Source: a bacterium
GTDB taxonomy: Bacteria > UBA8248
Reading direction: 5' to 3'
Length of the DNA stretch: 64,000 bases
Assembly (NCBI GenBank): GCA_965213625.1
Contig: CBDBZU010000004.1
Span: 4,032,001-4,096,000, forward strand
The first letter of the stretch is position 1. Every line of letters starts with the position of its first letter. Positions 1-64,000 of this stretch are shown in pieces. The notes below the pieces were generated by a model that saw only the letters and a list, made by a program, of their open reading frames with translations, had not been told where the DNA came from and did not search any database. The position numbers were made by a program, and so were the translations under genes.

Positions 1-377
1 AGTACATGAACGAACTGGACGTGGACGTACTCACCTTCGAGTGCGCGAGCACGGGCGGGATGGACTTAGGCGAAATCGGAAAACGCATCACGAAACCCAA
101 GGTGGCCATCGGCGTCATCAACCACCGGGGACTCCAGGTGGAGCGGCCCGAAGAGGTGGCCGCCCTCATCCGCAAGGCGCTCGAGACGATTCCCGCCGAG
201 CGGCTTTGCATCTCCACCGACTGCGGCTTCGGGCGCGAGGGCATGAGCCGCCGCCACGCGTTCTACAAGATGGTGGCCCTATCTCGCGGGACGAACATCG
301 TCAAGAAAGAACTCGGCCTGCCGGAGACCTACATACCCGCGAGCGACGGCGCGTTCACGCTGAGTGATGAGGATTAG
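1..377 (+). CDS. Cobalamin-independent methionine synthase II family protein, C-terminal part (5' end outside window)
   Basis: Motifs VLTFECAS, AIGVINHR, VERPEEVAALIRKAL, ISTDCGFG (Zn-ligand Cys) typical of the MetE catalytic barrel C-terminus. Confidence 0.8.
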   Translation, partial: YMNELDVDVLTFECASTGGMDLGEIGKRITKPKVAIGVINHRGLQVERPEEVAALIRKALETIPAERLCISTDCGFGREGMSRRHAFYKMVALSRGTNIVKKELGLPETYIPASDGAFTLSDED

Positions 378-392
378 AGGGTCTCACCCTTC

Positions 393-575
393 GGGGGTTG
401 TTGAAAATCCCCTTGCTGTTGAGTTGGGATTCCACCTGTAGGGGCCGCATACATGCGGCCCTTCCAGTCCGGCATGCGGGACGCATGCATGTCGGACATA
501 TATGTCCGACCTACACGAAAGCGGCAATGATCCCGGAATGACGGCGGTGGTTAATTCTGAGTGATTAGGGCTTTT

Positions 576-588
<13 letters not shown>
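393..588. mobile_element. MITE-like element with terminal inverted repeats, carrying a GTAG-type REP-like pair
   Basis: GGGGGTTGTTGAAAATCCCC (393-412) vs GGGCTTTTTCAACAATCCCCC (568-588); internal GTAGGGGCCGCATACATGCGGCCC (438-461) and GTCGGACATATATGTCCGACCTAC (491-514). Confidence 0.65.
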
Positions 589-2408
<1,820 letters not shown>

Positions 2409-2580
2409 CGTCCCCTCCTTCGGGGAGGCAAGCGGCTGGTTCAACGGCGGGCGCCTCTTCAACAAAATGGGCGCCACGGCCCGAGCATACCAAATCCGCA
2501 GGCCCAGGTGAATTTCATCGGGCCATCAGGGAGGAAGGCTATCAAGTCAGGGGAGTTGGAGGGTCTTAAATGTAAGCGAA

Positions 2581-3129
2581 TCACCAGACGCCGCTGCTCG
2601 CTTCCAGCAAATGCGGATTCGCGGTCAAAATGGATAAGTCTGATTGCTTGAAATCGATGTCGTGCGTCACGAGCGTGAGGCCCTCTTTCCGGCACAACTG
2701 CGCGATCACCTGGTCGTTGAAATCGGAATGGCCGGCGCCATAGGCGTTCATCATCTCGTCGATCCGCAGCGATTCGAAACCGCTCGCCATCTGTTCGCAC
2801 TGGCTCGTCACCAGCCTGACGTCATGGGCGATTTCCGCGGCGAGCGACTCGAACTCCCCGCTCCTGCGGAAATACTTGAAATCCTTGATGTCGGGCCTGC
2901 GGCTACGCCACTCGCGCCTGGCGTAGGCGTTGATGAACTCCGAAACCACAAGCACGTCGATGTGGATGCGGCTCCTCGCCTCGTGGATGTCTCTCAGCGC
3001 CTGGGAGTAGACCTCCACCTGGCGAGTGGCCTTCGGCCGCTGTGGAATATAGATGTACCACCAGACGTTGGTGTCGAGGAACAACCGATCCTCGGGTGTG
3101 AACGTGTATTGCCGCACGTCACGCGTCAT
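2581..3129 (-). CDS. PIN-domain (VapC-like) nuclease
   Basis: FLDTNVW, SEF, SDFND, VTHDIDF acidic PIN tetrad; RBS GAGGAGG before MTRDV. Confidence 0.85.
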   Translation of the reverse strand: MTRDVRQYTFTPEDRLFLDTNVWWYIYIPQRPKATRQVEVYSQALRDIHEARSRIHIDVLVVSEFINAYARREWRSRRPDIKDFKYFRRSGEFESLAAEIAHDVRLVTSQCEQMASGFESLRIDEMMNAYGAGHSDFNDQVIAQLCRKEGLTLVTHDIDFKQSDLSILTANPHLLEASSGVW

Positions 3130-3325
3130 CGTCGCCCTCCTCATGCGTGTCGCGGCTCGCCCCCCCGAACCTGCTTGAGTCCTTACATGAATGCGCCACC
3201 ACGAATCGGCGGCCGGGAACAGGCGATCCTCATGGGTTTAATGTTTATTGCCGAACGTCATGCGTCTGCGTCGTCCTCCTCCAGGGCGTCGCGGCTCGCC
3301 AGCTCGAATCTCTCCGGGTCCTTGA
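3078..3325. repeat. Diverged tandem duplication (~139-bp period) of the STAS 3' end / PIN 5' end junction
   Basis: Minus-strand GAGGACGACGCAGACGCATGACGTTCGGCAAT aligns ungapped to GAGGGCGACGATGACGCGTGACGTGCGGCAAT; GTCGCGGCTCGCC at 3149-3161 and 3288-3300. Confidence 0.8.
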
Positions 3326-3629
3326 AGTAGCGCTTGGCCGTTTCGACGACGCGCTTGAGCAGCGCTGCGTCCTCGGGCTCCATATCCACAACGCTCACCG
3401 AGGAGCGAATCCGCTCTTCCGAGAATTTTCCGTACAACTGGCCGATGGCCGTGTTCAGGAAAGCCGAGGTCAGCATGTCGACGTTGTGGAACGAGAGCGC
3501 CGCGCCGTGTTCTTCGCCGAGCACCGACGCCAAGCGTTCATATACCTTCTGGCCATCGCCGGAAGCGACGCAAAGAGGACTGCCCACCACTTCGAAGACG
3601 GATATGGCGATATCCTTGCGCATCATCAT
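3258..3629 (-). CDS. STAS-like domain protein (DUF4325-like)
   Basis: ~123 aa, G(D)GQKVYE..LSFHNVDMLTSAFLNTAIGQL pattern of STAS-like anti-anti-sigma fold; RBS GAGAGGGG. Confidence 0.75.
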   Translation of the reverse strand: MMMRKDIAISVFEVVGSPLCVASGDGQKVYERLASVLGEEHGAALSFHNVDMLTSAFLNTAIGQLYGKFSEERIRSSVSVVDMEPEDAALLKRVVETAKRYFKDPERFELASRDALEEDDADA

Positions 3630-3637
3630 CCCCTCTC

Positions 3638-4510
3638 TCAGAAAATATCGTCGGTGCTCACCTCGGCGGCGAGCTTGTATGCGCCCGCGTCCGAGGTGTC
3701 GACTTCCAGGCTCACCGCGGTGCCCGGAAACGGGTGGGCGAGCGCCGCGGTGGAGACGCAAGCTCCCTTCTTCTCCCAGTACCCGCCGTCGGACACGATG
3801 CGGATGCAGCCGCCGTTCGCCTCGATGAACTCGCATAGCAGCTTCAAGCCCAGCCCGCCCGGCACGCCTGCGCGCTTGGTGGTGTTGTGCTCCTCGGTCG
3901 CCCAGACGATCGCGTCCACCGAGCCCAGGCTGTGGCCCATGCGGTCCCTGATGTTGCGCCGCATGCCGACGCCCAAGTCGGTCACCATGAAGTCGAAGCG
4001 CTCGAGTTCCGGAAAGAATTGCCCGCAGCTGAATATGCCGAGCCGGGTGTCGGAATGCAGCACGGCGTTGCTGAATATCTCAAAGATGCTCTCGCGGAAT
4101 TTTTTCACCAGACGCGGCGGCATATCGGGTAGCCCGGGTCGATCGATGAGTTCGCGTTCGATGTAGCCCGAGAAATGGTGATCATCGCGCACGTCGAAGC
4201 GCCTGTATGAGACGGCCGCCCCCCAGGAGTCGGGCAGCTTCGCGCGCCCGTAATGGCTCAAGAACCCGTTTCTGGAGAGTGTTTCCGCCACCTCGCCGCC
4301 AACGCCCGTGAGACGCACCGTGTTCAGCTTGCGCCCCAACTCGTAGAGAATCGCGCCCAGGGCCGCGCACATATCGGCCTCGAAATACGCCGCTCCCTCC
4401 AGGTCGACCTCGACCTCTTCGAGATAGCAATCCTTCGTCTGCGCATGAAGGCTCGCCAGCGCGTCGAAACTCTGGTGATCGTGACGGATCTCCGGCAGGG
4501 AATATCTCAC
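3638..4510 (-). CDS. HATPase_c (anti-sigma-kinase-like) ATP-binding protein with N-terminal STAS-like region
   Basis: N-box EIFSNAVLHS, G1 DLGVGM, G2 GGLGL, C-terminal FPGTAVSL. Confidence 0.8.
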   Translation of the reverse strand: MRYSLPEIRHDHQSFDALASLHAQTKDCYLEEVEVDLEGAAYFEADMCAALGAILYELGRKLNTVRLTGVGGEVAETLSRNGFLSHYGRAKLPDSWGAAVSYRRFDVRDDHHFSGYIERELIDRPGLPDMPPRLVKKFRESIFEIFSNAVLHSDTRLGIFSCGQFFPELERFDFMVTDLGVGMRRNIRDRMGHSLGSVDAIVWATEEHNTTKRAGVPGGLGLKLLCEFIEANGGCIRIVSDGGYWEKKGACVSTAALAHPFPGTAVSLEVDTSDAGAYKLAAEVSTDDIF

Positions 4511-4763
4511 GTCTTGACCTCGTGTCGCGGTCGGAATCCGCCAACAAAAAGCGGCGAACGGCCCGGTTCCGCGTGTGTCGCATGGACTTTTTCGTCCGGT
4601 ATTTCTCTCAGGTGAAGGTAAAACAGGGGGCGTGTTTTGTCCACGGGGGATTGAATAGAGGGAATTATCTCAGATTAGAGGACACCTGGAGGGCCGCCAC
4701 CCCCTCGCGTGGCCGAAGCCATACGGGTATTGCGAAATGCTTCCATTATGAGATAGATGACCA

Positions 4764-5828
4764 ATGACTGCCTTTCAACACGAACCGGCTCAGCGTGAAA
4801 TAGTCCACCAGTTAATCGACTGGAAGCGAGTTAAGAGTCGCTGTGAGTACTATCCAGCGATTGGGCGGACATTTCCAATAGAAATGCTAAAAGAACACAG
4901 CGATAATCCTCCATACTATTGCCATTATATGTCTTGGCGTCTCGGAACCTGGGAGGATGAATCTCAATTTGAACGCTTGGATGAATTGCTTTGTTGCGCC
5001 GAAGCTCTCCCTTGCTGGGAGCTTGAGAAAAGATCGTTGGTGGGTTCAGCAGATTTTGCCGAGTTTTGGTCGCTGATTTGGCAACTTCAAGTCGCAGAGC
5101 ATCTCTGCCAGGTCGGAACGGATGTGTGCTGGGCTGCATCTGGCCCAGACTTGTCTGTAAAGGTAGGTGACGAACAATGGTACGTGGAATGTTACACGCC
5201 CCGCAAATCTTTTGTATTGCTAAATTTCTTTGAAGAGCTTCTCCAAAAATACAATTCGGACATCCATGTCTATTACGACCTGTGTTTACCATTTCAACTA
5301 CCAAGGGACTCCGATCGGGAGCCATTTCTTCATGAAGTGATAAGCCGAGCTTGTGATCCTAATAACCTAGCCAAGGCAAAGGCTAAAGCAAAGCAAGAGT
5401 ATCCCGTGCCTCTGTATAAACACTCGGAAAGTTCATTATATGTATATATGGTGGGTAATAACCCCGAAGCATATACGCCTAGAACCGCCCCCAATCAGAC
5501 CGGCAATCCTAAGTTCTACATTGAGCAAGCTTTGAAAGAAGCAATCAATGCGAAGAAAGACTCGAATGCCTTGGCAGAGCATCGTCCTAATTTACTCGCG
5601 GTTAATTTCCTGCTCAGTACTGATTGGCAGTTAGCAGAGATGTTGCCGGTGCGGTTGAAATGTTTGGCCCTTCCCAAGATTGACCCCAACATAGACGCAC
5701 TTGCAGTTTCCGCAGTCGGGATTGACGAGCGATTGGACAAGGAAAAACTTAAGGTAAGGGTTCGGTCTAAACAAGTTGAGGATAGCTCCTTGAACCGAAT
5801 TGCAAGCTATCCCCACACAACCGAATAG
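4764..5828 (+). CDS. Hypothetical protein, possible PD-(D/E)XK-like nuclease fold
   Basis: 354-aa ORF, visibly AT-richer than flanks; GPDLSVKVGDEQWYVECY resembles a PD...(D/E)XK-type motif. Confidence 0.5.
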   Translation: MTAFQHEPAQREIVHQLIDWKRVKSRCEYYPAIGRTFPIEMLKEHSDNPPYYCHYMSWRLGTWEDESQFERLDELLCCAEALPCWELEKRSLVGSADFAEFWSLIWQLQVAEHLCQVGTDVCWAASGPDLSVKVGDEQWYVECYTPRKSFVLLNFFEELLQKYNSDIHVYYDLCLPFQLPRDSDREPFLHEVISRACDPNNLAKAKAKAKQEYPVPLYKHSESSLYVYMVGNNPEAYTPRTAPNQTGNPKFYIEQALKEAINAKKDSNALAEHRPNLLAVNFLLSTDWQLAEMLPVRLKCLALPKIDPNIDALAVSAVGIDERLDKEKLKVRVRSKQVEDSSLNRIASYPHTTE

Positions 5829-5950
5829 GGTTTATCTGTTAAGTGAGGAAAAAGACCCGCCACTTCTGCACATCCCCCTCCCCCTTGCGTATATCGCCCC
5901 GTTCGTTTTTAATGGGGCGATATCTTTTTCAACCCATTTCTGGAGCGATT

Positions 5951-6595
5951 ATGCGAGAAGCGGATGAATTCGACAGGCCGCCGGGCCCGCTGTTCGGGCT
6001 TTGGAGCGCGTTTTATATCGACAAGTGGCAGTTCATCAAGCGAAACCTCATGGGAGCCCGAAAAGAGCGTAAACAGGCGTTCCGCGACACCCTGAAGCCG
6101 GGCGACCCGATGCCGGACGTGCGCTTAAAGACCTCAGACGACGCCTCGTTCGACCTCTCCGATTTCAAGGGCAAGAAGAACATCGTCATCGAGTTCGGGG
6201 CCATCACGTGACCCCCCTATCGCCGGCAGGTGGCCGGCGTCGAGGATTTGCAGGATAAGTACAAGGATGAGGACGTGGTCTTCTTCGTCGTCTACTCCAA
6301 GGAACCCCACGCGGGGGAGACGCGCCATTTCAAGAAGTACGCGCAGCACGAGACGTATGAGCACAAGAAACAGTACGCGCAGGAGATGGTGACGGAATTC
6401 GGGATGAAGGTGCCCGTGCTCATCGACGACCTGGACGAGAGCGTCGTGCACGCCTTCGGGCGCATGCCGAACATGACGTTTATCGTGGATAAGGAAGGCA
6501 AGATCGCCTACAAATCCGACTGGATGGAGGCTCCGCGCATCGAGGAGTTGCTCGACAAATTGCTGGCCGAGCAGACGGAGACGGCGACCGCCTAG
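5951..6595 (+). CDS. Iodothyronine-deiodinase-like / Prx-fold selenoprotein (in-frame TGA 6209-6211 = Sec)
   Basis: Read-through gives EFGAIT-U-PPYRRQV..VVYSKEPH..PVLIDD..GKIAYK, collinear with deiodinase FGSCTUPxF and YxxExH motifs; RBS GGAG before ATG 5951. Confidence 0.85.
6221..6239 (+). promoter_or_regulatory. Bacterial SECIS-like hairpin
   Basis: CGCCGGC-AGGTG-GCCGGCG, perfect 7-bp stem with a G/U-containing loop, starting 9 nt after the UGA. Confidence 0.75.
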
Positions 6596-6701
6596 ACGTG
6601 AGCCTAAGGTTACGCCCCGCAAGCGGGGGCGAGCAAAACGATACAAGGATATACGGGCGGCCCATGCGGCGGGTCGCCCTTTTCCGTACGCATCGCGAAG
6701 G

Positions 6702-7811
6702 ATGAGAAACTTGACCTCCACCGAATACGCATGGTTTCTGCCGACGGGAAGATACGGCGACGGGCACACCATCAACGCCAAAACGCCCGAGCGTCCCCCG
6801 ACGGTGGAGTATATCTCTGAAGTCGCGCGCGCGGCGGAAGAGGCGAGCTTCGTGAACCTCCTCGTGCCGACGGGAACGCATTGTCTGGACGCCTGGATGA
6901 TCACCCTGGCCGTGGCGCAGCGTACCGGACGAATCAAGTTCTGCGTGGCCTTCCGCCCCGGGCTTTCGAGTCCCGTGCTCACCGCCCAGCAGGCGAACAC
7001 GTATGACGCCGTAACGGGCGGGCGGCTCACGGTGAACGTGGTGACGGGCTCGACGCCGGTGGATCAGAGGCGCTACGGCGATCACCTCGACCACGCGGAG
7101 CGCTACGCGCGGACGGAAGAGTTCCTGGACGTCGTGAAGGCGCTCTGGACGAGCGATGAGCCGGTGAGCTATTCGGGCAAGTATTACCAGGTCGAGAACG
7201 CCACGCTGTACGCCGAGCCCGTCTCGAAGCCCCATCCCACGATTTTCCTGGGCGGCAGTTCCGAAGCGGGCCGCCGCGTGGGCACCAAGCACGCCGACGT
7301 GCACATGATGTGGGCGGTAGCGCCGGAGCAAGTCGCCGAGGACGCCGCGGACATGCGACGCCGCGCGGAGGAAGTCGGGCGCGACGACCTTCGCTTCGGC
7401 TTGCGCCTCCACGTGATGTGCCGTGAGACCCAGAAAGAAGCCCGACGCGCCGCGGAGGCGCTTTTAGAGGACAGCGCGCTCGAGAACACGCGGATGTGGG
7501 CCGACCAGCGAAACTTATCCGAGAGCGAAGGACAGCGCCGCATGAACGAGTTGTATGAGGGCGGCTCCCCCTGGCTCACAGATACCCTCTGGATGGGCGT
7601 GAACAAGGTGCGCTCGGGCGCGGCGGCCATGCTGGTCGGCACGCCGGACATGCTGGCCGCGGCGCTCAAGGAATACGTGGACCTTGGCGTCCGCAACTTC
7701 ATCCTCTCGGGCTGGCCGCATCTCGAGGAAGCCGAGATATTCGGGCGCGAGGTGATGCCGCTCCTGGCGGACACGAACCCTGCGCGGCTCGACTCGCAAC
7801 CGGTCGCCTAG
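6702..7811 (+). CDS. Luciferase-like (LLM) flavin-dependent monooxygenase, SsuD-like
   Basis: WFLPT, LLVPTG, LDAW, KFCVAFRPG, GGRLTVNVVTG, FLGGSSEAG, LVGTPD, FILSGWPHLEEAE. Confidence 0.9.
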   Translation: MRNLTSTEYAWFLPTGRYGDGHTINAKTPERPPTVEYISEVARAAEEASFVNLLVPTGTHCLDAWMITLAVAQRTGRIKFCVAFRPGLSSPVLTAQQANTYDAVTGGRLTVNVVTGSTPVDQRRYGDHLDHAERYARTEEFLDVVKALWTSDEPVSYSGKYYQVENATLYAEPVSKPHPTIFLGGSSEAGRRVGTKHADVHMMWAVAPEQVAEDAADMRRRAEEVGRDDLRFGLRLHVMCRETQKEARRAAEALLEDSALENTRMWADQRNLSESEGQRRMNELYEGGSPWLTDTLWMGVNKVRSGAAAMLVGTPDMLAAALKEYVDLGVRNFILSGWPHLEEAEIFGREVMPLLADTNPARLDSQPVA

Positions 7812-7852
7812 AGCAAAGCGAACCCTCCCCTCTCACGACATAAGGACAAAAG

Positions 7853-8542
7853 ATGAACTACCGCGTCTTCGACACCTCTGAAATCGACCACTCGCAGATT
7901 TACCGGCTCCTCATCGGCTCGGTCGTTCCCCGGCCCATCGCCTGGGTGAGCACGATGAGTGCGGACGGCGTCGCGAACCTTGCGCCCTTCAGCTTCTTCA
8001 CCATGGTGTCGCACCAGCCGCCGATGGCGTCGATTTCCGTCGGCGAGCGCGAGAACAAGCCGAAGGACACCGCGCGCAACATTCTTGACACCAAGGGCTA
8101 CGTGATCCACACGGTGGTGAACGGCTGGGAGGAGGCGATGAACGTATGCGCGGGCAACTTCGCCCCCGATGAGAGCGAGTTCGAGGCGGCGGGTCTCGAC
8201 ATGGTCCCCGCAGACCTGGTGGACGCGCCCCGCATCAAGGACGCGCCGGTGGCGATGGAGTGCCGCCTCGAGCGCATGATTCCCTTTGGGGACGAGTGGG
8301 TGACGCACCTCGTCATCGGAGAGGTGCTGCGCTGGCACGTGCGCGAGGATTTGATACTGACCGACGAGGAGAAGATATACATCGACCCCGCGAAGCTCCA
8401 GCCCGTGGGCAGGCTGGGCGGCCCCCGGTACTGCCGCACGCAGGACATCTTCGAGATGCAGGCCCCCTACATCCAGCCCGACAGGGTGCACCCCAACGAC
8501 CCCGCGCAGAACGACGTCCAGCCGGTGAAAAAGGGTTCCTGA
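7853..8542 (+). CDS. Flavin reductase family protein (DIM6/NTAB)
   Basis: VVPRPIAWVST, NLAPFSFF, KDTARNI, PVAMECRL, PVGRLGG. Confidence 0.9.
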   Translation: MNYRVFDTSEIDHSQIYRLLIGSVVPRPIAWVSTMSADGVANLAPFSFFTMVSHQPPMASISVGERENKPKDTARNILDTKGYVIHTVVNGWEEAMNVCAGNFAPDESEFEAAGLDMVPADLVDAPRIKDAPVAMECRLERMIPFGDEWVTHLVIGEVLRWHVREDLILTDEEKIYIDPAKLQPVGRLGGPRYCRTQDIFEMQAPYIQPDRVHPNDPAQNDVQPVKKGS

Positions 8543-8560
8543 GCGCGTAGCGGCGGATAA

Positions 8561-8740
8561 GGGGTTGTTGAAAAAGTTCCTCCAGGGAGGGTCATCGAAT
8601 AGTTCACCGTAGGGACAGGCCTCCGTGCCTGTCCTGACGAAGGACAACCACGGAGGGTTGTCCCTACAAATCCATCGCGCCCACCCGCACCGCATGAACT
8701 TTCATGCCACCGCTCCCGAAACAGACTTTTTCAACCACCC
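8561..8740. mobile_element. MITE-like element carrying a GTAG-type REP-like pair
   Basis: GGGGTTGTTGAAAAAGT (8561-8577) / ACTTTTTCAACCACCC (8725-8740); internal GTAGGGACAGGCCTCCGTGCCTGTCCT and AGGACAACCACGGAGGGTTGTCCCTAC. Confidence 0.65.
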
Positions 8741-8841
8741 AGAGAACCGCCCCCTTGCGTGGTGGTTTCGCGCCCTAGTATCATCTCGCGGAATCTGAAG
8801 GGAAAACATCCCCCGCTTTGCGTAATCACGAGGAGAGGAAG

Positions 8842-9309
8842 ATGAAAAAAACCATTCTGGCGGCCATGGTTTTCGGACTTTGCCTGACCCTGGGCGCAGG
8901 GGTGAAGAAGGCCCGCGCGATGGATGACGCGGTTTCGAAGCACATGATCGCAGAGGCGACACTGACGGCGCACTTCATCGCCGCGGCCATAAAGGCGGGC
9001 ATGAGCAAAAAAGAGATTAACGCCGTCCTCGCCAAGGTGGCGAAGGAGTCCGTGATCTCGGAGTTCTGGATCAGCGACGATAAGGGCAAAATCGAGTTCA
9101 CCAACATTCCGGGAACAAGCTTCAAGTTCCCCACAGACCCAAAGGCCAAGTCGCAGGCGGCGCCGTTCGCCGCGATTCTGAGCGGCGCGAAGAAGGTGGT
9201 CGTCCAGGGCTTTCAGCCGCGCGTACTGGACGGCAAGTCCTTCAAGTACGTGGGCGTCGCGGGGGTGGACAAGACCCGCATTGTGCAAGTCGGCGTGGCG
9301 GGGAAGTAA
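8842..9309 (+). CDS. Exported protein, stand-alone Cache/PAS-like sensor domain
   Basis: Signal peptide MKKTILAAMVFGLCL; EFWISDDKG..FKYVGV..RIVQVG resembles chemoreceptor extracellular domains; RBS GGAGAGG. Confidence 0.55.
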   Translation: MKKTILAAMVFGLCLTLGAGVKKARAMDDAVSKHMIAEATLTAHFIAAAIKAGMSKKEINAVLAKVAKESVISEFWISDDKGKIEFTNIPGTSFKFPTDPKAKSQAAPFAAILSGAKKVVVQGFQPRVLDGKSFKYVGVAGVDKTRIVQVGVAGK

Positions 9310-9323
9310 TAGCGGCGCTGAAC

Positions 9324-9471
9324 GGGGGTGTTGGTAAAGCCCTGGTATATTGATTCAGAACATATATCCGAACGTCGAGAGAGTAAGAACCCTCCAGGGA
9401 GAGTCATTTCATAAGCGTATGGCGATTGAGAAACCCATTCTCTGTTTTCGGGAGACTTCTTCAACACTCCC
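9324..9471. repeat. Degenerate third MITE-like element
   Basis: GGGGGTGTTGGTAAAGCCC (9324-9342) vs GGAGACTTCTTCAACACTCCC (9451-9471). Confidence 0.45.
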
Positions 9472-9500
9472 GAATCCACCGCCAGAAAGAGCAATGAATG

Positions 9501-10160
9501 ATGAACGAGTTGAACGACGAACTTATCAAACAGATGGCGGCGGAAGCCCTCGACGTCGCGAGTGTCGATGGCGACCCCATCGCGCAATTCCGCCGCTGGT
9601 ACGCGCAGGCCCGAAACGCAGGCATCCCCCGCGAGGACGCGATGACGCTCGCCACGCTGGGGCCGAACGGCGCGCCCGCAGCCCGCATCGTCCTCTACAA
9701 GGACCTCGCGGACCTCGGCTACGCGGAGGCGGATTTCCCCTTCTTCACGAATTACGAGAGCGATAAGGCCGAACAGCTAGCGCGCGACGCAAGGGCCGCC
9801 CTCGTCTTCCACTGGAAGCCCCCCGCCCGGCAGGTGCGCGCTGAGGGCGTGGTGGAAAAACTCCCCGAGAATATCTCCGACGCCTATTTCGCCACCCGCC
9901 CGCGCGGCAGCCAGATAGGCGCGTGGGCCTCGCCCCAAAGCCGCGTGGTGCCCTCCCGCGCCTCTTTGGAAGAGCAGGAACGCGCGCTGGAAGCCGAGTA
10001 CGCGGGCCGCGACGTGCCGCGTCCTCCCCACTGGGGCGGCTACGTCCTGAAACCGCACTGCATTGAATTCTGGCAGCACCGCGACAGCCGCCTCCACGAC
10101 CGCGTGCGCTACACGCTGGAGCCGGGCGGAGCGTGGCGTATCGAGAGATTGGGGCCGTAG
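9501..10160 (+). CDS. pdxH: Pyridoxine/pyridoxamine 5'-phosphate oxidase
   Basis: AMTLAT, ARIVLYK, FFTNYES, RQVRAEG, YFATRPRGSQIGAWASPQS, EFWQ..RLHDR. Confidence 0.95.
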   Translation: MNELNDELIKQMAAEALDVASVDGDPIAQFRRWYAQARNAGIPREDAMTLATLGPNGAPAARIVLYKDLADLGYAEADFPFFTNYESDKAEQLARDARAALVFHWKPPARQVRAEGVVEKLPENISDAYFATRPRGSQIGAWASPQSRVVPSRASLEEQERALEAEYAGRDVPRPPHWGGYVLKPHCIEFWQHRDSRLHDRVRYTLEPGGAWRIERLGP

Positions 10161-10230
10161 TGCCAAAAAGCCTCTAAAGGTTCCGTCCTTTGAATTGAAG
10201 AAAGAAAAATCCTTCCAAAACAAATAATAA

Positions 10231-10259
10231 TTGCAACCTGTGTGGTTATAGGTTACAAT
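10231..10259 (+). promoter_or_regulatory. Sigma70 promoter overlapped by operator palindrome for higBA
   Basis: TTGCAA-17 nt-TACAAT; inverted repeat TTGCAACCT...AGGTTACAA; ATG 7 nt downstream with no RBS (leaderless). Confidence 0.7.
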
Positions 10260-10265
10260 CCAATC

Positions 10266-10544
10266 ATGATTATCCACTTTCGCCACAAAGGGCTTCAGCT
10301 ACTATACGAGAGGGGGAATCGGCGGCGGGTCCCATCAGCGTATGTCGACAAGATCGAGCGGATTCTAGCTCGTCTTGACCGAGCGGCAATACCAGCGCAC
10401 ATGAACTTGCCGGGTTATCGGTTGCATCCCTTAAGAGGAGAACTCGCCGGGTTCTGGGCGGTAAGAGTCTCTCGAAACTGGAGGATCGTGTTTCGCTACG
10501 AGGGCGAACACGCAACTGATGTGGATTTAACAGATTATCACTAA
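10266..10544 (+). CDS. higB: HigB (RelE/ParE family) toxin
   Basis: [47 protein letters not shown]. Confidence 0.92.
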
Positions 10545-10558
10545 AGGAGAACCAAAAT

Positions 10559-10843
10559 ATGCCTATGAAAAAACCACCCCATCCGGGTCTTTCCGTTCGC
10601 CATGACTGCCTGGAGCCGCTGGGCCTGAGCGTCACGGAAGCTGCGCAGAAGCTCGGCGTAAGCCGCAAACAGCTATCGAGTCTCATCAACTGCCGTTCGG
10701 GCATCTCGCCCGAGATGGCAATCCGCCTGGATAAAGCTTTCGGAGGTGGAGCCGAGGTGTGGTATCGCCTCCAGACGGATTATGAATTTGCCCAAGCGAT
10801 GCAGCGCGCGGATGAGATTAAGGTCGAGCGGGTGGTGGCGTAG
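10559..10843 (+). CDS. higA: HigA antitoxin (HTH)
   Basis: [43 protein letters not shown]. Confidence 0.92.
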
Positions 10844-10847
10844 CCCC

Positions 10848-11564
10848 TCACACCTTAATCCCCTGAATCCCCCAGGAGGTGTCCTTCGCCGTCACGAAGA
10901 CGTAGTCCTCATCGCCCAGGATTGCGACCGAGTGGACGACGTCGGCCGGCATGTGGACGATATCGCCCGCGGTGACGGTTTCGGTCTCGCTGCCGATGGT
11001 CGCGCGCGCGGAACCCGACAGGACGATGGCGAACTGCTCGTTGGGGTGAGAATGCGGCTCGGCAATACCGCCCGGCGGGATGCGCATCTTCCCGAAAATG
11101 ATGCGCTCGCCCGTCACCCACGCGCCCTCGGTCGGGCTGTATGCCTCCCCCGCCAGGCCTTTTTCCATCGCCTCGGTGTCGTAGAAATAGGGGACGTGCT
11201 CTCCGGTTTTTTTCATCTCCGTGGGCGTGCCCTCGATGGTGGTGGCGGTGTCTTTCGCCACGATGAACTCGTAGTCCACCTCGCCCAGCACCTCGGCCGC
11301 GTGCACGGCGTTCGCGGGCCGGTAGGCGATGTGGCCAGGCGTCAGGACCCGCTCGTCGCCCTCGATGTTCAGGCGGGTGCTGCCGGCCAGGCAGTAGCCG
11401 AACTGCTCGTTCGCGTGGGCATGGGCACTCGAGCGCGTGCCGGCGGGCATGCGCATCTTGCCGAAAATGAGCCGCTCGCCCGTGACCCATGCGCCCGCCG
11501 CCGAGCTGTAGGCCGCACCCGCCAGGTTCTTTTCCATCTCGTCCGTCTTGTAGAAATACGTCAT
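10848..11564 (-). CDS. Bicupin protein (two tandem cupin domains)
   Basis: Two HxHxxEQ..H cupin motifs (HAHANEQ, HSHPNEQ) in highly similar halves; RBS AAGG..AAAGG before MTYFY. Confidence 0.85.
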   Translation of the reverse strand: MTYFYKTDEMEKNLAGAAYSSAAGAWVTGERLIFGKMRMPAGTRSSAHAHANEQFGYCLAGSTRLNIEGDERVLTPGHIAYRPANAVHAAEVLGEVDYEFIVAKDTATTIEGTPTEMKKTGEHVPYFYDTEAMEKGLAGEAYSPTEGAWVTGERIIFGKMRIPPGGIAEPHSHPNEQFAIVLSGSARATIGSETETVTAGDIVHMPADVVHSVAILGDEDYVFVTAKDTSWGIQGIKV

Positions 11565-11892
11565 CGCCTTTGGTCCTTTCCCTTGAATGAGCATCCGCCG
11601 CTCGGGCGGGTGTGGTTTTCCGATAACTGCGTCGGTTGCGTACATCGCAGAGATCGAATATCGCCCATCGGCGCGCCACGGGCAAGTTCGGGTGGGATTG
11701 GAGGGGCGATCACGAACGCCCCTTACCTTGGAATTCGCCAACCGTGTGAAGTATATTGCCGCGCATGGTCCAAAGGTTCCTCCCCGACGATAAGGACCCC
11801 AGGGGTCCTCTCCATCTTCCCGTGATGGAAGGAGGAGTAGTCGGGGAGGTCGTTTTTCTGCAATTCGACGTTATCCAACTAGAAAAGGACTC

Positions 11893-12588
11893 ATGGCGAT
11901 GACCCGAACCAGCGAGCAGATTCCCCAATGCGAGCACAACGAGGACAATAAACACCGTATTGATAGGGCTCATAGTTGGCTAAGGAAGAGTGAAGGAGCC
12001 AAGTACGACGAAGAGAAATTCATTTGCCTTTGGATCGCGTTCAACGCGGCCTACGGCGTTGAAGGGACTGACGCGAATGAAGTTGAAACAGCGAAGTTCA
12101 AAGACTTTTTAAGGAAGATTCGAAAATACGACAAGCAGAACGATATAGGAGAAAGTTTCTTAGATTTAGATGAGGGTTCAGAGAAAAAACCAATCCGGAA
12201 CTTACTGACAAACCGACATGTATACAAACAGTTTTGGAAATGCGTACGAGACAAGCAAGAGGATAACTGGAGCGAACATTTTGTCCGAGAAAATAATGTT
12301 GCATTGCGCGCCTTGGATAGAAAATTGACGAGTAATAATGAGGTAGACAAAGTATTCAACATAGTTTTCGAGCGTCTATATCAATTACGCAACCAAGTTT
12401 TCCATGGTGGCGTGACTTGCGACAAAAACGGATGGGGATGGATTCAACTAAAAGATGGGGGTCGCATCATGGCTAAAATCGTTCCGGTGATCCTCAAGAT
12501 CATGGACGCAAATCCCGGGGCCGATTGGGGAAAAGTCGCTTACCCCCGGATCGGCAACAAACCATGGACCGGCGACAGTCCGTCATAG
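11893..12588 (+). CDS. HEPN-domain protein (putative RNase)
   Basis: FICLWIAFNAAYG and LYQLRNQVFHGG (R-x4-H HEPN motif). Confidence 0.8.
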   Translation: MAMTRTSEQIPQCEHNEDNKHRIDRAHSWLRKSEGAKYDEEKFICLWIAFNAAYGVEGTDANEVETAKFKDFLRKIRKYDKQNDIGESFLDLDEGSEKKPIRNLLTNRHVYKQFWKCVRDKQEDNWSEHFVRENNVALRALDRKLTSNNEVDKVFNIVFERLYQLRNQVFHGGVTCDKNGWGWIQLKDGGRIMAKIVPVILKIMDANPGADWGKVAYPRIGNKPWTGDSPS

Positions 12589-12629
12589 AAGCAATTGGTT
12601 GTCTCGAAGGTGGGAACTTCCATTACCGC

Positions 12630-13001
12630 CTATATCAAATCGTCCACCGTGACGCCCAGCGCCCCGGCGATGGCGGCGAGCGTTCTCGCAGACCCCGTGC
12701 GCCTGCCCGTCTCGATTTGGGAGAGGTAGACCGGATGAATACCTGCTGCGGCGGCCAGACCGCCCTGCGTCATGCCGCGATGGTCCCGGTACACGCGGAT
12801 CGGGTTTTCACCGGCCAGAAGGCGGTCCGCGACCCCGGCGGGAAAGGACTCGCCTCCCTCCGCCTTGGCGCGATCATAAAGCGCCTCATCGCTCAGAGAC
12901 GCCTCGGCGTCTTCGCCCGAGAGACGCTCATAATCACGCCACGGGATGACGGCGAATGCGGGCCGGCCGCCCTCGTCCAGAATGACTTGCGTCTTGCTCA
13001 T
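12630..13001 (-). CDS. XRE-family HTH antitoxin
   Basis: AFAVIPWRDYERL N-terminus; NPIRVYRDHRGMTQGGLAAAAGIHPVYLSQIETGRR HTH. Confidence 0.85.
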   Translation of the reverse strand: MSKTQVILDEGGRPAFAVIPWRDYERLSGEDAEASLSDEALYDRAKAEGGESFPAGVADRLLAGENPIRVYRDHRGMTQGGLAAAAGIHPVYLSQIETGRRTGSARTLAAIAGALGVTVDDLI

Positions 13002-13012
13002 GGCTTCTCCTA

Positions 13013-13270
13013 TCACTTGTAAACCTGACCACGCGGAGCGATGCGCAGCACATCTATGACGCGGGCGTCGTCGTCTCGCTCGAAAATGATCCGCATCTCG
13101 CCGACGCACAACCTGCAACCGGGACGCCCCCTCAATACGGTTACATCCAGACCCTGCCTGTCGGGATTCTCCGCCAACTCGTCCAACCGGCGGCGAATCC
13201 GTCGGACCTGCAGGGAAGGCATTTTGCGCAGGGCCTTGATGACTTGCCCATTGAACGTCAGCTTGTACAT
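13013..13270 (-). CDS. RelE/ParE family toxin
   Basis: KALRKMP..RIRRRLDELAENP..LRGRPGCRLCVGEMRIIF..IAPRGQVYK. Confidence 0.85.
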   Translation of the reverse strand: MYKLTFNGQVIKALRKMPSLQVRRIRRRLDELAENPDRQGLDVTVLRGRPGCRLCVGEMRIIFERDDDARVIDVLRIAPRGQVYK

Positions 13271-13295
13271 TGCGCCTCCGCACCACAAGGAATAT

Positions 13296-13329
13296 AGCAT
13301 TTAGCTTTTATTTGAACAAGCTAATTGCT
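13296..13329. promoter_or_regulatory. Operator-like inverted repeat upstream of the RelE/HTH pair
   Basis: AGCATTTAGCTT-10 nt-AAGCTAATTGCT (11/12 match). Confidence 0.6.
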
Positions 13330-13733
13330 TAATTTGATAAGTTCGCCTCGTGGAGCGAAAAGAAAGCGCCTCATCGCTGACGCGCACATTGGAGACACCG
13401 ACTTTCGCTCAACTACGCAGATCAGACAAGTAGGGGTCGATCACGGACCAGGAGCGTTCATGAGCGCTCACCGAGCGAGGCTCCGCCCCGGCCCCTCATG
13501 AACAAGGGAAAACCGACCTTGTGACGTGAAATGAACGGTTTTAAGGAAAATCAATAATCCTGCGGGAATGGTTGCATTCCAAATTGGAAGAACCTATAAA
13601 AAATCAAGGACCCAACTCTCAACAGAAAACGAAGACCCCTCCCCGAGCGGGAAACCTCATACAGGGTTTTGCGTCGGGGGAGTCTCGGAGTGCGTTTTCA
13701 GCGTCCTGCGCCGTCAGGACGGCCAGGGGGTTG

Positions 13734-14420
13734 GTGGTGATTCGAGCGCACGTCCAGACATCCCAAAGCGAGCATAACTTACAGCGCATGCAACGCGCTT
13801 TCCGTTGGTTGGAGCGCAGCGAACAAGCCGATACGACCGAAGGGAAATTCATCTCTTTGTGGATCGCCTTCAACGCGGCCTACGGGGCCGAGGTGAACGA
13901 CACTCTGGAAAATCAACCCACCGAGAACCTGAAAATCAGGAACTTTCTGCGCGAAATACTCAAGCGCGACGCGAATAAAGAGATAGAACACATTCTGCTG
14001 GAGAAGCATACCGGCGCGGTTCGGGTTCTTCTGGAGGATCAGTTCGTGTTCAAACTCTTCTGGCGATGGGTGCGGGACCCTTCGAGGGCGTACAACTGGC
14101 GCAAGAGGTACGAGTCCAATGGAGCCAGAATCAAGAACGCTCTGGAGAAGAGAAACGTACAAGCCGTTTGCGGAGAAGTATTCCGGCGGTTGTATGAATT
14201 GCGCAACCAGGTCTTCCACGGGGGCGTGAATTTCGCCGAAGTATGGGTTCAGACGCTGCTCAGAGACGGCACGCGCATCATCGCCGACGTCGTTCCGGTA
14301 ATTCTCGACATCATGCAGGCCGACATCGACGCGAACCCGGAAACGCCGGTCTGGGGACAGGTCGCCTACCCGCGAATCCACAACCACGAGCGTCGAAAAC
14401 CACAGGGGGAGCGTTCATGA
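13734..14420 (+). CDS. HEPN-domain protein, paralog of 11893-12588 (start uncertain; frame open from 13572)
   Basis: FISLWIAFNAAYG, LYELRNQVFHGG, WGQVAYPRI shared with the first copy. Confidence 0.8.
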   Translation: MVIRAHVQTSQSEHNLQRMQRAFRWLERSEQADTTEGKFISLWIAFNAAYGAEVNDTLENQPTENLKIRNFLREILKRDANKEIEHILLEKHTGAVRVLLEDQFVFKLFWRWVRDPSRAYNWRKRYESNGARIKNALEKRNVQAVCGEVFRRLYELRNQVFHGGVNFAEVWVQTLLRDGTRIIADVVPVILDIMQADIDANPETPVWGQVAYPRIHNHERRKPQGERS

Positions 14421-14644
14421 GCGCTCCCGGGAATCGCACTCGTGGAGCCGTGGCCATGCAGAGCATCCCTCTCGCGGCGAGCCGAGCTGGTGCGTCTTGT
14501 ACTGCCGCAGGCCGGCGCACCGGAGTTTCGCGGCTGAAAACAGAAGCGGCTCAAGACCCGCGCCTGCGATATTGCGAAAAATATATTGACATACCTCTTG
14601 CATCAAGATTCAGATTCCGCCCCAATATCGGGGGATGTGCCTTA

Positions 14645-14685
14645 TTAACAAACAGCAAAAATTGTTAATAAACAGCAAAAATTGT
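14645..14685. repeat. 20-bp tandem direct repeat in the AT-rich promoter region of the oxygenase cluster
   Basis: TTAACAAACAGCAAAAATTG TTAATAAACAGCAAAAATTG. Confidence 0.7.
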
Positions 14686-15311
14686 GGTAAACTGAAATAA
14701 ATAGTGAACCAGATCGTTGTAATTTAGCCATTAAATTTGCGAGGAAATTTAGACGCCATTTCGGTAGCTTCTACTCATCGCTTCGATCCAGCGAGACTCA
14801 ATGAGTAGACGGACGAATCTTCTGCAGAAGAAATTACTCTTCATCTCACCGGAGAATCGTGGATGCTCCGAATTGCATTAAGAGACCATGATGCCTCTAC
14901 AAATCCCATCTGCATACTTACAAGGCTACGAGAAAAAGGCGCGCGACCACGATCCCGACCTGGCGGACCTCTACATCCGGCACACCACTATCGGCGATCC
15001 CCTCCTGGACCCGATCATGGAGGAGATATCCTCCCTGCCCGCCTATGAACTCCATGCGTTCGTCGAGGCGGGCATCGAGCAGCATGACGCCGTTCTGCGG
15101 GACGCCCCGCAACCCCTGCGCGATTTCTTCTGGAACTTCGAAGAACCCGCCTGGCTCGACCACGAAGCCTTCAGGCCGGGGGTCCGCTCCTTCAACCTGA
15201 ACGTCGACCTCATGCTCGTCGCGTTCGTGACGGGGGTGCTGGTGGAGGGTTTCTCGACGCTCATCGCCAAGTCCTTCAACACGACCGGGCGGGTGGCGGC
15301 GACTCCCAGGC

Positions 15312-16697
15312 GAGTTACTGTCAAATGTTGTGTATGGCCGTCATGAGTTCAGCGGCCTCCCTGCCGGTTTCGTTTTCGTTCACCCCATCGATGAATCTCA
15401 CGTCGGTGATCACGTCCGCCAGATGACGCAGGCCGCGTAGCGGCCCCCATCGCTTCTCGGCGCTCATGGCGAGTTGATGAACGAGGCTCAGCGCCGACTT
15501 CTCGCTCAGGCAGTTCCTCGTCTTCGCCGTTCGCAGCCGGATAGTGGCGAAGGTCGACTCGATGGGGTTCGTCGTCCGGATACTCCGCCAGTGCCCCGCC
15601 GGGAAGTCGTAGAAGGAGAACAACTCATCCTCGTCCTTCGCCAGGCACTCGACGGCTTTGGGGTACTTCGCCTCCCAGGTGGCGCAGAAGCGTTCGAACG
15701 CGCCCTGCGCATGCGCGCGGGTGTCGGCCCCCCACATCTCATGGAGCATCGACTTCGCTTCGCCCTGAACGCTTTTGGGCATCTTGTCGAGAACGTTCGC
15801 CGTCTTGTGCACCCAGCAGCGCTGCGCACGGGTCTCGGGATAAACCTCCGCCAGGGCCAACCAGAACCCCAGACTCCCGTCGCCCACCGCCAGCTTCGCC
15901 GCCTTCACGCCCCGGTCACGCAGGCTCAACAGAACCGCCTGCCAGCTCTCCTTCGACTCCCTAAAGCCTGGTTCCAGGGCCACGAAGCGCTTGCGGCCAC
16001 GCGCGTCGCAGCCCACAACCACCAATAGACACCGCCGCTCCCCGCTGCGGACGTTCAAGTAGATACCGTCCGCCCATAGATATACGAACTCCTCGCCATG
16101 CCACGCCCGCTTGCGCCACGCGGCGTACTCGCGATCCCACCCCTCCTTGAGACGTGTGATGCTCGCCGGGGACAAGCCCCCCACCGATTCGCCGAACAGC
16201 GCCCGCAGCGCCTCGCCGAAGTCGTTCGTCGAGACCCCCTTGAGGTACAGCCAAGGGATCACCGCCTCCACACGATTCGTCTTCTTCAGATACGGAGGCA
16301 ACAACTCCGAGCGGAAGCGCCGGCCCGAGCCCGAACGGTCCCGCGCCCGCGGCACCTGGACCTCGACCGGGCCCACACCCGTCAATACCTCCCGCGACGG
16401 CAGATAGCCGTTGCGAACCACCGCGCGGCGGCCCTGCGCGTCTTGCTCGCCCGCATGTTCTTCCAGAAAGGCATTCAACTCCGCTTCCACCGCCTGGCGG
16501 ATGATTCGTTGCGCGCCCGCGCGCACCAAGTCGCTCAACTCGTCACGGAACGCTGGACTTACAAAGGGTATCGTCTTATCTTCTCTCATGGTGGCGCATC
16601 TCCTTGTGCTGAATGACCGGGCTCTTTGACAAACCCATTTCAGCAGGATGCGCCGCCTTTTTCAATTCAGCTCATACACAACATCTGACAGTAACTC
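15312..16697 (-). mobile_element. IS256-family insertion sequence
   Basis: 25-bp TIRs GAGTTACTGTCA(A/G)ATGTTGTGTATG (1 mismatch); 9-bp TSD CTCCCAGGC at 15303-15311 and 16698-16706. Confidence 0.95.
15321..16589 (-). CDS. IS256-family (mutator) transposase
   Basis: RNGY, VPRARDR, LYLKGVST, WADG, VGDG, QRCWVHK, RTTNPIES. Confidence 0.95.
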   Translation of the reverse strand: MREDKTIPFVSPAFRDELSDLVRAGAQRIIRQAVEAELNAFLEEHAGEQDAQGRRAVVRNGYLPSREVLTGVGPVEVQVPRARDRSGSGRRFRSELLPPYLKKTNRVEAVIPWLYLKGVSTNDFGEALRALFGESVGGLSPASITRLKEGWDREYAAWRKRAWHGEEFVYLWADGIYLNVRSGERRCLLVVVGCDARGRKRFVALEPGFRESKESWQAVLLSLRDRGVKAAKLAVGDGSLGFWLALAEVYPETRAQRCWVHKTANVLDKMPKSVQGEAKSMLHEMWGADTRAHAQGAFERFCATWEAKYPKAVECLAKDEDELFSFYDFPAGHWRSIRTTNPIESTFATIRLRTAKTRNCLSEKSALSLVHQLAMSAEKRWGPLRGLRHLADVITDVRFIDGVNENETGREAAELMTAIHNI

Positions 16698-17497
16698 CTC
16701 CCAGGCGCCTCATGCAGAACAACCGTCAGTTGATGGAGATATTCTTCCCGGGCGGCCTGTTGAGAAACGGCGACGGCTGGAAGCTCTCCACGCGCGTCCG
16801 GTTCGTGCACGCGCGCATCAGGAGCCTGCTGGCGAAATCAGGCGAATGGGACTTTGAAGCCTGGGGCACGCCGCTCAGCGCGGCGAACTTGGGGTTAGCC
16901 ATCGCCATCTTCTCAATGCAGCTGCTGAGGTACTCCAAACTCGTGGGAACGCGCTTCAGCACCGAGGAGCAAGAGAGCGTTCTCGCCGTCTGGCGATACG
17001 CGGGCTATCTCATGGGAATACCCGAAACCATTCTCTACACCGACGGGGCGGATGCGGAGAGAAAATACAACATCGCCTATATGTGCGAACCTCCGCCGGG
17101 TGAAGATTCGGTGGCCATGTCGAATACGCTGATCAAGGCCATCGCGCCGGTTGCGGGCGTAACGGACTCGAAGGAGCAAAAGGATTTGACGGATCTGGCC
17201 TACCGCCTTTCCACGGCGTTGATAGGAAAAGAACTCGCGGGTCATTTCCAGTATCCGAAGCTCTCCCGCCTGTCCACGACGCTGACGCTCCACAGTTTCC
17301 GGGTGAAACAACGCCTCCTGCGCTTTCTGAATAGCAAACAAATCGTCAAATCCCAGAATTTTTCGCAGCTTCTCCAGATTTCGGTATACGACGAGGGCGG
17401 CATCAGCTACCGCATGCCCGACCACATCAAATCGTCGGAATCGAGCAAGTGGTAAGCGATGTCCGCACCCGACCCGTGATGCCGAGGTGATACGTAC

Positions 17498-19783
17498 GTG
17501 AAACTAGACCGCTATATCGACGCCGTTTTGCGCCGCCGCTGGCTGGTCGTCGCGCTGGCCATGCTGATCCTGCTGATCGCTGGGGCCGGCGGGCGCTTCA
17601 TCACCGTTGCGAACGATTACCGCATTCTGTTCAAAAAGGACAACCCCTATCTCCTTGCATTCGAAGCGCTGGAGAGAACCTTCTCCACCTCCGACAACGC
17701 GCTCATCGCCGTTGCGCCGAGAGGGGGCTCGGTGTTCACCAAAGAGGCGCTCGGCGCGCTCGAGGAGTTGACCGAAGCCGCATGGAAAACGCCGCATTCG
17801 AGCCGGGTCGACTCCCTCACGAACTACAACCACAGCCGGGCGGAAGGGGACGATTTAATCGTCGAGCCGCTCGTCGACGACGCGAGCGCGCTGACCAACG
17901 CAGACATAGCGCGAATCAAGAAGACCGCGCTGGGCGAAAGTGAAATTGTCGGTCGCCTCGTCTCCCGCGACGGACGCGTGGGCGGAGTGGCGATTACTTT
18001 CGTCTTGCCGAAAAACAAGGACGCAGGCGTAGTCGAGATAACCGATTACCTGAACGCCGTATTGAAGAAGGCCCGCGCGAAATACCCGGACATGAGCTAT
18101 TACATGACCGGCACGACCGTCATCAACCGGTCATTCCAGGATGCCCCGAAGGACGACTTGAGCACCTTGTTCCCGCTCGTGTTTCTCGTCATCGTGATTT
18201 TCACGATTATTCTCTTGCGCTCGGTGCTGGGCGCGTTAGCGATTATCGTCTGTCTCCTGTTTCCCATCATCACCACCATGGAGATAGCCGGCTGGCTCGG
18301 CGCAGTGTTCAGCCCCACAAACTCCGGGGTACCGATCATCATCATGGTGATAGCCATCGCGGACGCGGTTCACATTGTCTCGAACACGCTCCTGGAGATG
18401 AGACGCGGCCTGGAGAAAAATGCGGCGATTGCGGAATCCCTCCGCCACAATGCCTGGCCGGTATTTCTGACCTCACTCACGACGGCGATCGGCTTCCTGA
18501 GCCTGAATTCTTCGGATTCACCGCCCTTTCAAGTCCTGGGCAATTTCGTGGCGCTCGGCGTAGTGTGGGCCTACCTTTATTCCATGACGCTGCTGCCGGC
18601 GCTTCTTTCCATTCTGCCGCTGCGCGCATCGAGTGCGCGCGCGCAAGAAACCACCTTCTTCGAGCGCTTCGCCGAGTTCGTCATTGCGCGGCGCAAGCCC
18701 CTGCTCGTGGTTCTCTCCGTGGGGGTAGTCTTCCTCCTCGCAGGCATTCCCCGAATCGAGCTTGGCGATAACCTGACGAAATTTTTCGACGAAAGCTACC
18801 AGGTCCGTCGCGATTCGGATTACATCTCCAAGAACCTGACCGGCCTCGACAAGCTGGAGTATTCCCTGAATGCGGGGCGCGAGGGCGGCATCACCGACCC
18901 TAGGTATCTACGCAAGGTCGAGGCCTTCGCCGATTGGTACCGCAAGCAGCCGAACGTCAGCCACGTCCAGGCGTTTTCGGACATCATGAAGCGCCTGAAC
19001 AAGAACATGCACGGCGACGACCCGGCGTTTTACAGGATACCTCGGGACCCCAGGCTCGCCGCGCAATATCTACTGCTCTATGAGTTCTCCCTCCCCTTCG
19101 GCATGGACTTGAACGACCGCATCGACGTCGCCAAATCCAGAACCCGCATGAGCGTCACGATTGAGGATGCAACGTCCCGGGACCTCAATGAAATCTCTCA
19201 GCGCGCACAGGTCTGGCTGCGCGCCAATGAATCCGAATTCACGAAGGAGGCAACCGGCCTGAGCGTCATCGTAGCGCATATGACGCAGCGGAATCTCGAG
19301 AGCATGCTGAGCGGAACGATCATCGCCATGGCCCTCATCTCCTTGATTCTGGCGCTGGTTTTCAAAAGTGTGCGTTTCGGCCTCATCAGCCTCGTGCCCA
19401 ACTTCCTCCCCGCCCTCATGACATTCGGCCTGTGGGGACACCTCATGGGCCAGTTGGGCATCGTCTCCTCGGTGGTACTCGCCGTTACCTTCGGGATCAT
19501 CGTGGACGACACGATTTACTTCATGTGCGAATACCTGAAGGCGCGGCGCGAAGAGGACCTCACGCCGTTCGAGTCCGTGCGCCACGCCTTTCGCACCGTG
19601 GGCCACGCATTATGGACGACGACCGTTGTCCTCTCGGCGGGCTTTATGGTCTTCACCGCCTCGGGATTCGAACTCAGTTGGGTGCTCGGACTTCTGGTGA
19701 CAATCACGATCATTTTCGCTTTGCTTGGCGATTTCCTGCTTCTGCCCATTCTGCTGATCGTCATCGACAGGAGGACTCGATAA
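17498..19783 (+). CDS. MMPL/RND-family transporter
   Basis: Two repeats of periplasmic loop plus TM bundle; IAIADAVH, TSLTTAIGF, GIIVDDTI. Confidence 0.88.
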   Translation: MKLDRYIDAVLRRRWLVVALAMLILLIAGAGGRFITVANDYRILFKKDNPYLLAFEALERTFSTSDNALIAVAPRGGSVFTKEALGALEELTEAAWKTPHSSRVDSLTNYNHSRAEGDDLIVEPLVDDASALTNADIARIKKTALGESEIVGRLVSRDGRVGGVAITFVLPKNKDAGVVEITDYLNAVLKKARAKYPDMSYYMTGTTVINRSFQDAPKDDLSTLFPLVFLVIVIFTIILLRSVLGALAIIVCLLFPIITTMEIAGWLGAVFSPTNSGVPIIIMVIAIADAVHIVSNTLLEMRRGLEKNAAIAESLRHNAWPVFLTSLTTAIGFLSLNSSDSPPFQVLGNFVALGVVWAYLYSMTLLPALLSILPLRASSARAQETTFFERFAEFVIARRKPLLVVLSVGVVFLLAGIPRIELGDNLTKFFDESYQVRRDSDYISKNLTGLDKLEYSLNAGREGGITDPRYLRKVEAFADWYRKQPNVSHVQAFSDIMKRLNKNMHGDDPAFYRIPRDPRLAAQYLLLYEFSLPFGMDLNDRIDVAKSRTRMSVTIEDATSRDLNEISQRAQVWLRANESEFTKEATGLSVIVAHMTQRNLESMLSGTIIAMALISLILALVFKSVRFGLISLVPNFLPALMTFGLWGHLMGQLGIVSSVVLAVTFGIIVDDTIYFMCEYLKARREEDLTPFESVRHAFRTVGHALWTTTVVLSAGFMVFTASGFELSWVLGLLVTITIIFALLGDFLLLPILLIVIDRRTR

Positions 19784-19844
19784 CACATCTTCGACGTGAG
19801 AGAACTCAAACATGCCGCAATCGACACAAAGAGATAACAATAAT

Positions 19845-21221
19845 ATGAAAAGTGTAATCATCATTGGAGGGGGAACATCCGGGCTGTGCGCCGCCTACAC
19901 CCTCAAGAAAAACGGGATCAGAGCCACCGTACTCGAAGCAGGCGACAGGGTAGGCGGACGGCTGGGCGGCGACAGGGTGGACGGCTTTCTGCTGGATGAG
20001 GGCGCGGACTTTTTCACCGCTTCCCACGACGTAGCCTTGCGCTTGTGCGAGGAGTTGGGATTGCCCCTGGTTCGTTCGATGATGAAGCTCGGCTGGTATA
20101 AGAATGGCCGCTTCTTCACTACTACGCCGGAGCAAACATTGGCCGGCGTTATCAGCAACCTGCCGGCGCTGTGGAATCTGGGGTTAATCTCACCCCGGGC
20201 GATCCGGTCGAGCATGAAGATGTCCAAGACCATCAAGAATCAGCCGGAGCACCTGAGTTTCGCGAGCAACTCGAGGGTCGCCGAGATTGATAATGAGGAG
20301 AGCGCCACCGACTACATGAAGAAAATCGGCGTGCCGGAGGATATGCGTCTGGCCTTGCGGGGACTCCTCGAGATGACGATGGGTGAGCTGGATGAAATGA
20401 GCGCCGCGTTCGCCCTGACGTTCATGGCGCAAATTTTGATGAAGACCGATGAGCTGTACGTGCCGGAGAAAGGCATCGGTTCCCTGACCCACGCCCTGGC
20501 CGACGCCTGTGGAGCCGACATTCGCGTCTCGACGCCCGTCCAGCGCGTCGTCATCCAAAACGGCGCTGTGACCAGCGTGGTCGTGGATGACGGGCCCATG
20601 GAGGCAGACGCCGTCATCTGCACCACTTCCACCTCGACGACCCTGAAGATAATTCCCGACCTGCCGGACGCAGTTCAACGCGTGTTCCGCAAGGTAAAGT
20701 ACGCGCGCGGGTGCCGGGTGGTTATCGGACTCGACCATCGACCGCTTCCCCCCGGCTGGAACGGCGTGTTGTACCCCGAAGACGAAACGCCCCTGCTGCT
20801 GGACAGATCCATCAACCTGCCCGCCTGTGCGCCGCCGGGCAAGAGCACTCTCGACCTGCTCGTCGGCCGCGACCGCGCCGAGGAATTGTTTCCCCTCGAC
20901 GATGAGGAGATCAAGCGCCGGATGCTCGCCGACGTGCGCCGTCATCCCCTCCCCCCGGGGAGCAACCTCCCCGGCGACGATGATGGGCTGTTCACCCGCG
21001 TGTACCGCTGGCCGGAGGCCCTGTGCATCGGGCCACCCGGGATTTTGAGAGAGATTGCGGAATTGCGACGACAAAACAGCTTGAACGTGAAGAACCTTTT
21101 TCTTGCGGGCGATTGCATGCGGATGCCCTCGGTGAACGGCGCCCTGGCAAGCGGCGAGGACGCGGCCGAAGAGGTTGTGGCGTTGCTGGCGTCCCGTTCC
21201 GCACAAGCAGCCGACGCCTGA
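19845..21221 (+). CDS. FAD-dependent oxidoreductase (amine oxidase / HemY-like family)
   Basis: GGGTSGL dinucleotide motif, LEAGDRVGGR, LDEGA, LFLAGD..VNGALASG. Confidence 0.85.
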   Translation: MKSVIIIGGGTSGLCAAYTLKKNGIRATVLEAGDRVGGRLGGDRVDGFLLDEGADFFTASHDVALRLCEELGLPLVRSMMKLGWYKNGRFFTTTPEQTLAGVISNLPALWNLGLISPRAIRSSMKMSKTIKNQPEHLSFASNSRVAEIDNEESATDYMKKIGVPEDMRLALRGLLEMTMGELDEMSAAFALTFMAQILMKTDELYVPEKGIGSLTHALADACGADIRVSTPVQRVVIQNGAVTSVVVDDGPMEADAVICTTSTSTTLKIIPDLPDAVQRVFRKVKYARGCRVVIGLDHRPLPPGWNGVLYPEDETPLLLDRSINLPACAPPGKSTLDLLVGRDRAEELFPLDDEEIKRRMLADVRRHPLPPGSNLPGDDDGLFTRVYRWPEALCIGPPGILREIAELRRQNSLNVKNLFLAGDCMRMPSVNGALASGEDAAEEVVALLASRSAQAADA

Positions 21222-21361
21222 TTCTTATTGGTCTCATATCGACGAGAGGGAATTATAGTGCGCGCTCTTCTCGCCCGGGATACATCGGATGTCAAGTCCA
21301 CGCTCTTTTTGCTGATCATCCAAGGACATCTTTTTCACGTTCCAAAGAAAGAGGAGACATC

Positions 21362-22213
21362 ATGCGTCAATGCATTTCCATTGGGCTGAGTATCGTCATC
21401 GCCGCGATCTTGTCGGGCTGCGGCGGTAGTGGTGGCGGCAGCGGCAGTAGCGGCGGCGACGTGACGGCGCCTGTTTCGATGGAACAGGAAATTCATAATC
21501 GAATCGGCGAGATAGGAATGAAAGCTACCCGGATAATCAGCACGGATCTGGTGGTGACCGCCAGCCCGATACCATTACCGGCCGAGCGCTTCCCGGTAGT
21601 GTGCGCTGAGGATAGCTGCACCGCAATGCTGCCGACCGGTCCACTGCATTACAACACCGTGGAGGCCACCACTTTCACATCGGAGCAGGATTCGAAAACC
21701 ATTGGAACACGAAACGGCGTCAATCTGAGAGAAACGGTAGGGGGTGATGAAGCGTTTGACGTGATTGATTTCCGGGGGCTGAGCGGATGGTTGGAATATA
21801 GTGTTTTCAGCGCAGACCGGAGCACATTCACCGGCGGCATCCGGTGGATTGGAGGCGCATCGGCCGGACTGCACAGCGGCACGAATCCGGTGTCGGGATC
21901 TTTCACGTGGACGGGCGCCATGTCCGGCCTCGATAAGCTGGCCGACGAAGACCCGCTCATCGGAGACGCCACGATTACATTCGATATGGCGCGCCAGGTC
22001 CTCGACCTGGCTTTCACCAATATCGCCACCCTTGATGACGGCCGAAAATACGACGACATGAACTGGAATGACGTGCAGGTCACGGATGGTCATTTCAGCG
22101 AGGGAGCCGATACGGATTCATTATCCGGATATTTCTTTGGCCCGAACCATGAAGAAGTGAGCGGCGTTTTCGAGCGAAGGCATATTGTCGGCGCGTTCGG
22201 CGCGAACCGATAA
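21362..22213 (+). CDS. Lipoprotein with TbpB-like beta-barrel C-terminal domain
   Basis: Lipobox ILSGC followed by Gly/Ser linker; TWTGAM..GYFFGPNHEEVSGVF..GAFGA. Confidence 0.7.
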   Translation: MRQCISIGLSIVIAAILSGCGGSGGGSGSSGGDVTAPVSMEQEIHNRIGEIGMKATRIISTDLVVTASPIPLPAERFPVVCAEDSCTAMLPTGPLHYNTVEATTFTSEQDSKTIGTRNGVNLRETVGGDEAFDVIDFRGLSGWLEYSVFSADRSTFTGGIRWIGGASAGLHSGTNPVSGSFTWTGAMSGLDKLADEDPLIGDATITFDMARQVLDLAFTNIATLDDGRKYDDMNWNDVQVTDGHFSEGADTDSLSGYFFGPNHEEVSGVFERRHIVGAFGANR

Positions 22214-22416
22214 AAGGGATCAATGACCGTCGGTCCATGCTGCCTGGGAGCGAGCGTCTTGAGGCGCGTTCCCATGCTCTGTCTGTTTTCACGTTCATCT
22301 ACTTTGCGCCGGTGAGGGGTTGAAGGAGACTCGACTTGAAAGAAACCAAGGTTCGCATGAACACTCTTTTGGAAACCTCCGTATTCTGGAATCTCTTCTC
22401 CAGAGCGAGAGCCACG

Positions 22417-25400
22417 ATGAGATTTTACGAGCCGCGGATCCCCGTGCGAAGCATCGCAGCCGCGGTTCTCGTATCCTTTCTGGCTGCCGGACCGGCCATG
22501 GCGCAGAACCGTGAAGCGATTTGCGAGCCCGTCGGCGGGAACCCCGCTGCTCAGGTCTGCACGGGGTCGGACTACACCGGCATCCATTACTCCCCGCAGG
22601 ACGTGCCGCAGGATGGACTGGACCTGACGATCGTGGGCGGCTCCGATAAGGCGGGCACCATTACGATCATCGGACAGGGCCTCCAGGCGCCGTTGCCGAA
22701 CGGACAAAGCATCGAGGTGATGGATCACAGCATTTCCGTGGAGTCTGCGGCTGAGGCCGCCGTTTCCGTAACGCTCGAAGGTCACACACGAATCCAGACA
22801 GACGGTGTAGGTGGCCACGGCATCAACGTGAGACAGCACCGGGCCGGCTCGTTGGACGTCACGGTGAACGGCGGTCCGATCATCACGGGGGGCCAGAACG
22901 CTTATGGCGTGAACGCCGAGCATCTGGGCAAAGGCGACATCTCCATCACAGTCGGGAAGGGCGCCGACATCACGGCGAAACGCGAGGGAAGCAACGCCGT
23001 GCAAGGATTCCAGCATCACGACGGCTCCGTAACCATTCGGGTCGAGGAAGACGCCGTCTTAAGAGGAGCGCCAGGACTTGGCAGGGGCATTGCCGCCTTC
23101 TTGACGAACGATGAAAACAGCGGCCGCATCGTAATCGACAACAAAGGGACAATCCTGGGTGGTTCCTTGACGGAGGGCATCCTCGCATGGGCCCGCCGCA
23201 GAAGCGGGCATATCGGCTACACCAGAGAGGACGGCGGGAGGCAAGCTCCCGTGGAGATAATGAACGACGGGGCCCGTGAGGAGCCGCTGATCCATATCGT
23301 CTCGAGCGGAACGATACGGGTCGGTGATCCGGATATCATCGGCCTGCCGGCCCAGCCGGATCCACAATCGCTCTCCCTCGGGATCAACCTCGGCATCGTC
23401 AATGGACTCCTCAAACCTCCACTTCCCCCGGCCGGAGCGGGGATCCGGGCATACGCGGTCGACCTGGTGGATATGCTGGTTCATGTCGCCACGCCAAAAA
23501 TCCTGACACCTGACGAGTTAACGATCCTCGCCGCTCAGCTGCAGATCCCTTCTCCCCCCGAACTGACGCCTGCGCAAGTGCTGGCGGGTGCGCTCGGCGC
23601 AGTCGACGCACGAGGAAATCCCCTGCCCGTAAAGGTCCTCTCGCCAGCGGAAGCGGAGGTCATTCGCGAAATCCTGAATGACACCGGCGAGGATCGCCTG
23701 AAGGAGGCGCTCGATAATTTGACGTTGGCGACCTCACCAGAATACACGGAAGCCTACAAGAACAGAGTCCGCGAATTCGAGGTGAGCTACAACGCCGGCG
23801 ACATCCTGATTGAAGTGACGGGCGGAAGCATCACGTCCTTCGACGGTTTTGGCATTCACGCCGGCTATCCCATACCGAGCAGTATGAGAAACGGCGAGGT
23901 TCGCGTTTCCGTATCGCAGGGAGCCTCCGTGACGGGTTATCTCGACGGCATCAGGCTGGCCACGGGCGGCATTGTCGACGGCAGGCGCCAACACTTCGTT
24001 CACGTCGCAGGTGAAGTCACGGGACAGTTCGGCGTCGGTGTTCATCCGGTCGCAGGCGGCGACGTGACGGTCGCGCGCACCGGCAGGGTATCCGGATATA
24101 CTGGCATTTATTTCGCCGGAGGCACGGGCAACGGTGATTTCCCCGTCACGAACAACGTGGCGAGGGTGTTCGGCGAGGTGGCGTCGACCGGCCCCTTGCT
24201 CCAGACGATAACGGACCCCCTGACCCGGGAAGTAACCAACGTCAGACACGCAGGAATCAAACTCGAAGGCGGCGGTACAGTGATCGTCGGTCCGCACGCG
24301 CGGATCACGGCGCAATCGGGGGTGGCGATCCTCGGCGAACCATGGAGCGCAAGGCCCAACGCGCCCGCCGACGTCGCAGTGGTGATTGAGCCGGGCGGGA
24401 ACATCGAGCAACGGATTCAGGGCGCTATCAGGAATCTACCTGGCGCCGACGGAGCCTCGCGCGCCCCCCGGATATACCTTCAGCCGGGCAATCGCGCCCT
24501 GCCATTGACTGAAGGAAGCAAGATGCCGCTCGGCGTCTGGGACGTCAGCCTACAAGATGATAACGGAGACATCTCCGTAACAAGTGAATGCGGCGCGCGT
24601 GCGCAGGTGTACGAGGCGCTGCCATTCGTGTTGACGGATCAGGCCCGCCTCGCGACTTACCAGGAGAGGATGCTTGCCGCGCGCAACACCCAGGGTTTCT
24701 GGGTCCGCCCCACATTCGGCGGCGGCAAGTGGAGCGCTAAGACCTCGACATACGGCGGGACCTCCTACGATTACGATGGCTATCGGCTGGAAGGCGGGCT
24801 CGATATTCCCACTGGCAAGCACGTCACCCTCGGCGTAGCGGCGCACCACCGCCGCAGTTCCGTGGATGTCGGAGGCGTCGGCGAAATTACGCTGGCGGGC
24901 GAGGGGTTGAGTCTTTCCGGCGCCCTGGATAACGGGCGCTACTATGTCGACGGCCAGATTGCGATAGGCTGGCACCGCCTGGATATGAACGCCGCCTCCC
25001 TGGGCGCCATCGCGTCGGACGTTTCCGGTTCCGATTATGCGTTGGGAATCGAGGTCGGCCGCCTTACCGAAATGGGCAGTCTGCTCCTTACGCCGAGAAC
25101 AGGATTGGCCTACTCTTCGTTCTCACTGGATGATTTCACCGCCGGGGCGTCCACCGGCGGCGGCGCGGTTTCGGTGGAAGACGCCGAGAGCATGGTGGGC
25201 CGCGTGGGCCTTCTTGTGGAGAAGGGCGAGGAGGATGCGCGCCGCCTGTTCGCGTCGGTGGACATCGAGCACCAGTTCCTGGGCGCCGAGAAATCGATTA
25301 TCGTCGCGAGCACGAAATTGTCGGCGCGCGCCCACCCGACCCGGGTCCGCTTGGGTCTCGGCGGCAGTATGCGACTGGGCGATCGCGTGCCGCTTCTTCA

Positions 25401-25479
25401 GGGGCAGCTCGGGTTCACGACGGCGGGAAACAGCACCTACGACTTCCTCGCGGAAATGAAAATGAAGTTCAGCTTTTAG
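22417..25479 (+). CDS. Autotransporter (type Va) outer-membrane protein
   Basis: Signal peptide ending PAMA, Gly/Thr-rich beta-helix-like passenger, C-terminal barrel (FWVRPTFG, LTPRTGLAY) ending in F. Confidence 0.85.
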   Translation: MRFYEPRIPVRSIAAAVLVSFLAAGPAMAQNREAICEPVGGNPAAQVCTGSDYTGIHYSPQDVPQDGLDLTIVGGSDKAGTITIIGQGLQAPLPNGQSIEVMDHSISVESAAEAAVSVTLEGHTRIQTDGVGGHGINVRQHRAGSLDVTVNGGPIITGGQNAYGVNAEHLGKGDISITVGKGADITAKREGSNAVQGFQHHDGSVTIRVEEDAVLRGAPGLGRGIAAFLTNDENSGRIVIDNKGTILGGSLTEGILAWARRRSGHIGYTREDGGRQAPVEIMNDGAREEPLIHIVSSGTIRVGDPDIIGLPAQPDPQSLSLGINLGIVNGLLKPPLPPAGAGIRAYAVDLVDMLVHVATPKILTPDELTILAAQLQIPSPPELTPAQVLAGALGAVDARGNPLPVKVLSPAEAEVIREILNDTGEDRLKEALDNLTLATSPEYTEAYKNRVREFEVSYNAGDILIEVTGGSITSFDGFGIHAGYPIPSSMRNGEVRVSVSQGASVTGYLDGIRLATGGIVDGRRQHFVHVAGEVTGQFGVGVHPVAGGDVTVARTGRVSGYTGIYFAGGTGNGDFPVTNNVARVFGEVASTGPLLQTITDPLTREVTNVRHAGIKLEGGGTVIVGPHARITAQSGVAILGEPWSARPNAPADVAVVIEPGGNIEQRIQGAIRNLPGADGASRAPRIYLQPGNRALPLTEGSKMPLGVWDVSLQDDNGDISVTSECGARAQVYEALPFVLTDQARLATYQERMLAARNTQGFWVRPTFGGGKWSAKTSTYGGTSYDYDGYRLEGGLDIPTGKHVTLGVAAHHRRSSVDVGGVGEITLAGEGLSLSGALDNGRYYVDGQIAIGWHRLDMNAASLGAIASDVSGSDYALGIEVGRLTEMGSLLLTPRTGLAYSSFSLDDFTAGASTGGGAVSVEDAESMVGRVGLLVEKGEEDARRLFASVDIEHQFLGAEKSIIVASTKLSARAHPTRVRLGLGGSMRLGDRVPLLQGQLGFTTAGNSTYDFLAEMKMKFSF

Positions 25480-25765
25480 GGAGCGACCCGGGCCGACGCG
25501 TGAGATTCGCGGCGCCGGACTATCTCCTCCCCGGGGAAGTTCGACTCCTTCCCGGGTCGAGGCTGACACGCATCTGCCCGCATCTGCCGTGGCCGGGCGC
25601 CCGCGGCGGTGAGGTATGATGAGAAGGCCCTCCGCCTGTCTCCGGTTTTTTCAGGGGGCGGGTCGCGCGCCGGTCGCAGGCGCCATGTGGCCGCCCCGCC
25701 CAGGCGCAGATCGAAAAATATGCAAATAATAATATCTGAAAATTTCGATAAAATTAGACAAATTC

Positions 25766-25956
25766 ACGGGGTTTTTCAATAAATTTCCGGCTATTTATTT
25801 TGCTGGGAAACGACGCCGCGGAACAACGACGCAGGAGAATTCTGCCATGGACAGCTATTCACGCGCAGACGGCAATTGCGCGGACTTGCGGGGAGTTGCG
25901 GGGGAAGTGAGCGGAATTTCGTGAATCGGCGGGTTTGTCGTAGAATTCGAGGCGCT
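25766..25956 (+). repeat. ~190-bp non-coding repeat, inverted partner of 39528-39705
   Basis: Shared blocks CTGGGAAA.GACGC, GCAGG.GAATTCTGCCATGG, GCGGGGAGTTGCGGGG, AATTTCGTGAATCGGCGG.TTT.TCGTAGAAT. Confidence 0.85.
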
Positions 25957-26018
25957 ATGCGCACCGCCATGGCTCGGCGATATTTTCATAAGTAACTGAT
26001 AATTATTATCTTATCGAT

Positions 26019-27260
26019 TCATTCGATGACGACATGCTCGCGAGTGGGTTCTCCCAGGTGCTCCATGCCCGTCTCTGTGACGAGCACGGTATATTCCGCA
26101 TGCACGCCGCCCTCCCCGAATTTGCCGGAGGGCAATTCCACCGAGAGCACCGCGCCCGCCGGCAGGGAAATGTCTGAATTTGCAGGCAAAAACGGATCGT
26201 CGAGCTTCACGGGCTCGCTCAGCGTATAGGGCAGTTCGCGCGCCTCGATGCCTATCGTGTGCCCGCAGAAGGCGCCGTTGTAGCGCGGCAGGCCCGATTT
26301 TTTCGCCGCCGCCACCGCCGCGCGAAAGATCCCGGATGGCTTCACACCCGCCCTGATAACGCCGAAAGCGGCCTCCAGCCCCGCCTGGATGGCGCTCCAC
26401 TGCGCCTTGCGCTCCGCGTTCGGCTCGCCGAACGAGCCGCAACAACCCACATCCCCACAATAGTGGTTCAGCCGCATCCCCGCATCGAAGAAAAACCCGT
26501 CTCCGGGCTCGAATTTCCGATCAGAAGGTGGAAAAATGGACGCCGAACGCCTCCCGCCACCCAGATGAAACCAACTCCATTTGCCGCCTGCTGCGGCCAC
26601 GGTGCGGTAGTAGTGGCTCGCCACCTCGCGCTCGGTTCGCCCCACGACCATCCCCTCGTGAAACGCGACGACGGCTTGTTCGTTCAAGAGCGCCGCGGCG
26701 CGCATGCGCTCGATCTCTTCTTCCGTTTTTTGAAGGCGAATCAGCCGAAACAGGCTTGAGGCATCCATAAAAGATACACCCGGTAGAGCCGCTTCCAGGG
26801 CACCGCGCGTAGCCGGGCGAATACCTTCGTTATCGAGCGCCACTTTCCCGCTCGACAAACCCCGCTCACGCAATATCCTGAGCAGAGCGTCCACAGAATT
26901 CGCCTCGCGCGGGGCGTCTTCGGCGATGAGAGATATGTAATTCCTCTCTTCTTCGGTAGCTCCCGCTTCGCCGGGCGCCATATCGAGCGCCGAGCGGGGG
27001 CCGTAGCCCCTCACATCCTCGATCCACGAACCCGTCGCCGCGTAGTAGGTCTCATCCTGACGGGAAAGTATCAGCCCGGGCGGAGAAGACTGATCCCGAA
27101 AGAACAGTGCGAAAGTCTCCGTCGTGGCATCGCCATAGGTATATTGCGCCCAGCCCTGAAAACCCGAGAGATACAAGACGTTGTGCCTTGTCGTGGCTAT
27201 CAGCGCGTCGAGATCGAACCTCTCCATGAATTCGAGCGCGCGTTCCTTATGAAAAAGCAT
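26019..27260 (-). CDS. Xaa-Pro peptidase (M24) family protein
   Basis: Creatinase-like N-domain, KTEEEIERMRAAA, FDAG..GDVG, GHTIG..E, VE..EYTVLVTETG. Confidence 0.85.
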   Translation of the reverse strand: MLFHKERALEFMERFDLDALIATTRHNVLYLSGFQGWAQYTYGDATTETFALFFRDQSSPPGLILSRQDETYYAATGSWIEDVRGYGPRSALDMAPGEAGATEEERNYISLIAEDAPREANSVDALLRILRERGLSSGKVALDNEGIRPATRGALEAALPGVSFMDASSLFRLIRLQKTEEEIERMRAAALLNEQAVVAFHEGMVVGRTEREVASHYYRTVAAAGGKWSWFHLGGGRRSASIFPPSDRKFEPGDGFFFDAGMRLNHYCGDVGCCGSFGEPNAERKAQWSAIQAGLEAAFGVIRAGVKPSGIFRAAVAAAKKSGLPRYNGAFCGHTIGIEARELPYTLSEPVKLDDPFLPANSDISLPAGAVLSVELPSGKFGEGGVHAEYTVLVTETGMEHLGEPTREHVVIE

Positions 27261-27286
27261 GAACATCCTCAAGTAAGAATAGTGAA

Positions 27287-30200
27287 CTATGTTAGGGGTT
27301 CAGAAATCTTATAATCCTTGATTTGCCGGATTAGCGGAATCGCGCCGCAAACCAGGCCCGCTACCAGCATGGTGATACTGAAGAAAATGACGAACAAAAT
27401 AAACGTGATGAAGCAGACGAACAACAGGATTCGCTCGTATTTATAAAGCCTCCCCAGAAGCCAGCCTTGTGTTCCCGCCGAAAAAGCGATGAAGCCCAGG
27501 AGCGTCATGGATGCGGAGAGAGCGACACGCAAAGGATGCGCGAACGTAAGCAGGGCCGGGTCAAACATGAACAAAAACGGCACGATAAAGCCGACGATGG
27601 CGAAGCGAAGAGACATCATGGACGTCTGGAAATAGGACGCGCCCGCCAGCTTGGCTCCCACGAGCGAAGCTATCGCCACGGGCGGCGTTATGGCGGAGAG
27701 AATCGCGAAATAGAAGATGAACATATGGGCGGCTACCCGGTCTCCTTTGGCGGCCACGAACTCCTTCACCCATTCGGCTCCGTACACATGCGTAAGTTCA
27801 GGACCCACGAGTTTAATCAGTACGGGGCCGCCCAGAATAGCGAGCAGCACGTATGCCGCCGTCGTCGGCATGCCCATTCCCAATATCGCACAGCAAATCG
27901 CAGTGAGCAGGAGCGCAACGAAGAAACCATCGAGACCAATATAATACGCGCACCCGCCGCCCGCCGCAGGGCCGAAGAAGCAGATATCCTGGGCGAGAGC
28001 CTCGATCATATAGGCGAATTTATTTCCCACGCCCGTGATGGTCAAAACCTGCACGACGACTTCGATGGTGGCCAGCGTCACGGCGAACTCCGCCCCTTGC
28101 CTTCCACCTACCCTCAAGGCATCGCGAATGCTGAAAATCCAGTTCGAGGCGCTCTGCGCGGCTTCTACGCCTGCGCCCGTCTCGCCCGTATTCTTTGCCC
28201 GCTGCAGGTAGGTAAACGGATTACAAGATACGGCCAGCACCTGTTTCATGCTCGGCGTCGCGCTATCGGCGTCAGATTCTTGCGAGCCGAATGAAAAGAT
28301 AACCTTCTGCACGATAATGGCCAATCCAAAAAAGATCAGGCCGTCATAGATGAACCCGAAGGGAACGAACCATTCGCCAAAATTCGCTATTCCGGGGGCG
28401 AGAGCGTAAATCCCTTTTTGCACGTAATACGCACCCACCCAAATCATGACGAAATACCAGGGTATGGTCGTAGTAGGTTGCGCCCCATTCCCCCTTAAAA
28501 CAGACCATGCACTGAGCAAAGCAAGCACAATGGCGGCCCCCGCCACGCCGGAAGACCAGCCGAAAGCACTCCATAAGGCCAGCAAAGTGAGCGGGAAGAC
28601 GGCTAGCCAGCTACGCTCTATCTCATTCCAGAATTCACCCACCCAGGAGAAGGTGCGGGTGAAAACACTTACCAGAACGAACCCGGTGACACCCAATGCC
28701 AGAGCGGCCCGTATGGCGCCGCCCCAAGTTGGTTTTCCGTATATCCCCAGTGGCACTCCGAATCCCAATTCGAAAATCGAGAAAACGGCAAACAGGAAGA
28801 AAGCGAAAACCCAAAACGTGACCGGCACGAAAACGAATATTTCATCGGCAATGGTCTTATCGCCCCTCCTCATCGTGCCCAGAAATTCCGCCACTCTCCG
28901 GTAAAACCAAACGCCCACCATGATGAAAACCGACATGACGCCCGCAAACACGGGTGTTCTGCCCTCGAAGAGGAAATAGACCAAAAAGGCCAGGGGCACG
29001 AGGTAGAACCATCCGTTCTTCAGTTCCTTTTTCCAACTTGGGATCTCGGATTCGGGCAATGGCTTGATATTCAGCGCACCGGCCGCAAAGTGGATGTTAA
29101 TCCCAACAATGGTGAAATATAAAATGGCCGGTATGGTGGCGTATCCGATAAGCTGGAAATACGGCACTTCGATTAGTTCACTCATGATGAAGGCGCCCGC
29201 CCCCATGACAGGCGGCATGATTTGCCCCCCGCTGCTAGCCGCTGCTTCCGCCGCTCCAGCGATGTGCGGGCTCAGCCCGATTCGCTTCATCAGGGGAATC
29301 GTGAATGTGCCTGTGGTCACGACGTTACCGGATGCGCTGCCCGACACCGTACCCATGAGCGCGCTCGACCCCACTGCGGCGAGACCGGCGCCTGCACGCA
29401 TTTTCCCGAACAGACCCAAAGCGAAATTCACGAAAAAGCGGCCGGCGCCCGATTCATGCAGAAACGCCCCCAGAATGAGGAACATGATGATAAACGTCGC
29501 CGAAATGACGACCAGAAAACCCAATACACCACCGATAAAGTCCGTCGAGAGTTTCGCCTGAAGTTCGAGCCATGTATGGCCGCCGTGCCCGAAAGGAGGC
29601 GCAAAGAGATTGCCCCAAATGCCATAGACGAAAGCAATAACCGCCAATGTCGGAAGGGGAGGTCCGAAACAACGCCTCGTCAATTCGATAGCGACGACGA
29701 GCATGACAAAGCCGACGCGCGCATCGCCAATCGTCGGGGCGCCGGGGCGATCGACCATCTCTTCATGGTAGTAGAACAAGTACAGGCAGGCGGTTGCTAC
29801 GAAAAAAAGCATCCCGGCGTTCAGGCCCATCGTGAACCCCGCCGGAAAAGGATGCGCAGGGTATTCTTCAAATACCTCTTTGATTCGTCTTTTGGCCCAA
29901 AAAAGAGGAAAAGCGAACACAACTACCGGCCAAAGGGACAAGACGCTTCTCACCTCATCGCTTTGCCCGGCCCATAAACCAACCCGCCATCCGATCAGAA
30001 TAAGCGCAACAAAAAACACCGCGAGGAAAACGCCTGCTTTTTTCACCCCCTCGGCAGGCCTGAAGAAAACGGCGAACAAGGTCCACATCACAGGAATGGC
30101 GGAGCATGCGATTATAAGCCACCAGTGCGTCGGTTCATGCGTGCTTTCGGGCAAAGAATCCCAATACAGGAACAGTATCGGCGCAGGAACAAAACTCAAA

Positions 30201-30613
30201 ACCCATAGCAAAAGCGCGAGCCATGACTTCTCGACGACCATCATCGCTATCCATAAAGCGAACGGAAGCGCATAAACCCACCAAACACTCCAGTCAGACC
30301 AACCTTCCCCCATCTCATAGACGAAATAATAAAAAATGACTGCGGGAACCAGGGACAAAAGATAAAAAACGGGAAGAAAGTTCAATTTGCGAATTTTGTC
30401 CCCATAAATCTGAGGCATCGCCCCGGCGCCACCGATGAGGAGAATCGTATAGGCCAACAGCATGTGCATGTTGGGGTGCATCTCACCCGGTAAAGGCCGC
30501 AGATAGACTGCGGAAACGTGGTACAAACCCGACAGCACACATAACCATGAAGCGATGAAAACCAGAGCCCTTACGAGAGGAGCCGATTGGGTGGGGTCTG
30601 ATTCAGTACTCAT
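27287..30613 (-). CDS. TRAP transporter fused (4TM/12TM) permease with large hydrophobic insertions
   Basis: GTVSGSASGNVVTTGTFTIPLMK, EAAASSGGQIMPPVMGAGAF, LGMGMPTTAAY, SAITPPVA; ~1108 aa. Confidence 0.9.
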   Translation of the reverse strand: MSTESDPTQSAPLVRALVFIASWLCVLSGLYHVSAVYLRPLPGEMHPNMHMLLAYTILLIGGAGAMPQIYGDKIRKLNFLPVFYLLSLVPAVIFYYFVYEMGEGWSDWSVWWVYALPFALWIAMMVVEKSWLALLLWVLSFVPAPILFLYWDSLPESTHEPTHWWLIIACSAIPVMWTLFAVFFRPAEGVKKAGVFLAVFFVALILIGWRVGLWAGQSDEVRSVLSLWPVVVFAFPLFWAKRRIKEVFEEYPAHPFPAGFTMGLNAGMLFFVATACLYLFYYHEEMVDRPGAPTIGDARVGFVMLVVAIELTRRCFGPPLPTLAVIAFVYGIWGNLFAPPFGHGGHTWLELQAKLSTDFIGGVLGFLVVISATFIIMFLILGAFLHESGAGRFFVNFALGLFGKMRAGAGLAAVGSSALMGTVSGSASGNVVTTGTFTIPLMKRIGLSPHIAGAAEAAASSGGQIMPPVMGAGAFIMSELIEVPYFQLIGYATIPAILYFTIVGINIHFAAGALNIKPLPESEIPSWKKELKNGWFYLVPLAFLVYFLFEGRTPVFAGVMSVFIMVGVWFYRRVAEFLGTMRRGDKTIADEIFVFVPVTFWVFAFFLFAVFSIFELGFGVPLGIYGKPTWGGAIRAALALGVTGFVLVSVFTRTFSWVGEFWNEIERSWLAVFPLTLLALWSAFGWSSGVAGAAIVLALLSAWSVLRGNGAQPTTTIPWYFVMIWVGAYYVQKGIYALAPGIANFGEWFVPFGFIYDGLIFFGLAIIVQKVIFSFGSQESDADSATPSMKQVLAVSCNPFTYLQRAKNTGETGAGVEAAQSASNWIFSIRDALRVGGRQGAEFAVTLATIEVVVQVLTITGVGNKFAYMIEALAQDICFFGPAAGGGCAYYIGLDGFFVALLLTAICCAILGMGMPTTAAYVLLAILGGPVLIKLVGPELTHVYGAEWVKEFVAAKGDRVAAHMFIFYFAILSAITPPVAIASLVGAKLAGASYFQTSMMSLRFAIVGFIVPFLFMFDPALLTFAHPLRVALSASMTLLGFIAFSAGTQGWLLGRLYKYERILLFVCFITFILFVIFFSITMLVAGLVCGAIPLIRQIKDYKISEPLT

Positions 30614-30736
30614 ATTTCTCCTTCTTTCTCCACCGTGGTGGTGCATCATGGTCAAACGAAGCTAAAGATGTGAACAATTCCATTCTAGCGGATAGCCTCA
30701 TTGTTTTGCCAGCGACTCAGCGACTCATGAATATCC

Positions 30737-30801
30737 CCATGAACTTTCCGAATTCTGTATTTGTCCATCTCCATGAACCTTCCGATCTTCGTACTTGACC
30801 A
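30737..30801. promoter_or_regulatory. 34-bp-period imperfect direct repeat between the divergent TRAP and TAXI genes
   Basis: CCATGAACTTTCCGAATTCTGTATTTGTCCA / CCATGAACCTTCCGATCTTCGTACTTGACCA. Confidence 0.55.
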
Positions 30802-30936
30802 AACCACATGGTTTTGCTTTAGTATAGCCGCCTCGATAGACATTCAAGACTTGGCATTTTATTCATGAGTTTCGATTTAACTGATCGAAACAAACATTTG
30901 CTTGAGTAATTTTCACTATCCAAAAAGGAGATGCAA

Positions 30937-31911
30937 ATGAGAAAAGCAACCTTTCGGTTGATTACGCTGGCTGCTGGCCTTGCCCTGGTTATCAGCGCGG
31001 CCCCGGCGGCGGGTGCAGCCAAAATCCTTCTGGGAACCTCCCAGCCCGGCGGCGCCACTTTCGAGATTGGAACTGCGATGGGCAAAGTCATCACGGATAA
31101 CTCGGGCGGAAAAATTTCCGTAGATGCAGCCGTCACCGGTGGTTCCACCGCAAACGTCCGCATTCTTCAGAAGAAGAACAAAATGCAGCCTTTCCGCATG
31201 GGCATGGCCACGGCGCCTGCCGTCGCATGGGGGCAGACGGGCAGAAAACCCTTCAAAAAACCCCAGGACGTTCTGGCCCTCGGGGCTCTTTACCCGTTGA
31301 CGATTGTCTACACCACCTTCAAGACCACAGGCATCAAAAAGTGGTTTGACCTCACCGGCAAACGATTCGTCGTCGGCGGTCGTGGCGGCTCGATCTACAT
31401 CGTCACGCAAATTGCGCTCAAGCACAGCGGCATGTTCAAGAAAGTGAAACGCGAATTCTTCAACAACAACCAAAACTCGGCCGCCATCAAAGACCAACGG
31501 GTGGACGCGGGCTTTTTCTTCCTGAACGGTGGGGTTCCCGCACCTGTGTACATGGATCTCGCACGCACGCTCTCCGGCAAGCTCCATTTCTTCGGTCCGG
31601 ATGAAGCCACCATCAAAAAACTCGCCGATACCGAAGCGGGCATCGTGCGCGATGTCGTGCGCGCCGGCTCCATCCCCGGTTACGACAAGGACGTCGTAAG
31701 CTGGGGCCAGATGTGGTCTTTGATGACCAACAGCAAAATGAGCAACGACAACGCATATGCGATTGTCAAAGCCCTGTATGACAATCACAAGCAAATCACC
31801 AAATACCACCCGGCCGGAAAATTCATCACCAAGAAAACCGGCCTCCGCGGCCTGAAGAAACTCAAACTGCATCCGGGTGCGGCTCGCTACTGGAAAGAGG
31901 CGGGCATGTAA
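30937..31911 (+). CDS. TAXI-family TRAP solute-binding protein
   Basis: Signal peptide, GTSQPGG, TGGSTAN, VGGRGG, LHPGAARYWKE. Confidence 0.9.
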   Translation: MRKATFRLITLAAGLALVISAAPAAGAAKILLGTSQPGGATFEIGTAMGKVITDNSGGKISVDAAVTGGSTANVRILQKKNKMQPFRMGMATAPAVAWGQTGRKPFKKPQDVLALGALYPLTIVYTTFKTTGIKKWFDLTGKRFVVGGRGGSIYIVTQIALKHSGMFKKVKREFFNNNQNSAAIKDQRVDAGFFFLNGGVPAPVYMDLARTLSGKLHFFGPDEATIKKLADTEAGIVRDVVRAGSIPGYDKDVVSWGQMWSLMTNSKMSNDNAYAIVKALYDNHKQITKYHPAGKFITKKTGLRGLKKLKLHPGAARYWKEAGM

Positions 31912-31927
31912 GCATCACCGAAACTTT

Positions 31928-31957
31928 AAAAACCCCCTGCTTCGGCGGGGGGTTTTT
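31928..31957 (+). terminator. Rho-independent terminator
   Basis: AAAAACCCCCTGC-TTCG-GCGGGGGGTTTTT. Confidence 0.85.
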
Positions 31958-32046
31958 GTTGTCTCTTATACTCCTCGCCATCCATGAAAATGATGTTAAA
32001 ATCGAATCTCACCTACATACCAACGACTCATTTCTCGGGAGGAAAA

Positions 32047-32655
32047 ATGAGCACATCCGGTTTTGAAACCTTCCATCTCGTAAAGCCCGATGAGGCCGAA
32101 GGCGAAGTTTCGCAAATTTATGACGAGATATGCCGATTGAAAGACCCCCGCTGGCTGGGGCCTTTATTCGGGTTCTTCGCCCATGTGCCGGGTCTCTTGC
32201 GGGGATTCTGGGAACTACAAAAACGCCTCGAAGTGCTGGATGGCCACATATCGCGCGAGTTGACCAATCGCATCGCCATGGTTTGCGCGGTCGCCTCAGA
32301 CTGTCCTCGTTGCGTGAATTTCCATAAAACCGACCTCGTCCACCGCATGGAACTCGATGAGTATGAAGTGGAAAAACTCCATGACTTTGAAAATGCGGAT
32401 TTGCCCGAAGCGGAAAAAGCGGTTTTCCGCGTGGCCAGAAAACTCACACTCAACGAACAAATGAGCGACGAAGAATTCCAGGCTTTGCGCGAGCATGGCT
32501 TCAACGAGCCGGCAATCGTGGAGATCGTCTCCGTCGCCTTGCTGGAGGGTGGCTTTGCGCGTCACGCGAGCGTGCTTGCGCGATTTGAAGACGGGATGGA
32601 CTGGCCGGCGCAACATACCCCGTCCGCCGAATACAGAAGCGTCATCGACAGTTAG
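32047..32655 (+). CDS. AhpD/carboxymuconolactone decarboxylase-like protein
   Basis: EAEGEVSQIYDEI, SDCPRCVNFH (CxxC..H), LREHGFNEPAIVEIV. Confidence 0.78.
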   Translation: MSTSGFETFHLVKPDEAEGEVSQIYDEICRLKDPRWLGPLFGFFAHVPGLLRGFWELQKRLEVLDGHISRELTNRIAMVCAVASDCPRCVNFHKTDLVHRMELDEYEVEKLHDFENADLPEAEKAVFRVARKLTLNEQMSDEEFQALREHGFNEPAIVEIVSVALLEGGFARHASVLARFEDGMDWPAQHTPSAEYRSVIDS

Positions 32656-32688
32656 GGGTTCGTGCGCAGACAATATCCGAACAAAAGT

Positions 32689-32952
32689 TTATTTATCGCC
32701 TGGGCGTTCCTGGGGAAGGCTCATCCGTGAATGGATACTCTCGCTGGTCTTGCTTGCTCGCTTATTCTTTTCCAGAACCAAGGGCGTTTTGGGTAGCGTT
32801 TTCTTCGAAACACTGTACTGAGGGGTGTCGGCAGGGTAATTGTAAAGCGTGACGAGACACGCATCGGTTTCACCACTAGTTTCCTCAGCTGCTGCGCTGG
32901 ACATGCTCATCAGAAAGAAAACAACGATCCCCAACATTTTAATATAGCGCAT
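32689..32952 (-). CDS. Small hypothetical exported protein
   Basis: 87-aa ORF with signal-peptide-like N-terminus (SSAAAE). Confidence 0.35.
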   Translation of the reverse strand: MRYIKMLGIVVFFLMSMSSAAAEETSGETDACLVTLYNYPADTPQYSVSKKTLPKTPLVLEKNKRASKTSESIHSRMSLPQERPGDK

Positions 32953-33197
32953 TCAAAAAGCCCTCAAGAACTATAGCGTTAAGACACGCAAGTGAGAATT
33001 ATAGCATGTCATTGATGAAATGATTTGTCTCATTGAACATTTCCTGAAAATTTTCGTATTGATAAACAATCCCATCCCCGATAAGAATTTGGTTAGTACT
33101 AAAAAAACTGCAGCTTTACAAATTTGATGGGTGATGGTACGCATTCGTTCGCCCATTTATTTGGGAGCTATATTACCCTACTTGGAAGCGAGGTCCT

Positions 33198-35156
33198 GTG
33201 CCAGAATCCAAGAACTTGCTCAGAATGATGAAAATCGACAAAACCTTTCCGGGCGTTCATGCGCTCAAGGAAGTTGATTTCGATCTAGAAGAAGGCGAAA
33301 TCCACATACTATTGGGTGAGAACGGGGCCGGAAAATCCACACTCATCAAAATTTTGGCAGGCATGTATCACGCCGACTCAGGCCAAATCGAGATTAGCGA
33401 AACACCCACCAGTATCCCCGACGCTAGAACCGGGCGCGATTTGGGAATCAGCGTCATCTACCAGGAACTGAACCTGGTGCCTGATCTGAGCGTGGCCAAA
33501 AACATCTTCCTGGGTCGTGAACCGGTCGTGCCCGGCGTCATGAAGCGTGTGGATTGGGCTAGAGTAGAACAAGAATCTCGCGCGATCATGGAGCGCCTGG
33601 ACGTGAAAATCGACATCAACGCGCCGGTCCGCTCTCTAAGCGTTGCGGATCAGCAAATGGTGGAGATCGCCCGGGCTCTTGCGTTTGACTGCAAAATATT
33701 GGTGATGGATGAGCCCACATCTTCTCTGAGCGGGCATGAAATCGAGGAACTTTTCAAGGCCGTCAACCGGTTGCGAGAACACGGTGTCGGCATCATTTAC
33801 ATCTCCCACCGCCTTGAAGAAGTCCACGAGATTGGAGACCGCGTCACTGTCCTGCGCGACGGGGAATATATGGGCACGTGGGGAGTCAAAGAGGTGGAAC
33901 TCGATTTCCTGATCACGCAGATGGTGGGGCGCACGCTCGATGAGAAATTCCCCTGGACGCCCCGCGAACATGGGGAAGTGGCTCTCCGGGTACGTGGACT
34001 CACCCGAAACGGCGTATTCGAAGACATTAATTTTGACCTCCGCTATGGTGAAATCGTCGGTCTATCAGGTCTTGTAGGCGCCGGGAGAACAGAAGTGGCG
34101 CGAGCCGTCATGGGCGCGGATCCCGTTGATAGCGGCACCGTAGAGATGACCCGTGCGACAAAAGAGAAAGAAGAGATACAGGAACTACCCCACTATCCGC
34201 TTTGGATGGCCATCGTGGACGTGGTTGTCTTAATAATGGCTTTGCCCTTGTTCACCGTAATTTTCCAGGGAATTTACGATCCCGTCACGCTCAACATGAA
34301 CTCACCGCCACCGCTATTCAGTGGCAAGTGGTTTTATGAATGGATTATCGGCGGACCGTTATACAACATACCGAACGGCCCCACCCCCTATATCGTCGCC
34401 GCCGGGTTGGTCGTTATACGGCAAGCGGGTCTCTGGTTCATGGAGCGGCAGTATCATTGGCGCACCTTGGTCATCGACTTCGCAAGCTGGTACGCCCTCG
34501 CGATAGGCGCGATGGTCATTACGAGCCTGTTCACACAGAATTTCGTGCTCGAATGGGTCATGATCTGGGGTGGCGTCGCTATGGTTCTGATTCGATTCTT
34601 GACAATCCTCACCCATGAGCGCAAGTGGACTCCAACCTTGGCCATACGACGCGGGCTGGGTCTATTGCCCGAGGACAGGAAAACCCAGGGCCTTACCCAG
34701 GTTCTCTCGGTCGCCTTTAACACTACTAGCGCGAATCTCCGCCGCCTCATTAAACGGTGGCTGCTCAATTTGACCATGGAAAAAGATCTCGTAGATGAAC
34801 ACATCAATCAGCTAAAAATCATGACGCCGGATCAGGATACGCAAATACGCTTCCTGTCAGGCGGCAATCAGCAAAAAGTCGTTCTCGCCAAATGGCTCTT
34901 CAGACGTGCGAATGTACTCATTTTTGATGAGCCGACCCGCGGAATCGACATAGGCGCAAAATTTGAAGTTCACTCGCAAATGCTGCAACTTGCCAAAGAC
35001 GGCGCCGCGGTAATGATGATCTCGAGTGAACTGCCCGAGATTCTTGGAATGAGCGACCGCATTCTGGTGATGCGGGAAGGACAACTCACAGCAGATATCG
35101 GCAGAAACGAAGCAACGCAGGAAGGCATTCTGCGATACGCCATGACCGCGGATTGA
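33198..35156 (+). CDS. CUT2/RbsA-type ABC ATPase (two NBDs) with an inserted hydrophobic domain
   Basis: GENGAGKST, VMDEPT, YISHRL, GLVGAGRTE, LPEDRK, LSGGNQQK, FDEPTRGID; ~150-aa hydrophobic insert at ~34150-34630. Confidence 0.9.
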   Translation: MPESKNLLRMMKIDKTFPGVHALKEVDFDLEEGEIHILLGENGAGKSTLIKILAGMYHADSGQIEISETPTSIPDARTGRDLGISVIYQELNLVPDLSVAKNIFLGREPVVPGVMKRVDWARVEQESRAIMERLDVKIDINAPVRSLSVADQQMVEIARALAFDCKILVMDEPTSSLSGHEIEELFKAVNRLREHGVGIIYISHRLEEVHEIGDRVTVLRDGEYMGTWGVKEVELDFLITQMVGRTLDEKFPWTPREHGEVALRVRGLTRNGVFEDINFDLRYGEIVGLSGLVGAGRTEVARAVMGADPVDSGTVEMTRATKEKEEIQELPHYPLWMAIVDVVVLIMALPLFTVIFQGIYDPVTLNMNSPPPLFSGKWFYEWIIGGPLYNIPNGPTPYIVAAGLVVIRQAGLWFMERQYHWRTLVIDFASWYALAIGAMVITSLFTQNFVLEWVMIWGGVAMVLIRFLTILTHERKWTPTLAIRRGLGLLPEDRKTQGLTQVLSVAFNTTSANLRRLIKRWLLNLTMEKDLVDEHINQLKIMTPDQDTQIRFLSGGNQQKVVLAKWLFRRANVLIFDEPTRGIDIGAKFEVHSQMLQLAKDGAAVMMISSELPEILGMSDRILVMREGQLTADIGRNEATQEGILRYAMTAD

Positions 35157-35178
35157 TCCGCGTTCGGAGGTAGATTGA

Positions 35179-36192
35179 ATGAGCGCCGCAGCTTCAACGG
35201 GAAGTGAAAAACTCATTCTAGGTTATTCGGTCAAGGATATTCCCTGGGAGCGTTTGCTGCTCATATCCGCTTTCGTAGCCTTGATGATTTTCTATACTTT
35301 CGCAACCGAAAATTTCCTCACACTCGAAAACTTTGTGAATGTAGTGCGCCGTGACGCATGGCTCTTTTTTCTGGCTTACGCCCAAACATTGGTCATCATT
35401 TCGGCAGGGTTTGATCTTTCACAAGGCTCCATCATGAGTGTGGTTAGCGTGATGACCTGGAGCGCGATGCTGCACTTCGGGTTTTTCGTCGGCCTCATCG
35501 CCGGCCTCGGCATCGGTTTGCTGTGCGGCGTCATCAATGGGTTTTTCGTCGGAGTGGCGAGAGTGCAGCCGTTCATCGCGACGCTGGGGATGCTCTTCAT
35601 TGGCAGCGGCGCGGCCCAGCTTTGGACCGGCGGTCTTCAAATGGGGGGTGCGCGCGAGGGCGCAACCTTGCCCAAACACGTCGAAGATGCTTATGTCCTT
35701 TTGGCAAAAGGAAACCTGGGTCCCATCCCCTTCACCTTCATCTGGATACTCATCGCACTTGGCGCCATGTGGTATCTGCTCAAATACACCCGTTTTGGCA
35801 CTTATGTGTACGCCTTGGGCGGAAACGAACAAACAGCGATTTCCGCAGGGATCAATTTTCCCGCCATGAAGATCGCCATTTTCGGCATAGGTGGACTTTT
35901 GTGTGGTTTCGCGGGCCTTCTTCTTTCAGCAAGCGTCAGCGCGGCGGGCGAGCCGAGGCTGGGCGGTGGCGATCAACTGCTTCAATCGATCGGAGCGACC
36001 ATCATCGGCGGCACGCATATTTTTGGCGGGCGAGGCGGCGTATTGGGTACAACGCTGGGTGTTTTCCTGATCATATTCCTGGTGAACGGACTGAACATCA
36101 TGGGAATCGATACATACCGGCAACAGATAGTTGTCGGCTTGGTGATTCTCGCTTCAATCTGGGTGAGCACCCTGCGTGAGCAAAAAAACTAA
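35179..36192 (+). CDS. Sugar-type ABC transporter permease (RbsC-like)
   Basis: GFDLSQGS, QPFIATLG, YALGGNE, IIGGTHIFGGRG. Confidence 0.9.
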   Translation: MSAAASTGSEKLILGYSVKDIPWERLLLISAFVALMIFYTFATENFLTLENFVNVVRRDAWLFFLAYAQTLVIISAGFDLSQGSIMSVVSVMTWSAMLHFGFFVGLIAGLGIGLLCGVINGFFVGVARVQPFIATLGMLFIGSGAAQLWTGGLQMGGAREGATLPKHVEDAYVLLAKGNLGPIPFTFIWILIALGAMWYLLKYTRFGTYVYALGGNEQTAISAGINFPAMKIAIFGIGGLLCGFAGLLLSASVSAAGEPRLGGGDQLLQSIGATIIGGTHIFGGRGGVLGTTLGVFLIIFLVNGLNIMGIDTYRQQIVVGLVILASIWVSTLREQKN

Positions 36193-36207
36193 GGGAGATA
36201 ATAAATC

Positions 36208-37203
36208 ATGGCGAATGTAGCGGAGGCTCAGGTCAGACCTTCTGCCTCCTTATTGGCCAAGTTCAATTACGAGAAATATGGTTTGCTCGTCGTTTTCATC
36301 ATGATGATGCTCATATTTTACATTCTCCAGTTGATGGGCTACGTGAACAACTTTATCGAAGCCCATAACCTGACCAACCAACTCAGAAACGCTTCTCTGC
36401 TGTTCTTCATCGTCGCAGGACAAAGCATGGTGCTCCTGGTTTCAGGCATCGATTTGAGTCAGGGGTCCTTGCTCAGCCTCTCGAGCGTAGTGATGGCGCA
36501 AGGCATCTTGGACTTCGGCCTTGCCGTGGGCGTGTTGATGGGTATCGGAATGGCGACGATGTTCGGTTTTATCAACGGCTACCTCGTGGGCCGTGTAAAA
36601 ATCCAACCTTTTATCGTCACCTTGAGTATGCTTTTCATCTGCGCCGGCATTGCTTTGGTATTCACGGGCGGACGCACGATTCACCAATTCACGAGTGAGC
36701 AAAAAGATATTCTGCAAACCATCGGCCTCACGGATTTCTTTCATATTCCCGGCACGCTGTTCATCGCCATTTTCTTCTTCATCCTGCTCTATCTGCTAAC
36801 GAAACGTACGGTTCTCGGCCGGGCAATCTATTTGACAGGCGGGAACGAAGAGGCCGCGCGCCTCTCGGGCATAGATACCGGTAAGGTGAAACTCATTTGC
36901 TATTTGATAAGCGGCATCTGCGTAGGCATCACCTCGTTCCTTTACCTGGCGAGACTCCCGGCCACAAACGGCCTCGCTGGATTTCAGCTTGAATTCCAAT
37001 CATTGGCGGCCACCGTGGTGGGGGGCACGACGTTCCACGGCGGCGAGGGCGGCGTGACGCAAGCAGTGATCGGGACGCTGTTCCTGACATTCTTACTTAA
37101 TGGCCTAATTCTCCTGGGGGTGGGCACATTCGCCCGGGAGGTAGTGGTAGGCGTATTACTAATTACGGCCGTGGTTTTGAGTTCCCGCAAGCGGCGGGAA
37201 TAG
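36208..37203 (+). CDS. Sugar-type ABC transporter permease (RbsC-like)
   Basis: GIDLSQGS, QPFIVTL, GGNEEAARLSGI, VVGGTTFHGGEG. Confidence 0.9.
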   Translation: MANVAEAQVRPSASLLAKFNYEKYGLLVVFIMMMLIFYILQLMGYVNNFIEAHNLTNQLRNASLLFFIVAGQSMVLLVSGIDLSQGSLLSLSSVVMAQGILDFGLAVGVLMGIGMATMFGFINGYLVGRVKIQPFIVTLSMLFICAGIALVFTGGRTIHQFTSEQKDILQTIGLTDFFHIPGTLFIAIFFFILLYLLTKRTVLGRAIYLTGGNEEAARLSGIDTGKVKLICYLISGICVGITSFLYLARLPATNGLAGFQLEFQSLAATVVGGTTFHGGEGGVTQAVIGTLFLTFLLNGLILLGVGTFAREVVVGVLLITAVVLSSRKRRE

Positions 37204-37292
37204 AAAATATGTTCATTCAGCAGTCATTTTTCCCTTTCGCGGAGGAGAGCGCTTCCGTCCGTGAAACCCATTCTGCGAGGAGGAGATTCAAG

Positions 37293-38351
37293 ATGAAAAA
37301 ACTGTTCCGCACTTTCATGATTCTCGCTTCTGTCGTCACATTCTCGTTTGTGTCGATGGCGGCGGCACCGGACGCCGATGCCCGGGTGAAGGCGAAGAAG
37401 AAATACAAAATCGCCGTCGTCGTGCCAAACGGCGTCGACCCCTATTTCTTCTCGAAATGGTACGGCAGCGTCCAGGCGGCCAAAGACGCCGGCGTGACCG
37501 TGACCATGTTCGACGCGGGCGGCTACGAGTTCCTGCCCAAGCAGGTGGCCCACGTGGAGGACATCATCGCAGCGAAGTACGACGGAATGATCATCTGCCC
37601 CATCAGCACCAAGGGCATGGTGAACGCCGTACACAAGGCGATGGACAAGGGAATCAAGGTCGTCGTGGATAACATCGACCTCGACAGTGCTCGCGTGAAA
37701 AACCGCGTCATGAAAAACAGCTATGAACTGGGCCTTCTCATCGGCGCCACCATGGCCCACGCCATCAACTACCAGGGTAAAGTCATGATGCTGCCCGGAC
37801 CCAGCGGCATCGAGATGGTGACCTCCATGGCCAAAGGGTTTGAGGACTACCTGGGTCACTACCCGAAAATCAAGATTGTGGCCAAGGAATTCACCAAGTC
37901 CAACGTGCAGCATGCCTACCAGACGGCGGAGGACCTGCTCAAGAAGCACCCGGACGTCAAAGGCATTTACCCCTGGGCGACACTCATCGCCCGCGGCACG
38001 GTGGACGCCGTGAAAGCGGCCGGTTACAAGCCCGGCCAGATCAAGATCGTGACGCACAACCTCGTCGTCGGCATCGAGAAAGATATTCGTGACGGCTGGG
38101 TACATGCGGCTGTCTTGGCCGAGCAGATCGCCATGGCGAAAGAAGCCGTCTATAACGTGATCGACCTGATTGAAGGCCGGCAGCCCCCCGGCGCGCCTCA
38201 TCGCGGCGGCACGCTCAGCTACATCAAGAACTACATGGCCTACCAGCACAACCTCGACATTCTGGATCGAAGCGGCATCGAGGCGCCCAAAAACTGGATG
38301 ATCAAGCGCCAAAAGCGCGCGACGAACATCGTGGGCGGCAAACGCCGTTAA
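37293..38351 (+). CDS. Sugar-type ABC substrate-binding protein (Peripla_BP type 1)
   Basis: Signal peptide, IAVVVPNGVDPYF, DGMIICP, GIKVVV; RBS GAGGAGGAG. Confidence 0.88.
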   Translation: MKKLFRTFMILASVVTFSFVSMAAAPDADARVKAKKKYKIAVVVPNGVDPYFFSKWYGSVQAAKDAGVTVTMFDAGGYEFLPKQVAHVEDIIAAKYDGMIICPISTKGMVNAVHKAMDKGIKVVVDNIDLDSARVKNRVMKNSYELGLLIGATMAHAINYQGKVMMLPGPSGIEMVTSMAKGFEDYLGHYPKIKIVAKEFTKSNVQHAYQTAEDLLKKHPDVKGIYPWATLIARGTVDAVKAAGYKPGQIKIVTHNLVVGIEKDIRDGWVHAAVLAEQIAMAKEAVYNVIDLIEGRQPPGAPHRGGTLSYIKNYMAYQHNLDILDRSGIEAPKNWMIKRQKRATNIVGGKRR

Positions 38352-38361
38352 GCATTATCCC

Positions 38362-38407
38362 CACTGAAAACCCCCCGTCGGGTAAAACCGGCGGGGGGTT
38401 TTCAGTG
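38362..38407. terminator. Bidirectional intrinsic terminator between convergent genes
   Basis: CACTGAAAACCCCCCGTCGG...CCGGCGGGGGGTTTTCAGTG. Confidence 0.85.
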
Positions 38408-38423
38408 CACAGATGCGATGCGT

Positions 38424-39506
38424 CTACAAATCTTTTACATAGATGCTGAGCCCCATCCGCCCTGTTGACCCGCCAGGTTGTGGATCCGAAATCTTATCCG
38501 TCTGAATCACTCCTGCGCCATCCACGGCCCGCACCGTTACCGGAAAAAATCCGTTTCCCTTAAAGCGCATAGGAAAAGCCCAGATGCTCCAGGCGAGAGG
38601 CCCCAGAGGCTTTTTCAGCAATGCAGGCGCCCAGGGCCGCAAATGCCTCCCCTGCCCATAAGTCACTTCCACCTTGCGGATTCCCCGCTCGCCCGCGAAA
38701 GCCGAGCCCACGAGCCAGATTTCCGCCGCCCGGATCTCAACGCGCCTTCTGGGAGCCTCGAATCGGCTGAGCGTCTCGACAATCGCCTCATCCGACCAGC
38801 CGCGCCTTTGCCAGTAGCCGCCATGGCCCTTCACCGTAATCTCAATAGATTCAATCCACTTGACGTTCTTGAGGCCATAGGTTCCCGGCACGAGGAGCCT
38901 GAGCGGAGCGCCATGATCCCGCGGTAGATACTCCCCGTTCATCCGGGTGCAGAGGAGCGTTCTCGAATCCAGGGCCTGCTCCAGGGATATGGAATCATGG
39001 TATCCGTCCGCCGCACGAAAAATCACCCTGGCGGCGACCGAGCGGCGCACACTTTCCGGGGCGCCCGCGCGTTCGATGAGGCTTCTGAGCGGCACACCTT
39101 CCCACAGGGCGTTCCCAATCTGCCCGCCGCCCACCGGGTTCCCGATGCAGGTCATCGTCGCCCAGGTTTTCTCTCGGCGCAGCGCGCTAAAATCCGCGTA
39201 AGTAACAGAAATTGGATGTGTTACATCACCTTTGAAATTAAGCCGCCATTCCCGGCGGGAGAGATTGGGCGGTGAATGCCCGATGCTCTGCACGTAGAAT
39301 TTATCATTCGCCTTGACTTCGGGAACGACGCGCGCGGCGAAATCGAGAATGTCCTCTCCGGGCCTTGGCGTCTCGACGGGGCGGCTGTTCAACCAGTCGA
39401 ACAGGCGGCCCGTCATCGAGGCTTTCGCATCGCGCGGAATACCAATAATGGCCAGTGGGGCGATTCCCGCCATATTCTGCAGCATACGGCGTCTGGAAAT
39501 ACTCAT
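38424..39506 (-). CDS. Sulfite-oxidase-family molybdopterin oxidoreductase, Tat-exported
   Basis: SRRRML Tat motif, TMTCIGN (Mo-ligand Cys), MNGEYLPRDHGAPLRLLVPG.YG.KNVKW. Confidence 0.88.
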   Translation of the reverse strand: MSISRRRMLQNMAGIAPLAIIGIPRDAKASMTGRLFDWLNSRPVETPRPGEDILDFAARVVPEVKANDKFYVQSIGHSPPNLSRREWRLNFKGDVTHPISVTYADFSALRREKTWATMTCIGNPVGGGQIGNALWEGVPLRSLIERAGAPESVRRSVAARVIFRAADGYHDSISLEQALDSRTLLCTRMNGEYLPRDHGAPLRLLVPGTYGLKNVKWIESIEITVKGHGGYWQRRGWSDEAIVETLSRFEAPRRRVEIRAAEIWLVGSAFAGERGIRKVEVTYGQGRHLRPWAPALLKKPLGPLAWSIWAFPMRFKGNGFFPVTVRAVDGAGVIQTDKISDPQPGGSTGRMGLSIYVKDL

Positions 39507-39527
39507 GGCGCTCCTCAAGGAGAAAAC

Positions 39528-39705
39528 CGCCTCCGATTCTACGATAAATCCGCCGATTCACGAAATTTCCCCGCAACTCCCCGCCATTGCGCGCATTTGC
39601 CGTCATTGAGTGAGGCGAGGGCCATGGCAGAATTCCCCTGCGCCGCTTTTCGGCTGCGTCTTTTCCCAGGAATTTAATTTACCGATATTTATCGAAAGAC
39701 GCGTT
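39528..39705 (-). repeat. Inverted copy of the 25766-25956 repeat; contains the probable promoter of the molybdoenzyme gene
   Basis: Reverse complement contains GAATTCTGCCATGG, GCGGGGAGTTGCGGGG and TTCGTG-17 nt-TAGAAT. Confidence 0.85.
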
Positions 39706-39923
39706 CACGATTACGCCTCATGGTCAATGGTACGACTGCATGCGACCATGTATGATAAGTCCCTGTTATCAAGGCATTAATTACCATGTTCTATTTCTCG
39801 CTTCCTCTTGCGTTTACGTCAATATTACGCTTTAATAGACTCACGTTTGATGTCAGACGTATGCGATTTGATTACGGATCACCTGTACCCTCAGGTCTGT
39901 GACACGATTTCCAGGGAGCGCCC

Positions 39924-41105
39924 ATGCCCAGAAGAAGCAATATCAAGCTTACCAAACGCGTCGTCGAGGCGCTATCTGTCGAGAGGAACGACGGAGCCTT
40001 CTGGGACCGGGACCTGGCCGGCTTCGGGGTGCGGGTCTACGCCACGGGCCGGAAGGTCTACGTGGTGCAGTCACGTGGGCCGTGGGGACCCAAGCGCGTG
40101 ACGCTCGGCCGTCACGGGGAGCTGTCGTGCGATGAGGCGAGGAAGGCGGCGGCCGGTGTCATCGACCGCATCAGGCGCGGAGAGGCTCCCGTTGCCGCGC
40201 CACCCGAGGCGGAACCAACGGTGGCCGATCTGGTCGAGCGCTTCATGCGCGAACATGCCGGGACGCACTGCAAGCCCGATACCGCCGTGATGTACCGCTC
40301 CGTGAGCATGAATCACATCCTTCCGGCGCTGGGCGGGACGCCGCTCGCCGAGGTCGGGCGGGCGGAGGTCACGGCCCTCCATCACGGTCTGCGCGAGACG
40401 CCCGCCACCGCCAACGCGGCCCTGGGCCTTCTCTCTAAAATGTTCAAGATGGCCGAGGCGTGGGGCCTGGTTCCTGCCGGGAGCAACCCGTGCCGGGGGC
40501 TTCGCCGCTACCGGACGCGGAAGCGGGAGCGGTTTCTGACGAAAGAGGAATTCCGCCGCCTGGGCCGGGCGCTACGTGACCTGGAGGCGGAGGGGAGGAT
40601 GTGGCCCCCTGCCGTCGCGGCCATCAGGCTCCTTGCGCTTACCGGATGCAGGCGGAGCGAGATCCTGGATCTTCGCTGGGACGATGTGGACCGCACGGCG
40701 GGGGAGTTCAGGCTCAAGGACGCCAAGGCGGGTCCTCGCATGGTTCCGCTGACGGCGCCCGCGCTCAGGGTGCTGGACGGGATTCCCCGCTCGCCGGAGG
40801 ATCCCTGGGTGATCCCCTCGAAGTACGGGAGAGGCCGCCTGGGGAACCTCTCCTACTACTGGGGGGCCGTGAGGGAGAGCGCGGAGTTGGACGACGTTCG
40901 GATCCATGACCTGAGGCATTCCTACGCCTCGCGGGCGCTGGCGCTGGGCGAGAGTCTGTCCACGATCGGCAGGTTGCTCGGCCATCGTCACGTGGTGAGC
41001 ACGGCGCGCTACGCGCACCTGATGCGGGACGCCGAGAAGGCGGCGGCCGCCCGGGTGGGCGAGAGCATCAGCGCCCACGTCACGAACGGGAGGATGGATG
41101 GATGA
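39924..41105 (+). CDS. Tyrosine recombinase/integrase with N-terminal arm-binding domain
   Basis: WDRDLAGFGVRV arm domain; TGCRRSE, HDLRHS, LLGH, TARYAH. Confidence 0.93.
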   Translation: MPRRSNIKLTKRVVEALSVERNDGAFWDRDLAGFGVRVYATGRKVYVVQSRGPWGPKRVTLGRHGELSCDEARKAAAGVIDRIRRGEAPVAAPPEAEPTVADLVERFMREHAGTHCKPDTAVMYRSVSMNHILPALGGTPLAEVGRAEVTALHHGLRETPATANAALGLLSKMFKMAEAWGLVPAGSNPCRGLRRYRTRKRERFLTKEEFRRLGRALRDLEAEGRMWPPAVAAIRLLALTGCRRSEILDLRWDDVDRTAGEFRLKDAKAGPRMVPLTAPALRVLDGIPRSPEDPWVIPSKYGRGRLGNLSYYWGAVRESAELDDVRIHDLRHSYASRALALGESLSTIGRLLGHRHVVSTARYAHLMRDAEKAAAARVGESISAHVTNGRMDG

Positions 41106-42271
41106 CGACGAGGCCCGCTGTGAAAACGCTCTCGAACCGGCTGGTCGCGAAGCTCACGGTCGAAAAGGACACTGTTTTCTGGGATCGCGACCTCACCGGC
41201 TTCGGGGTGCGGGTATATCCCACGGGGAGCAAGGTCTACGTCGCGCAGGCGCGTGGCCCCGAAGGCCCCAGGCGCGTGACGGTGGGCCGCCACGGCGTGA
41301 TACATGCCGATGAGGCCAGGAAGCGCGCCGCCCACATCATCGCGCGCGTCAAGGCGGGCGAGGAGGCCGTGCCCAAGCCGATGAACCCCGCAGGCGGTCC
41401 CACCGTGGCCGAACTCGCGAGACGCTATCTCGCCGAATACGTCTCCGTGCGCTGCAAGCCGAGCACAGCGAAGACGGTCCGCTCCGTGGTTCTGAAGCAC
41501 GTCGTGCCTGCGCTCGGGAAGCTGCCCCTCGCGTCGGTCGAACGCAAGCACGTGGCGGAACTCCACGGGCAGCTGAGCACCACGCCCGCGGCCGCTAACC
41601 AGGCCGTCCGGGCGCTGTCCGCCATGTATCGCCTGGCAGGGGAGTGGGGCATGGTTCCAGAGGGGACGAATCCCTGCCGCGCCATCGCCGAATACCCCGG
41701 GCGCAGGCGGGAGCGGTTCCTCACCGCGGCTGAGTTCGAGCGGCTTGGGAAAACCCTCGATGAAACGGAAGAGAAGGGCGGCGCGTCGGAGAGCGCGGTG
41801 ACCGCCATCAGGCTCCTGATCCTGACCGGGTGCCGGAAGTCGGAGGTCCTTGGCTTAAGCTGGGAGGAGGTGGCGCTTGACGATGCGGAACTGAGGCTCT
41901 CCGACTCCAAGACGGGTGCGCGGGTCGTTTCGCTTTCGGAACCCGCCGTGAAACTCCTCGCGGGTCTGCCACGCCTCCCCCGCAATCCCTGGGTGCTCCC
42001 CGGCAGGAAGCCCGGGACGCACCTTCGAAAGCTGGACGACACCTGGCAGTCCGTCCGCGCACGCGCCGGGCTTCACGACGTGCGCCTTCATGACCTGCGT
42101 CATTCGTTCGCCTCGAGAGCGCTCGCGCTCGGCGAGGGCCTCACCGTGATCGGGAAGCTCCTGGGCCACGCCAGGATCGAGACCACCTCGCGCTACGCGC
42201 ATCTCGCGCGCGATTCGGTGCGGGAGTCCGCAGAGCGTGTGGCGGAGAGTATCGCCGAAGACCTGCTGTAG
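41102..42271 (+). CDS. Second, paralogous tyrosine integrase (ATGA overlap with the first)
   Basis: WDRDLTGFGVRV; TGCRKSE, HDLRHS, LLGH, TSRYAH. Confidence 0.93.
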   Translation: MTTRPAVKTLSNRLVAKLTVEKDTVFWDRDLTGFGVRVYPTGSKVYVAQARGPEGPRRVTVGRHGVIHADEARKRAAHIIARVKAGEEAVPKPMNPAGGPTVAELARRYLAEYVSVRCKPSTAKTVRSVVLKHVVPALGKLPLASVERKHVAELHGQLSTTPAAANQAVRALSAMYRLAGEWGMVPEGTNPCRAIAEYPGRRRERFLTAAEFERLGKTLDETEEKGGASESAVTAIRLLILTGCRKSEVLGLSWEEVALDDAELRLSDSKTGARVVSLSEPAVKLLAGLPRLPRNPWVLPGRKPGTHLRKLDDTWQSVRARAGLHDVRLHDLRHSFASRALALGEGLTVIGKLLGHARIETTSRYAHLARDSVRESAERVAESIAEDLL

Positions 42272-42596
42272 GGCGCCGTCTTGTTGCCGCTGGAATCTCA
42301 TCCTGCGCATTCGGCGGGGTGTCCCGAACCGGCATCGAGGCGCCGTCGATTCCGCCGATGTGAATAAACCCATCGAAAGAACCTGACGGTCATCCAGGTC
42401 GTCCCGTATCACTCAACGCACCGATGTCGCCATTTCCGCCAGCGCCCGCCTTCGCATGAACGGACGGGAAGTCCCGTAACTAAAGGGTCTTACGGCCCGT
42501 TCCGCCCCGCGCCGCCGCGCGGCGGTTCGGAGACTGTCTCCTCAAGTGCGCGGCGGGCGCTGCCGCTCAAGCGCCGCTCGGGCTAAATGTCGAAGG

Positions 42597-42812
42597 CTAA
42601 ACAGCTTTCATCAGCGCCACCAATGGCGAGACGACCACCGTCAGTCCGCCCGTGACGAGCGCAGGGATCTGAAAGCAAAGCGACTTGCCCGATCCCGTCG
42701 GCATCACGGCGAGCGCGCTGTGTCCTTCGAGCGTCCCGATCACGGCCTCCTGGCCCGGCCGGAACTCCCGGAACCCGAACGTCTCGGCCAGCGCGCTTCG
42801 CGCGGCGGCCAT
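42597..42812 (-). pseudogene. recQ: 5' fragment of RecQ helicase
   Basis: [37 protein letters not shown] followed by AV-stop instead of DQV. Confidence 0.85.
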
Positions 42813-43029
42813 CGGCCCGCTCACCGGGGGATCGCCAAAGGGATTCGTGTCGGCGCTCAAGATGCCGGCCGAACCCTGCGGGTGATTTTCAGAGAAGGAA
42901 CAAGGAAAATTCGAAAACGGTTCGCTCGGGTCCAATTCGTTCGTCTCGACAGGCGGTTCGCGCTCATACGGGCGGGCGGGATGAATATACGGGTTCGCCG
43001 GAGACAGGGCAAAGGCGAATGCGGACACC

Positions 43030-43731
43030 TCACATCCTGCGCACAACCCAGAGCGCCTTGCCGAGGAAGTGAACGTCATCGGCCAGGCGCGTATAGGGCG
43101 GATACTCGGGGTTTTCCGATACGAGGCGGAGGCGGCGTGGATCATCGTCCTCGCCGGGCGCCACGTCCACCTTCTTCACCACGATCCCGCTCCCGTCCCA
43201 CAGGACGAAGGTCTCCCCCGTGGCGGGGGTCTTTTGTGAGACATCGACCACGATCCGGTCACCCTCTCTCATATCGGGTTCCATCGAGTCCCCGCGCACC
43301 CGGATGATGCGCAGGTTCTCGGGATCAGCGCCCCCCTCGTGGCGGATCATGTTCGCGGGCCAGCCCCACCGTGCGGTCTCCGTCTCGAAGCCGGATTCGA
43401 ACGCGCCTGCGCCCGCCGCCGCCTCGACCGTGACTTCGGGTACGGTCGCGATCGGCCGTGTGGGATGTTTCCTCCTGTAGGGTTTTCGTTCGGGGAGCTT
43501 CTCGTGGCGGATTTCGGCGGGATCACATCCCAGCAGTTCGCCCAGCACCTCCCCGTCCCGGTAGCCGAGCACGGCGGGAGAGCCGCGCTCCACGTACTGC
43601 TGGAGATAGGCCCTGTTGCGTCCGAGGGCGGTGGACGCTGCCGCCAGGGTCAGGCCGTTTCGCCTGAGCAGGTCCTTTAGTCTCAAGCGGAGCGGATCGT
43701 TCCTGATTGCCTCTTTTTCCTCTTCGTTCAT
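43030..43731 (-). CDS. CI/LexA-like repressor (HTH + S24 peptidase)
   Basis: [22 protein letters not shown]; VRGDSMEP (Ser), VVKKV (Lys), LVSENPEY; AAGAG cleavage-site-like motif. Confidence 0.88.
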
Positions 43732-43867
43732 GGCGTCTCCTCGTAGATTTTTTTATCAAACCCCCGCGCAGGGGGACGTGGGCGTGAGCGCGTTTGGACT
43801 CGAAATGTAGGTTATATCCTATATATAATTCTTGCAAGCGATTATATTTCGTATTATATACGTATCC

Positions 43868-44056
43868 ATGAAGAAGATCGAACCCCGCACCGGAACGGAT
43901 CCGGACGAACAATTGAGAATGGACATTGAAGCCTGGATCGCGCGCCATAGACTGAGCGCCACGCGCTTCGGGAGGGACGCGCTGGGACAGGCCTTCGAAG
44001 CGAGGCGAAAATCTTCCTCTCCTCGAACGGAGCGGTTGGACATTTCGACGGGGTGA
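43868..44056 (+). CDS. Cro-like small regulator, possibly truncated
   Basis: DIEAWIARHRLSATRFGRDALG, divergent from the repressor across an AT-rich spacer containing the near-palindrome TAGGTTATATCCTA. Confidence 0.55.
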   Translation: MKKIEPRTGTDPDEQLRMDIEAWIARHRLSATRFGRDALGQAFEARRKSSSPRTERLDISTG

Positions 44057-44096
44057 AACTCCGATTGTCGGGCGCCGATGAAACCCGGTCGTGATT

Positions 44097-46937
44097 CTAC
44101 GGCATCTCCAGCCCTCGATCTGATCGAGTCTTCTCCATCGCCGGCGACCGCCGCTCGATTGACTGCGTCGCCTCGTTTGGCTTCTCGGCCCCGATGCTCG
44201 CGGTTTTGCCCGCTCCGAGTACCTCCAGGGCTGCGATGCGCTCCCCCGTCGCGGCTTCGAGCCGCTCGCGCAGCGCTCTTGCGTCGTCCGTCACGAGTTC
44301 CGCCCGGTCCCGGGCGCGGCTGATCTCGACGTAGAGCGTCTTCTGGTTGGTGAGCTCGGGGTGGTTCGCTTCCATGGCGGCGATGACGGTATCGACCGTT
44401 CTGCCCTGGAAGGCATGGACGGTCGAGGCCCATGCGCGGTCGACGTGGCGAAGCTGGAGATCGGCGCTCGTCATGTCCAGGACGCGCCCGTCCTCGATGC
44501 GGAAGGTGACGCGCCCGCCCCTGACGTCCGTCACTTCGGCGGCCTGGCTGTTCATGAGACCGAGGTCCGGATCGTTCCGGGTCCAGCGGACCTTGTCGCC
44601 CTGGCGCAGTTCCATATGCTCGACCTTGTAGACCTCGACACCGCCGGTACGCGCCGCGAGACGGCCGGGCTCCCAGCGGATTTCACGCCCATCCTTCCCT
44701 TCCAGTTTCACCGCGTCGTTCGCGTGGTCGACGCCCGCCACGCGCAACTCGTCTCCCTTCTCGACGCCGATGCGCTTGTAGGGGCGATGGAAGGCGACCA
44801 CGTCGCCTGGCGCGTAGTTCGCGGCGAGCGATTTCTCGGGGTTGGTGTAGCCGCGCGAGACGAGGCGCTGCGTGAGGAAGGCCGGGCCGTGGACGACGCC
44901 GTCCCTGACCAGGCGCTCGCGGACGATGGCGTTGATCTTCTCGCGGATTGCGTGGCTCGGCGCCATGAGTCCGGCGTTCGCCCGCGCCTCTTGCGGGAGC
45001 GCAAGCCATCGCGCGGCGGCGGCGCCCGCGAGGTTGTCGGGTTTCACCTCGGCCACGTTGGAACCCAGTTTCTCGAAGGCGCGCTTCACGTCGCCCGCGA
45101 GCGTGGCCTCGACGGCGGCTTTGAGATCGGGGTCACGCTGGCGCATGATCTCGTTCATGGTCGCCGTCTTCATGCCCGCGGCCTGTAGCTGCGCGAAGGG
45201 TTTGCCGGCGTCGACGGCGTCCAGTTGTTTCGCGTCGCCCACGAGCACGACCCGGGGCAGGCGCAAGGTCTGCGAGATACGCAGGAGCTCGCGCATCTCG
45301 CGCGTCGATGCGAGGGAACCCTCGTCCACCACGAGAGCGGTCTTCGCGTAGCCCGCGCGCAAGTGTTTTTGGGCTTTCCTCGTGAGACTGCCCCGGGCGA
45401 CGTCTGTATATCGCGTGAGGAAACGCTGGAGCGTCTCGCTCCCGATCCCGGCCTCGGCTTCGAGGGTCCTTGCGGCCGAGGCCGAGGGCGCCAGGCCCCG
45501 GACCTCGTAGCCGCGCTTCTCGAAAAGCGCGCGGGCGCGCTTTAACATCTTCGTCTTGCCGACGCCCGCGTAGCCCTGCACACCGACGACGCGGTCGGAG
45601 TCGGTGAGGATCAGCTTGACGGCCTCGCGCTGGCCATGGGTCAGCGGTCCGTTTCTGAGCGCCTTGTCAACGGCACGGCCGCGCATGGCGGGCGCGCCCC
45701 GTCCGCGTCCTGCCTCCACCAGGGCGATGGTCTCGCGCTCCGCCGCCGCGGCCTTCTCCGTCGTAATCATGTCCTTCACTCCGGGCAAGTCCGCCGCCTG
45801 CAGGACGCCGGTTTTTTCGAGTCTCTCCACCTCGCGCACAGCACCCGCCATCGACACCGCGCCGGGCCGCCAGGCGAGCGCGCCCGCGAGCAGAGCGGCG
45901 CGGTCGAAGACCGCCTCTCTTTCCGAGAGATGCGCGACGGCCCATTCCACGGCCTCGCGGGCGGGTTCGATGTCCGCCGCGCTCCGGCCGGCGTCGCGGG
46001 ATACGGCCCTCCTCTCCATCGCCTGCGCCTTGAGGGCGACGGCGTCGAAGCCGAGATCAGCGGCCTGCTTCTCCCATACAGCCATGAGCGTCCCCTTGTC
46101 GGCTTCCCGCTTGGGGTCCCGCGTCATGAGTGCGGCCCGCTGGGCGGCGCGCTGGTTCTCAGACGTCTTGCCGAGTCCGCGTTCTTCCATCGCCTTCTCG
46201 ATCTCCGCCCGCCTGGTCGAGAACGCCTCGATCACGTCCCTGGGGACGCCCTCGACCTCGAAGCGCCCGTCGGCGTGGGTCTTCTCGACCCGGTAGCCGA
46301 AGTTTTCGAGACCCCGGGCGAGTTCGGCCCGGTAGTGGGCGCCGATCAGCATCTTGCTCGCATAGAGTTTTTCGTTGGACATGGTCCTCCACTTGCCGTC
46401 CGTCCCCCGGACCATGTTGGCGATTACCGCGTGCGTGTGGAGCAGGGGGTCCAGATTGCGCGAGGTGTCGTGTCGGAAGGTCGCGACCACGCTCTTCTGG
46501 TCCCCCGTACGGACTATCTGTCCGGTCGCAGGGTCGCTCATCCTGGTCTCGGCGACGTTTCGCTCGACCCAGTCGAGGGTGCGCGCCACGGCCACCTGGT
46601 GGGCCCAAATCGCGCGTCCGTCGCCGCCCAGGTAGGCCAGCAGCGAGACGGACTTGGGCGCCGAGAGGGTGAGGTCGCGGCCGGGACGGTGGTGGAACGA
46701 CCCGTCCTTGCCCGGGCGCCCGAGCCTGCGCCCCGAACCGTCGGGGACCACGCCCTCAAGCACGGAGCGGAGGGTATCGGGGTCGACCGGACCCGACAGC
46801 CCCAGGTCCTCGGCACCCCTGCCGCGCCAGGCGCTCGCCTCCCGGTGGTTCGGGTCTTCCTTCGTGTAGTAGTCGTCGCGCTCGAAGTAGGAGACACACT
46901 GCGCGGGCGCGGCTACGGCGCCGATCGACGCGACCAT
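44097..46937 (-). CDS. traI: MOBF relaxase-helicase (TrwC/TraI-like)
   Basis: YFERDDYY, DLTLSAPKSVS, HDTSRNLDPLLHTH, GYAGVGKT, HAFQGRT. Confidence 0.92.
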   Translation of the reverse strand: MVASIGAVAAPAQCVSYFERDDYYTKEDPNHREASAWRGRGAEDLGLSGPVDPDTLRSVLEGVVPDGSGRRLGRPGKDGSFHHRPGRDLTLSAPKSVSLLAYLGGDGRAIWAHQVAVARTLDWVERNVAETRMSDPATGQIVRTGDQKSVVATFRHDTSRNLDPLLHTHAVIANMVRGTDGKWRTMSNEKLYASKMLIGAHYRAELARGLENFGYRVEKTHADGRFEVEGVPRDVIEAFSTRRAEIEKAMEERGLGKTSENQRAAQRAALMTRDPKREADKGTLMAVWEKQAADLGFDAVALKAQAMERRAVSRDAGRSAADIEPAREAVEWAVAHLSEREAVFDRAALLAGALAWRPGAVSMAGAVREVERLEKTGVLQAADLPGVKDMITTEKAAAAERETIALVEAGRGRGAPAMRGRAVDKALRNGPLTHGQREAVKLILTDSDRVVGVQGYAGVGKTKMLKRARALFEKRGYEVRGLAPSASAARTLEAEAGIGSETLQRFLTRYTDVARGSLTRKAQKHLRAGYAKTALVVDEGSLASTREMRELLRISQTLRLPRVVLVGDAKQLDAVDAGKPFAQLQAAGMKTATMNEIMRQRDPDLKAAVEATLAGDVKRAFEKLGSNVAEVKPDNLAGAAAARWLALPQEARANAGLMAPSHAIREKINAIVRERLVRDGVVHGPAFLTQRLVSRGYTNPEKSLAANYAPGDVVAFHRPYKRIGVEKGDELRVAGVDHANDAVKLEGKDGREIRWEPGRLAARTGGVEVYKVEHMELRQGDKVRWTRNDPDLGLMNSQAAEVTDVRGGRVTFRIEDGRVLDMTSADLQLRHVDRAWASTVHAFQGRTVDTVIAAMEANHPELTNQKTLYVEISRARDRAELVTDDARALRERLEAATGERIAALEVLGAGKTASIGAEKPNEATQSIERRSPAMEKTRSDRGLEMP

Positions 46938-46938
46938 T

Positions 46939-48879
46939 TCAGTAGCTCCTCAGGCGATAGCCTTGCGGCTCCCCGGAGCCGGGCGTGTCGTTTCCGCTCT
47001 TTTCCGGCAGGGGAGGAACAGGGCCGCTTTCAGGGTCTGTTTCGTGACCAACGGTCGGAGCAGTCTCCTCACCGGAGGGAGCGTTCACGGTTTCGGGGGC
47101 TTTAGTTCCCGCGCTTTTATTCGCTTCGGAAAGCGACGCTCCCTCTCTCGGGATGAAGCTCTCGGCGGATTTGTCTCTCTTCACATAGTCGAGCTCAATG
47201 CGGGCTACCGGCCAAGGTCCCGGGAACTTGAGGTAACCGTGCAGATTCTCAAGGCGCATGATCTCGGACGGCAGCGCCAGGGGCCGCATCTCGCGGCGCT
47301 GGGTGAGCGATACGCCGTCGCGCATCGTGCTCGCCCCGTAGCTCAAGCCCTCCGCGTATTCGGTGACCTCGCCGCGGCCGAGGCTCTCGGCCGACCAGCG
47401 CGCCGTCTCCTGGTCGGGCGCTGCCAGCACCACCCGGGTGCCGCAGAGACCCGATACGGTCTCGGCGCCGTTTCGCCCGTAGAGATCGCGGAGCGCCGAG
47501 AACACCTGGATCCCCAGCACGAAACACCCCCCGAACTGGCGCGATTCGGCGAGACCGGGCTGCAGGCTGGGCACCTGGTGGAGAGTGGGAAGCTCATCCA
47601 GCACAATCCATATCCTGCGCGCGTCGTCCCGGCCGAGGGACAACAAAGCGTTCACGGCGATCTCGAGCCAGGTCGAGATGAGACCCCGCAGGCTCGCGTG
47701 CTGATCCCCCCGCGAGGTCAGGAACAGGAAGCCCGATTCGTTCTCCCGCTCCACCCATTCCCGAATCGAAAACGGCTTCCCTGAATCGGGCAGGCACTCG
47801 AGCGCGCCCAGGTGCGCGGTCAGCATGGCCCGCACCGACAGCGCGGTCTTGGGGTTCTCGGGGTCCACGATGGACTGCGCCACCGTGCCCTCCATGGCCT
47901 CCGCGAGGGCAGTCAACTCTGTCTTGAGCAGGTGTTTTACGAGTACGCTGTTCTCCGTCACGCCGCGTTTCCAGAGCACGCCCGCGCCGTTCGCGAACAG
48001 CTGCCGCGCGGCCGTGACCCAGAAAGGGTCCACCGTGTCCTTCTGCTGGGGAATGAGCGCTGCCGCCATCGTGTCGAAGTCCCTGGGCGTCCTGGCTTCC
48101 AGAAAGGGAGACCACCGCGGCGCACGGGCATCCAGGGGATTCATCAGTACGTCGCGCGCGGGGTCGAAGAAAGCCCGCGTGTAGCTTCCCATCTTGTCGT
48201 AGAGGATGCATCGCTCCCCCCGGGCGCGTATCTGCGCGACCAGGTCCGAGATCAGGACAGTCTTTCCCGAACCCGTGGTGCCCGAGACGATGGTGTGCTG
48301 GGTCTCGGCTCTCTTCGGCCAGGGGACGCCCGCGATGCGGGGCGTGGACTTGCGCGCGGCCGGGAAGAATCTTTCCGTCAGGCGGGAGAAGAGAGGCGTA
48401 ACGCTTCTGGCGAGCGCTTTCGCAGTCGTCATCTCCGCGCCCCTGATCCGCCTCGCGCGGGCCATGCGCCTGCCCAGCAGCCAGAAGGTGACGATGAATG
48501 CGGCCACGCACGAGAGCCCCAGCCAGAGGCCCAGCCACGCTTTCGTATGAATGATAGCGAGAAACCGCCTCCTGATGCGCTCGATCCTGGGGTCGGACGC
48601 GATCAGGGAGATGGATTCGATCACCTGCACGCCTTCTCCCCACTCGTATACCTGGCCCGAATCGGGGGAATAGCCGATGGCGAGCTTGGCTTCGGCGAGG
48701 GTGCCGAGTCCCACCACGCGCCATTCGTGCGCGCTCGTCGTCGTGTAGAGGCTCACCGCAGGGGTCAGGACGATGGCGAGTACGAGACCCACGACGCCCC
48801 AGCGGGCGAGCTGGCCCCACATGCGGGCGTCGTGCAGCAGCGTCTGGCCGCCCCGCAGGGTGGCGTTTCCGATGGTCAT
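46939..48879 (-). CDS. traD: Type IV coupling protein
   Basis: Two N-terminal TMs, GTTGSGKT, DPFW, IVLDELP, ESRQFGG. Confidence 0.92.
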   Translation of the reverse strand: MTIGNATLRGGQTLLHDARMWGQLARWGVVGLVLAIVLTPAVSLYTTTSAHEWRVVGLGTLAEAKLAIGYSPDSGQVYEWGEGVQVIESISLIASDPRIERIRRRFLAIIHTKAWLGLWLGLSCVAAFIVTFWLLGRRMARARRIRGAEMTTAKALARSVTPLFSRLTERFFPAARKSTPRIAGVPWPKRAETQHTIVSGTTGSGKTVLISDLVAQIRARGERCILYDKMGSYTRAFFDPARDVLMNPLDARAPRWSPFLEARTPRDFDTMAAALIPQQKDTVDPFWVTAARQLFANGAGVLWKRGVTENSVLVKHLLKTELTALAEAMEGTVAQSIVDPENPKTALSVRAMLTAHLGALECLPDSGKPFSIREWVERENESGFLFLTSRGDQHASLRGLISTWLEIAVNALLSLGRDDARRIWIVLDELPTLHQVPSLQPGLAESRQFGGCFVLGIQVFSALRDLYGRNGAETVSGLCGTRVVLAAPDQETARWSAESLGRGEVTEYAEGLSYGASTMRDGVSLTQRREMRPLALPSEIMRLENLHGYLKFPGPWPVARIELDYVKRDKSAESFIPREGASLSEANKSAGTKAPETVNAPSGEETAPTVGHETDPESGPVPPLPEKSGNDTPGSGEPQGYRLRSY

Positions 48880-49045
48880 CCGATTCTCCTTTTTCATACT
48901 GTCTGGATGGTCGTGCTGCCGGTGTCCCGGCCTCGCGATGCGCCGCACAGAGGTCGAGGAGGGTGGGGCGGGGGCGTAAGAGCGGGGTCCGGGGAGAGTC
49001 CCTGGCCACGATAACCGTTGAATTGCAATTCATGAGGAGCCACCC

Positions 49046-49390
49046 ATGAAAAACCCGAGACCATCCGCTTTGGCCCATTGTCTGGTTCTCGCCGGACCCG
49101 CAATCGCTTTTCTCTTCACCCTCTGCGTCCTCGCGTCCGGGAGCGGCGCGAGCCTGCTGTTCGCCGCCTGGTTCTGGGCCGTGATCTGGAGTTTTCTCAC
49201 GGCGCTTGCCGGCGCCCTGTGGCGGGCGTTCCAGGGGGATCGTTCCGTCTTCACCGGCTACACGCTCCCCGAAAGAGACGACGAGCACTTCGACTGGTCG
49301 ACGCGGACGGGCCGTTACGTCTGGCGCCGTGATTACGAGGAAGGAGGACTTTACGAAAACGACCACTCCGGTCACGGCCCCATCACCTGA
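49046..49390 (+). CDS. Small membrane protein, candidate entry-exclusion factor
   Basis: Hydrophobic N-terminal half, charged C-terminus; lies between traG and traD, convergent with traG; RBS GAGGAG. Confidence 0.5.
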   Translation: MKNPRPSALAHCLVLAGPAIAFLFTLCVLASGSGASLLFAAWFWAVIWSFLTALAGALWRAFQGDRSVFTGYTLPERDDEHFDWSTRTGRYVWRRDYEEGGLYENDHSGHGPIT

Positions 49391-52299
49391 TCGCCTGAAA
49401 ACCCGCTCCCGCCTCCGCTTTCTTTCTTCCTTTCCCGTTCGTACACGGCTTTCCTCTCATCCCCCCCGGGCACCGCGTTCCGCGCGGTGCCGTAGAGTTT
49501 GCCCCCCAGCCAATCGCCGACGACGGGCAAGTCCTCCACGACGTGTTCCGAGAAGGGCTTCTTGGTCTCTGCGGCGATTTCAGGACGCCCCTCCCCGATT
49601 CGCTCCCCCGTCACTCCCCTGCGGGCCGCCCGGCCGGCTTCGCGGATGTCGAGTTCGGTCTCGATCTCCGCGCGTCCGCGCACGGCCCGTTCACCGGCGC
49701 CGCCCGGCATGGGCGCGCCCCTGCCACGCGCACGTTCGCGCACCGATGCCGACCCTTCTTCCCAGGCCATCTCCGTCCCGTCCGCGTCGCGCAAGCCATC
49801 CCGCGCCCGCTCGTAATCCGCCCGATCAGGCGCAGGCTCCGGTCCCTCTTCCGCCGGGAAACGCTCGGCGATGAAGGCGGCGGCATAAGCGCGCAGCACT
49901 TCCGCGTCTTCCGTCGTCTGAGGAGATGCCAAGCGCATCGCGCCTGCGGCGCCTATCTCGCGCCCGTCCGCGCCCACCCGCGTCGTGAGCCACGCGAAGA
50001 AGGGCTGTCCGAGTTCGCTCTCTATCGATCGCGCGTTCGCGCGCACCTCGGCCGCCTGCGTGCTCCAGTTTTCCGCCTCGCGCCTGCTCACCGCCTCCTG
50101 CTCGCTGAAGCGCCGCATGCGCGTGAGATTGGCGCCCATACTCTCCTCTAGGCTCTTCATTTCGCTCTCGCCCGACGCTGTTGTGTAGCGCCTCGAGGCG
50201 TCCGCCACGCGCGACCAGAGGTCCAATAATCCGCTTTGTCCCGCGTAGTCCGTCATCCGGTTCCAGGCCTCGCGCGAGAACGTCTGTCCGCGCCAGCTCG
50301 CGGATCCGTTAGCGCCCATCCTGACAATAAAATCGAATCCGCCTCCCACCCTGGCCTCGCTCGCGAGACTTGCGGCTTGTTCCTTCGTGATGCCGCCGGC
50401 CTGTGAGAGTTTTTCGATATGGGATTCTAGACGCTGCGCGCCCGCGTTCTCACTCTCTGTCACCCCCCGCGCGTGAGTGACTCCGCTTCTCACGTCGCGT
50501 GCGAACCGCTCGACCATGGCGACGGAATCGGTCGCTGCAGCCGTCCGCGCGGCGGCGGCCTCGGCCGAGAAGTGACGGGCCTGCTCGACGGCTTCGCCCG
50601 CCCGGGCTTCGTGGCTCACAGCCAGGGACTCGGAGAGCCTGACGCCCGCTGCCGGCACCCGGCTCGTGGCGGAACTCGCGTCCATCACGGCGGCGCCCTC
50701 CCCGGTCACGGTGAAGGCCGCGCCGCCGGGAGCGAAGCCGGTGTAGCGGCCGGAGTCCACCTGAGCGGAGGTCCTAACCTGGTGACCCTCGACCGAGGCG
50801 AAGCGGTGCGTGTCCGCGCTCGTGTTTCCCAATGAAATGTTGCCCGTGGTGCCTTCCTGGGCAGCGGACGAGGCGGCCTCCTGTCCGACCGAGAGGACCG
50901 AAGTGGCGAGCGAGGTCGCGCGGCCGACACCGTAGGCCAGGGCCGCGGCGAGAAAGGGCACCGACATCGAGAGGTAGCCCGACATCACGGCCACATCGGC
51001 CGCCACGGCCCTGATCCCCGACTGGGCGATGAGCGATACGCCTATGTCGCCGCCCGGCATGAGGGCGGCCGCGCTCATGCGCTGCGCGGCTTCTCCCATC
51101 GCGACACGGTGCAGTATCGCGTAGAGCGGACCCCAGCTCTGCAGCCAGACGAGGCCCGAGAAGTAGGAGCGGAATATCGCGCCGCCCGCAGGGGTGAGCA
51201 TCAACAGGACCGCCATCGGGAACGCCCCCACGTAGAGGCACTCGAAGACGATGCGCAGCATGGGGACCCAGGTCTCGGCCTGTCTCCCGATCGCCCGGTA
51301 GGCCGATACGGTCTGGGCCTGGGCGCGGGCCTCGGTGTAGGACCTCAGCGCAGCGGCGTTTCCGGCTTCTGCGCTCCATTGTTCGCCCGCGTCGTGCATG
51401 GCGTTCAGCACCATCTGCTGGCGAAGCGCCTCGGCCGCAGATCTCGATGCCCCGATAAGGAAGTCGTGCGCCGCCGGCAGCGCCGCCAGGAGTTCGGCCC
51501 GCGCGAGCGCCTCGCTCGCGGCCCCCGGGAAGAGCCTCATCCCGAAGACGCCCGAGGCCCTCGTGACCTCCGCCCCCCACAGCGCATCGAGGCGGGACGC
51601 GGCGGTGGCGCAGGTCACGATCGCGCGATTAAGCGTTGTTCCGCCCGTGCCCGAGGTCGCGCCCCGGCTCACGTATTCCACCATGCGCGCGGGCGAGGTG
51701 CCCGCCGAGGGAGAACCCGAGGCGGTGACGAGCGCCCAGAGGTCCGTGCTCTCACGCAGGTCATCCGCCGATATGTGCCCCAAAAGCAGGGCGTGGAACA
51801 CGCACTGCCGAGCGTAGGCCCGGAGATTCCGGGCGAAGACGGCGTCGGTCACCTCCATCCGGGTCGTTGCGGCCGCGAGCCTCGCGCCGAAGATGAGCCC
51901 GTGTCGGCGGTAAGCTAAATCGTTCGGAAGGGAGAAGGCCTGTTCGGTGAGGCGCGTTAACCCGTCTCCCACCCGGCTCGTGAGCGAGGCGAAAAGAGCC
52001 AGGCCCAGCGGCACGTTCGCCACCACGGCGGGCGCAAGAGCCGGGTCCAGCCTGTCCACCACGCGCACCGTTCCCTTCGGGACCACCAGCGCGCCCCACA
52101 CGCAGACGAAGAGCAGTAGCCATTTGGCGTTGTCCTTCCACGACCCCCCGAAAGCGGTGCGGAAAAGCGCCCAGGCGAGTCCGGTGACGCCTGCGATCTG
52201 CGCCAGCGTCACGAAGGCGCCGCCTCCCGTGATCGCGGCGACCGCGTTTAAGAGGTCGACCAGGTAGGTCCCGCCGCCAAGCGTGAATATCTCGTACAT
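49372..52299 (-). CDS. traG: F-type mating-pair stabilisation protein TraG
   Basis: MYEIFTLGGG..LLNAVA, VANVPLGLA, WLQSWGPLYAIL, long hydrophilic C-terminus. Confidence 0.9.
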   Translation of the reverse strand: MYEIFTLGGGTYLVDLLNAVAAITGGGAFVTLAQIAGVTGLAWALFRTAFGGSWKDNAKWLLLFVCVWGALVVPKGTVRVVDRLDPALAPAVVANVPLGLALFASLTSRVGDGLTRLTEQAFSLPNDLAYRRHGLIFGARLAAATTRMEVTDAVFARNLRAYARQCVFHALLLGHISADDLRESTDLWALVTASGSPSAGTSPARMVEYVSRGATSGTGGTTLNRAIVTCATAASRLDALWGAEVTRASGVFGMRLFPGAASEALARAELLAALPAAHDFLIGASRSAAEALRQQMVLNAMHDAGEQWSAEAGNAAALRSYTEARAQAQTVSAYRAIGRQAETWVPMLRIVFECLYVGAFPMAVLLMLTPAGGAIFRSYFSGLVWLQSWGPLYAILHRVAMGEAAQRMSAAALMPGGDIGVSLIAQSGIRAVAADVAVMSGYLSMSVPFLAAALAYGVGRATSLATSVLSVGQEAASSAAQEGTTGNISLGNTSADTHRFASVEGHQVRTSAQVDSGRYTGFAPGGAAFTVTGEGAAVMDASSATSRVPAAGVRLSESLAVSHEARAGEAVEQARHFSAEAAAARTAAATDSVAMVERFARDVRSGVTHARGVTESENAGAQRLESHIEKLSQAGGITKEQAASLASEARVGGGFDFIVRMGANGSASWRGQTFSREAWNRMTDYAGQSGLLDLWSRVADASRRYTTASGESEMKSLEESMGANLTRMRRFSEQEAVSRREAENWSTQAAEVRANARSIESELGQPFFAWLTTRVGADGREIGAAGAMRLASPQTTEDAEVLRAYAAAFIAERFPAEEGPEPAPDRADYERARDGLRDADGTEMAWEEGSASVRERARGRGAPMPGGAGERAVRGRAEIETELDIREAGRAARRGVTGERIGEGRPEIAAETKKPFSEHVVEDLPVVGDWLGGKLYGTARNAVPGGDERKAVYERERKKESGGGSGFSGDQVMGP

Positions 52300-52309
52300 G
52301 GGGGTATCC

Positions 52310-53722
52310 CTATCTTGCGCCTGCGGCGCCGCGCGAGAAGGCGAGCGCGGCTCTGAGATCCGCCGAGAGCGCACCGCTGAGTTCGGTCTCGATGAGGCGG
52401 AGTTTTTCGACGACGGCGAGGGCGGTGTTGAAGCGTTTGAGTCCCTCGCCCCGGTGGCGCGCGAGGGCGGTGCGGTTTTGTCGAAGTCCCTCGCGCCAGC
52501 GCGCGAGACGCTCGCCGTCGGCGACGTCCATCGAGCCCGCGCGCTCCTCGATCGCGCGGTGAAGATCCGATATCCATACCTGGAGCACGTCGAGCGCCAC
52601 GGCTTCGGCGAGCGCGTCCACTTCCTGCTCCACCACGGCGCCCCGGTAGGCGGCGGCCGCGTTCACGAGCCTGTAGACGGGAAGCGTCGTGAGGTTGACG
52701 AGTCCCAGGGCGTCGGGTGGAGGCGCCGTGTCCGTCCGCACCGCGTCCACCAGGCGTCTGAGCAGTTCCGCGACACGGCTCCTGAAGCCGCGCGCAGCCG
52801 GTACGGTGAGCCGCCCGAGCGTGGGATTGAGACATAGATCGGCCGTATCGCAGCGGTAGACCGGCAGGTCGCCGCCCCCCTCCATCAGCACCTCGGTCAC
52901 GCGGCGATCGAGCGCGAGAGGCTCTAGGATGCGCACGCGGGGACCGGAAGGGTCGGCGTCCGTTGTGGGCGCCGTCAAGATCACGCTGCCCGATACCGAC
53001 ATGGCGAATTCCCCCAAATCGCGGTCCGAGGCCAGGAAGCTCGATGCCCTGACCGCGCGCCAGGCGTAGTTCACGTTGACGGGCGCCTGTTCCTTGAGGG
53101 GCCCCGTAGCCGCAGCCAGCGTCGAATTGCGTTTCCCGTCCGCGCCGCAGCCGTGGCGCGCGGCGGCGTAGTCAGAAAAAATCCCCTGCCGCGTCCCGAT
53201 CGCGGCGCAGATGGCCGCGCTCGCACGGTCGTTCTTCGACCAGACGGCGCCGACGAGCGCCTGGGCCGTCTCGCAGGAGTTCAGGTTCTGGTTGTTCACC
53301 CACTGGGCGAGCGCTCTCAGCTTCGACATCGTCTCGGCGATCACGGGCGAGATGGTCTCGAGCGCGAGTTCGAAGGCGAAGCCCGCCGCGTTCTGCGCCA
53401 CGGCGCGCGCGAAGGCGATCATCTGGTCGGAATCGATGAAGGAAAAAGCGCCGGCGAACGCGTCGATGCCCCCGCAGCCCGCACGGTATGAGGGAAGGCT
53501 CACCGTGGCGATCGATTCGGATCGCACGGGCGCCCTGAGATACAGGTTGCCGAGCGTCCAGTGGCCCGAAGCCTGGCCGTCGAAGGCGGTGGGCCCGGTG
53601 GTGTTCACGGCGGCGCCCCGCCAGAAATTCTCCATCTCCGACAGGACGTCCGCGCGGGAGGGGGCGGCAAAAAAGAGTGTTGCGCTCAGAATGAGCAGCA
53701 TGAAAATTCGTCTAGTAGTCAC
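52310..53722 (-). CDS. traH: F-type pilus assembly protein TraH
   Basis: LPSYRAGCGGIDAFAGAFSFI, NSCETAQ, CDTADLC. Confidence 0.93.
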   Translation of the reverse strand: MTTRRIFMLLILSATLFFAAPSRADVLSEMENFWRGAAVNTTGPTAFDGQASGHWTLGNLYLRAPVRSESIATVSLPSYRAGCGGIDAFAGAFSFIDSDQMIAFARAVAQNAAGFAFELALETISPVIAETMSKLRALAQWVNNQNLNSCETAQALVGAVWSKNDRASAAICAAIGTRQGIFSDYAAARHGCGADGKRNSTLAAATGPLKEQAPVNVNYAWRAVRASSFLASDRDLGEFAMSVSGSVILTAPTTDADPSGPRVRILEPLALDRRVTEVLMEGGGDLPVYRCDTADLCLNPTLGRLTVPAARGFRSRVAELLRRLVDAVRTDTAPPPDALGLVNLTTLPVYRLVNAAAAYRGAVVEQEVDALAEAVALDVLQVWISDLHRAIEERAGSMDVADGERLARWREGLRQNRTALARHRGEGLKRFNTALAVVEKLRLIETELSGALSADLRAALAFSRGAAGAR

Positions 53723-54503
53723 TGCCGACCTCCCTTGCCGTGAGAGCGAAGATGCGCTCGGCTAGCTGGTCCTCGGCGACGACGCCGTAAGAGACTGGAA
53801 GCGCCTGACGGGTCTGCGTGTCGTAGAGGACGACGGCGGGCAGGACAGGAGCCTGTATGCCCAGCCGTGCGGCGCGGCCCTGATCTGCGACCGCCTCCGG
53901 CCAGCCCTCGAGCGCTCCTCCAGTGGTCGAGACGGCGAGGACTTCGAGTCCGTGGCGCTGCGCGAAGGCGCGAAGGAGGGGCCCGAATACGCGGCAGGCC
54001 GGACATTTTTCCGATCCCAGGTAGATGAGGCCGTAGCGCTCCCCGAGACGTGCGAGCGCCGCGTCACGCTCCGCACGGCGCTCTTTCGTCCAGAGCCTCT
54101 TTGCGAGCGCGCCGACGGGGCGCCTCAGCGTGTAGTCGATGTCGGGGTTTGCCCAGACGGCGCGCCTGAAGGCGTCCGAGAACGCGGCGGCGCTTTGCAG
54201 CGCCCTTTGCTGCAGGCGCATGTAGGCCGTTACGTTCTCAGGGGTCGGTTCCAGGATTGCCTGCGCGCGGGCGTCTTCGAGCGCCTTGCGCATCGTCTGG
54301 ATGCGTTCTTGGACGCTTTCATGTTGTTCGGCAGGCGAGGCTTTCGCCGCGGGCGCTCCGTTATCAAACTCTTCATCGCGGTCGCAATAGAAGTGCCAGC
54401 CGAGGGGAGCTTCAGCGCCGCACCAGGAGCGCCACTCCCGCGCCTGCGCAGGAAGCGCGCCGAGCGTCATGAGCATCAAGATCAGGGTATGGATAAATAT
54501 CAT
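53712..54503 (-). CDS. traF: F-type TraF (thioredoxin-like)
   Basis: GWHFYC, AILEPTPENV, CPAC, PVSYG. Confidence 0.9.
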   Translation of the reverse strand: MIFIHTLILMLMTLGALPAQAREWRSWCGAEAPLGWHFYCDRDEEFDNGAPAAKASPAEQHESVQERIQTMRKALEDARAQAILEPTPENVTAYMRLQQRALQSAAAFSDAFRRAVWANPDIDYTLRRPVGALAKRLWTKERRAERDAALARLGERYGLIYLGSEKCPACRVFGPLLRAFAQRHGLEVLAVSTTGGALEGWPEAVADQGRAARLGIQAPVLPAVVLYDTQTRQALPVSYGVVAEDQLAERIFALTAREVGSDY

Positions 54504-54512
54504 GATCGTTCC

Positions 54513-55592
54513 TCACTCCTTCTTCGAGTAGAAATCACGGACCCGCTCTTGCATCGCCTCACCGGTCCCGTCCGCCTCGGGAAGCGTGATCGAGGGTTCG
54601 CTCGCCCCGTCCATGAGGTTTTCCGTGAACTCCGACAAATCCACGGCCTCGAAGTCGATCCGTTCCATCTCCTCCACGGTGAAGCCGCGGCAACTGCCCC
54701 AGCCGATGCCGAGTTGCGACCGCGCCGCCTCCTGCAGGATGCGGCCGAGCTTGGAGCCGAAGACGCACCAGACGCGTTCCTTGCGCACGCAGACGCCGAA
54801 GATCCGCTTCGCGCACCTGACACCGAGGTAATGGGTATTGCCCGCGTGGCGCTCCTGCGCGAGGAGGCGCTCTGACTCCGTGCAGTTGCCGAGACCGATG
54901 AGCAGCCCCGAATCCTTGCAGCAATCGGCGAGTCCGCCCCACCGTATCCGGCACGAACGCCTCTCGCCCCGGAAGAAGAGAAGATTCCCCCGGTCGAATT
55001 CATCACCGCCGAGTTCGATCGCCATGTTGAGTTTGGCCGCCGCGTCCACGAACCCGGTACCCGCCTGAGAGGACCTGGTTTCGCAGTCCGCGCCCACGCA
55101 CCAGGAGACCGAGCCGCAGGCGCCGCCCGACTCGGCCTGCGTGAGTCCCGCACCGCAGTCCGAGGCAGACCCCGACGCGAGGCCCGAAGCCTTGAAGCGC
55201 GGCGCGGAAGGATCTCCCTGCACCTCCTCCCCGCGCACGGCCACCGGGTCATCGGTTTCGATATTGATTTTTTCGCGAGCGTTCATCCCTTCGGTCACGT
55301 ACCGTCCGGCCCGCCCGCCCGGGTCGCCGGGGTCCGCGAGCGCATCGTTCGCGGCGTCTTCGAGATCGGCGGCGCCGATGTCGCGCTCTTTGAGGTTCGT
55401 TCCGGCATAACCCGGGACTTTGGACGCGGAAACCGGGTCCTTCGCCGCTGCCGCCGCCGCCGTTCGTCCCGCATCGCCCATCGCGCGGGCGGCCGCCTTG
55501 GGGTCCTCCGCGTGGGCGCCGCCGGCAACCGCGAGATGAATCAGGAAGAAAAGATACAGGGCGGTCGCCCCGATCGGTGCGTTTCGCTTCAC
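54513..55592 (-). CDS. traN: F-type TraN (short form)
   Basis: Cys-rich C-terminus DCC..CVFGSKLGRILQE..QL..CRGFTVEE..DLSEF. Confidence 0.88.
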   Translation of the reverse strand: MKRNAPIGATALYLFFLIHLAVAGGAHAEDPKAAARAMGDAGRTAAAAAAKDPVSASKVPGYAGTNLKERDIGAADLEDAANDALADPGDPGGRAGRYVTEGMNAREKINIETDDPVAVRGEEVQGDPSAPRFKASGLASGSASDCGAGLTQAESGGACGSVSWCVGADCETRSSQAGTGFVDAAAKLNMAIELGGDEFDRGNLLFFRGERRSCRIRWGGLADCCKDSGLLIGLGNCTESERLLAQERHAGNTHYLGVRCAKRIFGVCVRKERVWCVFGSKLGRILQEAARSQLGIGWGSCRGFTVEEMERIDFEAVDLSEFTENLMDGASEPSITLPEADGTGEAMQERVRDFYSKKE

Positions 55593-56302
55593 CTGGAATC
55601 TCCTCTCAATTCTGCGAGATGACGCCGCGCCGTCCCGCGGCCCGGTCCGCCTTCTGTCGTGATGATCGAAAGCGCGGCGTCGAGGCCGATGTTTCCTTTA
55701 ATACGGTCGTGGGGAGGTGACGGATCCGATGCACAGCCCCGGCTCTTACATGCGGGGACGCCGCCCGGGACGACCGCTACGGCCGGAACCGCTTTGATAC
55801 CGAACAGCCGGAAAAGGCGCGGGTCGATAGCGGCGCCGGCATTTGCCGGGAGATGCTCCCCGACTAGCTTCACGGTGGCCCGGAGCCCACCCTGCGCGAC
55901 GCCGCGCAGGACGAGCGGCGCGCCGATCCTCGCGGCCTCCCCGCTCCACTCCCGCCAGGCCGCTGCGGGAACAGAAAGGCTCATGAAAACGATGACTTTC
56001 GGGCCATGCGGAGGCGTTGATAGATTCTCCGCCAGACTCCCGGCGCGGCCTTCCGCCGGGAGGGGGGCGGGGGTTTCCGGGGCGTTTTTCCGCGCGCGAC
56101 CGAGGGCACGCTCCAGTACCGCGCGCGACCAGGAACCGAGGTTGGCGGGTGGGAATTTTTTCGTATTCCGTAATGCCCTTTCCACCATATCCCGAGCGGT
56201 ATCTTCGGACGTTTCCTGCGCGAGAGCCGGAGTATTCCACGCCGCGAGGAGAAATGCGCAAACAAGCGCCATGACAGTCATATCGATCACTTTGCAGCCC
56301 AT
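55589..56302 (-). CDS. trbC: F-type pilin assembly protein TrbC
   Basis: VFMSLSVP, LVLRG, IDPRLFRLFGIKAVPA, GNIGLDAAL; start approximate. Confidence 0.85.
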   Translation of the reverse strand: MGCKVIDMTVMALVCAFLLAAWNTPALAQETSEDTARDMVERALRNTKKFPPANLGSWSRAVLERALGRARKNAPETPAPLPAEGRAGSLAENLSTPPHGPKVIVFMSLSVPAAAWREWSGEAARIGAPLVLRGVAQGGLRATVKLVGEHLPANAGAAIDPRLFRLFGIKAVPAVAVVPGGVPACKSRGCASDPSPPHDRIKGNIGLDAALSIITTEGGPGRGTARRHLAELRGDSR

Positions 56303-56313
56303 TATGAAAATCC

Positions 56314-57315
56314 TTAGAGGAGGCAGCAGTTGCGCTTGCGCCAGAGCAGGAAGCCAAAATTTTCTCCCGCGACGGGGAGCTCGCGGAGCGTCTCCCACAG
56401 GACCGTGGAGCGGCCGGTGGGGTTGCAGCCGGTGAGAGCCGAGGTGGCGGGGACCGGCTGGGTCATCTGCCAGCGGTACTGCGATTTCTTCATGATCGGC
56501 ATGGGGTAGCGGCCGCAAAGGGCGGCCGAGCCCGAGGTACCCCACGTGAGCAGGGTCCGGTGCAGGCGGAACACGAGACGTTGCGCGGCGAGGATAGACG
56601 CCTGCACGCCGCCCACGTGGGCGCCCACGTTCCCGGTCAGGGGGTACATCGCGCCCTGACAGCCCGCGCACCAGTACAAGGGATCGAGTGGGAGTCCCGC
56701 AGACGCCGCCGCGCAGTCCGCGGCGCACGCCGCCTGGGCGGGGATATCCGCGAAGAGCGCGGCTTCGGGGTTCAGGAGGAACGACAGCTCATCATCGCGC
56801 CAGGTCGGATCGAGTTCGGATATCCAGGCGATGTCGAGACCGCCGCCTTCGAGGCAGCCGAGATCGATCAACGCTCCGATCCAGGAGAGAAGCGGATAGA
56901 CGTAGTAGTGGACGTGCCAGGTGGAGCCCTGCGCACCGTCCCCGCCGGAAGTCCCCGTGCGCCCGCGTCCCGCCGGCAAACCCCCGTCGATGGTCAATCC
57001 ACCGAGATTCGGAAAACACCAGGGCGCGCGGCTCGCGTCGATAAGACGCGCGGGCTCCCAGACGCCCAGCGAGAGACCGATCCGGGGGATGGGACTCCCG
57101 CAGAAGCAGATCGGGGAGCCCGGGTTGGGCGTGTCCGGCGCACCGGCGGCCGCGCCGATCCGGATCGGCCCTATCGATATCGGAAACAGGCACTCCCAGC
57201 ACACGTCCGTCACGGGATTCACGAAACGGCCCGTGCACGATTGCGCCGACGCATTTCCGGCGAAAAGAATACAGGCGAGAAAAATGACTGGAGTGAGGAA
57301 AATCAGGCGCCTCAT
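56314..57315 (-). CDS. traU: F-type TraU
   Basis: NPVTDVCWECLFP, WEPAR, SELDPTW, WCAGCQG..YP, WRKRNCC. Confidence 0.93.
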   Translation of the reverse strand: MRRLIFLTPVIFLACILFAGNASAQSCTGRFVNPVTDVCWECLFPISIGPIRIGAAAGAPDTPNPGSPICFCGSPIPRIGLSLGVWEPARLIDASRAPWCFPNLGGLTIDGGLPAGRGRTGTSGGDGAQGSTWHVHYYVYPLLSWIGALIDLGCLEGGGLDIAWISELDPTWRDDELSFLLNPEAALFADIPAQAACAADCAAASAGLPLDPLYWCAGCQGAMYPLTGNVGAHVGGVQASILAAQRLVFRLHRTLLTWGTSGSAALCGRYPMPIMKKSQYRWQMTQPVPATSALTGCNPTGRSTVLWETLRELPVAGENFGFLLWRKRNCCLL

Positions 57316-57980
57316 GGGCGATCTCCTCCGCTTCCGGGGTTCCCTTCGTCTTCCAGGGGGACTTCCGTGATCCGCAGGAATGGTCCCCCGGCTTCGAGCA
57401 GCGACGGCGTGGCGGTCAGGCCGAAACGCCTCGCGAGCCGTCCTCCCTGATCGAAATAAAACTTTCGTCCGTGCGCTCTCATCAACTCCAGCGGACGGCC
57501 CGCGAGCAAAACGATCACGGAGGGTTTCCTGCGGGCAATCGCCCAGTCGACCTCGACCGGGCGCGTACCGTCGATGAACAGGAGGTCGCGGGTCAGGGGG
57601 TGTTTTTCGAGGGGATTGATCCGCGTTCCCCGGGCCGCAATCAGCACTCCGTCTGGCGCAAAGGCGTCCCGTTCGACCTCGACCGATGGATCGAAAAGCC
57701 GGCTCCTGCGTTCACTCGCAGGCTTGATGCCGCCGACGCGGGGCGGCGCCTCTATCTGCTTGCGGGCTGTTTCCACGGCTTCGCGGCGCAAACGGGCGAG
57801 TTCACCGGAAACCTCCATTTCCTGGAGCCTGGCCTCGATCTCGCGCAAAAGGTCAGGCTCCTCGATGCGCCAGACGGCGCCGCGAACGCCCAGGTCCTTC
57901 GCGGCAGCCGTTCCCGCTGCGAGAGCGAGGGCGCAGGCGAGCGCCGCCGCGAAGAATCTCCGGGGAGGAAGCCGTCTCAT
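57312..57980 (-). CDS. traW: F-type TraW
   Basis: DLGVRG..IEEPD, FDPS, NPL, FIDG, YFDQGG. Confidence 0.9.
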   Translation of the reverse strand: MRRLPPRRFFAAALACALALAAGTAAAKDLGVRGAVWRIEEPDLLREIEARLQEMEVSGELARLRREAVETARKQIEAPPRVGGIKPASERRSRLFDPSVEVERDAFAPDGVLIAARGTRINPLEKHPLTRDLLFIDGTRPVEVDWAIARRKPSVIVLLAGRPLELMRAHGRKFYFDQGGRLARRFGLTATPSLLEAGGPFLRITEVPLEDEGNPGSGGDRP

Positions 57981-58531
57981 GGCCGCGCCTCCTCAAGCTT
58001 AGCGAGGGGTCCTTCGATACCCAGCCAGGGGAGGTCGGGAAGTGGGAGCGCGCGGGCCCGGATGCGCTCGCGCGGCACGAGCCCGATCTCCCGGTACCGG
58101 CTGTCGTGGCTGTCTGTGTGATCGGCGTGGACCTAGTAGCGGCCCGGCGGGATGACGCCGGGCCCTATCGCTTCCAGGGCGCGGCCGTTCAGCGCGCGCC
58201 GCTTGGCGATCCCGATAAATTCTCCCCTCACGAAGACGCGGCGCTCTCCGTCCACCGCCACGCTGTCTCCCGGCAGGCCGAGGACGCGCTTCATGTAGGG
58301 AATCGGGGAGCTTAAGTCTTCGGGCGGGTCGAAGAGGACGAGGTCGCCGCGCCCGGGCGCCCCCAACATCGGCAGCGCGAAGTACCCCCACGCCCCGTCG
58401 GAGGTACTCGCGTTCACGTGGACGCGCGAGGCCGCGGCGAGCCACAGGCCCGAGAGCACGGCCATGCAGACGAGCAGCCTGAAGCCCCGGGGGTTGGTTC
58501 TGCCCTTCACGGCATCATCGGTCATCAGCAT
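57977..58531 (-). pseudogene. Conjugative S26 signal peptidase (TrhF/TraF-peptidase-like) with in-frame TAG at 58133-58135
   Basis: NASTS (Ser), YMKRVLG (Lys), then GRY*VHADHTDSHDSRY; frame continues to a TGA overlapping the traW ATG. Confidence 0.85.
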
Positions 58532-58901
58532 TATTCTTCTCCCTGTTCGGTGATGTCTTGGGCGCGAGTTCCGCCATCGCCACCTCGACCTCGGTCGTCA
58601 AATCCTCCGCGCCCGCGGCGACGGCGCCCGCGGTTAGCAGCACGACGCCACGCCGCGCCGCCACTTTCGCGAGCGCCCTCTCCAGTCTTGCGCCCCACTC
58701 GCGGGCGGCGGCCAGGGCTTTTTCCGAATCCCCACCCGCGCGCAGCGACCTCGTCACGTAGTCCGCCGTGAGGCTCAAGAGACGCACGCTCGCGATACGA
58801 TGTGGTTTTCCGGGGGCGAACCTCACTGTCCCGGCCGAGACGGCGGCGGCGACGCCCGCCGCGAGAAGCAGCGCGGCCGCTATGGCGGAAAACTCCTTCA
58901 T
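58515..58901 (-). CDS. trbI: TrbI-like protein
   Basis: N-terminal TM, VVLLTAGAVAAGAEDLT; position after traC. Confidence 0.7.
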   Translation of the reverse strand: MKEFSAIAAALLLAAGVAAAVSAGTVRFAPGKPHRIASVRLLSLTADYVTRSLRAGGDSEKALAAAREWGARLERALAKVAARRGVVLLTAGAVAAGAEDLTTEVEVAMAELAPKTSPNREKNNADDR

Positions 58902-59209
58902 GGCCGATCCCCCGCGGCGCAAAGCGCATCATCCATCTCGACCCACTCCGCGGCGTCATGACGCCTGAACCACGCCGTTCCCTCCTCGTCATGGAACATG
59001 TAGTGGAACCGGCCTGCATAGAGGCGCTCACCTGCGTCGGCCGAGAGCACGCCCGAAGCGATCGCGGCGCGGAACACGGCGTCGGCGTCCTCGTACACCC
59101 GAATGAAGCGCTCAGGCTTAGAGCGCTGCCTGCGATCAGGCTGCATCGCGCGAACCTCCCGCCCGGGGCGTCCCGTCTTCCTCTTTTGGCGTTTGTGCTT
59201 GCGTGGCAT
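58898..59209 (-). CDS. Hypothetical protein
   Basis: RBS AGGAGG before MPRKHK; stop overlaps the trbI start; YMFHDE..WFRRH core. Confidence 0.55.
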   Translation of the reverse strand: MPRKHKRQKRKTGRPGREVRAMQPDRRQRSKPERFIRVYEDADAVFRAAIASGVLSADAGERLYAGRFHYMFHDEEGTAWFRRHDAAEWVEMDDALCAAGDRP

Positions 59210-59873
59210 GTGGTTCCTCCTGTCGTGTCGAGTGGTCATCTTCGCCCGGCGCATTCGTTTTGGACGCGCCCGATCCTGGCGTTTCCCTGAGCGCGTTCAG
59301 GCGCTCGAGCCAGAGCCTCGCCCCGCGGTCTGGAGCAAGGGACCTGATCCTTCTCTCAATCGGCGGGAAGGTGAGGAGCGGGGATGCATTCGCGCCCGCT
59401 CCCGGCACGTCGCGCGCCTCGGCCGCATCGGCCATCCGGGCCACGAAGCGAACGAGTTCCGCAGGCGCTGAAGCCGGCTTTGCACCGAGTCCGGCCGCCT
59501 CGCGCACCGCGCGGTCCGTTTTTTCACCGAGCCGTCTCAGCCGCGGCGTCGAGCGACGCGAGGGGGCGCCGCCGGACCCCAACCAGGCGACGGCGGCCTC
59601 ATGCAGCAGAGCCAGGAGCGCCGCCTCCCTCACGTCGCCTCCCGTAGTGGCGGCCAGGTCCTCAATCGCCTCGCTCATCGCGACCCCGTGCGCCGCGATC
59701 GAGTGATAGCGCCTCAGCCGCCCACCCCTCCTGCAGGTGTTGGCGAGCACGTGGGCCACGGCTTCGAAGTCGACGTCTTCGGGCGTCAGCGATTCGGGAT
59801 CCCCCGGCCAGGCGAGGGGTTTCTCACCCGCAGCACCCGCACCTTGTGTGGATGGTTTTTTTTTCGCGTTCAT
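59136..59873 (-). CDS. HD-superfamily (YfbR/YfdR-like) phosphohydrolase homolog, HD replaced by HE
   Basis: VAHVLANTCRRGG..YHSIAAH..ALLHEAA..ADAAE. Confidence 0.65.
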   Translation of the reverse strand: MNAKKKPSTQGAGAAGEKPLAWPGDPESLTPEDVDFEAVAHVLANTCRRGGRLRRYHSIAAHGVAMSEAIEDLAATTGGDVREAALLALLHEAAVAWLGSGGAPSRRSTPRLRRLGEKTDRAVREAAGLGAKPASAPAELVRFVARMADAAEARDVPGAGANASPLLTFPPIERRIRSLAPDRGARLWLERLNALRETPGSGASKTNAPGEDDHSTRQEEPHATQAQTPKEEDGTPRAGGSRDAA

Positions 59874-59919
59874 GTGTTCTCCTTTTCGTGTTCATACTGA
59901 TAATCTTGCGATGGATGAC

Positions 59920-62448
59920 TCATTGCTCGCCCTCGGCTGAAGTCTCCTCCGGGAAACCCTCATCCGCGATTCGCAGTACGGCTTCTTCCGTCGTGAGGCC
60001 TTCACTTTTCAGTTTCTCGATCGCAGCGAAGGCGGGTCCACGCGAGGAGTAGAGCGCGCCCGACACCCGGTCGAGGACGAGCCGCGCGACGCGCCAGCCG
60101 TCGGGGCCGTGTAGCACGAGTTCGGCATGGCGCCCGTCCACCGTGGCCAGGCTCTTGAGCGCGCGCTCCATCCCGGGGTCGCAGTGGATGCGTTTTTCCT
60201 GCTTCAGGAGTTCGACGGACTCGTCCTTCTGTGCGAGAAAAATCACCCAGTCGGAGTTGTCCCAGGCCGCCCGCGCGGCGGGATTCGCATAGTAGTCGTT
60301 CACGCTCTGGGTGCCCGTGACGAGCGCGCCCCGGTATTTGCGAGCGCGTCTTGCGGCGCCCTCCAAAAACGCCTTGCTGTCCTCGCCCGAGAGCAAATCC
60401 CAGGCCTCATCAATAACGATGGCCTTGGGCCGCGTCCTCGGCCCGTGGTACATCCGCTGCGTCGCGAGAAACACCACGAGCATGAGGACCACGCCCTGGA
60501 GGTCGCCGCGCCCCTTGAGTTCCGCCAGTTCGAACACGGTGAGCGCGGCGTCGAGCGCGGGCGTCCCGCCTCCCTCGAAGAGCCTTCCCATCGCGCCGCC
60601 CGGCCGCCAGGGACCGAGTGCCAACGCCATATCCGAGGCTCGCCTGTCCCCTGCGGCTTCGAGATTTTTCTGCACTAACCCTAAATCCGCGTCGTTTCCG
60701 GCCTCCTCCCAGGCGCGCGCGATGGCCTCATCGATCAGAGCCGCTTCCACGTCGTCGATCCGACCGCGCCTCCGGCACATCCGGCCTATGACCGAGGCCA
60801 GCATGGCGAAGCACTCCTCCCGGTAGTCGCCATCTCTCGCGGCGGTCTCCTTGTCGATCATGGCGAAGGGGTTCAGCCGCGCCGGGTCCTTGCCGAAGGC
60901 GATGAAGGCGCCGCCGAGCGCCTCGGCCGTATGCTGGAAGGATCGCCCGTCGTCGATGACGACGGCCTCGCCTCCCGCGCCGGCGATGCCTGCGACGAGT
61001 TCCTGCATCAGGACGGATTTGCCCGAACCCGACTTCCCCGTGACGGCCACGTTGTAGTTTCCCGCCTCGTTCGCGAACGGGGACCAGGGGGCGGGCTGGC
61101 CGCGCCTGCCCACGAGAAGCAGAGCGGGCGGGGCGTCGGAATTTTGCCGCTGGCCGCGCCACTCCCCGTGTACGGGCGCCAGGTTGACGACCGAGGAAGT
61201 GAGCAGCGTCTTCATCCGGCCCAGGCGGGCGAGGTCTGAATCGAGACCTCCCGCAGGCGCCATGGGCAGGCAGGAGAGCCAGGCGGGGAGGTGGGCGTAG
61301 CGCTCAGCACCCAGCCGCCAGCCCTGGCCGTGGTAGATCGCGCGCACCGCCTGTTCGGCCTCATCCATCGCGTCCGGCGGCGCATAGACGCAGATGGCGT
61401 AACAGGCACGTACCAGGCGCTCGCCTTCCTTGAGACGTTCGGTCACGAAACGCCAGTCGCGCGCTTTCTCGGGCAATCCGGGCAGGTAGCGCGCGATTCC
61501 CGTCCCGGCCTGCTGCGTTGCGCGGGCGGACTTCAGGAACGCTCGCTCGCCGTCCGCCGCCTCGCCCATCATCACGGTGAGCGCGGTCAGGACCGGCGCG
61601 CCGGGTTGTAAGAAGTCGCGATAGAAATCACCTATCAGGGCGTTTCCCCGCCAGCCGGGCCATACTTCCGGATATGCGCGCGCCGTCAGGACGCGCACGG
61701 CGACGTCGGCGCCATCCGGATGGTGGAAGAGGAGGCCCGCAGGCGTGACGCTCATCGCCCGTCCGGGGGCGGCGCATTGCAGATGGAGCGGGTCGCGCGG
61801 CGACCAGCGCCTCTCGGGCCGCATGAGGCCCCCGTCGTACGCCCCTTCGATGTCGGGCGCCGTCAGTTCCGCGGCGAGTGACAACAATTCGTCGGGCTCC
61901 GTCCGCCGCGCCCACGTCCCGATCGAGGCCAGCGCGCCCTCGAGTGCGCGCCGAAAGCCGCCGAGTGCGGTCTCAGGCTCCGGTCCCGGCCTTCCCGGCA
62001 GGCTCGCCGTGAGGAACACCCGGCAGTCGTTCAGCGTAAAGGGCGGCCCGCCCGCGTGGAGCGGACGCCAGCCGGCGCCTCTCAGGAGCGCTTCCCTGCG
62101 CTTCGCCATCACGGCCAGGAGACCGCCCGCCGTCTCCCTCGGCCCCGCCCACTGCGAGATTGCCTGCCCGTAACGGGGGCTCGCCCAGTGGATCACCTGA
62201 ACCACCGAGCGCTCGGGCGCCGAGTCGGCCAGCGTTCCCGCGAGCGCGTCCAGCGTCCCCTCGTCCACGCCCGCGAAGGGCGGGATTTCCAGGACGAAGC
62301 CCAGACCGCCCTCGTTCACGTAGAACTCCCCCGACTCGTCCCAGGCCCGCCAGGGGAGAAGATCCACCAGGGGCGCGGGCATGGCCGGGAGCGCGCGGGG
62401 CGCGAGCGCGTCCGCTCCGCCGAAGATATCCTTAAAGCGCCCGATCAC
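59920..62448 (-). CDS. traC: F-type VirB4 ATPase TraC
   Basis: NYNVAVTGKSGSGKS, IDDGRS, IVIDEAW, RRARKY. Confidence 0.94.
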   Translation of the reverse strand: MIGRFKDIFGGADALAPRALPAMPAPLVDLLPWRAWDESGEFYVNEGGLGFVLEIPPFAGVDEGTLDALAGTLADSAPERSVVQVIHWASPRYGQAISQWAGPRETAGGLLAVMAKRREALLRGAGWRPLHAGGPPFTLNDCRVFLTASLPGRPGPEPETALGGFRRALEGALASIGTWARRTEPDELLSLAAELTAPDIEGAYDGGLMRPERRWSPRDPLHLQCAAPGRAMSVTPAGLLFHHPDGADVAVRVLTARAYPEVWPGWRGNALIGDFYRDFLQPGAPVLTALTVMMGEAADGERAFLKSARATQQAGTGIARYLPGLPEKARDWRFVTERLKEGERLVRACYAICVYAPPDAMDEAEQAVRAIYHGQGWRLGAERYAHLPAWLSCLPMAPAGGLDSDLARLGRMKTLLTSSVVNLAPVHGEWRGQRQNSDAPPALLLVGRRGQPAPWSPFANEAGNYNVAVTGKSGSGKSVLMQELVAGIAGAGGEAVVIDDGRSFQHTAEALGGAFIAFGKDPARLNPFAMIDKETAARDGDYREECFAMLASVIGRMCRRRGRIDDVEAALIDEAIARAWEEAGNDADLGLVQKNLEAAGDRRASDMALALGPWRPGGAMGRLFEGGGTPALDAALTVFELAELKGRGDLQGVVLMLVVFLATQRMYHGPRTRPKAIVIDEAWDLLSGEDSKAFLEGAARRARKYRGALVTGTQSVNDYYANPAARAAWDNSDWVIFLAQKDESVELLKQEKRIHCDPGMERALKSLATVDGRHAELVLHGPDGWRVARLVLDRVSGALYSSRGPAFAAIEKLKSEGLTTEEAVLRIADEGFPEETSAEGEQ

Positions 62449-62975
62449 GGCAGCCTCCAGCGCGCGGGCGTCACCACGACGCGCACCCAGTGGCCCTCGC
62501 GGTAGACGCCCCCAGTATCCACGTAGGGCGCGATCCAGATGCGCGCGACCCGTTCTTTCGTGCGAAGGTGTTCATTCTGAGCAATCAGGGGCCCCTTGAT
62601 CGCCTGAGTGGATAGAGGTTCCACCATGGCCGGCGGCGCCTGCGCCGGTTGCGCGACCAGAGGCTCCGCCGTGGCTACTTCCTGTTCGTCCTGTCCGGCA
62701 TCTCGGATGAGGTCCACGAACCAGGCAATGAGGCCGCTCAGGACCGAGGAACCGTTTGTTTCCTTGGGGCGAGGGGGAGCGGGCAATTTCGTCTCCCGTC
62801 CCTCTCCCGGCGCACGGGCGGCGGGATCCGCCTCGGTGACGCTCTGACACGCCGTCCCCTGCGCGAGGGGGCACTGCCAGGACTCGCCCACGTGGCCGCT
62901 GCCCGCGCAACCCGTGAGGAGCGCCGCCAGCAAGAGGGGCGCGAGCGCCCGCATATGAAATTTTGTTATTTTCAT
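62445..62975 (-). CDS. traV: F-type lipoprotein TraV
   Basis: Lipobox LLTGC, CPLAQGTAC, RIWIAPYVD. Confidence 0.9.
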   Translation of the reverse strand: MKITKFHMRALAPLLLAALLTGCAGSGHVGESWQCPLAQGTACQSVTEADPAARAPGEGRETKLPAPPRPKETNGSSVLSGLIAWFVDLIRDAGQDEQEVATAEPLVAQPAQAPPAMVEPLSTQAIKGPLIAQNEHLRTKERVARIWIAPYVDTGGVYREGHWVRVVVTPARWRLP

Positions 62976-64000
62976 TTTTTGTTCCTCCGGTTCGTGGTTT
63001 TCTTGTCGTCCTTGCCGTCTAAGCGCGCGCCCTCGATGAACACCACCGTGACCCGCGTGCCGGTCTGGAGCTGGATCACGGGCTGGTACTGCTCGGCGCG
63101 CCTGATCAGGTAGTCCGCCACCCTGCGGCCGGCGGAACCCGCGCCGGCGCCGAGTCCCGCGCGGCCCAGCTCGCCCAGGTCCGCGCGTTCGGACCCCTCG
63201 GCCCCGGTGGGGACCCGCAGCATGCCGGCCGCCGTCTCGCCTGCGCCCGATACCAGGCCGGCGAGGAACGCCTTCTCGACCAGCGCCCCCTCCCGACTCA
63301 CCACGGGTCCCCGTACGCCCGCCTTGCCGCCCCCCGCCACGAAGCCCGTCACCCTCGTCTCAATCACGGTGTCCGGATCAGGACCTGAGCAGGTCATGGT
63401 CCTAAGCCGCACGTAGACTTTTTCCGAAGACAGGTCCCCGTAGGCCGCTCCCGTGAGCGTACAGCCCGTGACGTCCGCTTCCAGCGCCACGCCGGCAGCC
63501 GCCGCGCTCCGCGCCCTGCCCGTGAGCCTGAGCAGCACGGGCCGGGGGTCGCCCTGTGAGGACACGCCCACCGAGGCGTCCACCCCCGCGAGCACGATTG
63601 CCTCCGCGTAGGCGCCCGCCGGCAGCCACCAGGAAAGCGGCCGGGCGCCTGCAGCGGAACCTCCCTTTGATGGTTTTTCGAATTCGAGGATCATGGGCGC
63701 AGACCGGGTCGGGGGAATCTTCTCGCCCCGGGCGGGACGTTTCATTCCGGCGCCCCGGGCGGGTTGTTTGGCCTGAGGGGGTGCTATGGGTCGCTCTGCC
63801 AGCTTCCTGCGCAGTTGGTCGATGGCCGCCGCCTGGCGGTCAATCACCAGTCGTCCGTCCGCTGCGTCCTTGGTGATACGCTCGCGGAGCCTGGCGTTCT
63901 CCGCATCGATGCGTTTGTTCTTCGTATCGAGGTCCCTGAGCTGCGCCTCCATCTGCCCGATGCGGGACTCCGAACGCCTGATCCAAACCGTCTCCGCAGA
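62972..64000 (-). CDS. traB: F-type TraB (VirB10-like), 5' end outside window
   Basis: LPAGA..GVDA, GCTLTGAAYGDLSSEK, GKAGVRG, YLIRRAEQYQPVI. Confidence 0.9.
   Translation of the reverse strand, partial: SAETVWIRRSESRIGQMEAQLRDLDTKNKRIDAENARLRERITKDAADGRLVIDRQAAAIDQLRRKLAERPIAPPQAKQPARGAGMKRPARGEKIPPTRSAPMILEFEKPSKGGSAAGARPLSWWLPAGAYAEAIVLAGVDASVGVSSQGDPRPVLLRLTGRARSAAAAGVALEADVTGCTLTGAAYGDLSSEKVYVRLRTMTCSGPDPDTVIETRVTGFVAGGGKAGVRGPVVSREGALVEKAFLAGLVSGAGETAAGMLRVPTGAEGSERADLGELGRAGLGAGAGSAGRRVADYLIRRAEQYQPVIQLQTGTRVTVVFIEGARLDGKDDKKTTNRRNKK

Follow-up and report, generated by a model that had tools for sequence, protein, structure and literature searches.

A predicted deiodinase-like selenoprotein gene, ordinarily split at its in-frame UGA, in a bacterial genome of the UBA8248 lineage

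Prokaryotic "deiodinase-like protein" selenoproteins (PF00837) were first reported in 2005 by Zhang, Fomenko and Gladyshev from the Sargasso Sea (PMC1088965), and a bacterial deiodinase-like selenoprotein family is listed in the accessible parts of two reviews (PMC9312934, PMC13188914). In the twenty years since, no function has been assigned to these proteins, and a literature search found no experimental work, including Se labelling or mass spectrometry, on any bacterial deiodinase-like protein. Among the related vertebrate deiodinases, the proposed proton relay of Dio2 comprises Ser127, Thr129, Tyr157, Glu160, His162, and His182 (PMC11592359).

The gene described here lies on the forward strand of a 64,000-nucleotide stretch of bacterial DNA (the window) and is a further member of a group of genes in print since 2005. 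As in the published prokaryotic family, the deiodinase active site is encoded with an in-frame UGA, a SECIS hairpin with a G in its small loop follows closely on the 3' side, Cys homologs exist, and a redox role is presumed. The gene differs in its motif, which for the published family is given as UxxC in the accessible parts of the reviews (PMC9312934, PMC13188914); in all 51 clade members the site reads U-P-P-[YFTS], the residue at +3 being Y, F, T, or S, so that there is no CxxC or UxxC pair. The clade is further set apart by the lack of Cys in paralogs A and B, the lack of an export signal, and the presence of three paralogs per genome, although closeness to the reviews' example proteins is judged from the description of the family rather than from sequences. 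The features of the locus are as follows.

5891..5923, + strand: terminator-like hairpin with T-run (13 pairs, loop of 7, tail CTTTTT)
5942..5945, + strand: Shine-Dalgarno-like GGAG, 5 nt upstream of the ATG, read from the sequence
5951..6595, + strand: putative deiodinase-like selenoprotein coding sequence, 214 codons followed by a TAG stop at 6593–6595
6209..6211, + strand: TGA, codon 87, almost certainly read as Sec, in the motif T86-U87-P88-P89-Y90
6221..6239, + strand: SECIS-like hairpin, stem 6221–6227 with 6233–6239 and loop AGGUG at 6228–6232, over codons R91-R92-Q93-V94-A95-G96
6293..6310, + strand: Y115-S-K-E118-P-H120, counterpart of the deiodinase Y-x-x-E-x-H relay; alignment A3 shows no variation at Y115 and H120, and E118 in at least 90% of rows
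6347..6349, + strand: His133, counterpart of Dio2 His182 and aligned to it, invariant in A3
6655..6679, + strand: terminator-like hairpin followed by TTTT, 3' of the stop codon (9 pairs, 8 of them G-C)

The earlier note had described two open reading frames, 5843–6211 and 6230–6595, as halves of a single gene. They do share a frame (387 nt apart at their starts) and are separated only by the TGA at 6209–6211; reading this codon as U from the ATG at 5951 yields 214 residues containing IVIEFGAIT-U-PPYRRQV, with the YSKEPH motif singled out in that note at residues 115–120. The true start is ATG 5951 rather than GTG 5843, because of the GGAG at 5942–5945, the terminator-like hairpin at 5891–5923, and the same aligned Met in all orthologs. 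The terminator-like hairpin ends the upstream unit and lies in the stretch by which the first ORF is spuriously extended to GTG 5843; with a second such hairpin following the TAG, the gene is apparently monocistronic.

Deiodinase likeness, which had been proposed from short motifs, is borne out by HMM scores, predicted fold, and relay residues. The protein matches T4_deiodinase (PF00837) at 58.3 bits against a gathering cutoff of 27, and Redoxin (PF08534; 64.9 bits) and AhpC-TSA (PF00578; 51.4 bits) likewise exceed their cutoffs; for each of these models, 22/22 clade members match. Since the Redoxin score is higher than that of T4_deiodinase, Pfam clan competition would label the protein Redoxin. 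The top PDB sequence match is mouse Dio3 (4tr3; E 1.6e-7). The AlphaFold model (pLDDT 86.9) consists of one domain and is predicted to adopt the Prx/TlpA/Dio thioredoxin fold; compared with experimental structures, it gives its highest query TM-score (0.62) and longest alignments (~175 columns) with Dio3 and Dio2. T86, U87, P88, and P89 are invariant in A3, and the model places U87 at the start of helix α1.

As in vertebrate Dio1–3 (4TR3 for Dio3, 9H48 for Dio2), the thioredoxin fold carries an N-terminal β-hairpin, the active site reads G-x-x-T-U-P-P-[FY], the Tyr/Glu/His/His/Thr residues of the proposed proton relay are present, and Sec is not exchanged for Cys. Of the six Dio2 relay residues, five have identical counterparts here (T86, Y115, E118, H120, and H133), with Y115, E118, and H120 mapping to Dio2 Tyr157, Glu160, and His162; the counterpart of the relay Ser, Ser127, is Ala84. 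Unlike these enzymes, to which it is only 22–24% identical, the bacterial protein lacks the N-terminal membrane anchor and the proximal and distal Cys residues. No membrane segment was found (maximum Kyte-Doolittle 19-residue mean of 0.61), nor was a signal peptide or export signal. The Dio-specific insertion of loop D is also shorter and lacks its conserved Trp, the stretch between the two His residues (H120–H133) comprising 12 residues without Trp as compared with 19 in Dio2. The SECIS lies within the coding region rather than in the 3' UTR as in vertebrate Dio genes, and thyroid hormones are not expected as the bacterial substrate.

Secreted or membrane-anchored Cys-type bacterial proteins of the deiodinase family (for example P0069 and P0072, and NCBIfam NF038285, "deiodinase family protein") are 35–41% identical to the protein across the catalytic domain; they have T-C-P-P where the clade has T-U-P-P and share the motif Y-S-R-E-R/P-H. 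They differ in the use of Cys and in an N-terminal hydrophobic segment, and some fall below the Pfam deiodinase cutoff (24–25 bits). The protein itself does not reach the NCBIfam NF038285 cutoff of 250 bits, scoring 97.1 bits over the C-terminal domain only (positions 179–324 of 347); paralogs B and C score 110.7 and 77.6 bits, respectively. With 1-Cys peroxiredoxins (AhpE, 1XVW) and TlpA/ResA the protein shares a redox residue at the start of helix α1, and with the former also the use of a single redox-active residue; unlike TlpA/ResA, the clade has no CxxC, and both groups differ from it in that here a Thr is adjacent to the redox residue and the deiodinase relay is present.

Taken together, we consider it very probable that 5951–6595 is one gene encoding a 214-residue, soluble, Cys-free Sec enzyme of the iodothyronine-deiodinase branch of the thioredoxin-fold (Prx/TlpA/Dio) superfamily. 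In the proposed mechanism, the hairpin 9 nt past the UGA would recruit SelB with Sec-tRNA(Sec), and the ribosome would insert Sec rather than stop. The U87 selenolate, at the start of helix α1, would then attack an electrophilic atom of a small substrate, while the conserved relay (T86, Y115, E118, H120, and H133) would protonate the leaving group. Reduction of the selenenyl species thus formed (Se-X or Se-OH) would fall to an external thiol system, for example thioredoxin or a low-molecular-weight thiol; an external reductant is proposed because the protein itself is Cys-free. As to the substrate, roughly speaking, just short of half of our expectation falls on peroxide or other redox chemistry, a slightly smaller share on deiodinase-type dehalogenation (loss of I or Br) of a phenolic compound, and the remainder on neither. 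Deiodinase-type halogen abstraction was chosen as the single most specific mechanism because deiodinase-specific rather than peroxiredoxin residues are kept, and because Sec is never replaced by Cys.

The principal alternative is that the protein is a Sec-dependent thiol peroxidase (a "1-Sec" peroxiredoxin or a GPx-like enzyme) whose deiodinase likeness merely reflects shared ancestry; its selenolate would reduce H2O2 or organic hydroperoxides to give Se-OH, to be recycled by thioredoxin or a small thiol. We regard this as a serious possibility, though on balance an improbable one. The passing Redoxin and AhpC-TSA scores agree with it, as does the absence of halogen-related genes among the neighborhoods of 13 diverse loci, and most thioredoxin-fold bacterial selenoproteins are seen as redox or antioxidant proteins (PMC1088965, and the accessible part of PMC13188914). 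Several features of the active site nonetheless argue for deiodinase-type chemistry, including the retention of the Y-x-x-E-x-H motif together with the second relay His. Peroxiredoxins have a PxxxTxxC spacing and a conserved catalytic Arg; here Thr adjoins U87 (T-U-P-P, as in deiodinases) rather than standing three residues upstream, and R91 and R92, directly after the site, are the sole invariant Arg residues in A3. Exchange between Sec and Cys is common in peroxidases, whereas no Cys form was found among the close relatives of the clade (80 named loci).

A bolder extension of the deiodinase-type reading is that the clade consists of true bacterial reductive dehalogenases, which would strip Br or I from halogenated tyrosine-derived or phenolic compounds via the selenium–halogen chemistry of deiodinases. 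We hold this to be unlikely. If true, animal deiodination would have a counterpart in free-living bacteria, from which it may even have evolved, and there would be a cofactor-free aerobic route of dehalogenation distinct from the corrinoid reductive dehalogenases.

The reading of the TGA as a sense codon is supported by its distribution among relatives. The earlier note had predicted that homologs would carry Sec or Cys at this position, and this expectation holds: TGA is retained in 80/80 near-full-length homologous places, within 38 of the 41 related genomes, and Cys is found at the motif in 71 of the 83 motif-bearing sequences among the best 149 distant full-length relatives recovered in an exhaustive search (for example P0069, whose Cys aligns with U87 in BLASTP at 40% identity). 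A few distant relatives have W, G, or R at the site. All genus orthologs (20/20) retain the TGA, as do 54 of the 57 sequences inspected, the other three being unrelated weak matches. By locus, it is present in 78 of 80 from named MAGs labelled Nitrospinota, Tectomicrobia, Acidimicrobiia, Acidobacteriota, Verrucomicrobiales, and Chthoniobacterales. Each genome carries three paralogs of the gene, and no ortholog of paralogs A and B contains a single Cys. Among genus orthologs, variable columns at the first, second, and third codon positions number 27/17/63 upstream of the TGA and 29/21/83 downstream, a pattern indicating that both halves of the gene are under purifying selection in this frame.

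It is very improbable, on these data, that the TGA is a true stop, whether between two separate small genes (of 86 and 121 codons) or within a decayed pseudogene. Public gene calls do agree with such a division: as the earlier note had anticipated, standard annotation splits the gene, and 44 of the 46 strong database matches are half-length fragments. In addition, the GTG at 6230 is a possible start codon for the second half, and broken copies occur in two relatives (L068 interrupted, L069 frameshifted). Yet that GTG, the start of the supposed second ORF, falls within the loop of the SECIS-like hairpin and has no visible ribosome-binding site, and the stop would fall exactly on the catalytic position of a fold modeled as a single domain (pLDDT 86.9). 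The same lone TGA, without other stops or frameshifts and with coding-type substitution on either side, recurs in all 80 places, which span at least class-level distances, and the genome contains the full Sec machinery.

The hairpin reported in the earlier note is present as described, with arms CGCCGGC (6221–6227) and GCCGGCG (6233–6239) forming a perfect 7-bp stem around AGGTG (6228–6232) after a 9-nt spacer from the TGA. Perfect hairpins of at least 7 bp that start 6–20 nt after a TGA follow 1,248 of the 122,747 TGA trinucleotides in the genome (1.0%) and 99 of the 9,169 TGAs closing open frames of at least 100 codons (1.1%); given this background of about 1%, a hairpin of this kind would be met by chance about once in 100 TGAs. 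For the 71-nt stretch as a whole, the fold energy is ordinary (z = 0.11), the local stem alone being notable. The evidential weight of the hairpin is therefore its conservation, not the single sequence. A hairpin is predicted at the corresponding place in most of the 51 homologs folded, and the second loop position is invariably G in relatives. Across 25 non-identical sequences from the other paralog groups, 80% of cells pair, and the covariation score is 0.278 as compared with 0.090 in shuffles, none of 500 shuffles reaching 0.278, although kinship among the sequences inflates this control. Three pairs show changes on both sides (GC 9, CG 8, GU 7; CG 21, AU 4; GC 24, AU 1), and several of the compensatory changes are synonymous codon swaps, such as Arg CGG to AGG together with Pro CCG to CCU. 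The nucleotides that form the stem also encode the invariant peptide R-R-Q-[VL], so that its conservation is in part a matter of protein constraint; within the window's genus the hairpin is nearly invariant and hence uninformative. An Rfam scan of 5700–6800 (E up to 1) returned no matches, a result that says nothing here, as Rfam seemingly holds no bacterial SECIS model.

The earlier note had held that its reading would fall in a genome lacking Sec machinery; selA (E 1.2e-151), selB (78 bits), selD (333 bits), and a tRNA-SeC with anticodon TCA (75.9 bits) were all found. Neither selA nor selB has internal stops, and selD carries its own in-frame TGA at the classical position, GG-U-GSK. Elsewhere TGA acts as a stop, closing the adjacent flavin reductase gene as well as the 9,169 long open frames counted above. 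Codon 87 thus almost certainly encodes selenocysteine; the status of the locus as a Sec gene is established as far as sequence evidence reaches, and we infer from it that Sec is actually inserted. Readthrough without selenium (Trp, Cys, or Gly inserted by near-cognate or suppressor decoding) or reassignment of UGA hardly merits credence: W in P0003 and G in P0001, two database proteins that differ at the site, are in its favor along with the few distant W, G, or R forms, but the two residues match the output of NCBI tables 4 and 25, respectively, for TGA and probably reflect gene calls under those tables, UGA closes ordinary genes, selA and selB are uninterrupted, and a dedicated tRNA-SeC with selA, selB, and selD, the last itself using Sec, is present.

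Ordinary gene callers divide the gene and each of its two paralogs in this genome, and at least 44 database entries show the same for close relatives. Because such genes are split in this way, the already large selenoproteome of the lineage will be undercounted wherever UGA is unchecked. The accessible part of the BSepDB paper places related "Nitrospinota" MAGs among the genomes richest in selenoproteins, and deiodinase is not mentioned in its main text as far as that part extends (PMC13326102); the BSepDB supplements or web tables may already list these genes. The clade is a convenient test case, its proteins being small, soluble, and single-domain, free of Cys that would confuse redox assays, and retaining most of the deiodinase relay. 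Dehalogenase or peroxidase activity, if demonstrated, would bear on whether deiodinase chemistry predates animals.

Downstream of the gene, an SsuD-like LLM monooxygenase and a flavin reductase are kept in 19 genus-level loci (both in 18; one ends at a contig edge) and are absent from all 61 other loci. An operon with these two genes was rejected, given a gap of ~0.9 kb in several orthologs and conservation at the genus level only. Neighbors differ by lineage across 13 diverse loci, and no functional partner recurs consistently from phylum to phylum; in the relative L120, the gene adjoins selB and selA. Contigs from RNA libraries, which derive from relatives rather than this strain and may contain DNA, span the entire gene across the TGA, as in X19 (782 nt, over 5941–6669, ~88% likeness). 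They start at 5934 (X18, X20) and 5941 (X19); in X19 and X20, adapter sequence immediately precedes these positions, which weakly suggests a 5' end near 5934–5941. DNA runs labelled sponge metagenome, with shares of 0.24–0.30, are not counted as habitat evidence; RNA libraries bearing the same label contain close relatives of the gene.

The earlier note had described two same-frame ORFs (5843-6211 and 6230-6595) split by a single TGA at 6209-6211, and both are seen in the sequence. Reading the TGA as selenocysteine (U) yields a product of 214 residues from the ATG at 5951, containing ...KKNIVIEFGAIT-U-PPYRRQVAG... and, at residues 115-120, the expected YSKEPH motif; the perfect hairpin also described begins nine nucleotides past the TGA, and the GTG opening the "second ORF" sits inside its loop. 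The following elements frame the gene:

5891-5923, + strand, terminator-like hairpin of the preceding unit
Five bases upstream of ATG 5951, + strand, GGAG, read from the sequence
6221-6227 (arm CGCCGGC), 6228-6232 (loop AGGTG) and 6233-6239 (arm GCCGGCG), + strand, hairpin, read from the sequence
6655-6679, + strand, second terminator-like hairpin, downstream of the TAG stop that closes the gene

The GGAG, the upstream terminator-like hairpin and the alignment of orthologues, in every one of which the aligned Met is the first residue, together indicate ATG 5951 as the true start. Because a terminator-like hairpin follows the TAG, the gene looks monocistronic.

The case for selenocysteine is carried by comparison with other genomes. 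A six-frame search of 41 genomes (the source and 40 relatives) recovered a family match in 38, and alignment at the site found an in-frame TGA in 80 of 80 near-full-length places (E 1.8e-39 or better). These include two further paralogues in the source genome, presumably split by gene callers in the same way as the window gene (paralogue A):

C4:3307859-3308497 (contig 4), - strand, paralogue B, 61% identical to A, with TGA and its own hairpin
C4:2636299-2636904, - strand, paralogue C, 43% identical to A, with TGA and its own hairpin

Script inspection of 57 sequences (55 loci plus these two paralogues) found G-[AS]-[IVL]-T-U-P-P-[YFTS]-R-R-Q-[VL] in 51 and a T-U-A-P variant in one; three were unrelated weak matches, and the other two were broken extra copies, one interrupted between the halves and one frameshifted after EPH, both retaining the TGA:

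G030:C6:193854-196052, broken extra copy L068
G033:C1:92518-93333, broken extra copy L069

A pattern scan covering one genome per species yielded 92 relatives; 80 loci were kept, of which 78 had TGA at the site and none had Cys; the two misses were a script artefact (at a locus with an orthologue already counted) and a partial match. Record titles label these MAGs as Nitrospinota/Nitrospinaceae, Tectomicrobia, Acidimicrobiia, Acidobacteriota, Binatia, Verrucomicrobiales and Chthoniobacterales. All 20 orthologues within the genus have TGA as codon 87, and variable columns by codon position number 27/17/63 before the TGA and 29/21/83 after it; this third-position-heavy variation on both sides shows that both halves are translated in the same frame.

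The source assembly (4.15 Mb, with the window on its contig 4) holds the Sec machinery that the earlier note had proposed looking for: selA (E 1.2e-151), selB, a tRNA-SeC with anticodon TCA (75.9 bits; also found by ARAGORN) and selD. The last is itself a selenoprotein gene, whose single in-frame TGA falls at the classical G-G-U-G-S-K site, with a small hairpin, GGUCC-GGA-GGACC, 14 nt past it:

C4:1518852-1519814, + strand, selD (locus L005)

Otherwise, UGA serves as a stop in this genome: 1.3 kb downstream of the window gene, the flavin reductase gene has TGA as its terminal stop, and the selA and selB reading frames are without internal stops. The SelB winged-helix match is duplicated with equal scores at C4:265-405, close to the start of the contig, and at C4:185022-185162; the assembly may be circular with its end repeated, or the duplication may be an artefact of assembly.

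Among close relatives in a collection of 5.8 billion proteins, 44 of the 46 strong matches are half-length fragments, bearing out the prediction that standard annotation would split the gene. The two full-length entries carry G and W, respectively, at the site. Translation tables 25 and 4 print G and W for TGA; judged from the protein records alone, both entries would fit such renderings. An exhaustive profile-free search returned 3,032 relatives, 593 of them with an E of 1e-10 or better. The active-site motif was recognised by script in 83 of the best 149 of these, and 71 of the 83 have Cys at the site. The nearest full-length Cys relatives (35-41% identity) read T-C-P-P-A-R, with their Cys aligned to U87; they differ from the window protein in carrying an N-terminal hydrophobic segment.

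By chance, the hairpin is not extreme. Of the genome's 122,747 TGA trinucleotides, about 1.0% are trailed by a comparable perfect stem, as are 1.1% of the 9,169 TGAs ending long open frames, and the fold of the 71-nt stretch around the hairpin is no better than that of shuffled sequences. Folding of 51 homologues predicts a stem-loop at the same place in most of them, though the minimum-energy fold differs in some. The paralogue A hairpin has 7 bp and the loop AGGUG, and those of the other paralogue groups have 5-7 bp and the loop AGGU or AGUU; the second loop position is G throughout. Since the stem is made of the codons for the invariant R-R-Q-[VL] and the next two residues, its conservation by itself proves little. 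Among 25 distinct sequences from outside the A group, 80% of cells pair, with close to all pairing in the inner five pairs, and the covariation score is 0.278, as compared with 0.090 in shuffles (reached by 0 of 500). Three pairs are altered on both sides (GC 9 / CG 8 / GU 7; CG 21 / AU 4; GC 24 / AU 1), with some changes synonymous on both sides, such as Arg CGG to AGG with Pro CCG to CCU. These data are good but not conclusive support for pairing maintained by coordinated changes, because relatedness of the sequences inflates the shuffle controls. Rfam had no matching family for the hairpin region.

Though the exact source strain appeared in none of the RNA runs, relatives are present in four RNA libraries; this evidence consists of contigs, for which DNA carry-over is possible and which show neither level nor strand. 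In library X19, labelled sponge metagenome, a 782-nt contig of about 88% likeness covers 5941-6669, the whole gene across the TGA, and a second runs on into sequence matching paralogue B. Contigs start at 5934 in libraries X18 and X20 and at 5941 in X19, with adapter letters directly preceding the start in X19 and X20, weakly suggesting that a transcript has its 5' end here, past the upstream terminator and ahead of the ribosome-binding site.

The window protein matches three Pfam families, all of which are also matched by 22 of 22 aligned members of its clade:

Redoxin, 64.9 bits (cut-off 26.6)
T4_deiodinase, 58.3 bits (cut-off 27)
AhpC-TSA, 51.4 bits (cut-off 26)

The NCBIfam model "deiodinase family protein" gave 97 bits against a cut-off of 250, through its C-terminal domain only. 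Compared by sequence with solved structures, the protein matches mouse Dio3 best (4tr3, E 1.6e-7), then a ResA-like protein and then mouse Dio2 (9h48). An AlphaFold model built from a 22-sequence alignment is confident (pLDDT 86.9, pTM 0.86), and its top Foldseek matches are ResA, Dio3 and Dio2; the two Dio chains have the highest query TM-score (0.62), over about 175 aligned columns. The modelled fold is thus best described as the Prx/TlpA/Dio thioredoxin fold, with no finer assignment. Ahead of the catalytic domain, model and alignment place three N-terminal helices with a conserved R-P-P-G-P-L-x-G-L-W-S motif. No membrane segment was found in the window protein, nor any cysteine in orthologues of paralogues A and B; unlike TlpA/ResA CxxC proteins, it has no second Cys at +3, and it is therefore not one of them.

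It is the active site, not the fold, that points to deiodinases. The proton relay proposed for Dio2 in the available text of its report (Ser127, Thr129, Tyr157, Glu160, His162 and His182, beside Sec130; PMC11592359) maps by sequence alignment to A84, T86, Y115, E118, H120 and H133, of which T86, Y115, H120 and H133 are invariant in the clade, while at least 90% of its members keep E118. The deiodinase likeness claimed at the outset holds for the Pfam score, the fold matches and the relay residues, five of six being kept. In place of the relay Ser there is Ala, and 12 residues separate the two His, as compared with 19 in Dio2, in an insertion that lacks the conserved Trp.

The window selenoprotein gene is real and well supported: these comparisons show a single translated gene with UGA kept at the catalytic position, complete Sec machinery and a conserved hairpin where SelB-binding elements lie. 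SelB and Sec-tRNA would bind the hairpin and Sec would be inserted at residue 87; the selenolate would then attack an electrophilic atom, with a proton supplied by the T/Y/E/H/H network, and the oxidised selenium (Se-X or Se-OH) would be reduced by a thiol system from outside, as the protein has no Cys. The Dio-type T-U spacing and relay, together with the lack of any Cys form found in the clade across several phyla, would favour deiodinase-type halogen abstraction. A peroxide or other redox substrate is an alternative of about equal probability, given that Prx HMM and fold matches are equally good and that reviews, in the available text, generally regard such proteins as redox proteins. Gene context does not decide between substrates.

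Bacterial deiodinase-like selenoproteins were first reported in 2005 from the Sargasso Sea, as four Sec and six Cys sequences with bacterial SECIS elements (PMC1088965). Reviews of 2022 and 2026, in the portions available, give them the motif UxxC (PMC9312934, PMC13188914); the window clade differs in having U-P-P-[YF], as in animals. Also particular to the clade are the lack of any Cys or export signal, three paralogues per genome and no Cys variant. In the available text on BSepDB, the ten bacteria richest in selenoproteins include MAGs labelled Nitrospinota (GTDB UBA8248), which have 54, 50 and 48 genes (PMC13326102); one of them, FO_M_Nitrospinota_01, is the source of three loci used here, and window-clade genes may thus already be in BSepDB. 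The unusual simplicity of the window protein now makes its function accessible to testing.

The neighbourhood of the window gene includes:

576-2477, - strand, AAA ATPase of 633 residues (PADLOC IetA models, E 1.9e-35)
3638-4510, - strand, 290-residue protein with a weak HATPase_c/DrmA-like match (PADLOC, Pfam)
4764-5828, + strand, 354-codon ORF between the HATPase-like gene and the selenoprotein gene
6702-7811, + strand, SsuD-like luciferase-family monooxygenase, downstream
7853-8542, + strand, flavin reductase, downstream

The monooxygenase scores 331 bits, short of the 510 set as cut-off for alkanesulfonate monooxygenase. Its synteny, and that of the flavin reductase, with the selenoprotein gene is confined to 19 genus-level loci; paralogue B is flanked by a GNAT acetyltransferase and an MFS transporter. 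The 354-codon ORF (46.6% G+C, versus 61.3% for the window) has no match in Pfam, NCBIfam or PADLOC, nor in any of 80 related loci, and at locus L088 only about 230 nt separate the selenoprotein gene from the HATPase-like gene upstream of it. The ORF looks like a recent insertion, and the AAA ATPase and 290-residue protein may be a defence-type island beside it.

In one relative (L120:3001-3606), the deiodinase-like gene has selB and selA as direct neighbours, both convergent with it, and an AIR-synthase-family gene that may be selD-like is nearby. The minus strand at L070 (G039:C55) carries a different candidate selenoprotein, also thioredoxin-like, whose W-U-P-T-C is a UxxC motif and whose TGA has long open frames to either side. 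Relatives from the Acidimicrobiia and Verrucomicrobiota have a small cluster in common, in which the other genes are for an SDR, a cyclase-family protein, a GFO/IDH/MocA oxidoreductase and a hydrolase. One five-gene arrangement recurs at L145, L148 and L151 (about 1000-5200 in each), in MAGs labelled Acidimicrobiia, Verrucomicrobiales and Chthoniobacterales: the alpha/beta hydrolase and the GFO/IDH/MocA oxidoreductase share a strand, and the selenoprotein of the deiodinase-like family, the SDR and the cyclase-family protein are on the other, which suggests a transferred small-molecule pathway.

Follow-up and report, generated by a model that had tools for sequence, protein, structure and literature searches.

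Importers of the CUT2 family (TC 3.A.1.2), such as those of RbsA, AraG, XylG, and MglA, combine an ATPase of two fused nucleotide-binding domains (NBDs), one site of which is degenerate, with two RbsC-like permeases and a Peripla_BP_4 binding protein. The locus described here has the same set of components. For RbsA, a degenerate second Walker A is described in an excerpt of PMC11466899. Importer NBDs appear as cytosolic chains apart from the membrane domains in the excerpts of two further accounts (PMC4245157, PMC13543919), and extra helices are treated for permeases only in the relevant section of a third (PMC3654945).

Membrane inserts in P-loop folds are already known. KAP NTPases have also been described as having membrane helices within the P-loop domain. 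According to excerpts of PMC13001434, Tmn and YobI carry two membrane helices set inside their P-loop NTPase domain, and the KAP helices are placed outside the P-loop domain. Archaeal LonB has a membrane-anchoring domain embedded in its ATPase module (excerpt of PMC9569914), and the ATPase of the Bacillus subtilis teichoic acid exporter TagGH bears a membrane helix of its own as well as an extracellular domain (excerpt of PMC11466899). The P2 loop of MalF holds MalE through the transport cycle (excerpt of PMC6906923). What is new in the present case is a predicted membrane insert inside the ABC domain of a known transporter, of which we found no description: the literature searched, with most subscription journals outside its scope, yielded no membrane insert within an ABC ATPase domain.

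The ATPase and the genes of its transporter occupy the following positions in the window, that is, the whole stretch of 64,000 nucleotides that was analysed:

33198..35156, forward strand: CUT2/RbsA-type double-NBD ATPase, 652 aa, with a predicted membrane domain within NBD2 (Pfam, NCBIfam)
33198..33926, forward strand: NBD1, aa 1-243; Walker A GENGAGKS, Q89, Walker B E172, and H-loop H204 form a consensus site
33978..34148, forward strand: NBD2 part 1, aa 261-317; beta strands, Walker A GLVGAGRT (Lys to Arg), a helix, and strand GTVEM, which leads into the insert
34149..34628, forward strand: inserted domain, aa 318-477, in place of an 8-residue beta-hairpin turn; no known family
34629..35156, forward strand: NBD2 part 2, aa 478-652; PEDRK loop, canonical signature LSGGNQQK, Walker B LIFDEP, H-loop ISSE
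35179..36192, forward strand: permease 1, RbsC-like (PF02653), 337 aa, full length, coupling loop GGNEQTAISAG
36208..37203, forward strand: permease 2, RbsC-like (PF02653), 331 aa, full length, coupling loop GGNEEAARLSG
37293..38351, forward strand: periplasmic binding protein, Peripla_BP_4, likely start at 37293, TorT as the nearest model

The open reading frame of the ATPase is continuous over its 652 residues, as a previous reading of the DNA, made from the sequence only, had stated. The ABC_tran match (Pfam) is split over three stretches, and the top NCBIfam models (AraG, XylG, and RbsA) align in two stretches each, all under cut-off (best 550.7 bits against a cut-off of 689 for AraG; 511.7 against 745 for RbsA). 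Among the named equivalogs RbsA, AraG, XylG, MglA, AlsA, and LsrA, no curated NCBIfam cut-off was reached. Typical CUT2 ATPases are soluble, about 500 aa long, and devoid of membrane segments. The protein investigated here has 652 aa and four predicted membrane helices and is therefore a variant of the CUT2 family, not a typical member.

All ten motif regions fit the CUT2 pattern of 98 insert-free relatives, and the insert-bearing proteins show the forms that are commonest among these. Specifically, a consensus NBD1 combined with an NBD2 that has a canonical signature, an arginine in Walker A, and no H-loop histidine was found in 20/20 insert-bearing proteins. The NBD1 signature LSVADQQ is non-canonical, likewise in other CUT2 ATPases. 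The sequence-only reading had all ATPase motifs retained, which is correct for the CUT2 pattern, but a degenerate second site (Arg for Lys in Walker A, Ser for His in the H-loop) is common to the 20 insert-bearing proteins and the 98 ordinary relatives.

The insert comprises 160 residues, flanked by GTVEM up to aa 317 and by TPTLAIRR from aa 478 onward, close to the 150 or so noted earlier, compared to 8 residues in relatives, where the turn reads 'GTVEI-FGKEIRPK-SP'. The net gain is 152 aa. The insertion site is the turn of a beta-hairpin in NBD2, with Walker A on one side and the Q-loop on the other. By homology with NBD1 and solved NBDs, as seen in alignments, it corresponds to the 'IDG' hairpin after the Walker A helix, which we take to be part of the outer beta-subdomain, away from the ATP sites. 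In the best 120 homologues of 7,684 matches (three partial proteins left unscored), the spacing from the second Walker A to PEDR was 197 residues in 20/20 full-length insert-bearing proteins (the window protein and 19 homologues) and 44-46 residues in 98/98 insert-free relatives.

A search with the insert region yielded 21 protein clusters among 1164 candidates, with 63-90% identity and from several independent sources, and a 22nd insert-bearing cluster was found in the homologue search. In addition, a scan of GTDB genomes gave 22 confirmed loci from 152 pattern matches (67-98% identity). Nine of these 22 genomes are chromosome-level records of 2.9-4.5 Mb, and mis-assembly, a doubt attached to the earlier reading, is refuted by the occurrence in 22 genomes. 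Seven of the 22 are labelled Nitrospinota or Nitrospinaceae, pointing to a Nitrospinota-like host lineage, and the limits of this phylum are disputed (excerpt of PMC10839748). No second copy of the insert was detected within the window or the 22 loci. A FastTree phylogeny was computed from 118 cores stripped of the insert site, three partial proteins being excluded. In this tree, 20/20 insert-bearing proteins fell on one side of a branch with a support of 100, and an equally good result arose in 0/500 shuffles. The insert was gained once.

The codon alignment, which covered the window together with 21 loci but not locus L021, contained 0 gap columns in the 160 codons of the insert. The dN/dS of the insert was 0.125 (154 of 231 pairs, pS < 0.6) compared to 0.046-0.055 for the NBD parts. 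Within the 13 closest sequences, the values were 0.095 for the insert, 0.033-0.040 for the NBD parts, and 0.046 and 0.032 for the two permeases. The insert is thus under purifying selection, but two to three times less constrained than the NBD cores. A unique copy with relaxed selection, also considered beforehand, does not agree with a dN/dS of 0.10-0.13 and an ungapped alignment. The GC content of the insert (0.53; GC3 0.69) is similar to that of the host gene (0.52-0.54; GC3 0.58-0.62).

The membrane character of the insert was assessed by composition, hydropathy, and structure prediction. Residues 335-474 contain 8.6% charged residues and have a GRAVY of 0.87, similar to the permeases (9.5-10.6%, 0.86-0.91) and different from the NBDs (24-28%, about -0.1). 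A soluble insert, the remaining doubt, is at variance with this permease-like composition. Three insert helices exceed a Kyte-Doolittle mean of 1.5 in a 19-residue window, with peaks of 2.69, 1.78, and 2.02. The YIVAAG helix (helix 2) stays under this bar (family mean 1.24), yet AlphaFold predicts the stretch as a 20-residue helix with a pLDDT of about 87-90. All the hydrophobic stretches from which four helices had been read are present, one of them falling short in hydropathy.

The AlphaFold model of the insert alone (39 sequences; mean pLDDT 73, pTM 0.68) consists of a stalk helix (319-328) followed by the long helices 335-356 (kinked), 396-415, 421-445, and 451-477, with a pLDDT of 74-93 in the long helices. 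The predicted elements are:

34149..34199, forward strand: charged cytoplasmic stalk helix (aa 319-328) and a PHY motif toward the membrane
34200..34265, forward strand: predicted membrane helix 1, aa 335-356, running from inside to outside, with a kink at the invariant A-L-P350 and the invariant D341
34266..34382, forward strand: predicted periplasmic loop, aa 357-395, with the short aromatic helix WFYEW; low pLDDT of 49-63
34383..34442, forward strand: predicted membrane helix 2, aa 396-415, outside to inside, the least hydrophobic, with the invariant R408-Q409
34458..34532, forward strand: predicted membrane helix 3, aa 421-445, inside to outside, with the invariant D427 and W431
34533..34628, forward strand: outer turn TQNF and predicted membrane helix 4, aa 451-477, outside to inside, with the invariant E452 and R466

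Both ends of the insert are necessarily cytoplasmic, and the number of crossings must therefore be even. The Lys plus Arg count per loop was 3.5 (in), 0.4 (out), 2.0 (in), 0.05 (out), and 3.1 (in), an alternation in keeping with four passes, and a two-pass arrangement fits worse because the basic loop would then be outside. In helices 2-4, the variable face lies 10-38 degrees from the hydrophobic face, as for lipid-facing surfaces, whereas in helix 1 the two are 89 degrees apart and do not coincide. The moderate hydrophobicity of helix 2, together with its invariant Arg-Gln, counts against the four-pass reading. Overall, we strongly infer an in-out-in-out-in topology with the conserved loops toward the periplasm. 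The helices very probably cross the inner membrane, making the ATPase an integral membrane protein, and the membrane-anchored importer ATPase proposed in the sequence-only reading is computationally well supported. The model of the full-length ATPase was too poor (mean pLDDT 58, pTM 0.41) for positioning the bundle with respect to the permeases.

Conservation within the insert is concentrated on the predicted outer face. The underlying alignment of 39 sequences comprises close kin (58-98% identity), many of them nearly redundant. In this set, 21/39 positions of the long outer loop and 4/5 positions of the short outer turn are invariant (25/44 combined), compared to 0/9 in the inner loop and 4-8 in each helix. 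In 39/39 rows, the net charge of the outer loops is negative, from -1 to -4. Furthermore, the helices contain the invariant polar residues D341, R408, Q409, D427, and R466. Helix 4 continues unbroken from the outer turn into the cytoplasm and into NBD2, a few residues ahead of the PEDRK loop.

Several searches were directed at the origin of the insert. The insert of the window protein had no match in Pfam or NCBIfam. A weak match to PDR_CDR, seen in 3/16 family members (best E 0.0023), was rejected as generic for hydrophobic sequences. Sequences in the PDB gave only a chitinase (E 1.5), a profile search of 1,835,955,588 representatives returned a single match that is itself a member of the insert family, the ESM Atlas gave no usable match for two insert homologues, and phage and plasmid records had no match to the insert. 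Foldseek with the insert model found nothing at an E of 0.001 or better and, with the full-length ATPase model, only other ABC NBDs. The best fold match by VIA (8b5l_t, Z 8.6, rmsd 8.8, 129 aligned) was rejected as a common bundle; its score is within the chance range of helical bundles, for which the bar is about 13.

Known families were considered as well. Inteins start with Cys or Ser and end with His-Asn. The insert has neither a Hint nor any other Pfam match, and its junctions lack a Cys start and a His-Asn end. A KAP/YobI-type NTPase was rejected, as the host domain is ABC_tran and there is no KAP match among the 15 listed Pfam families. Two further ideas, a visual likeness to DctQ (the small TRAP subunit) and a haem anchor of the MsrQ type serving the molybdoenzyme nearby, were dropped in view of the missing Pfam match, different loop lengths, and the lack of an invariant His in the helices; the features compared are those we presume for the DctQ and MsrQ families. 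Nor does the insert substitute for missing permease helices, both permeases being full length.

A neighbouring TRAP permease also contains additional segments. Compared to TIGR02123, about 245 additional residues separate positions 368 and 380 of the model and the N-terminal part is longer by about 200 residues, and these inserts contain several hydrophobic segments. Of 6,027 candidates, 17 clusters, which is a small family, have them. Kinship with the ATPase insert was rejected (hhalign probability 0.6%; E 0.27 or worse). Judged by eye, the other transporter ORFs in related loci are of ordinary length. The TRAP inserts pointed out earlier are real, but for the suggested shared tendency to gain them there are two cases, unrelated to each other and too few for a rule.

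Apart from the insert, the transporter is an ordinary CUT2 importer, with two separate full-length permeases and a binding protein downstream of the ATPase, as previously reported. Permease 1 adjoins the ATPase in 22/22 loci, permease 2 is present in 22/22 (one copy cut by a contig end), and the binding protein is present in 21/22, the remaining contig ending early. The binding protein scored 105 bits against the TorT model (cut-off 200), and its nearest solved structures had E values of 1e-20 or weaker. The substrate would be a small polar solute, which need not be a sugar. At the C-terminus of the binding protein, a basic stretch followed by NIVGGKRR is found in 22/22 complete copies. Overall conservation is higher in the permeases (dN/dS 0.03-0.05) and the binding protein than in the insert, which makes the invariant tail less striking. 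A scan for promoters and terminators gave counts at chance level, and no tRNA was found within the window.

Our proposal for the role of the insert starts from an otherwise ordinary CUT2 importer, with a double-NBD ATPase, two RbsC-like permeases, and one periplasmic binding protein, whose ATPase would carry a built-in accessory membrane subunit. Its four helices would lie in the inner membrane, presumably as a bundle beside the permease pair, and NBD2 would fold around this excursion. The acidic, aromatic, and conserved outer loops may form a surface on which the periplasmic side of the transporter docks. The likeliest partner would be the binding protein with its invariant basic tail; the pairing of acidic loops and basic tail is a lead drawn from the sequences. 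Docking might retain the binding protein close to the gate and hold the complex together, comparable to the action of the MalF P2 loop on MalE. ATP hydrolysis would take place at the single consensus site and be coupled via the EAA loops of the permeases, as usual for CUT2. We give a docking role of the insert, on either the permeases or the binding protein, about an even chance. A further version, in which the tail docks on the outer loops and helix 4 signals to NBD2 as a second transmembrane coupling route, seems to us quite improbable. If true, the motor of an ABC importer would span the membrane and read the availability of substrate, bypassing the coupling helices of the permeases.

Alternatively, the bundle could be an anchor or assembly aid only, which tethers the ATPase to the membrane and may pack, inside the bilayer, on the permeases; the outer loops would then be conserved for folding, with no partner. 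Membrane character is the best-supported property of the insert, and the inserted domain of LonB is described as a membrane anchor (excerpt of PMC9569914). Moreover, D341-R408 and D427-R466 are possibly buried pairs at matching depths, which would be structural, and the invariant outer loops could be a mere folding core. For anchoring, however, one or two helices with little conservation would suffice, and the dN/dS of the long outer loop (0.068; 118 pairs) is near that of the NBDs, compared to 0.18-0.20 for the helices, with no invariant position in the inner loop. We regard this explanation as less likely than docking.

Unlikely, in our view, is a sensor or regulator, in which the outer loops or a buried pair of charges respond to a cue from the periplasm or the membrane (pH, a solute, the state of the lipids, or the binding protein with its load) and tune NBD2 via helix 4, bypassing the permeases. 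The insert is located in NBD2, whose Walker A is degenerate but which provides the signature motif of the sole consensus site. The unbroken course of helix 4 from the outer turn to the vicinity of the PEDRK loop, the invariant polar residues buried in the bundle (D341, R408, Q409, D427, and R466), and 15 positions outside the insert that are fixed differently in the insert-bearing clade would suit such a function. On the other hand, no sensor family or fold was matched, the outer loop is on the short side for a domain that binds ligands, and motion need not pass through a hairpin that, by homology and with the geometry we assume for it, is peripheral. 'Sensor-bearing', a term used in the sequence-only reading, goes beyond the evidence, which extends to conservation of the predicted outer face and no further.

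The insert might also be an entrenched passenger, a fragment of a membrane protein that entered a tolerant surface turn and was kept only as the complex adapted to it. The site is indeed a surface turn, and the NBD that contains it has a degenerate Walker A; the lineage has a second, unrelated membrane insert in the TRAP permease, and the evolutionary rate of the ATPase insert is two to three times that of the NBDs. Such a history is nevertheless very unlikely given neither loss nor indel in 20 full-length proteins with synonymous sites near saturation, and given the asymmetric conservation of the outer face. An artefact or mobile element (mis-assembly, intein, intron, or recent gene fragment), for which only the oddity of the architecture speaks, has a negligible probability in view of 22 independent genomes, host-like GC and GC3, an apparent frameshift in L021 that is a 10-N scaffold gap, and the lack of matches in Pfam, including intein domains, and in phage and plasmid records.

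The hosts are known from assembled genomes only, and the role of the insert may be mere anchoring. A four-helix, predicted membrane domain of no known family interrupts an ABC fold and is kept across a whole bacterial lineage. It indicates that an NBD is able to fold around a membrane excursion, like the ATPases of YobI/Tmn and LonB, and marks a permissive turn of the NBD. The system is a natural case for testing whether an ABC motor can be tethered to the periplasm or controlled from there. Since CUT2 permeases had no sequence match in the PDB copy searched, the structure of an insert-bearing complex would be informative for the CUT2 family too.

Compared to known systems, Tmn/YobI are non-ABC proteins of anti-phage defence with two helices, and no sequence relation to the insert was found. 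LonB differs from the ATPase described here in its AAA+ fold, its nature as a hexameric protease, and its unrelated sequence. In TagGH, a single C-terminal helix follows the NBD of an exporter, in contrast to a multi-pass domain inside the fold. The MalF P2 loop is similar as an extra periplasmic element that retains the binding protein, an analogy for the proposed role only; it is part of a permease of a type I importer and forms a large Ig-like domain, whereas the loops described here are short and borne by the ATPase. Most CUT2 importers work without such a domain, which speaks against the docking role. With respect to the CUT2 importers, the locus differs in an ATPase under all named equivalog cut-offs, in a binding protein nearest to TorT, and in a predicted membrane insert of 152 net residues in NBD2 that is absent from 98/98 listed relatives.

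In the ATPase of the CUT2-type ABC operon, 15 positions outside the membrane insert of its second nucleotide-binding domain (region 33420-33920, + strand) were fixed for clade-specific residues differing from those of the insert-free relatives. One of these is A76, which is proline in 96 of the 98 relatives compared. The set also includes W228 and F237, new hydrophobics of the insert-bearing clade, which lie near the linker between NBD1 and NBD2. The 15 positions are candidates for contacts of the stalk, the charged cytoplasmic helix with which the insert begins. In one insert-bearing locus, L021, a run of 10 N at 4544-4553 of that locus lies within the ATPase gene and shifts its frame; a broken gene was rejected, as the run is a scaffold gap.

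Upstream of the operon, the following genes were found, with counts referring to the 22 insert-bearing loci:

26019-27272, - strand, M24 peptidase adjoining the TRAP gene (18 loci)
27287-30655, - strand, fused TAXI-TRAP permease (upstream of the ABC operon in 18 loci)
30931-31911, + strand, TAXI binding protein adjoining the TRAP gene (18 loci)
31984-32655, + strand, AhpD/CMD-like protein in the TRAP gene neighbourhood (15 loci)

The permease spans ~1,105-1,122 amino acids, compared to 615 positions in the model, and carries ~200 additional hydrophobic residues at its N-terminus as well as a hydrophobic inner insert of ~245 residues (about 28133-28897), the latter found in 17 clusters only. 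Kinship of this insert with that of the ABC ATPase was rejected; the two are unrelated. Further to the left (15321-25479), a Mutator transposase is followed by genes for an oxygenase resembling MpaB, a transporter of the MMPL type, a flavin amine oxidoreductase, and an autotransporter of 1,047 amino acids.

Two features follow the operon:

38424-39518, - strand, MsrP-like molybdopterin oxidoreductase (PF00174)
39924-42271, two tandem tyrosine integrase-like ORFs (assigned by eye)

The oxidoreductase has a twin-arginine-like leader, as judged by eye, and its gene is convergent with the ABC operon in 21 of the 22 loci; no connection between this enzyme and the ABC insert was found. The region 39924-63952 is an integrated conjugative element, in which the integrase-like ORFs are followed by genes for a TrwC relaxase, a coupling protein, F-type TraG/H/F/N/U/W/C, TrbC, and TrbI. 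At its left end the GC content rises to about 0.70. No tRNA was found within the 64-kb window.

The binding protein of the operon ends in a basic tail (38307-38348, + strand), which lies beyond the end of the Peripla_BP_4 match and reads NIVGGKRR in all 22 complete copies. The pocket of the protein seems TorT-like: the Arg, Asn, and Asp that usually bind sugars are presumably missing, and aromatic residues seem more frequent.
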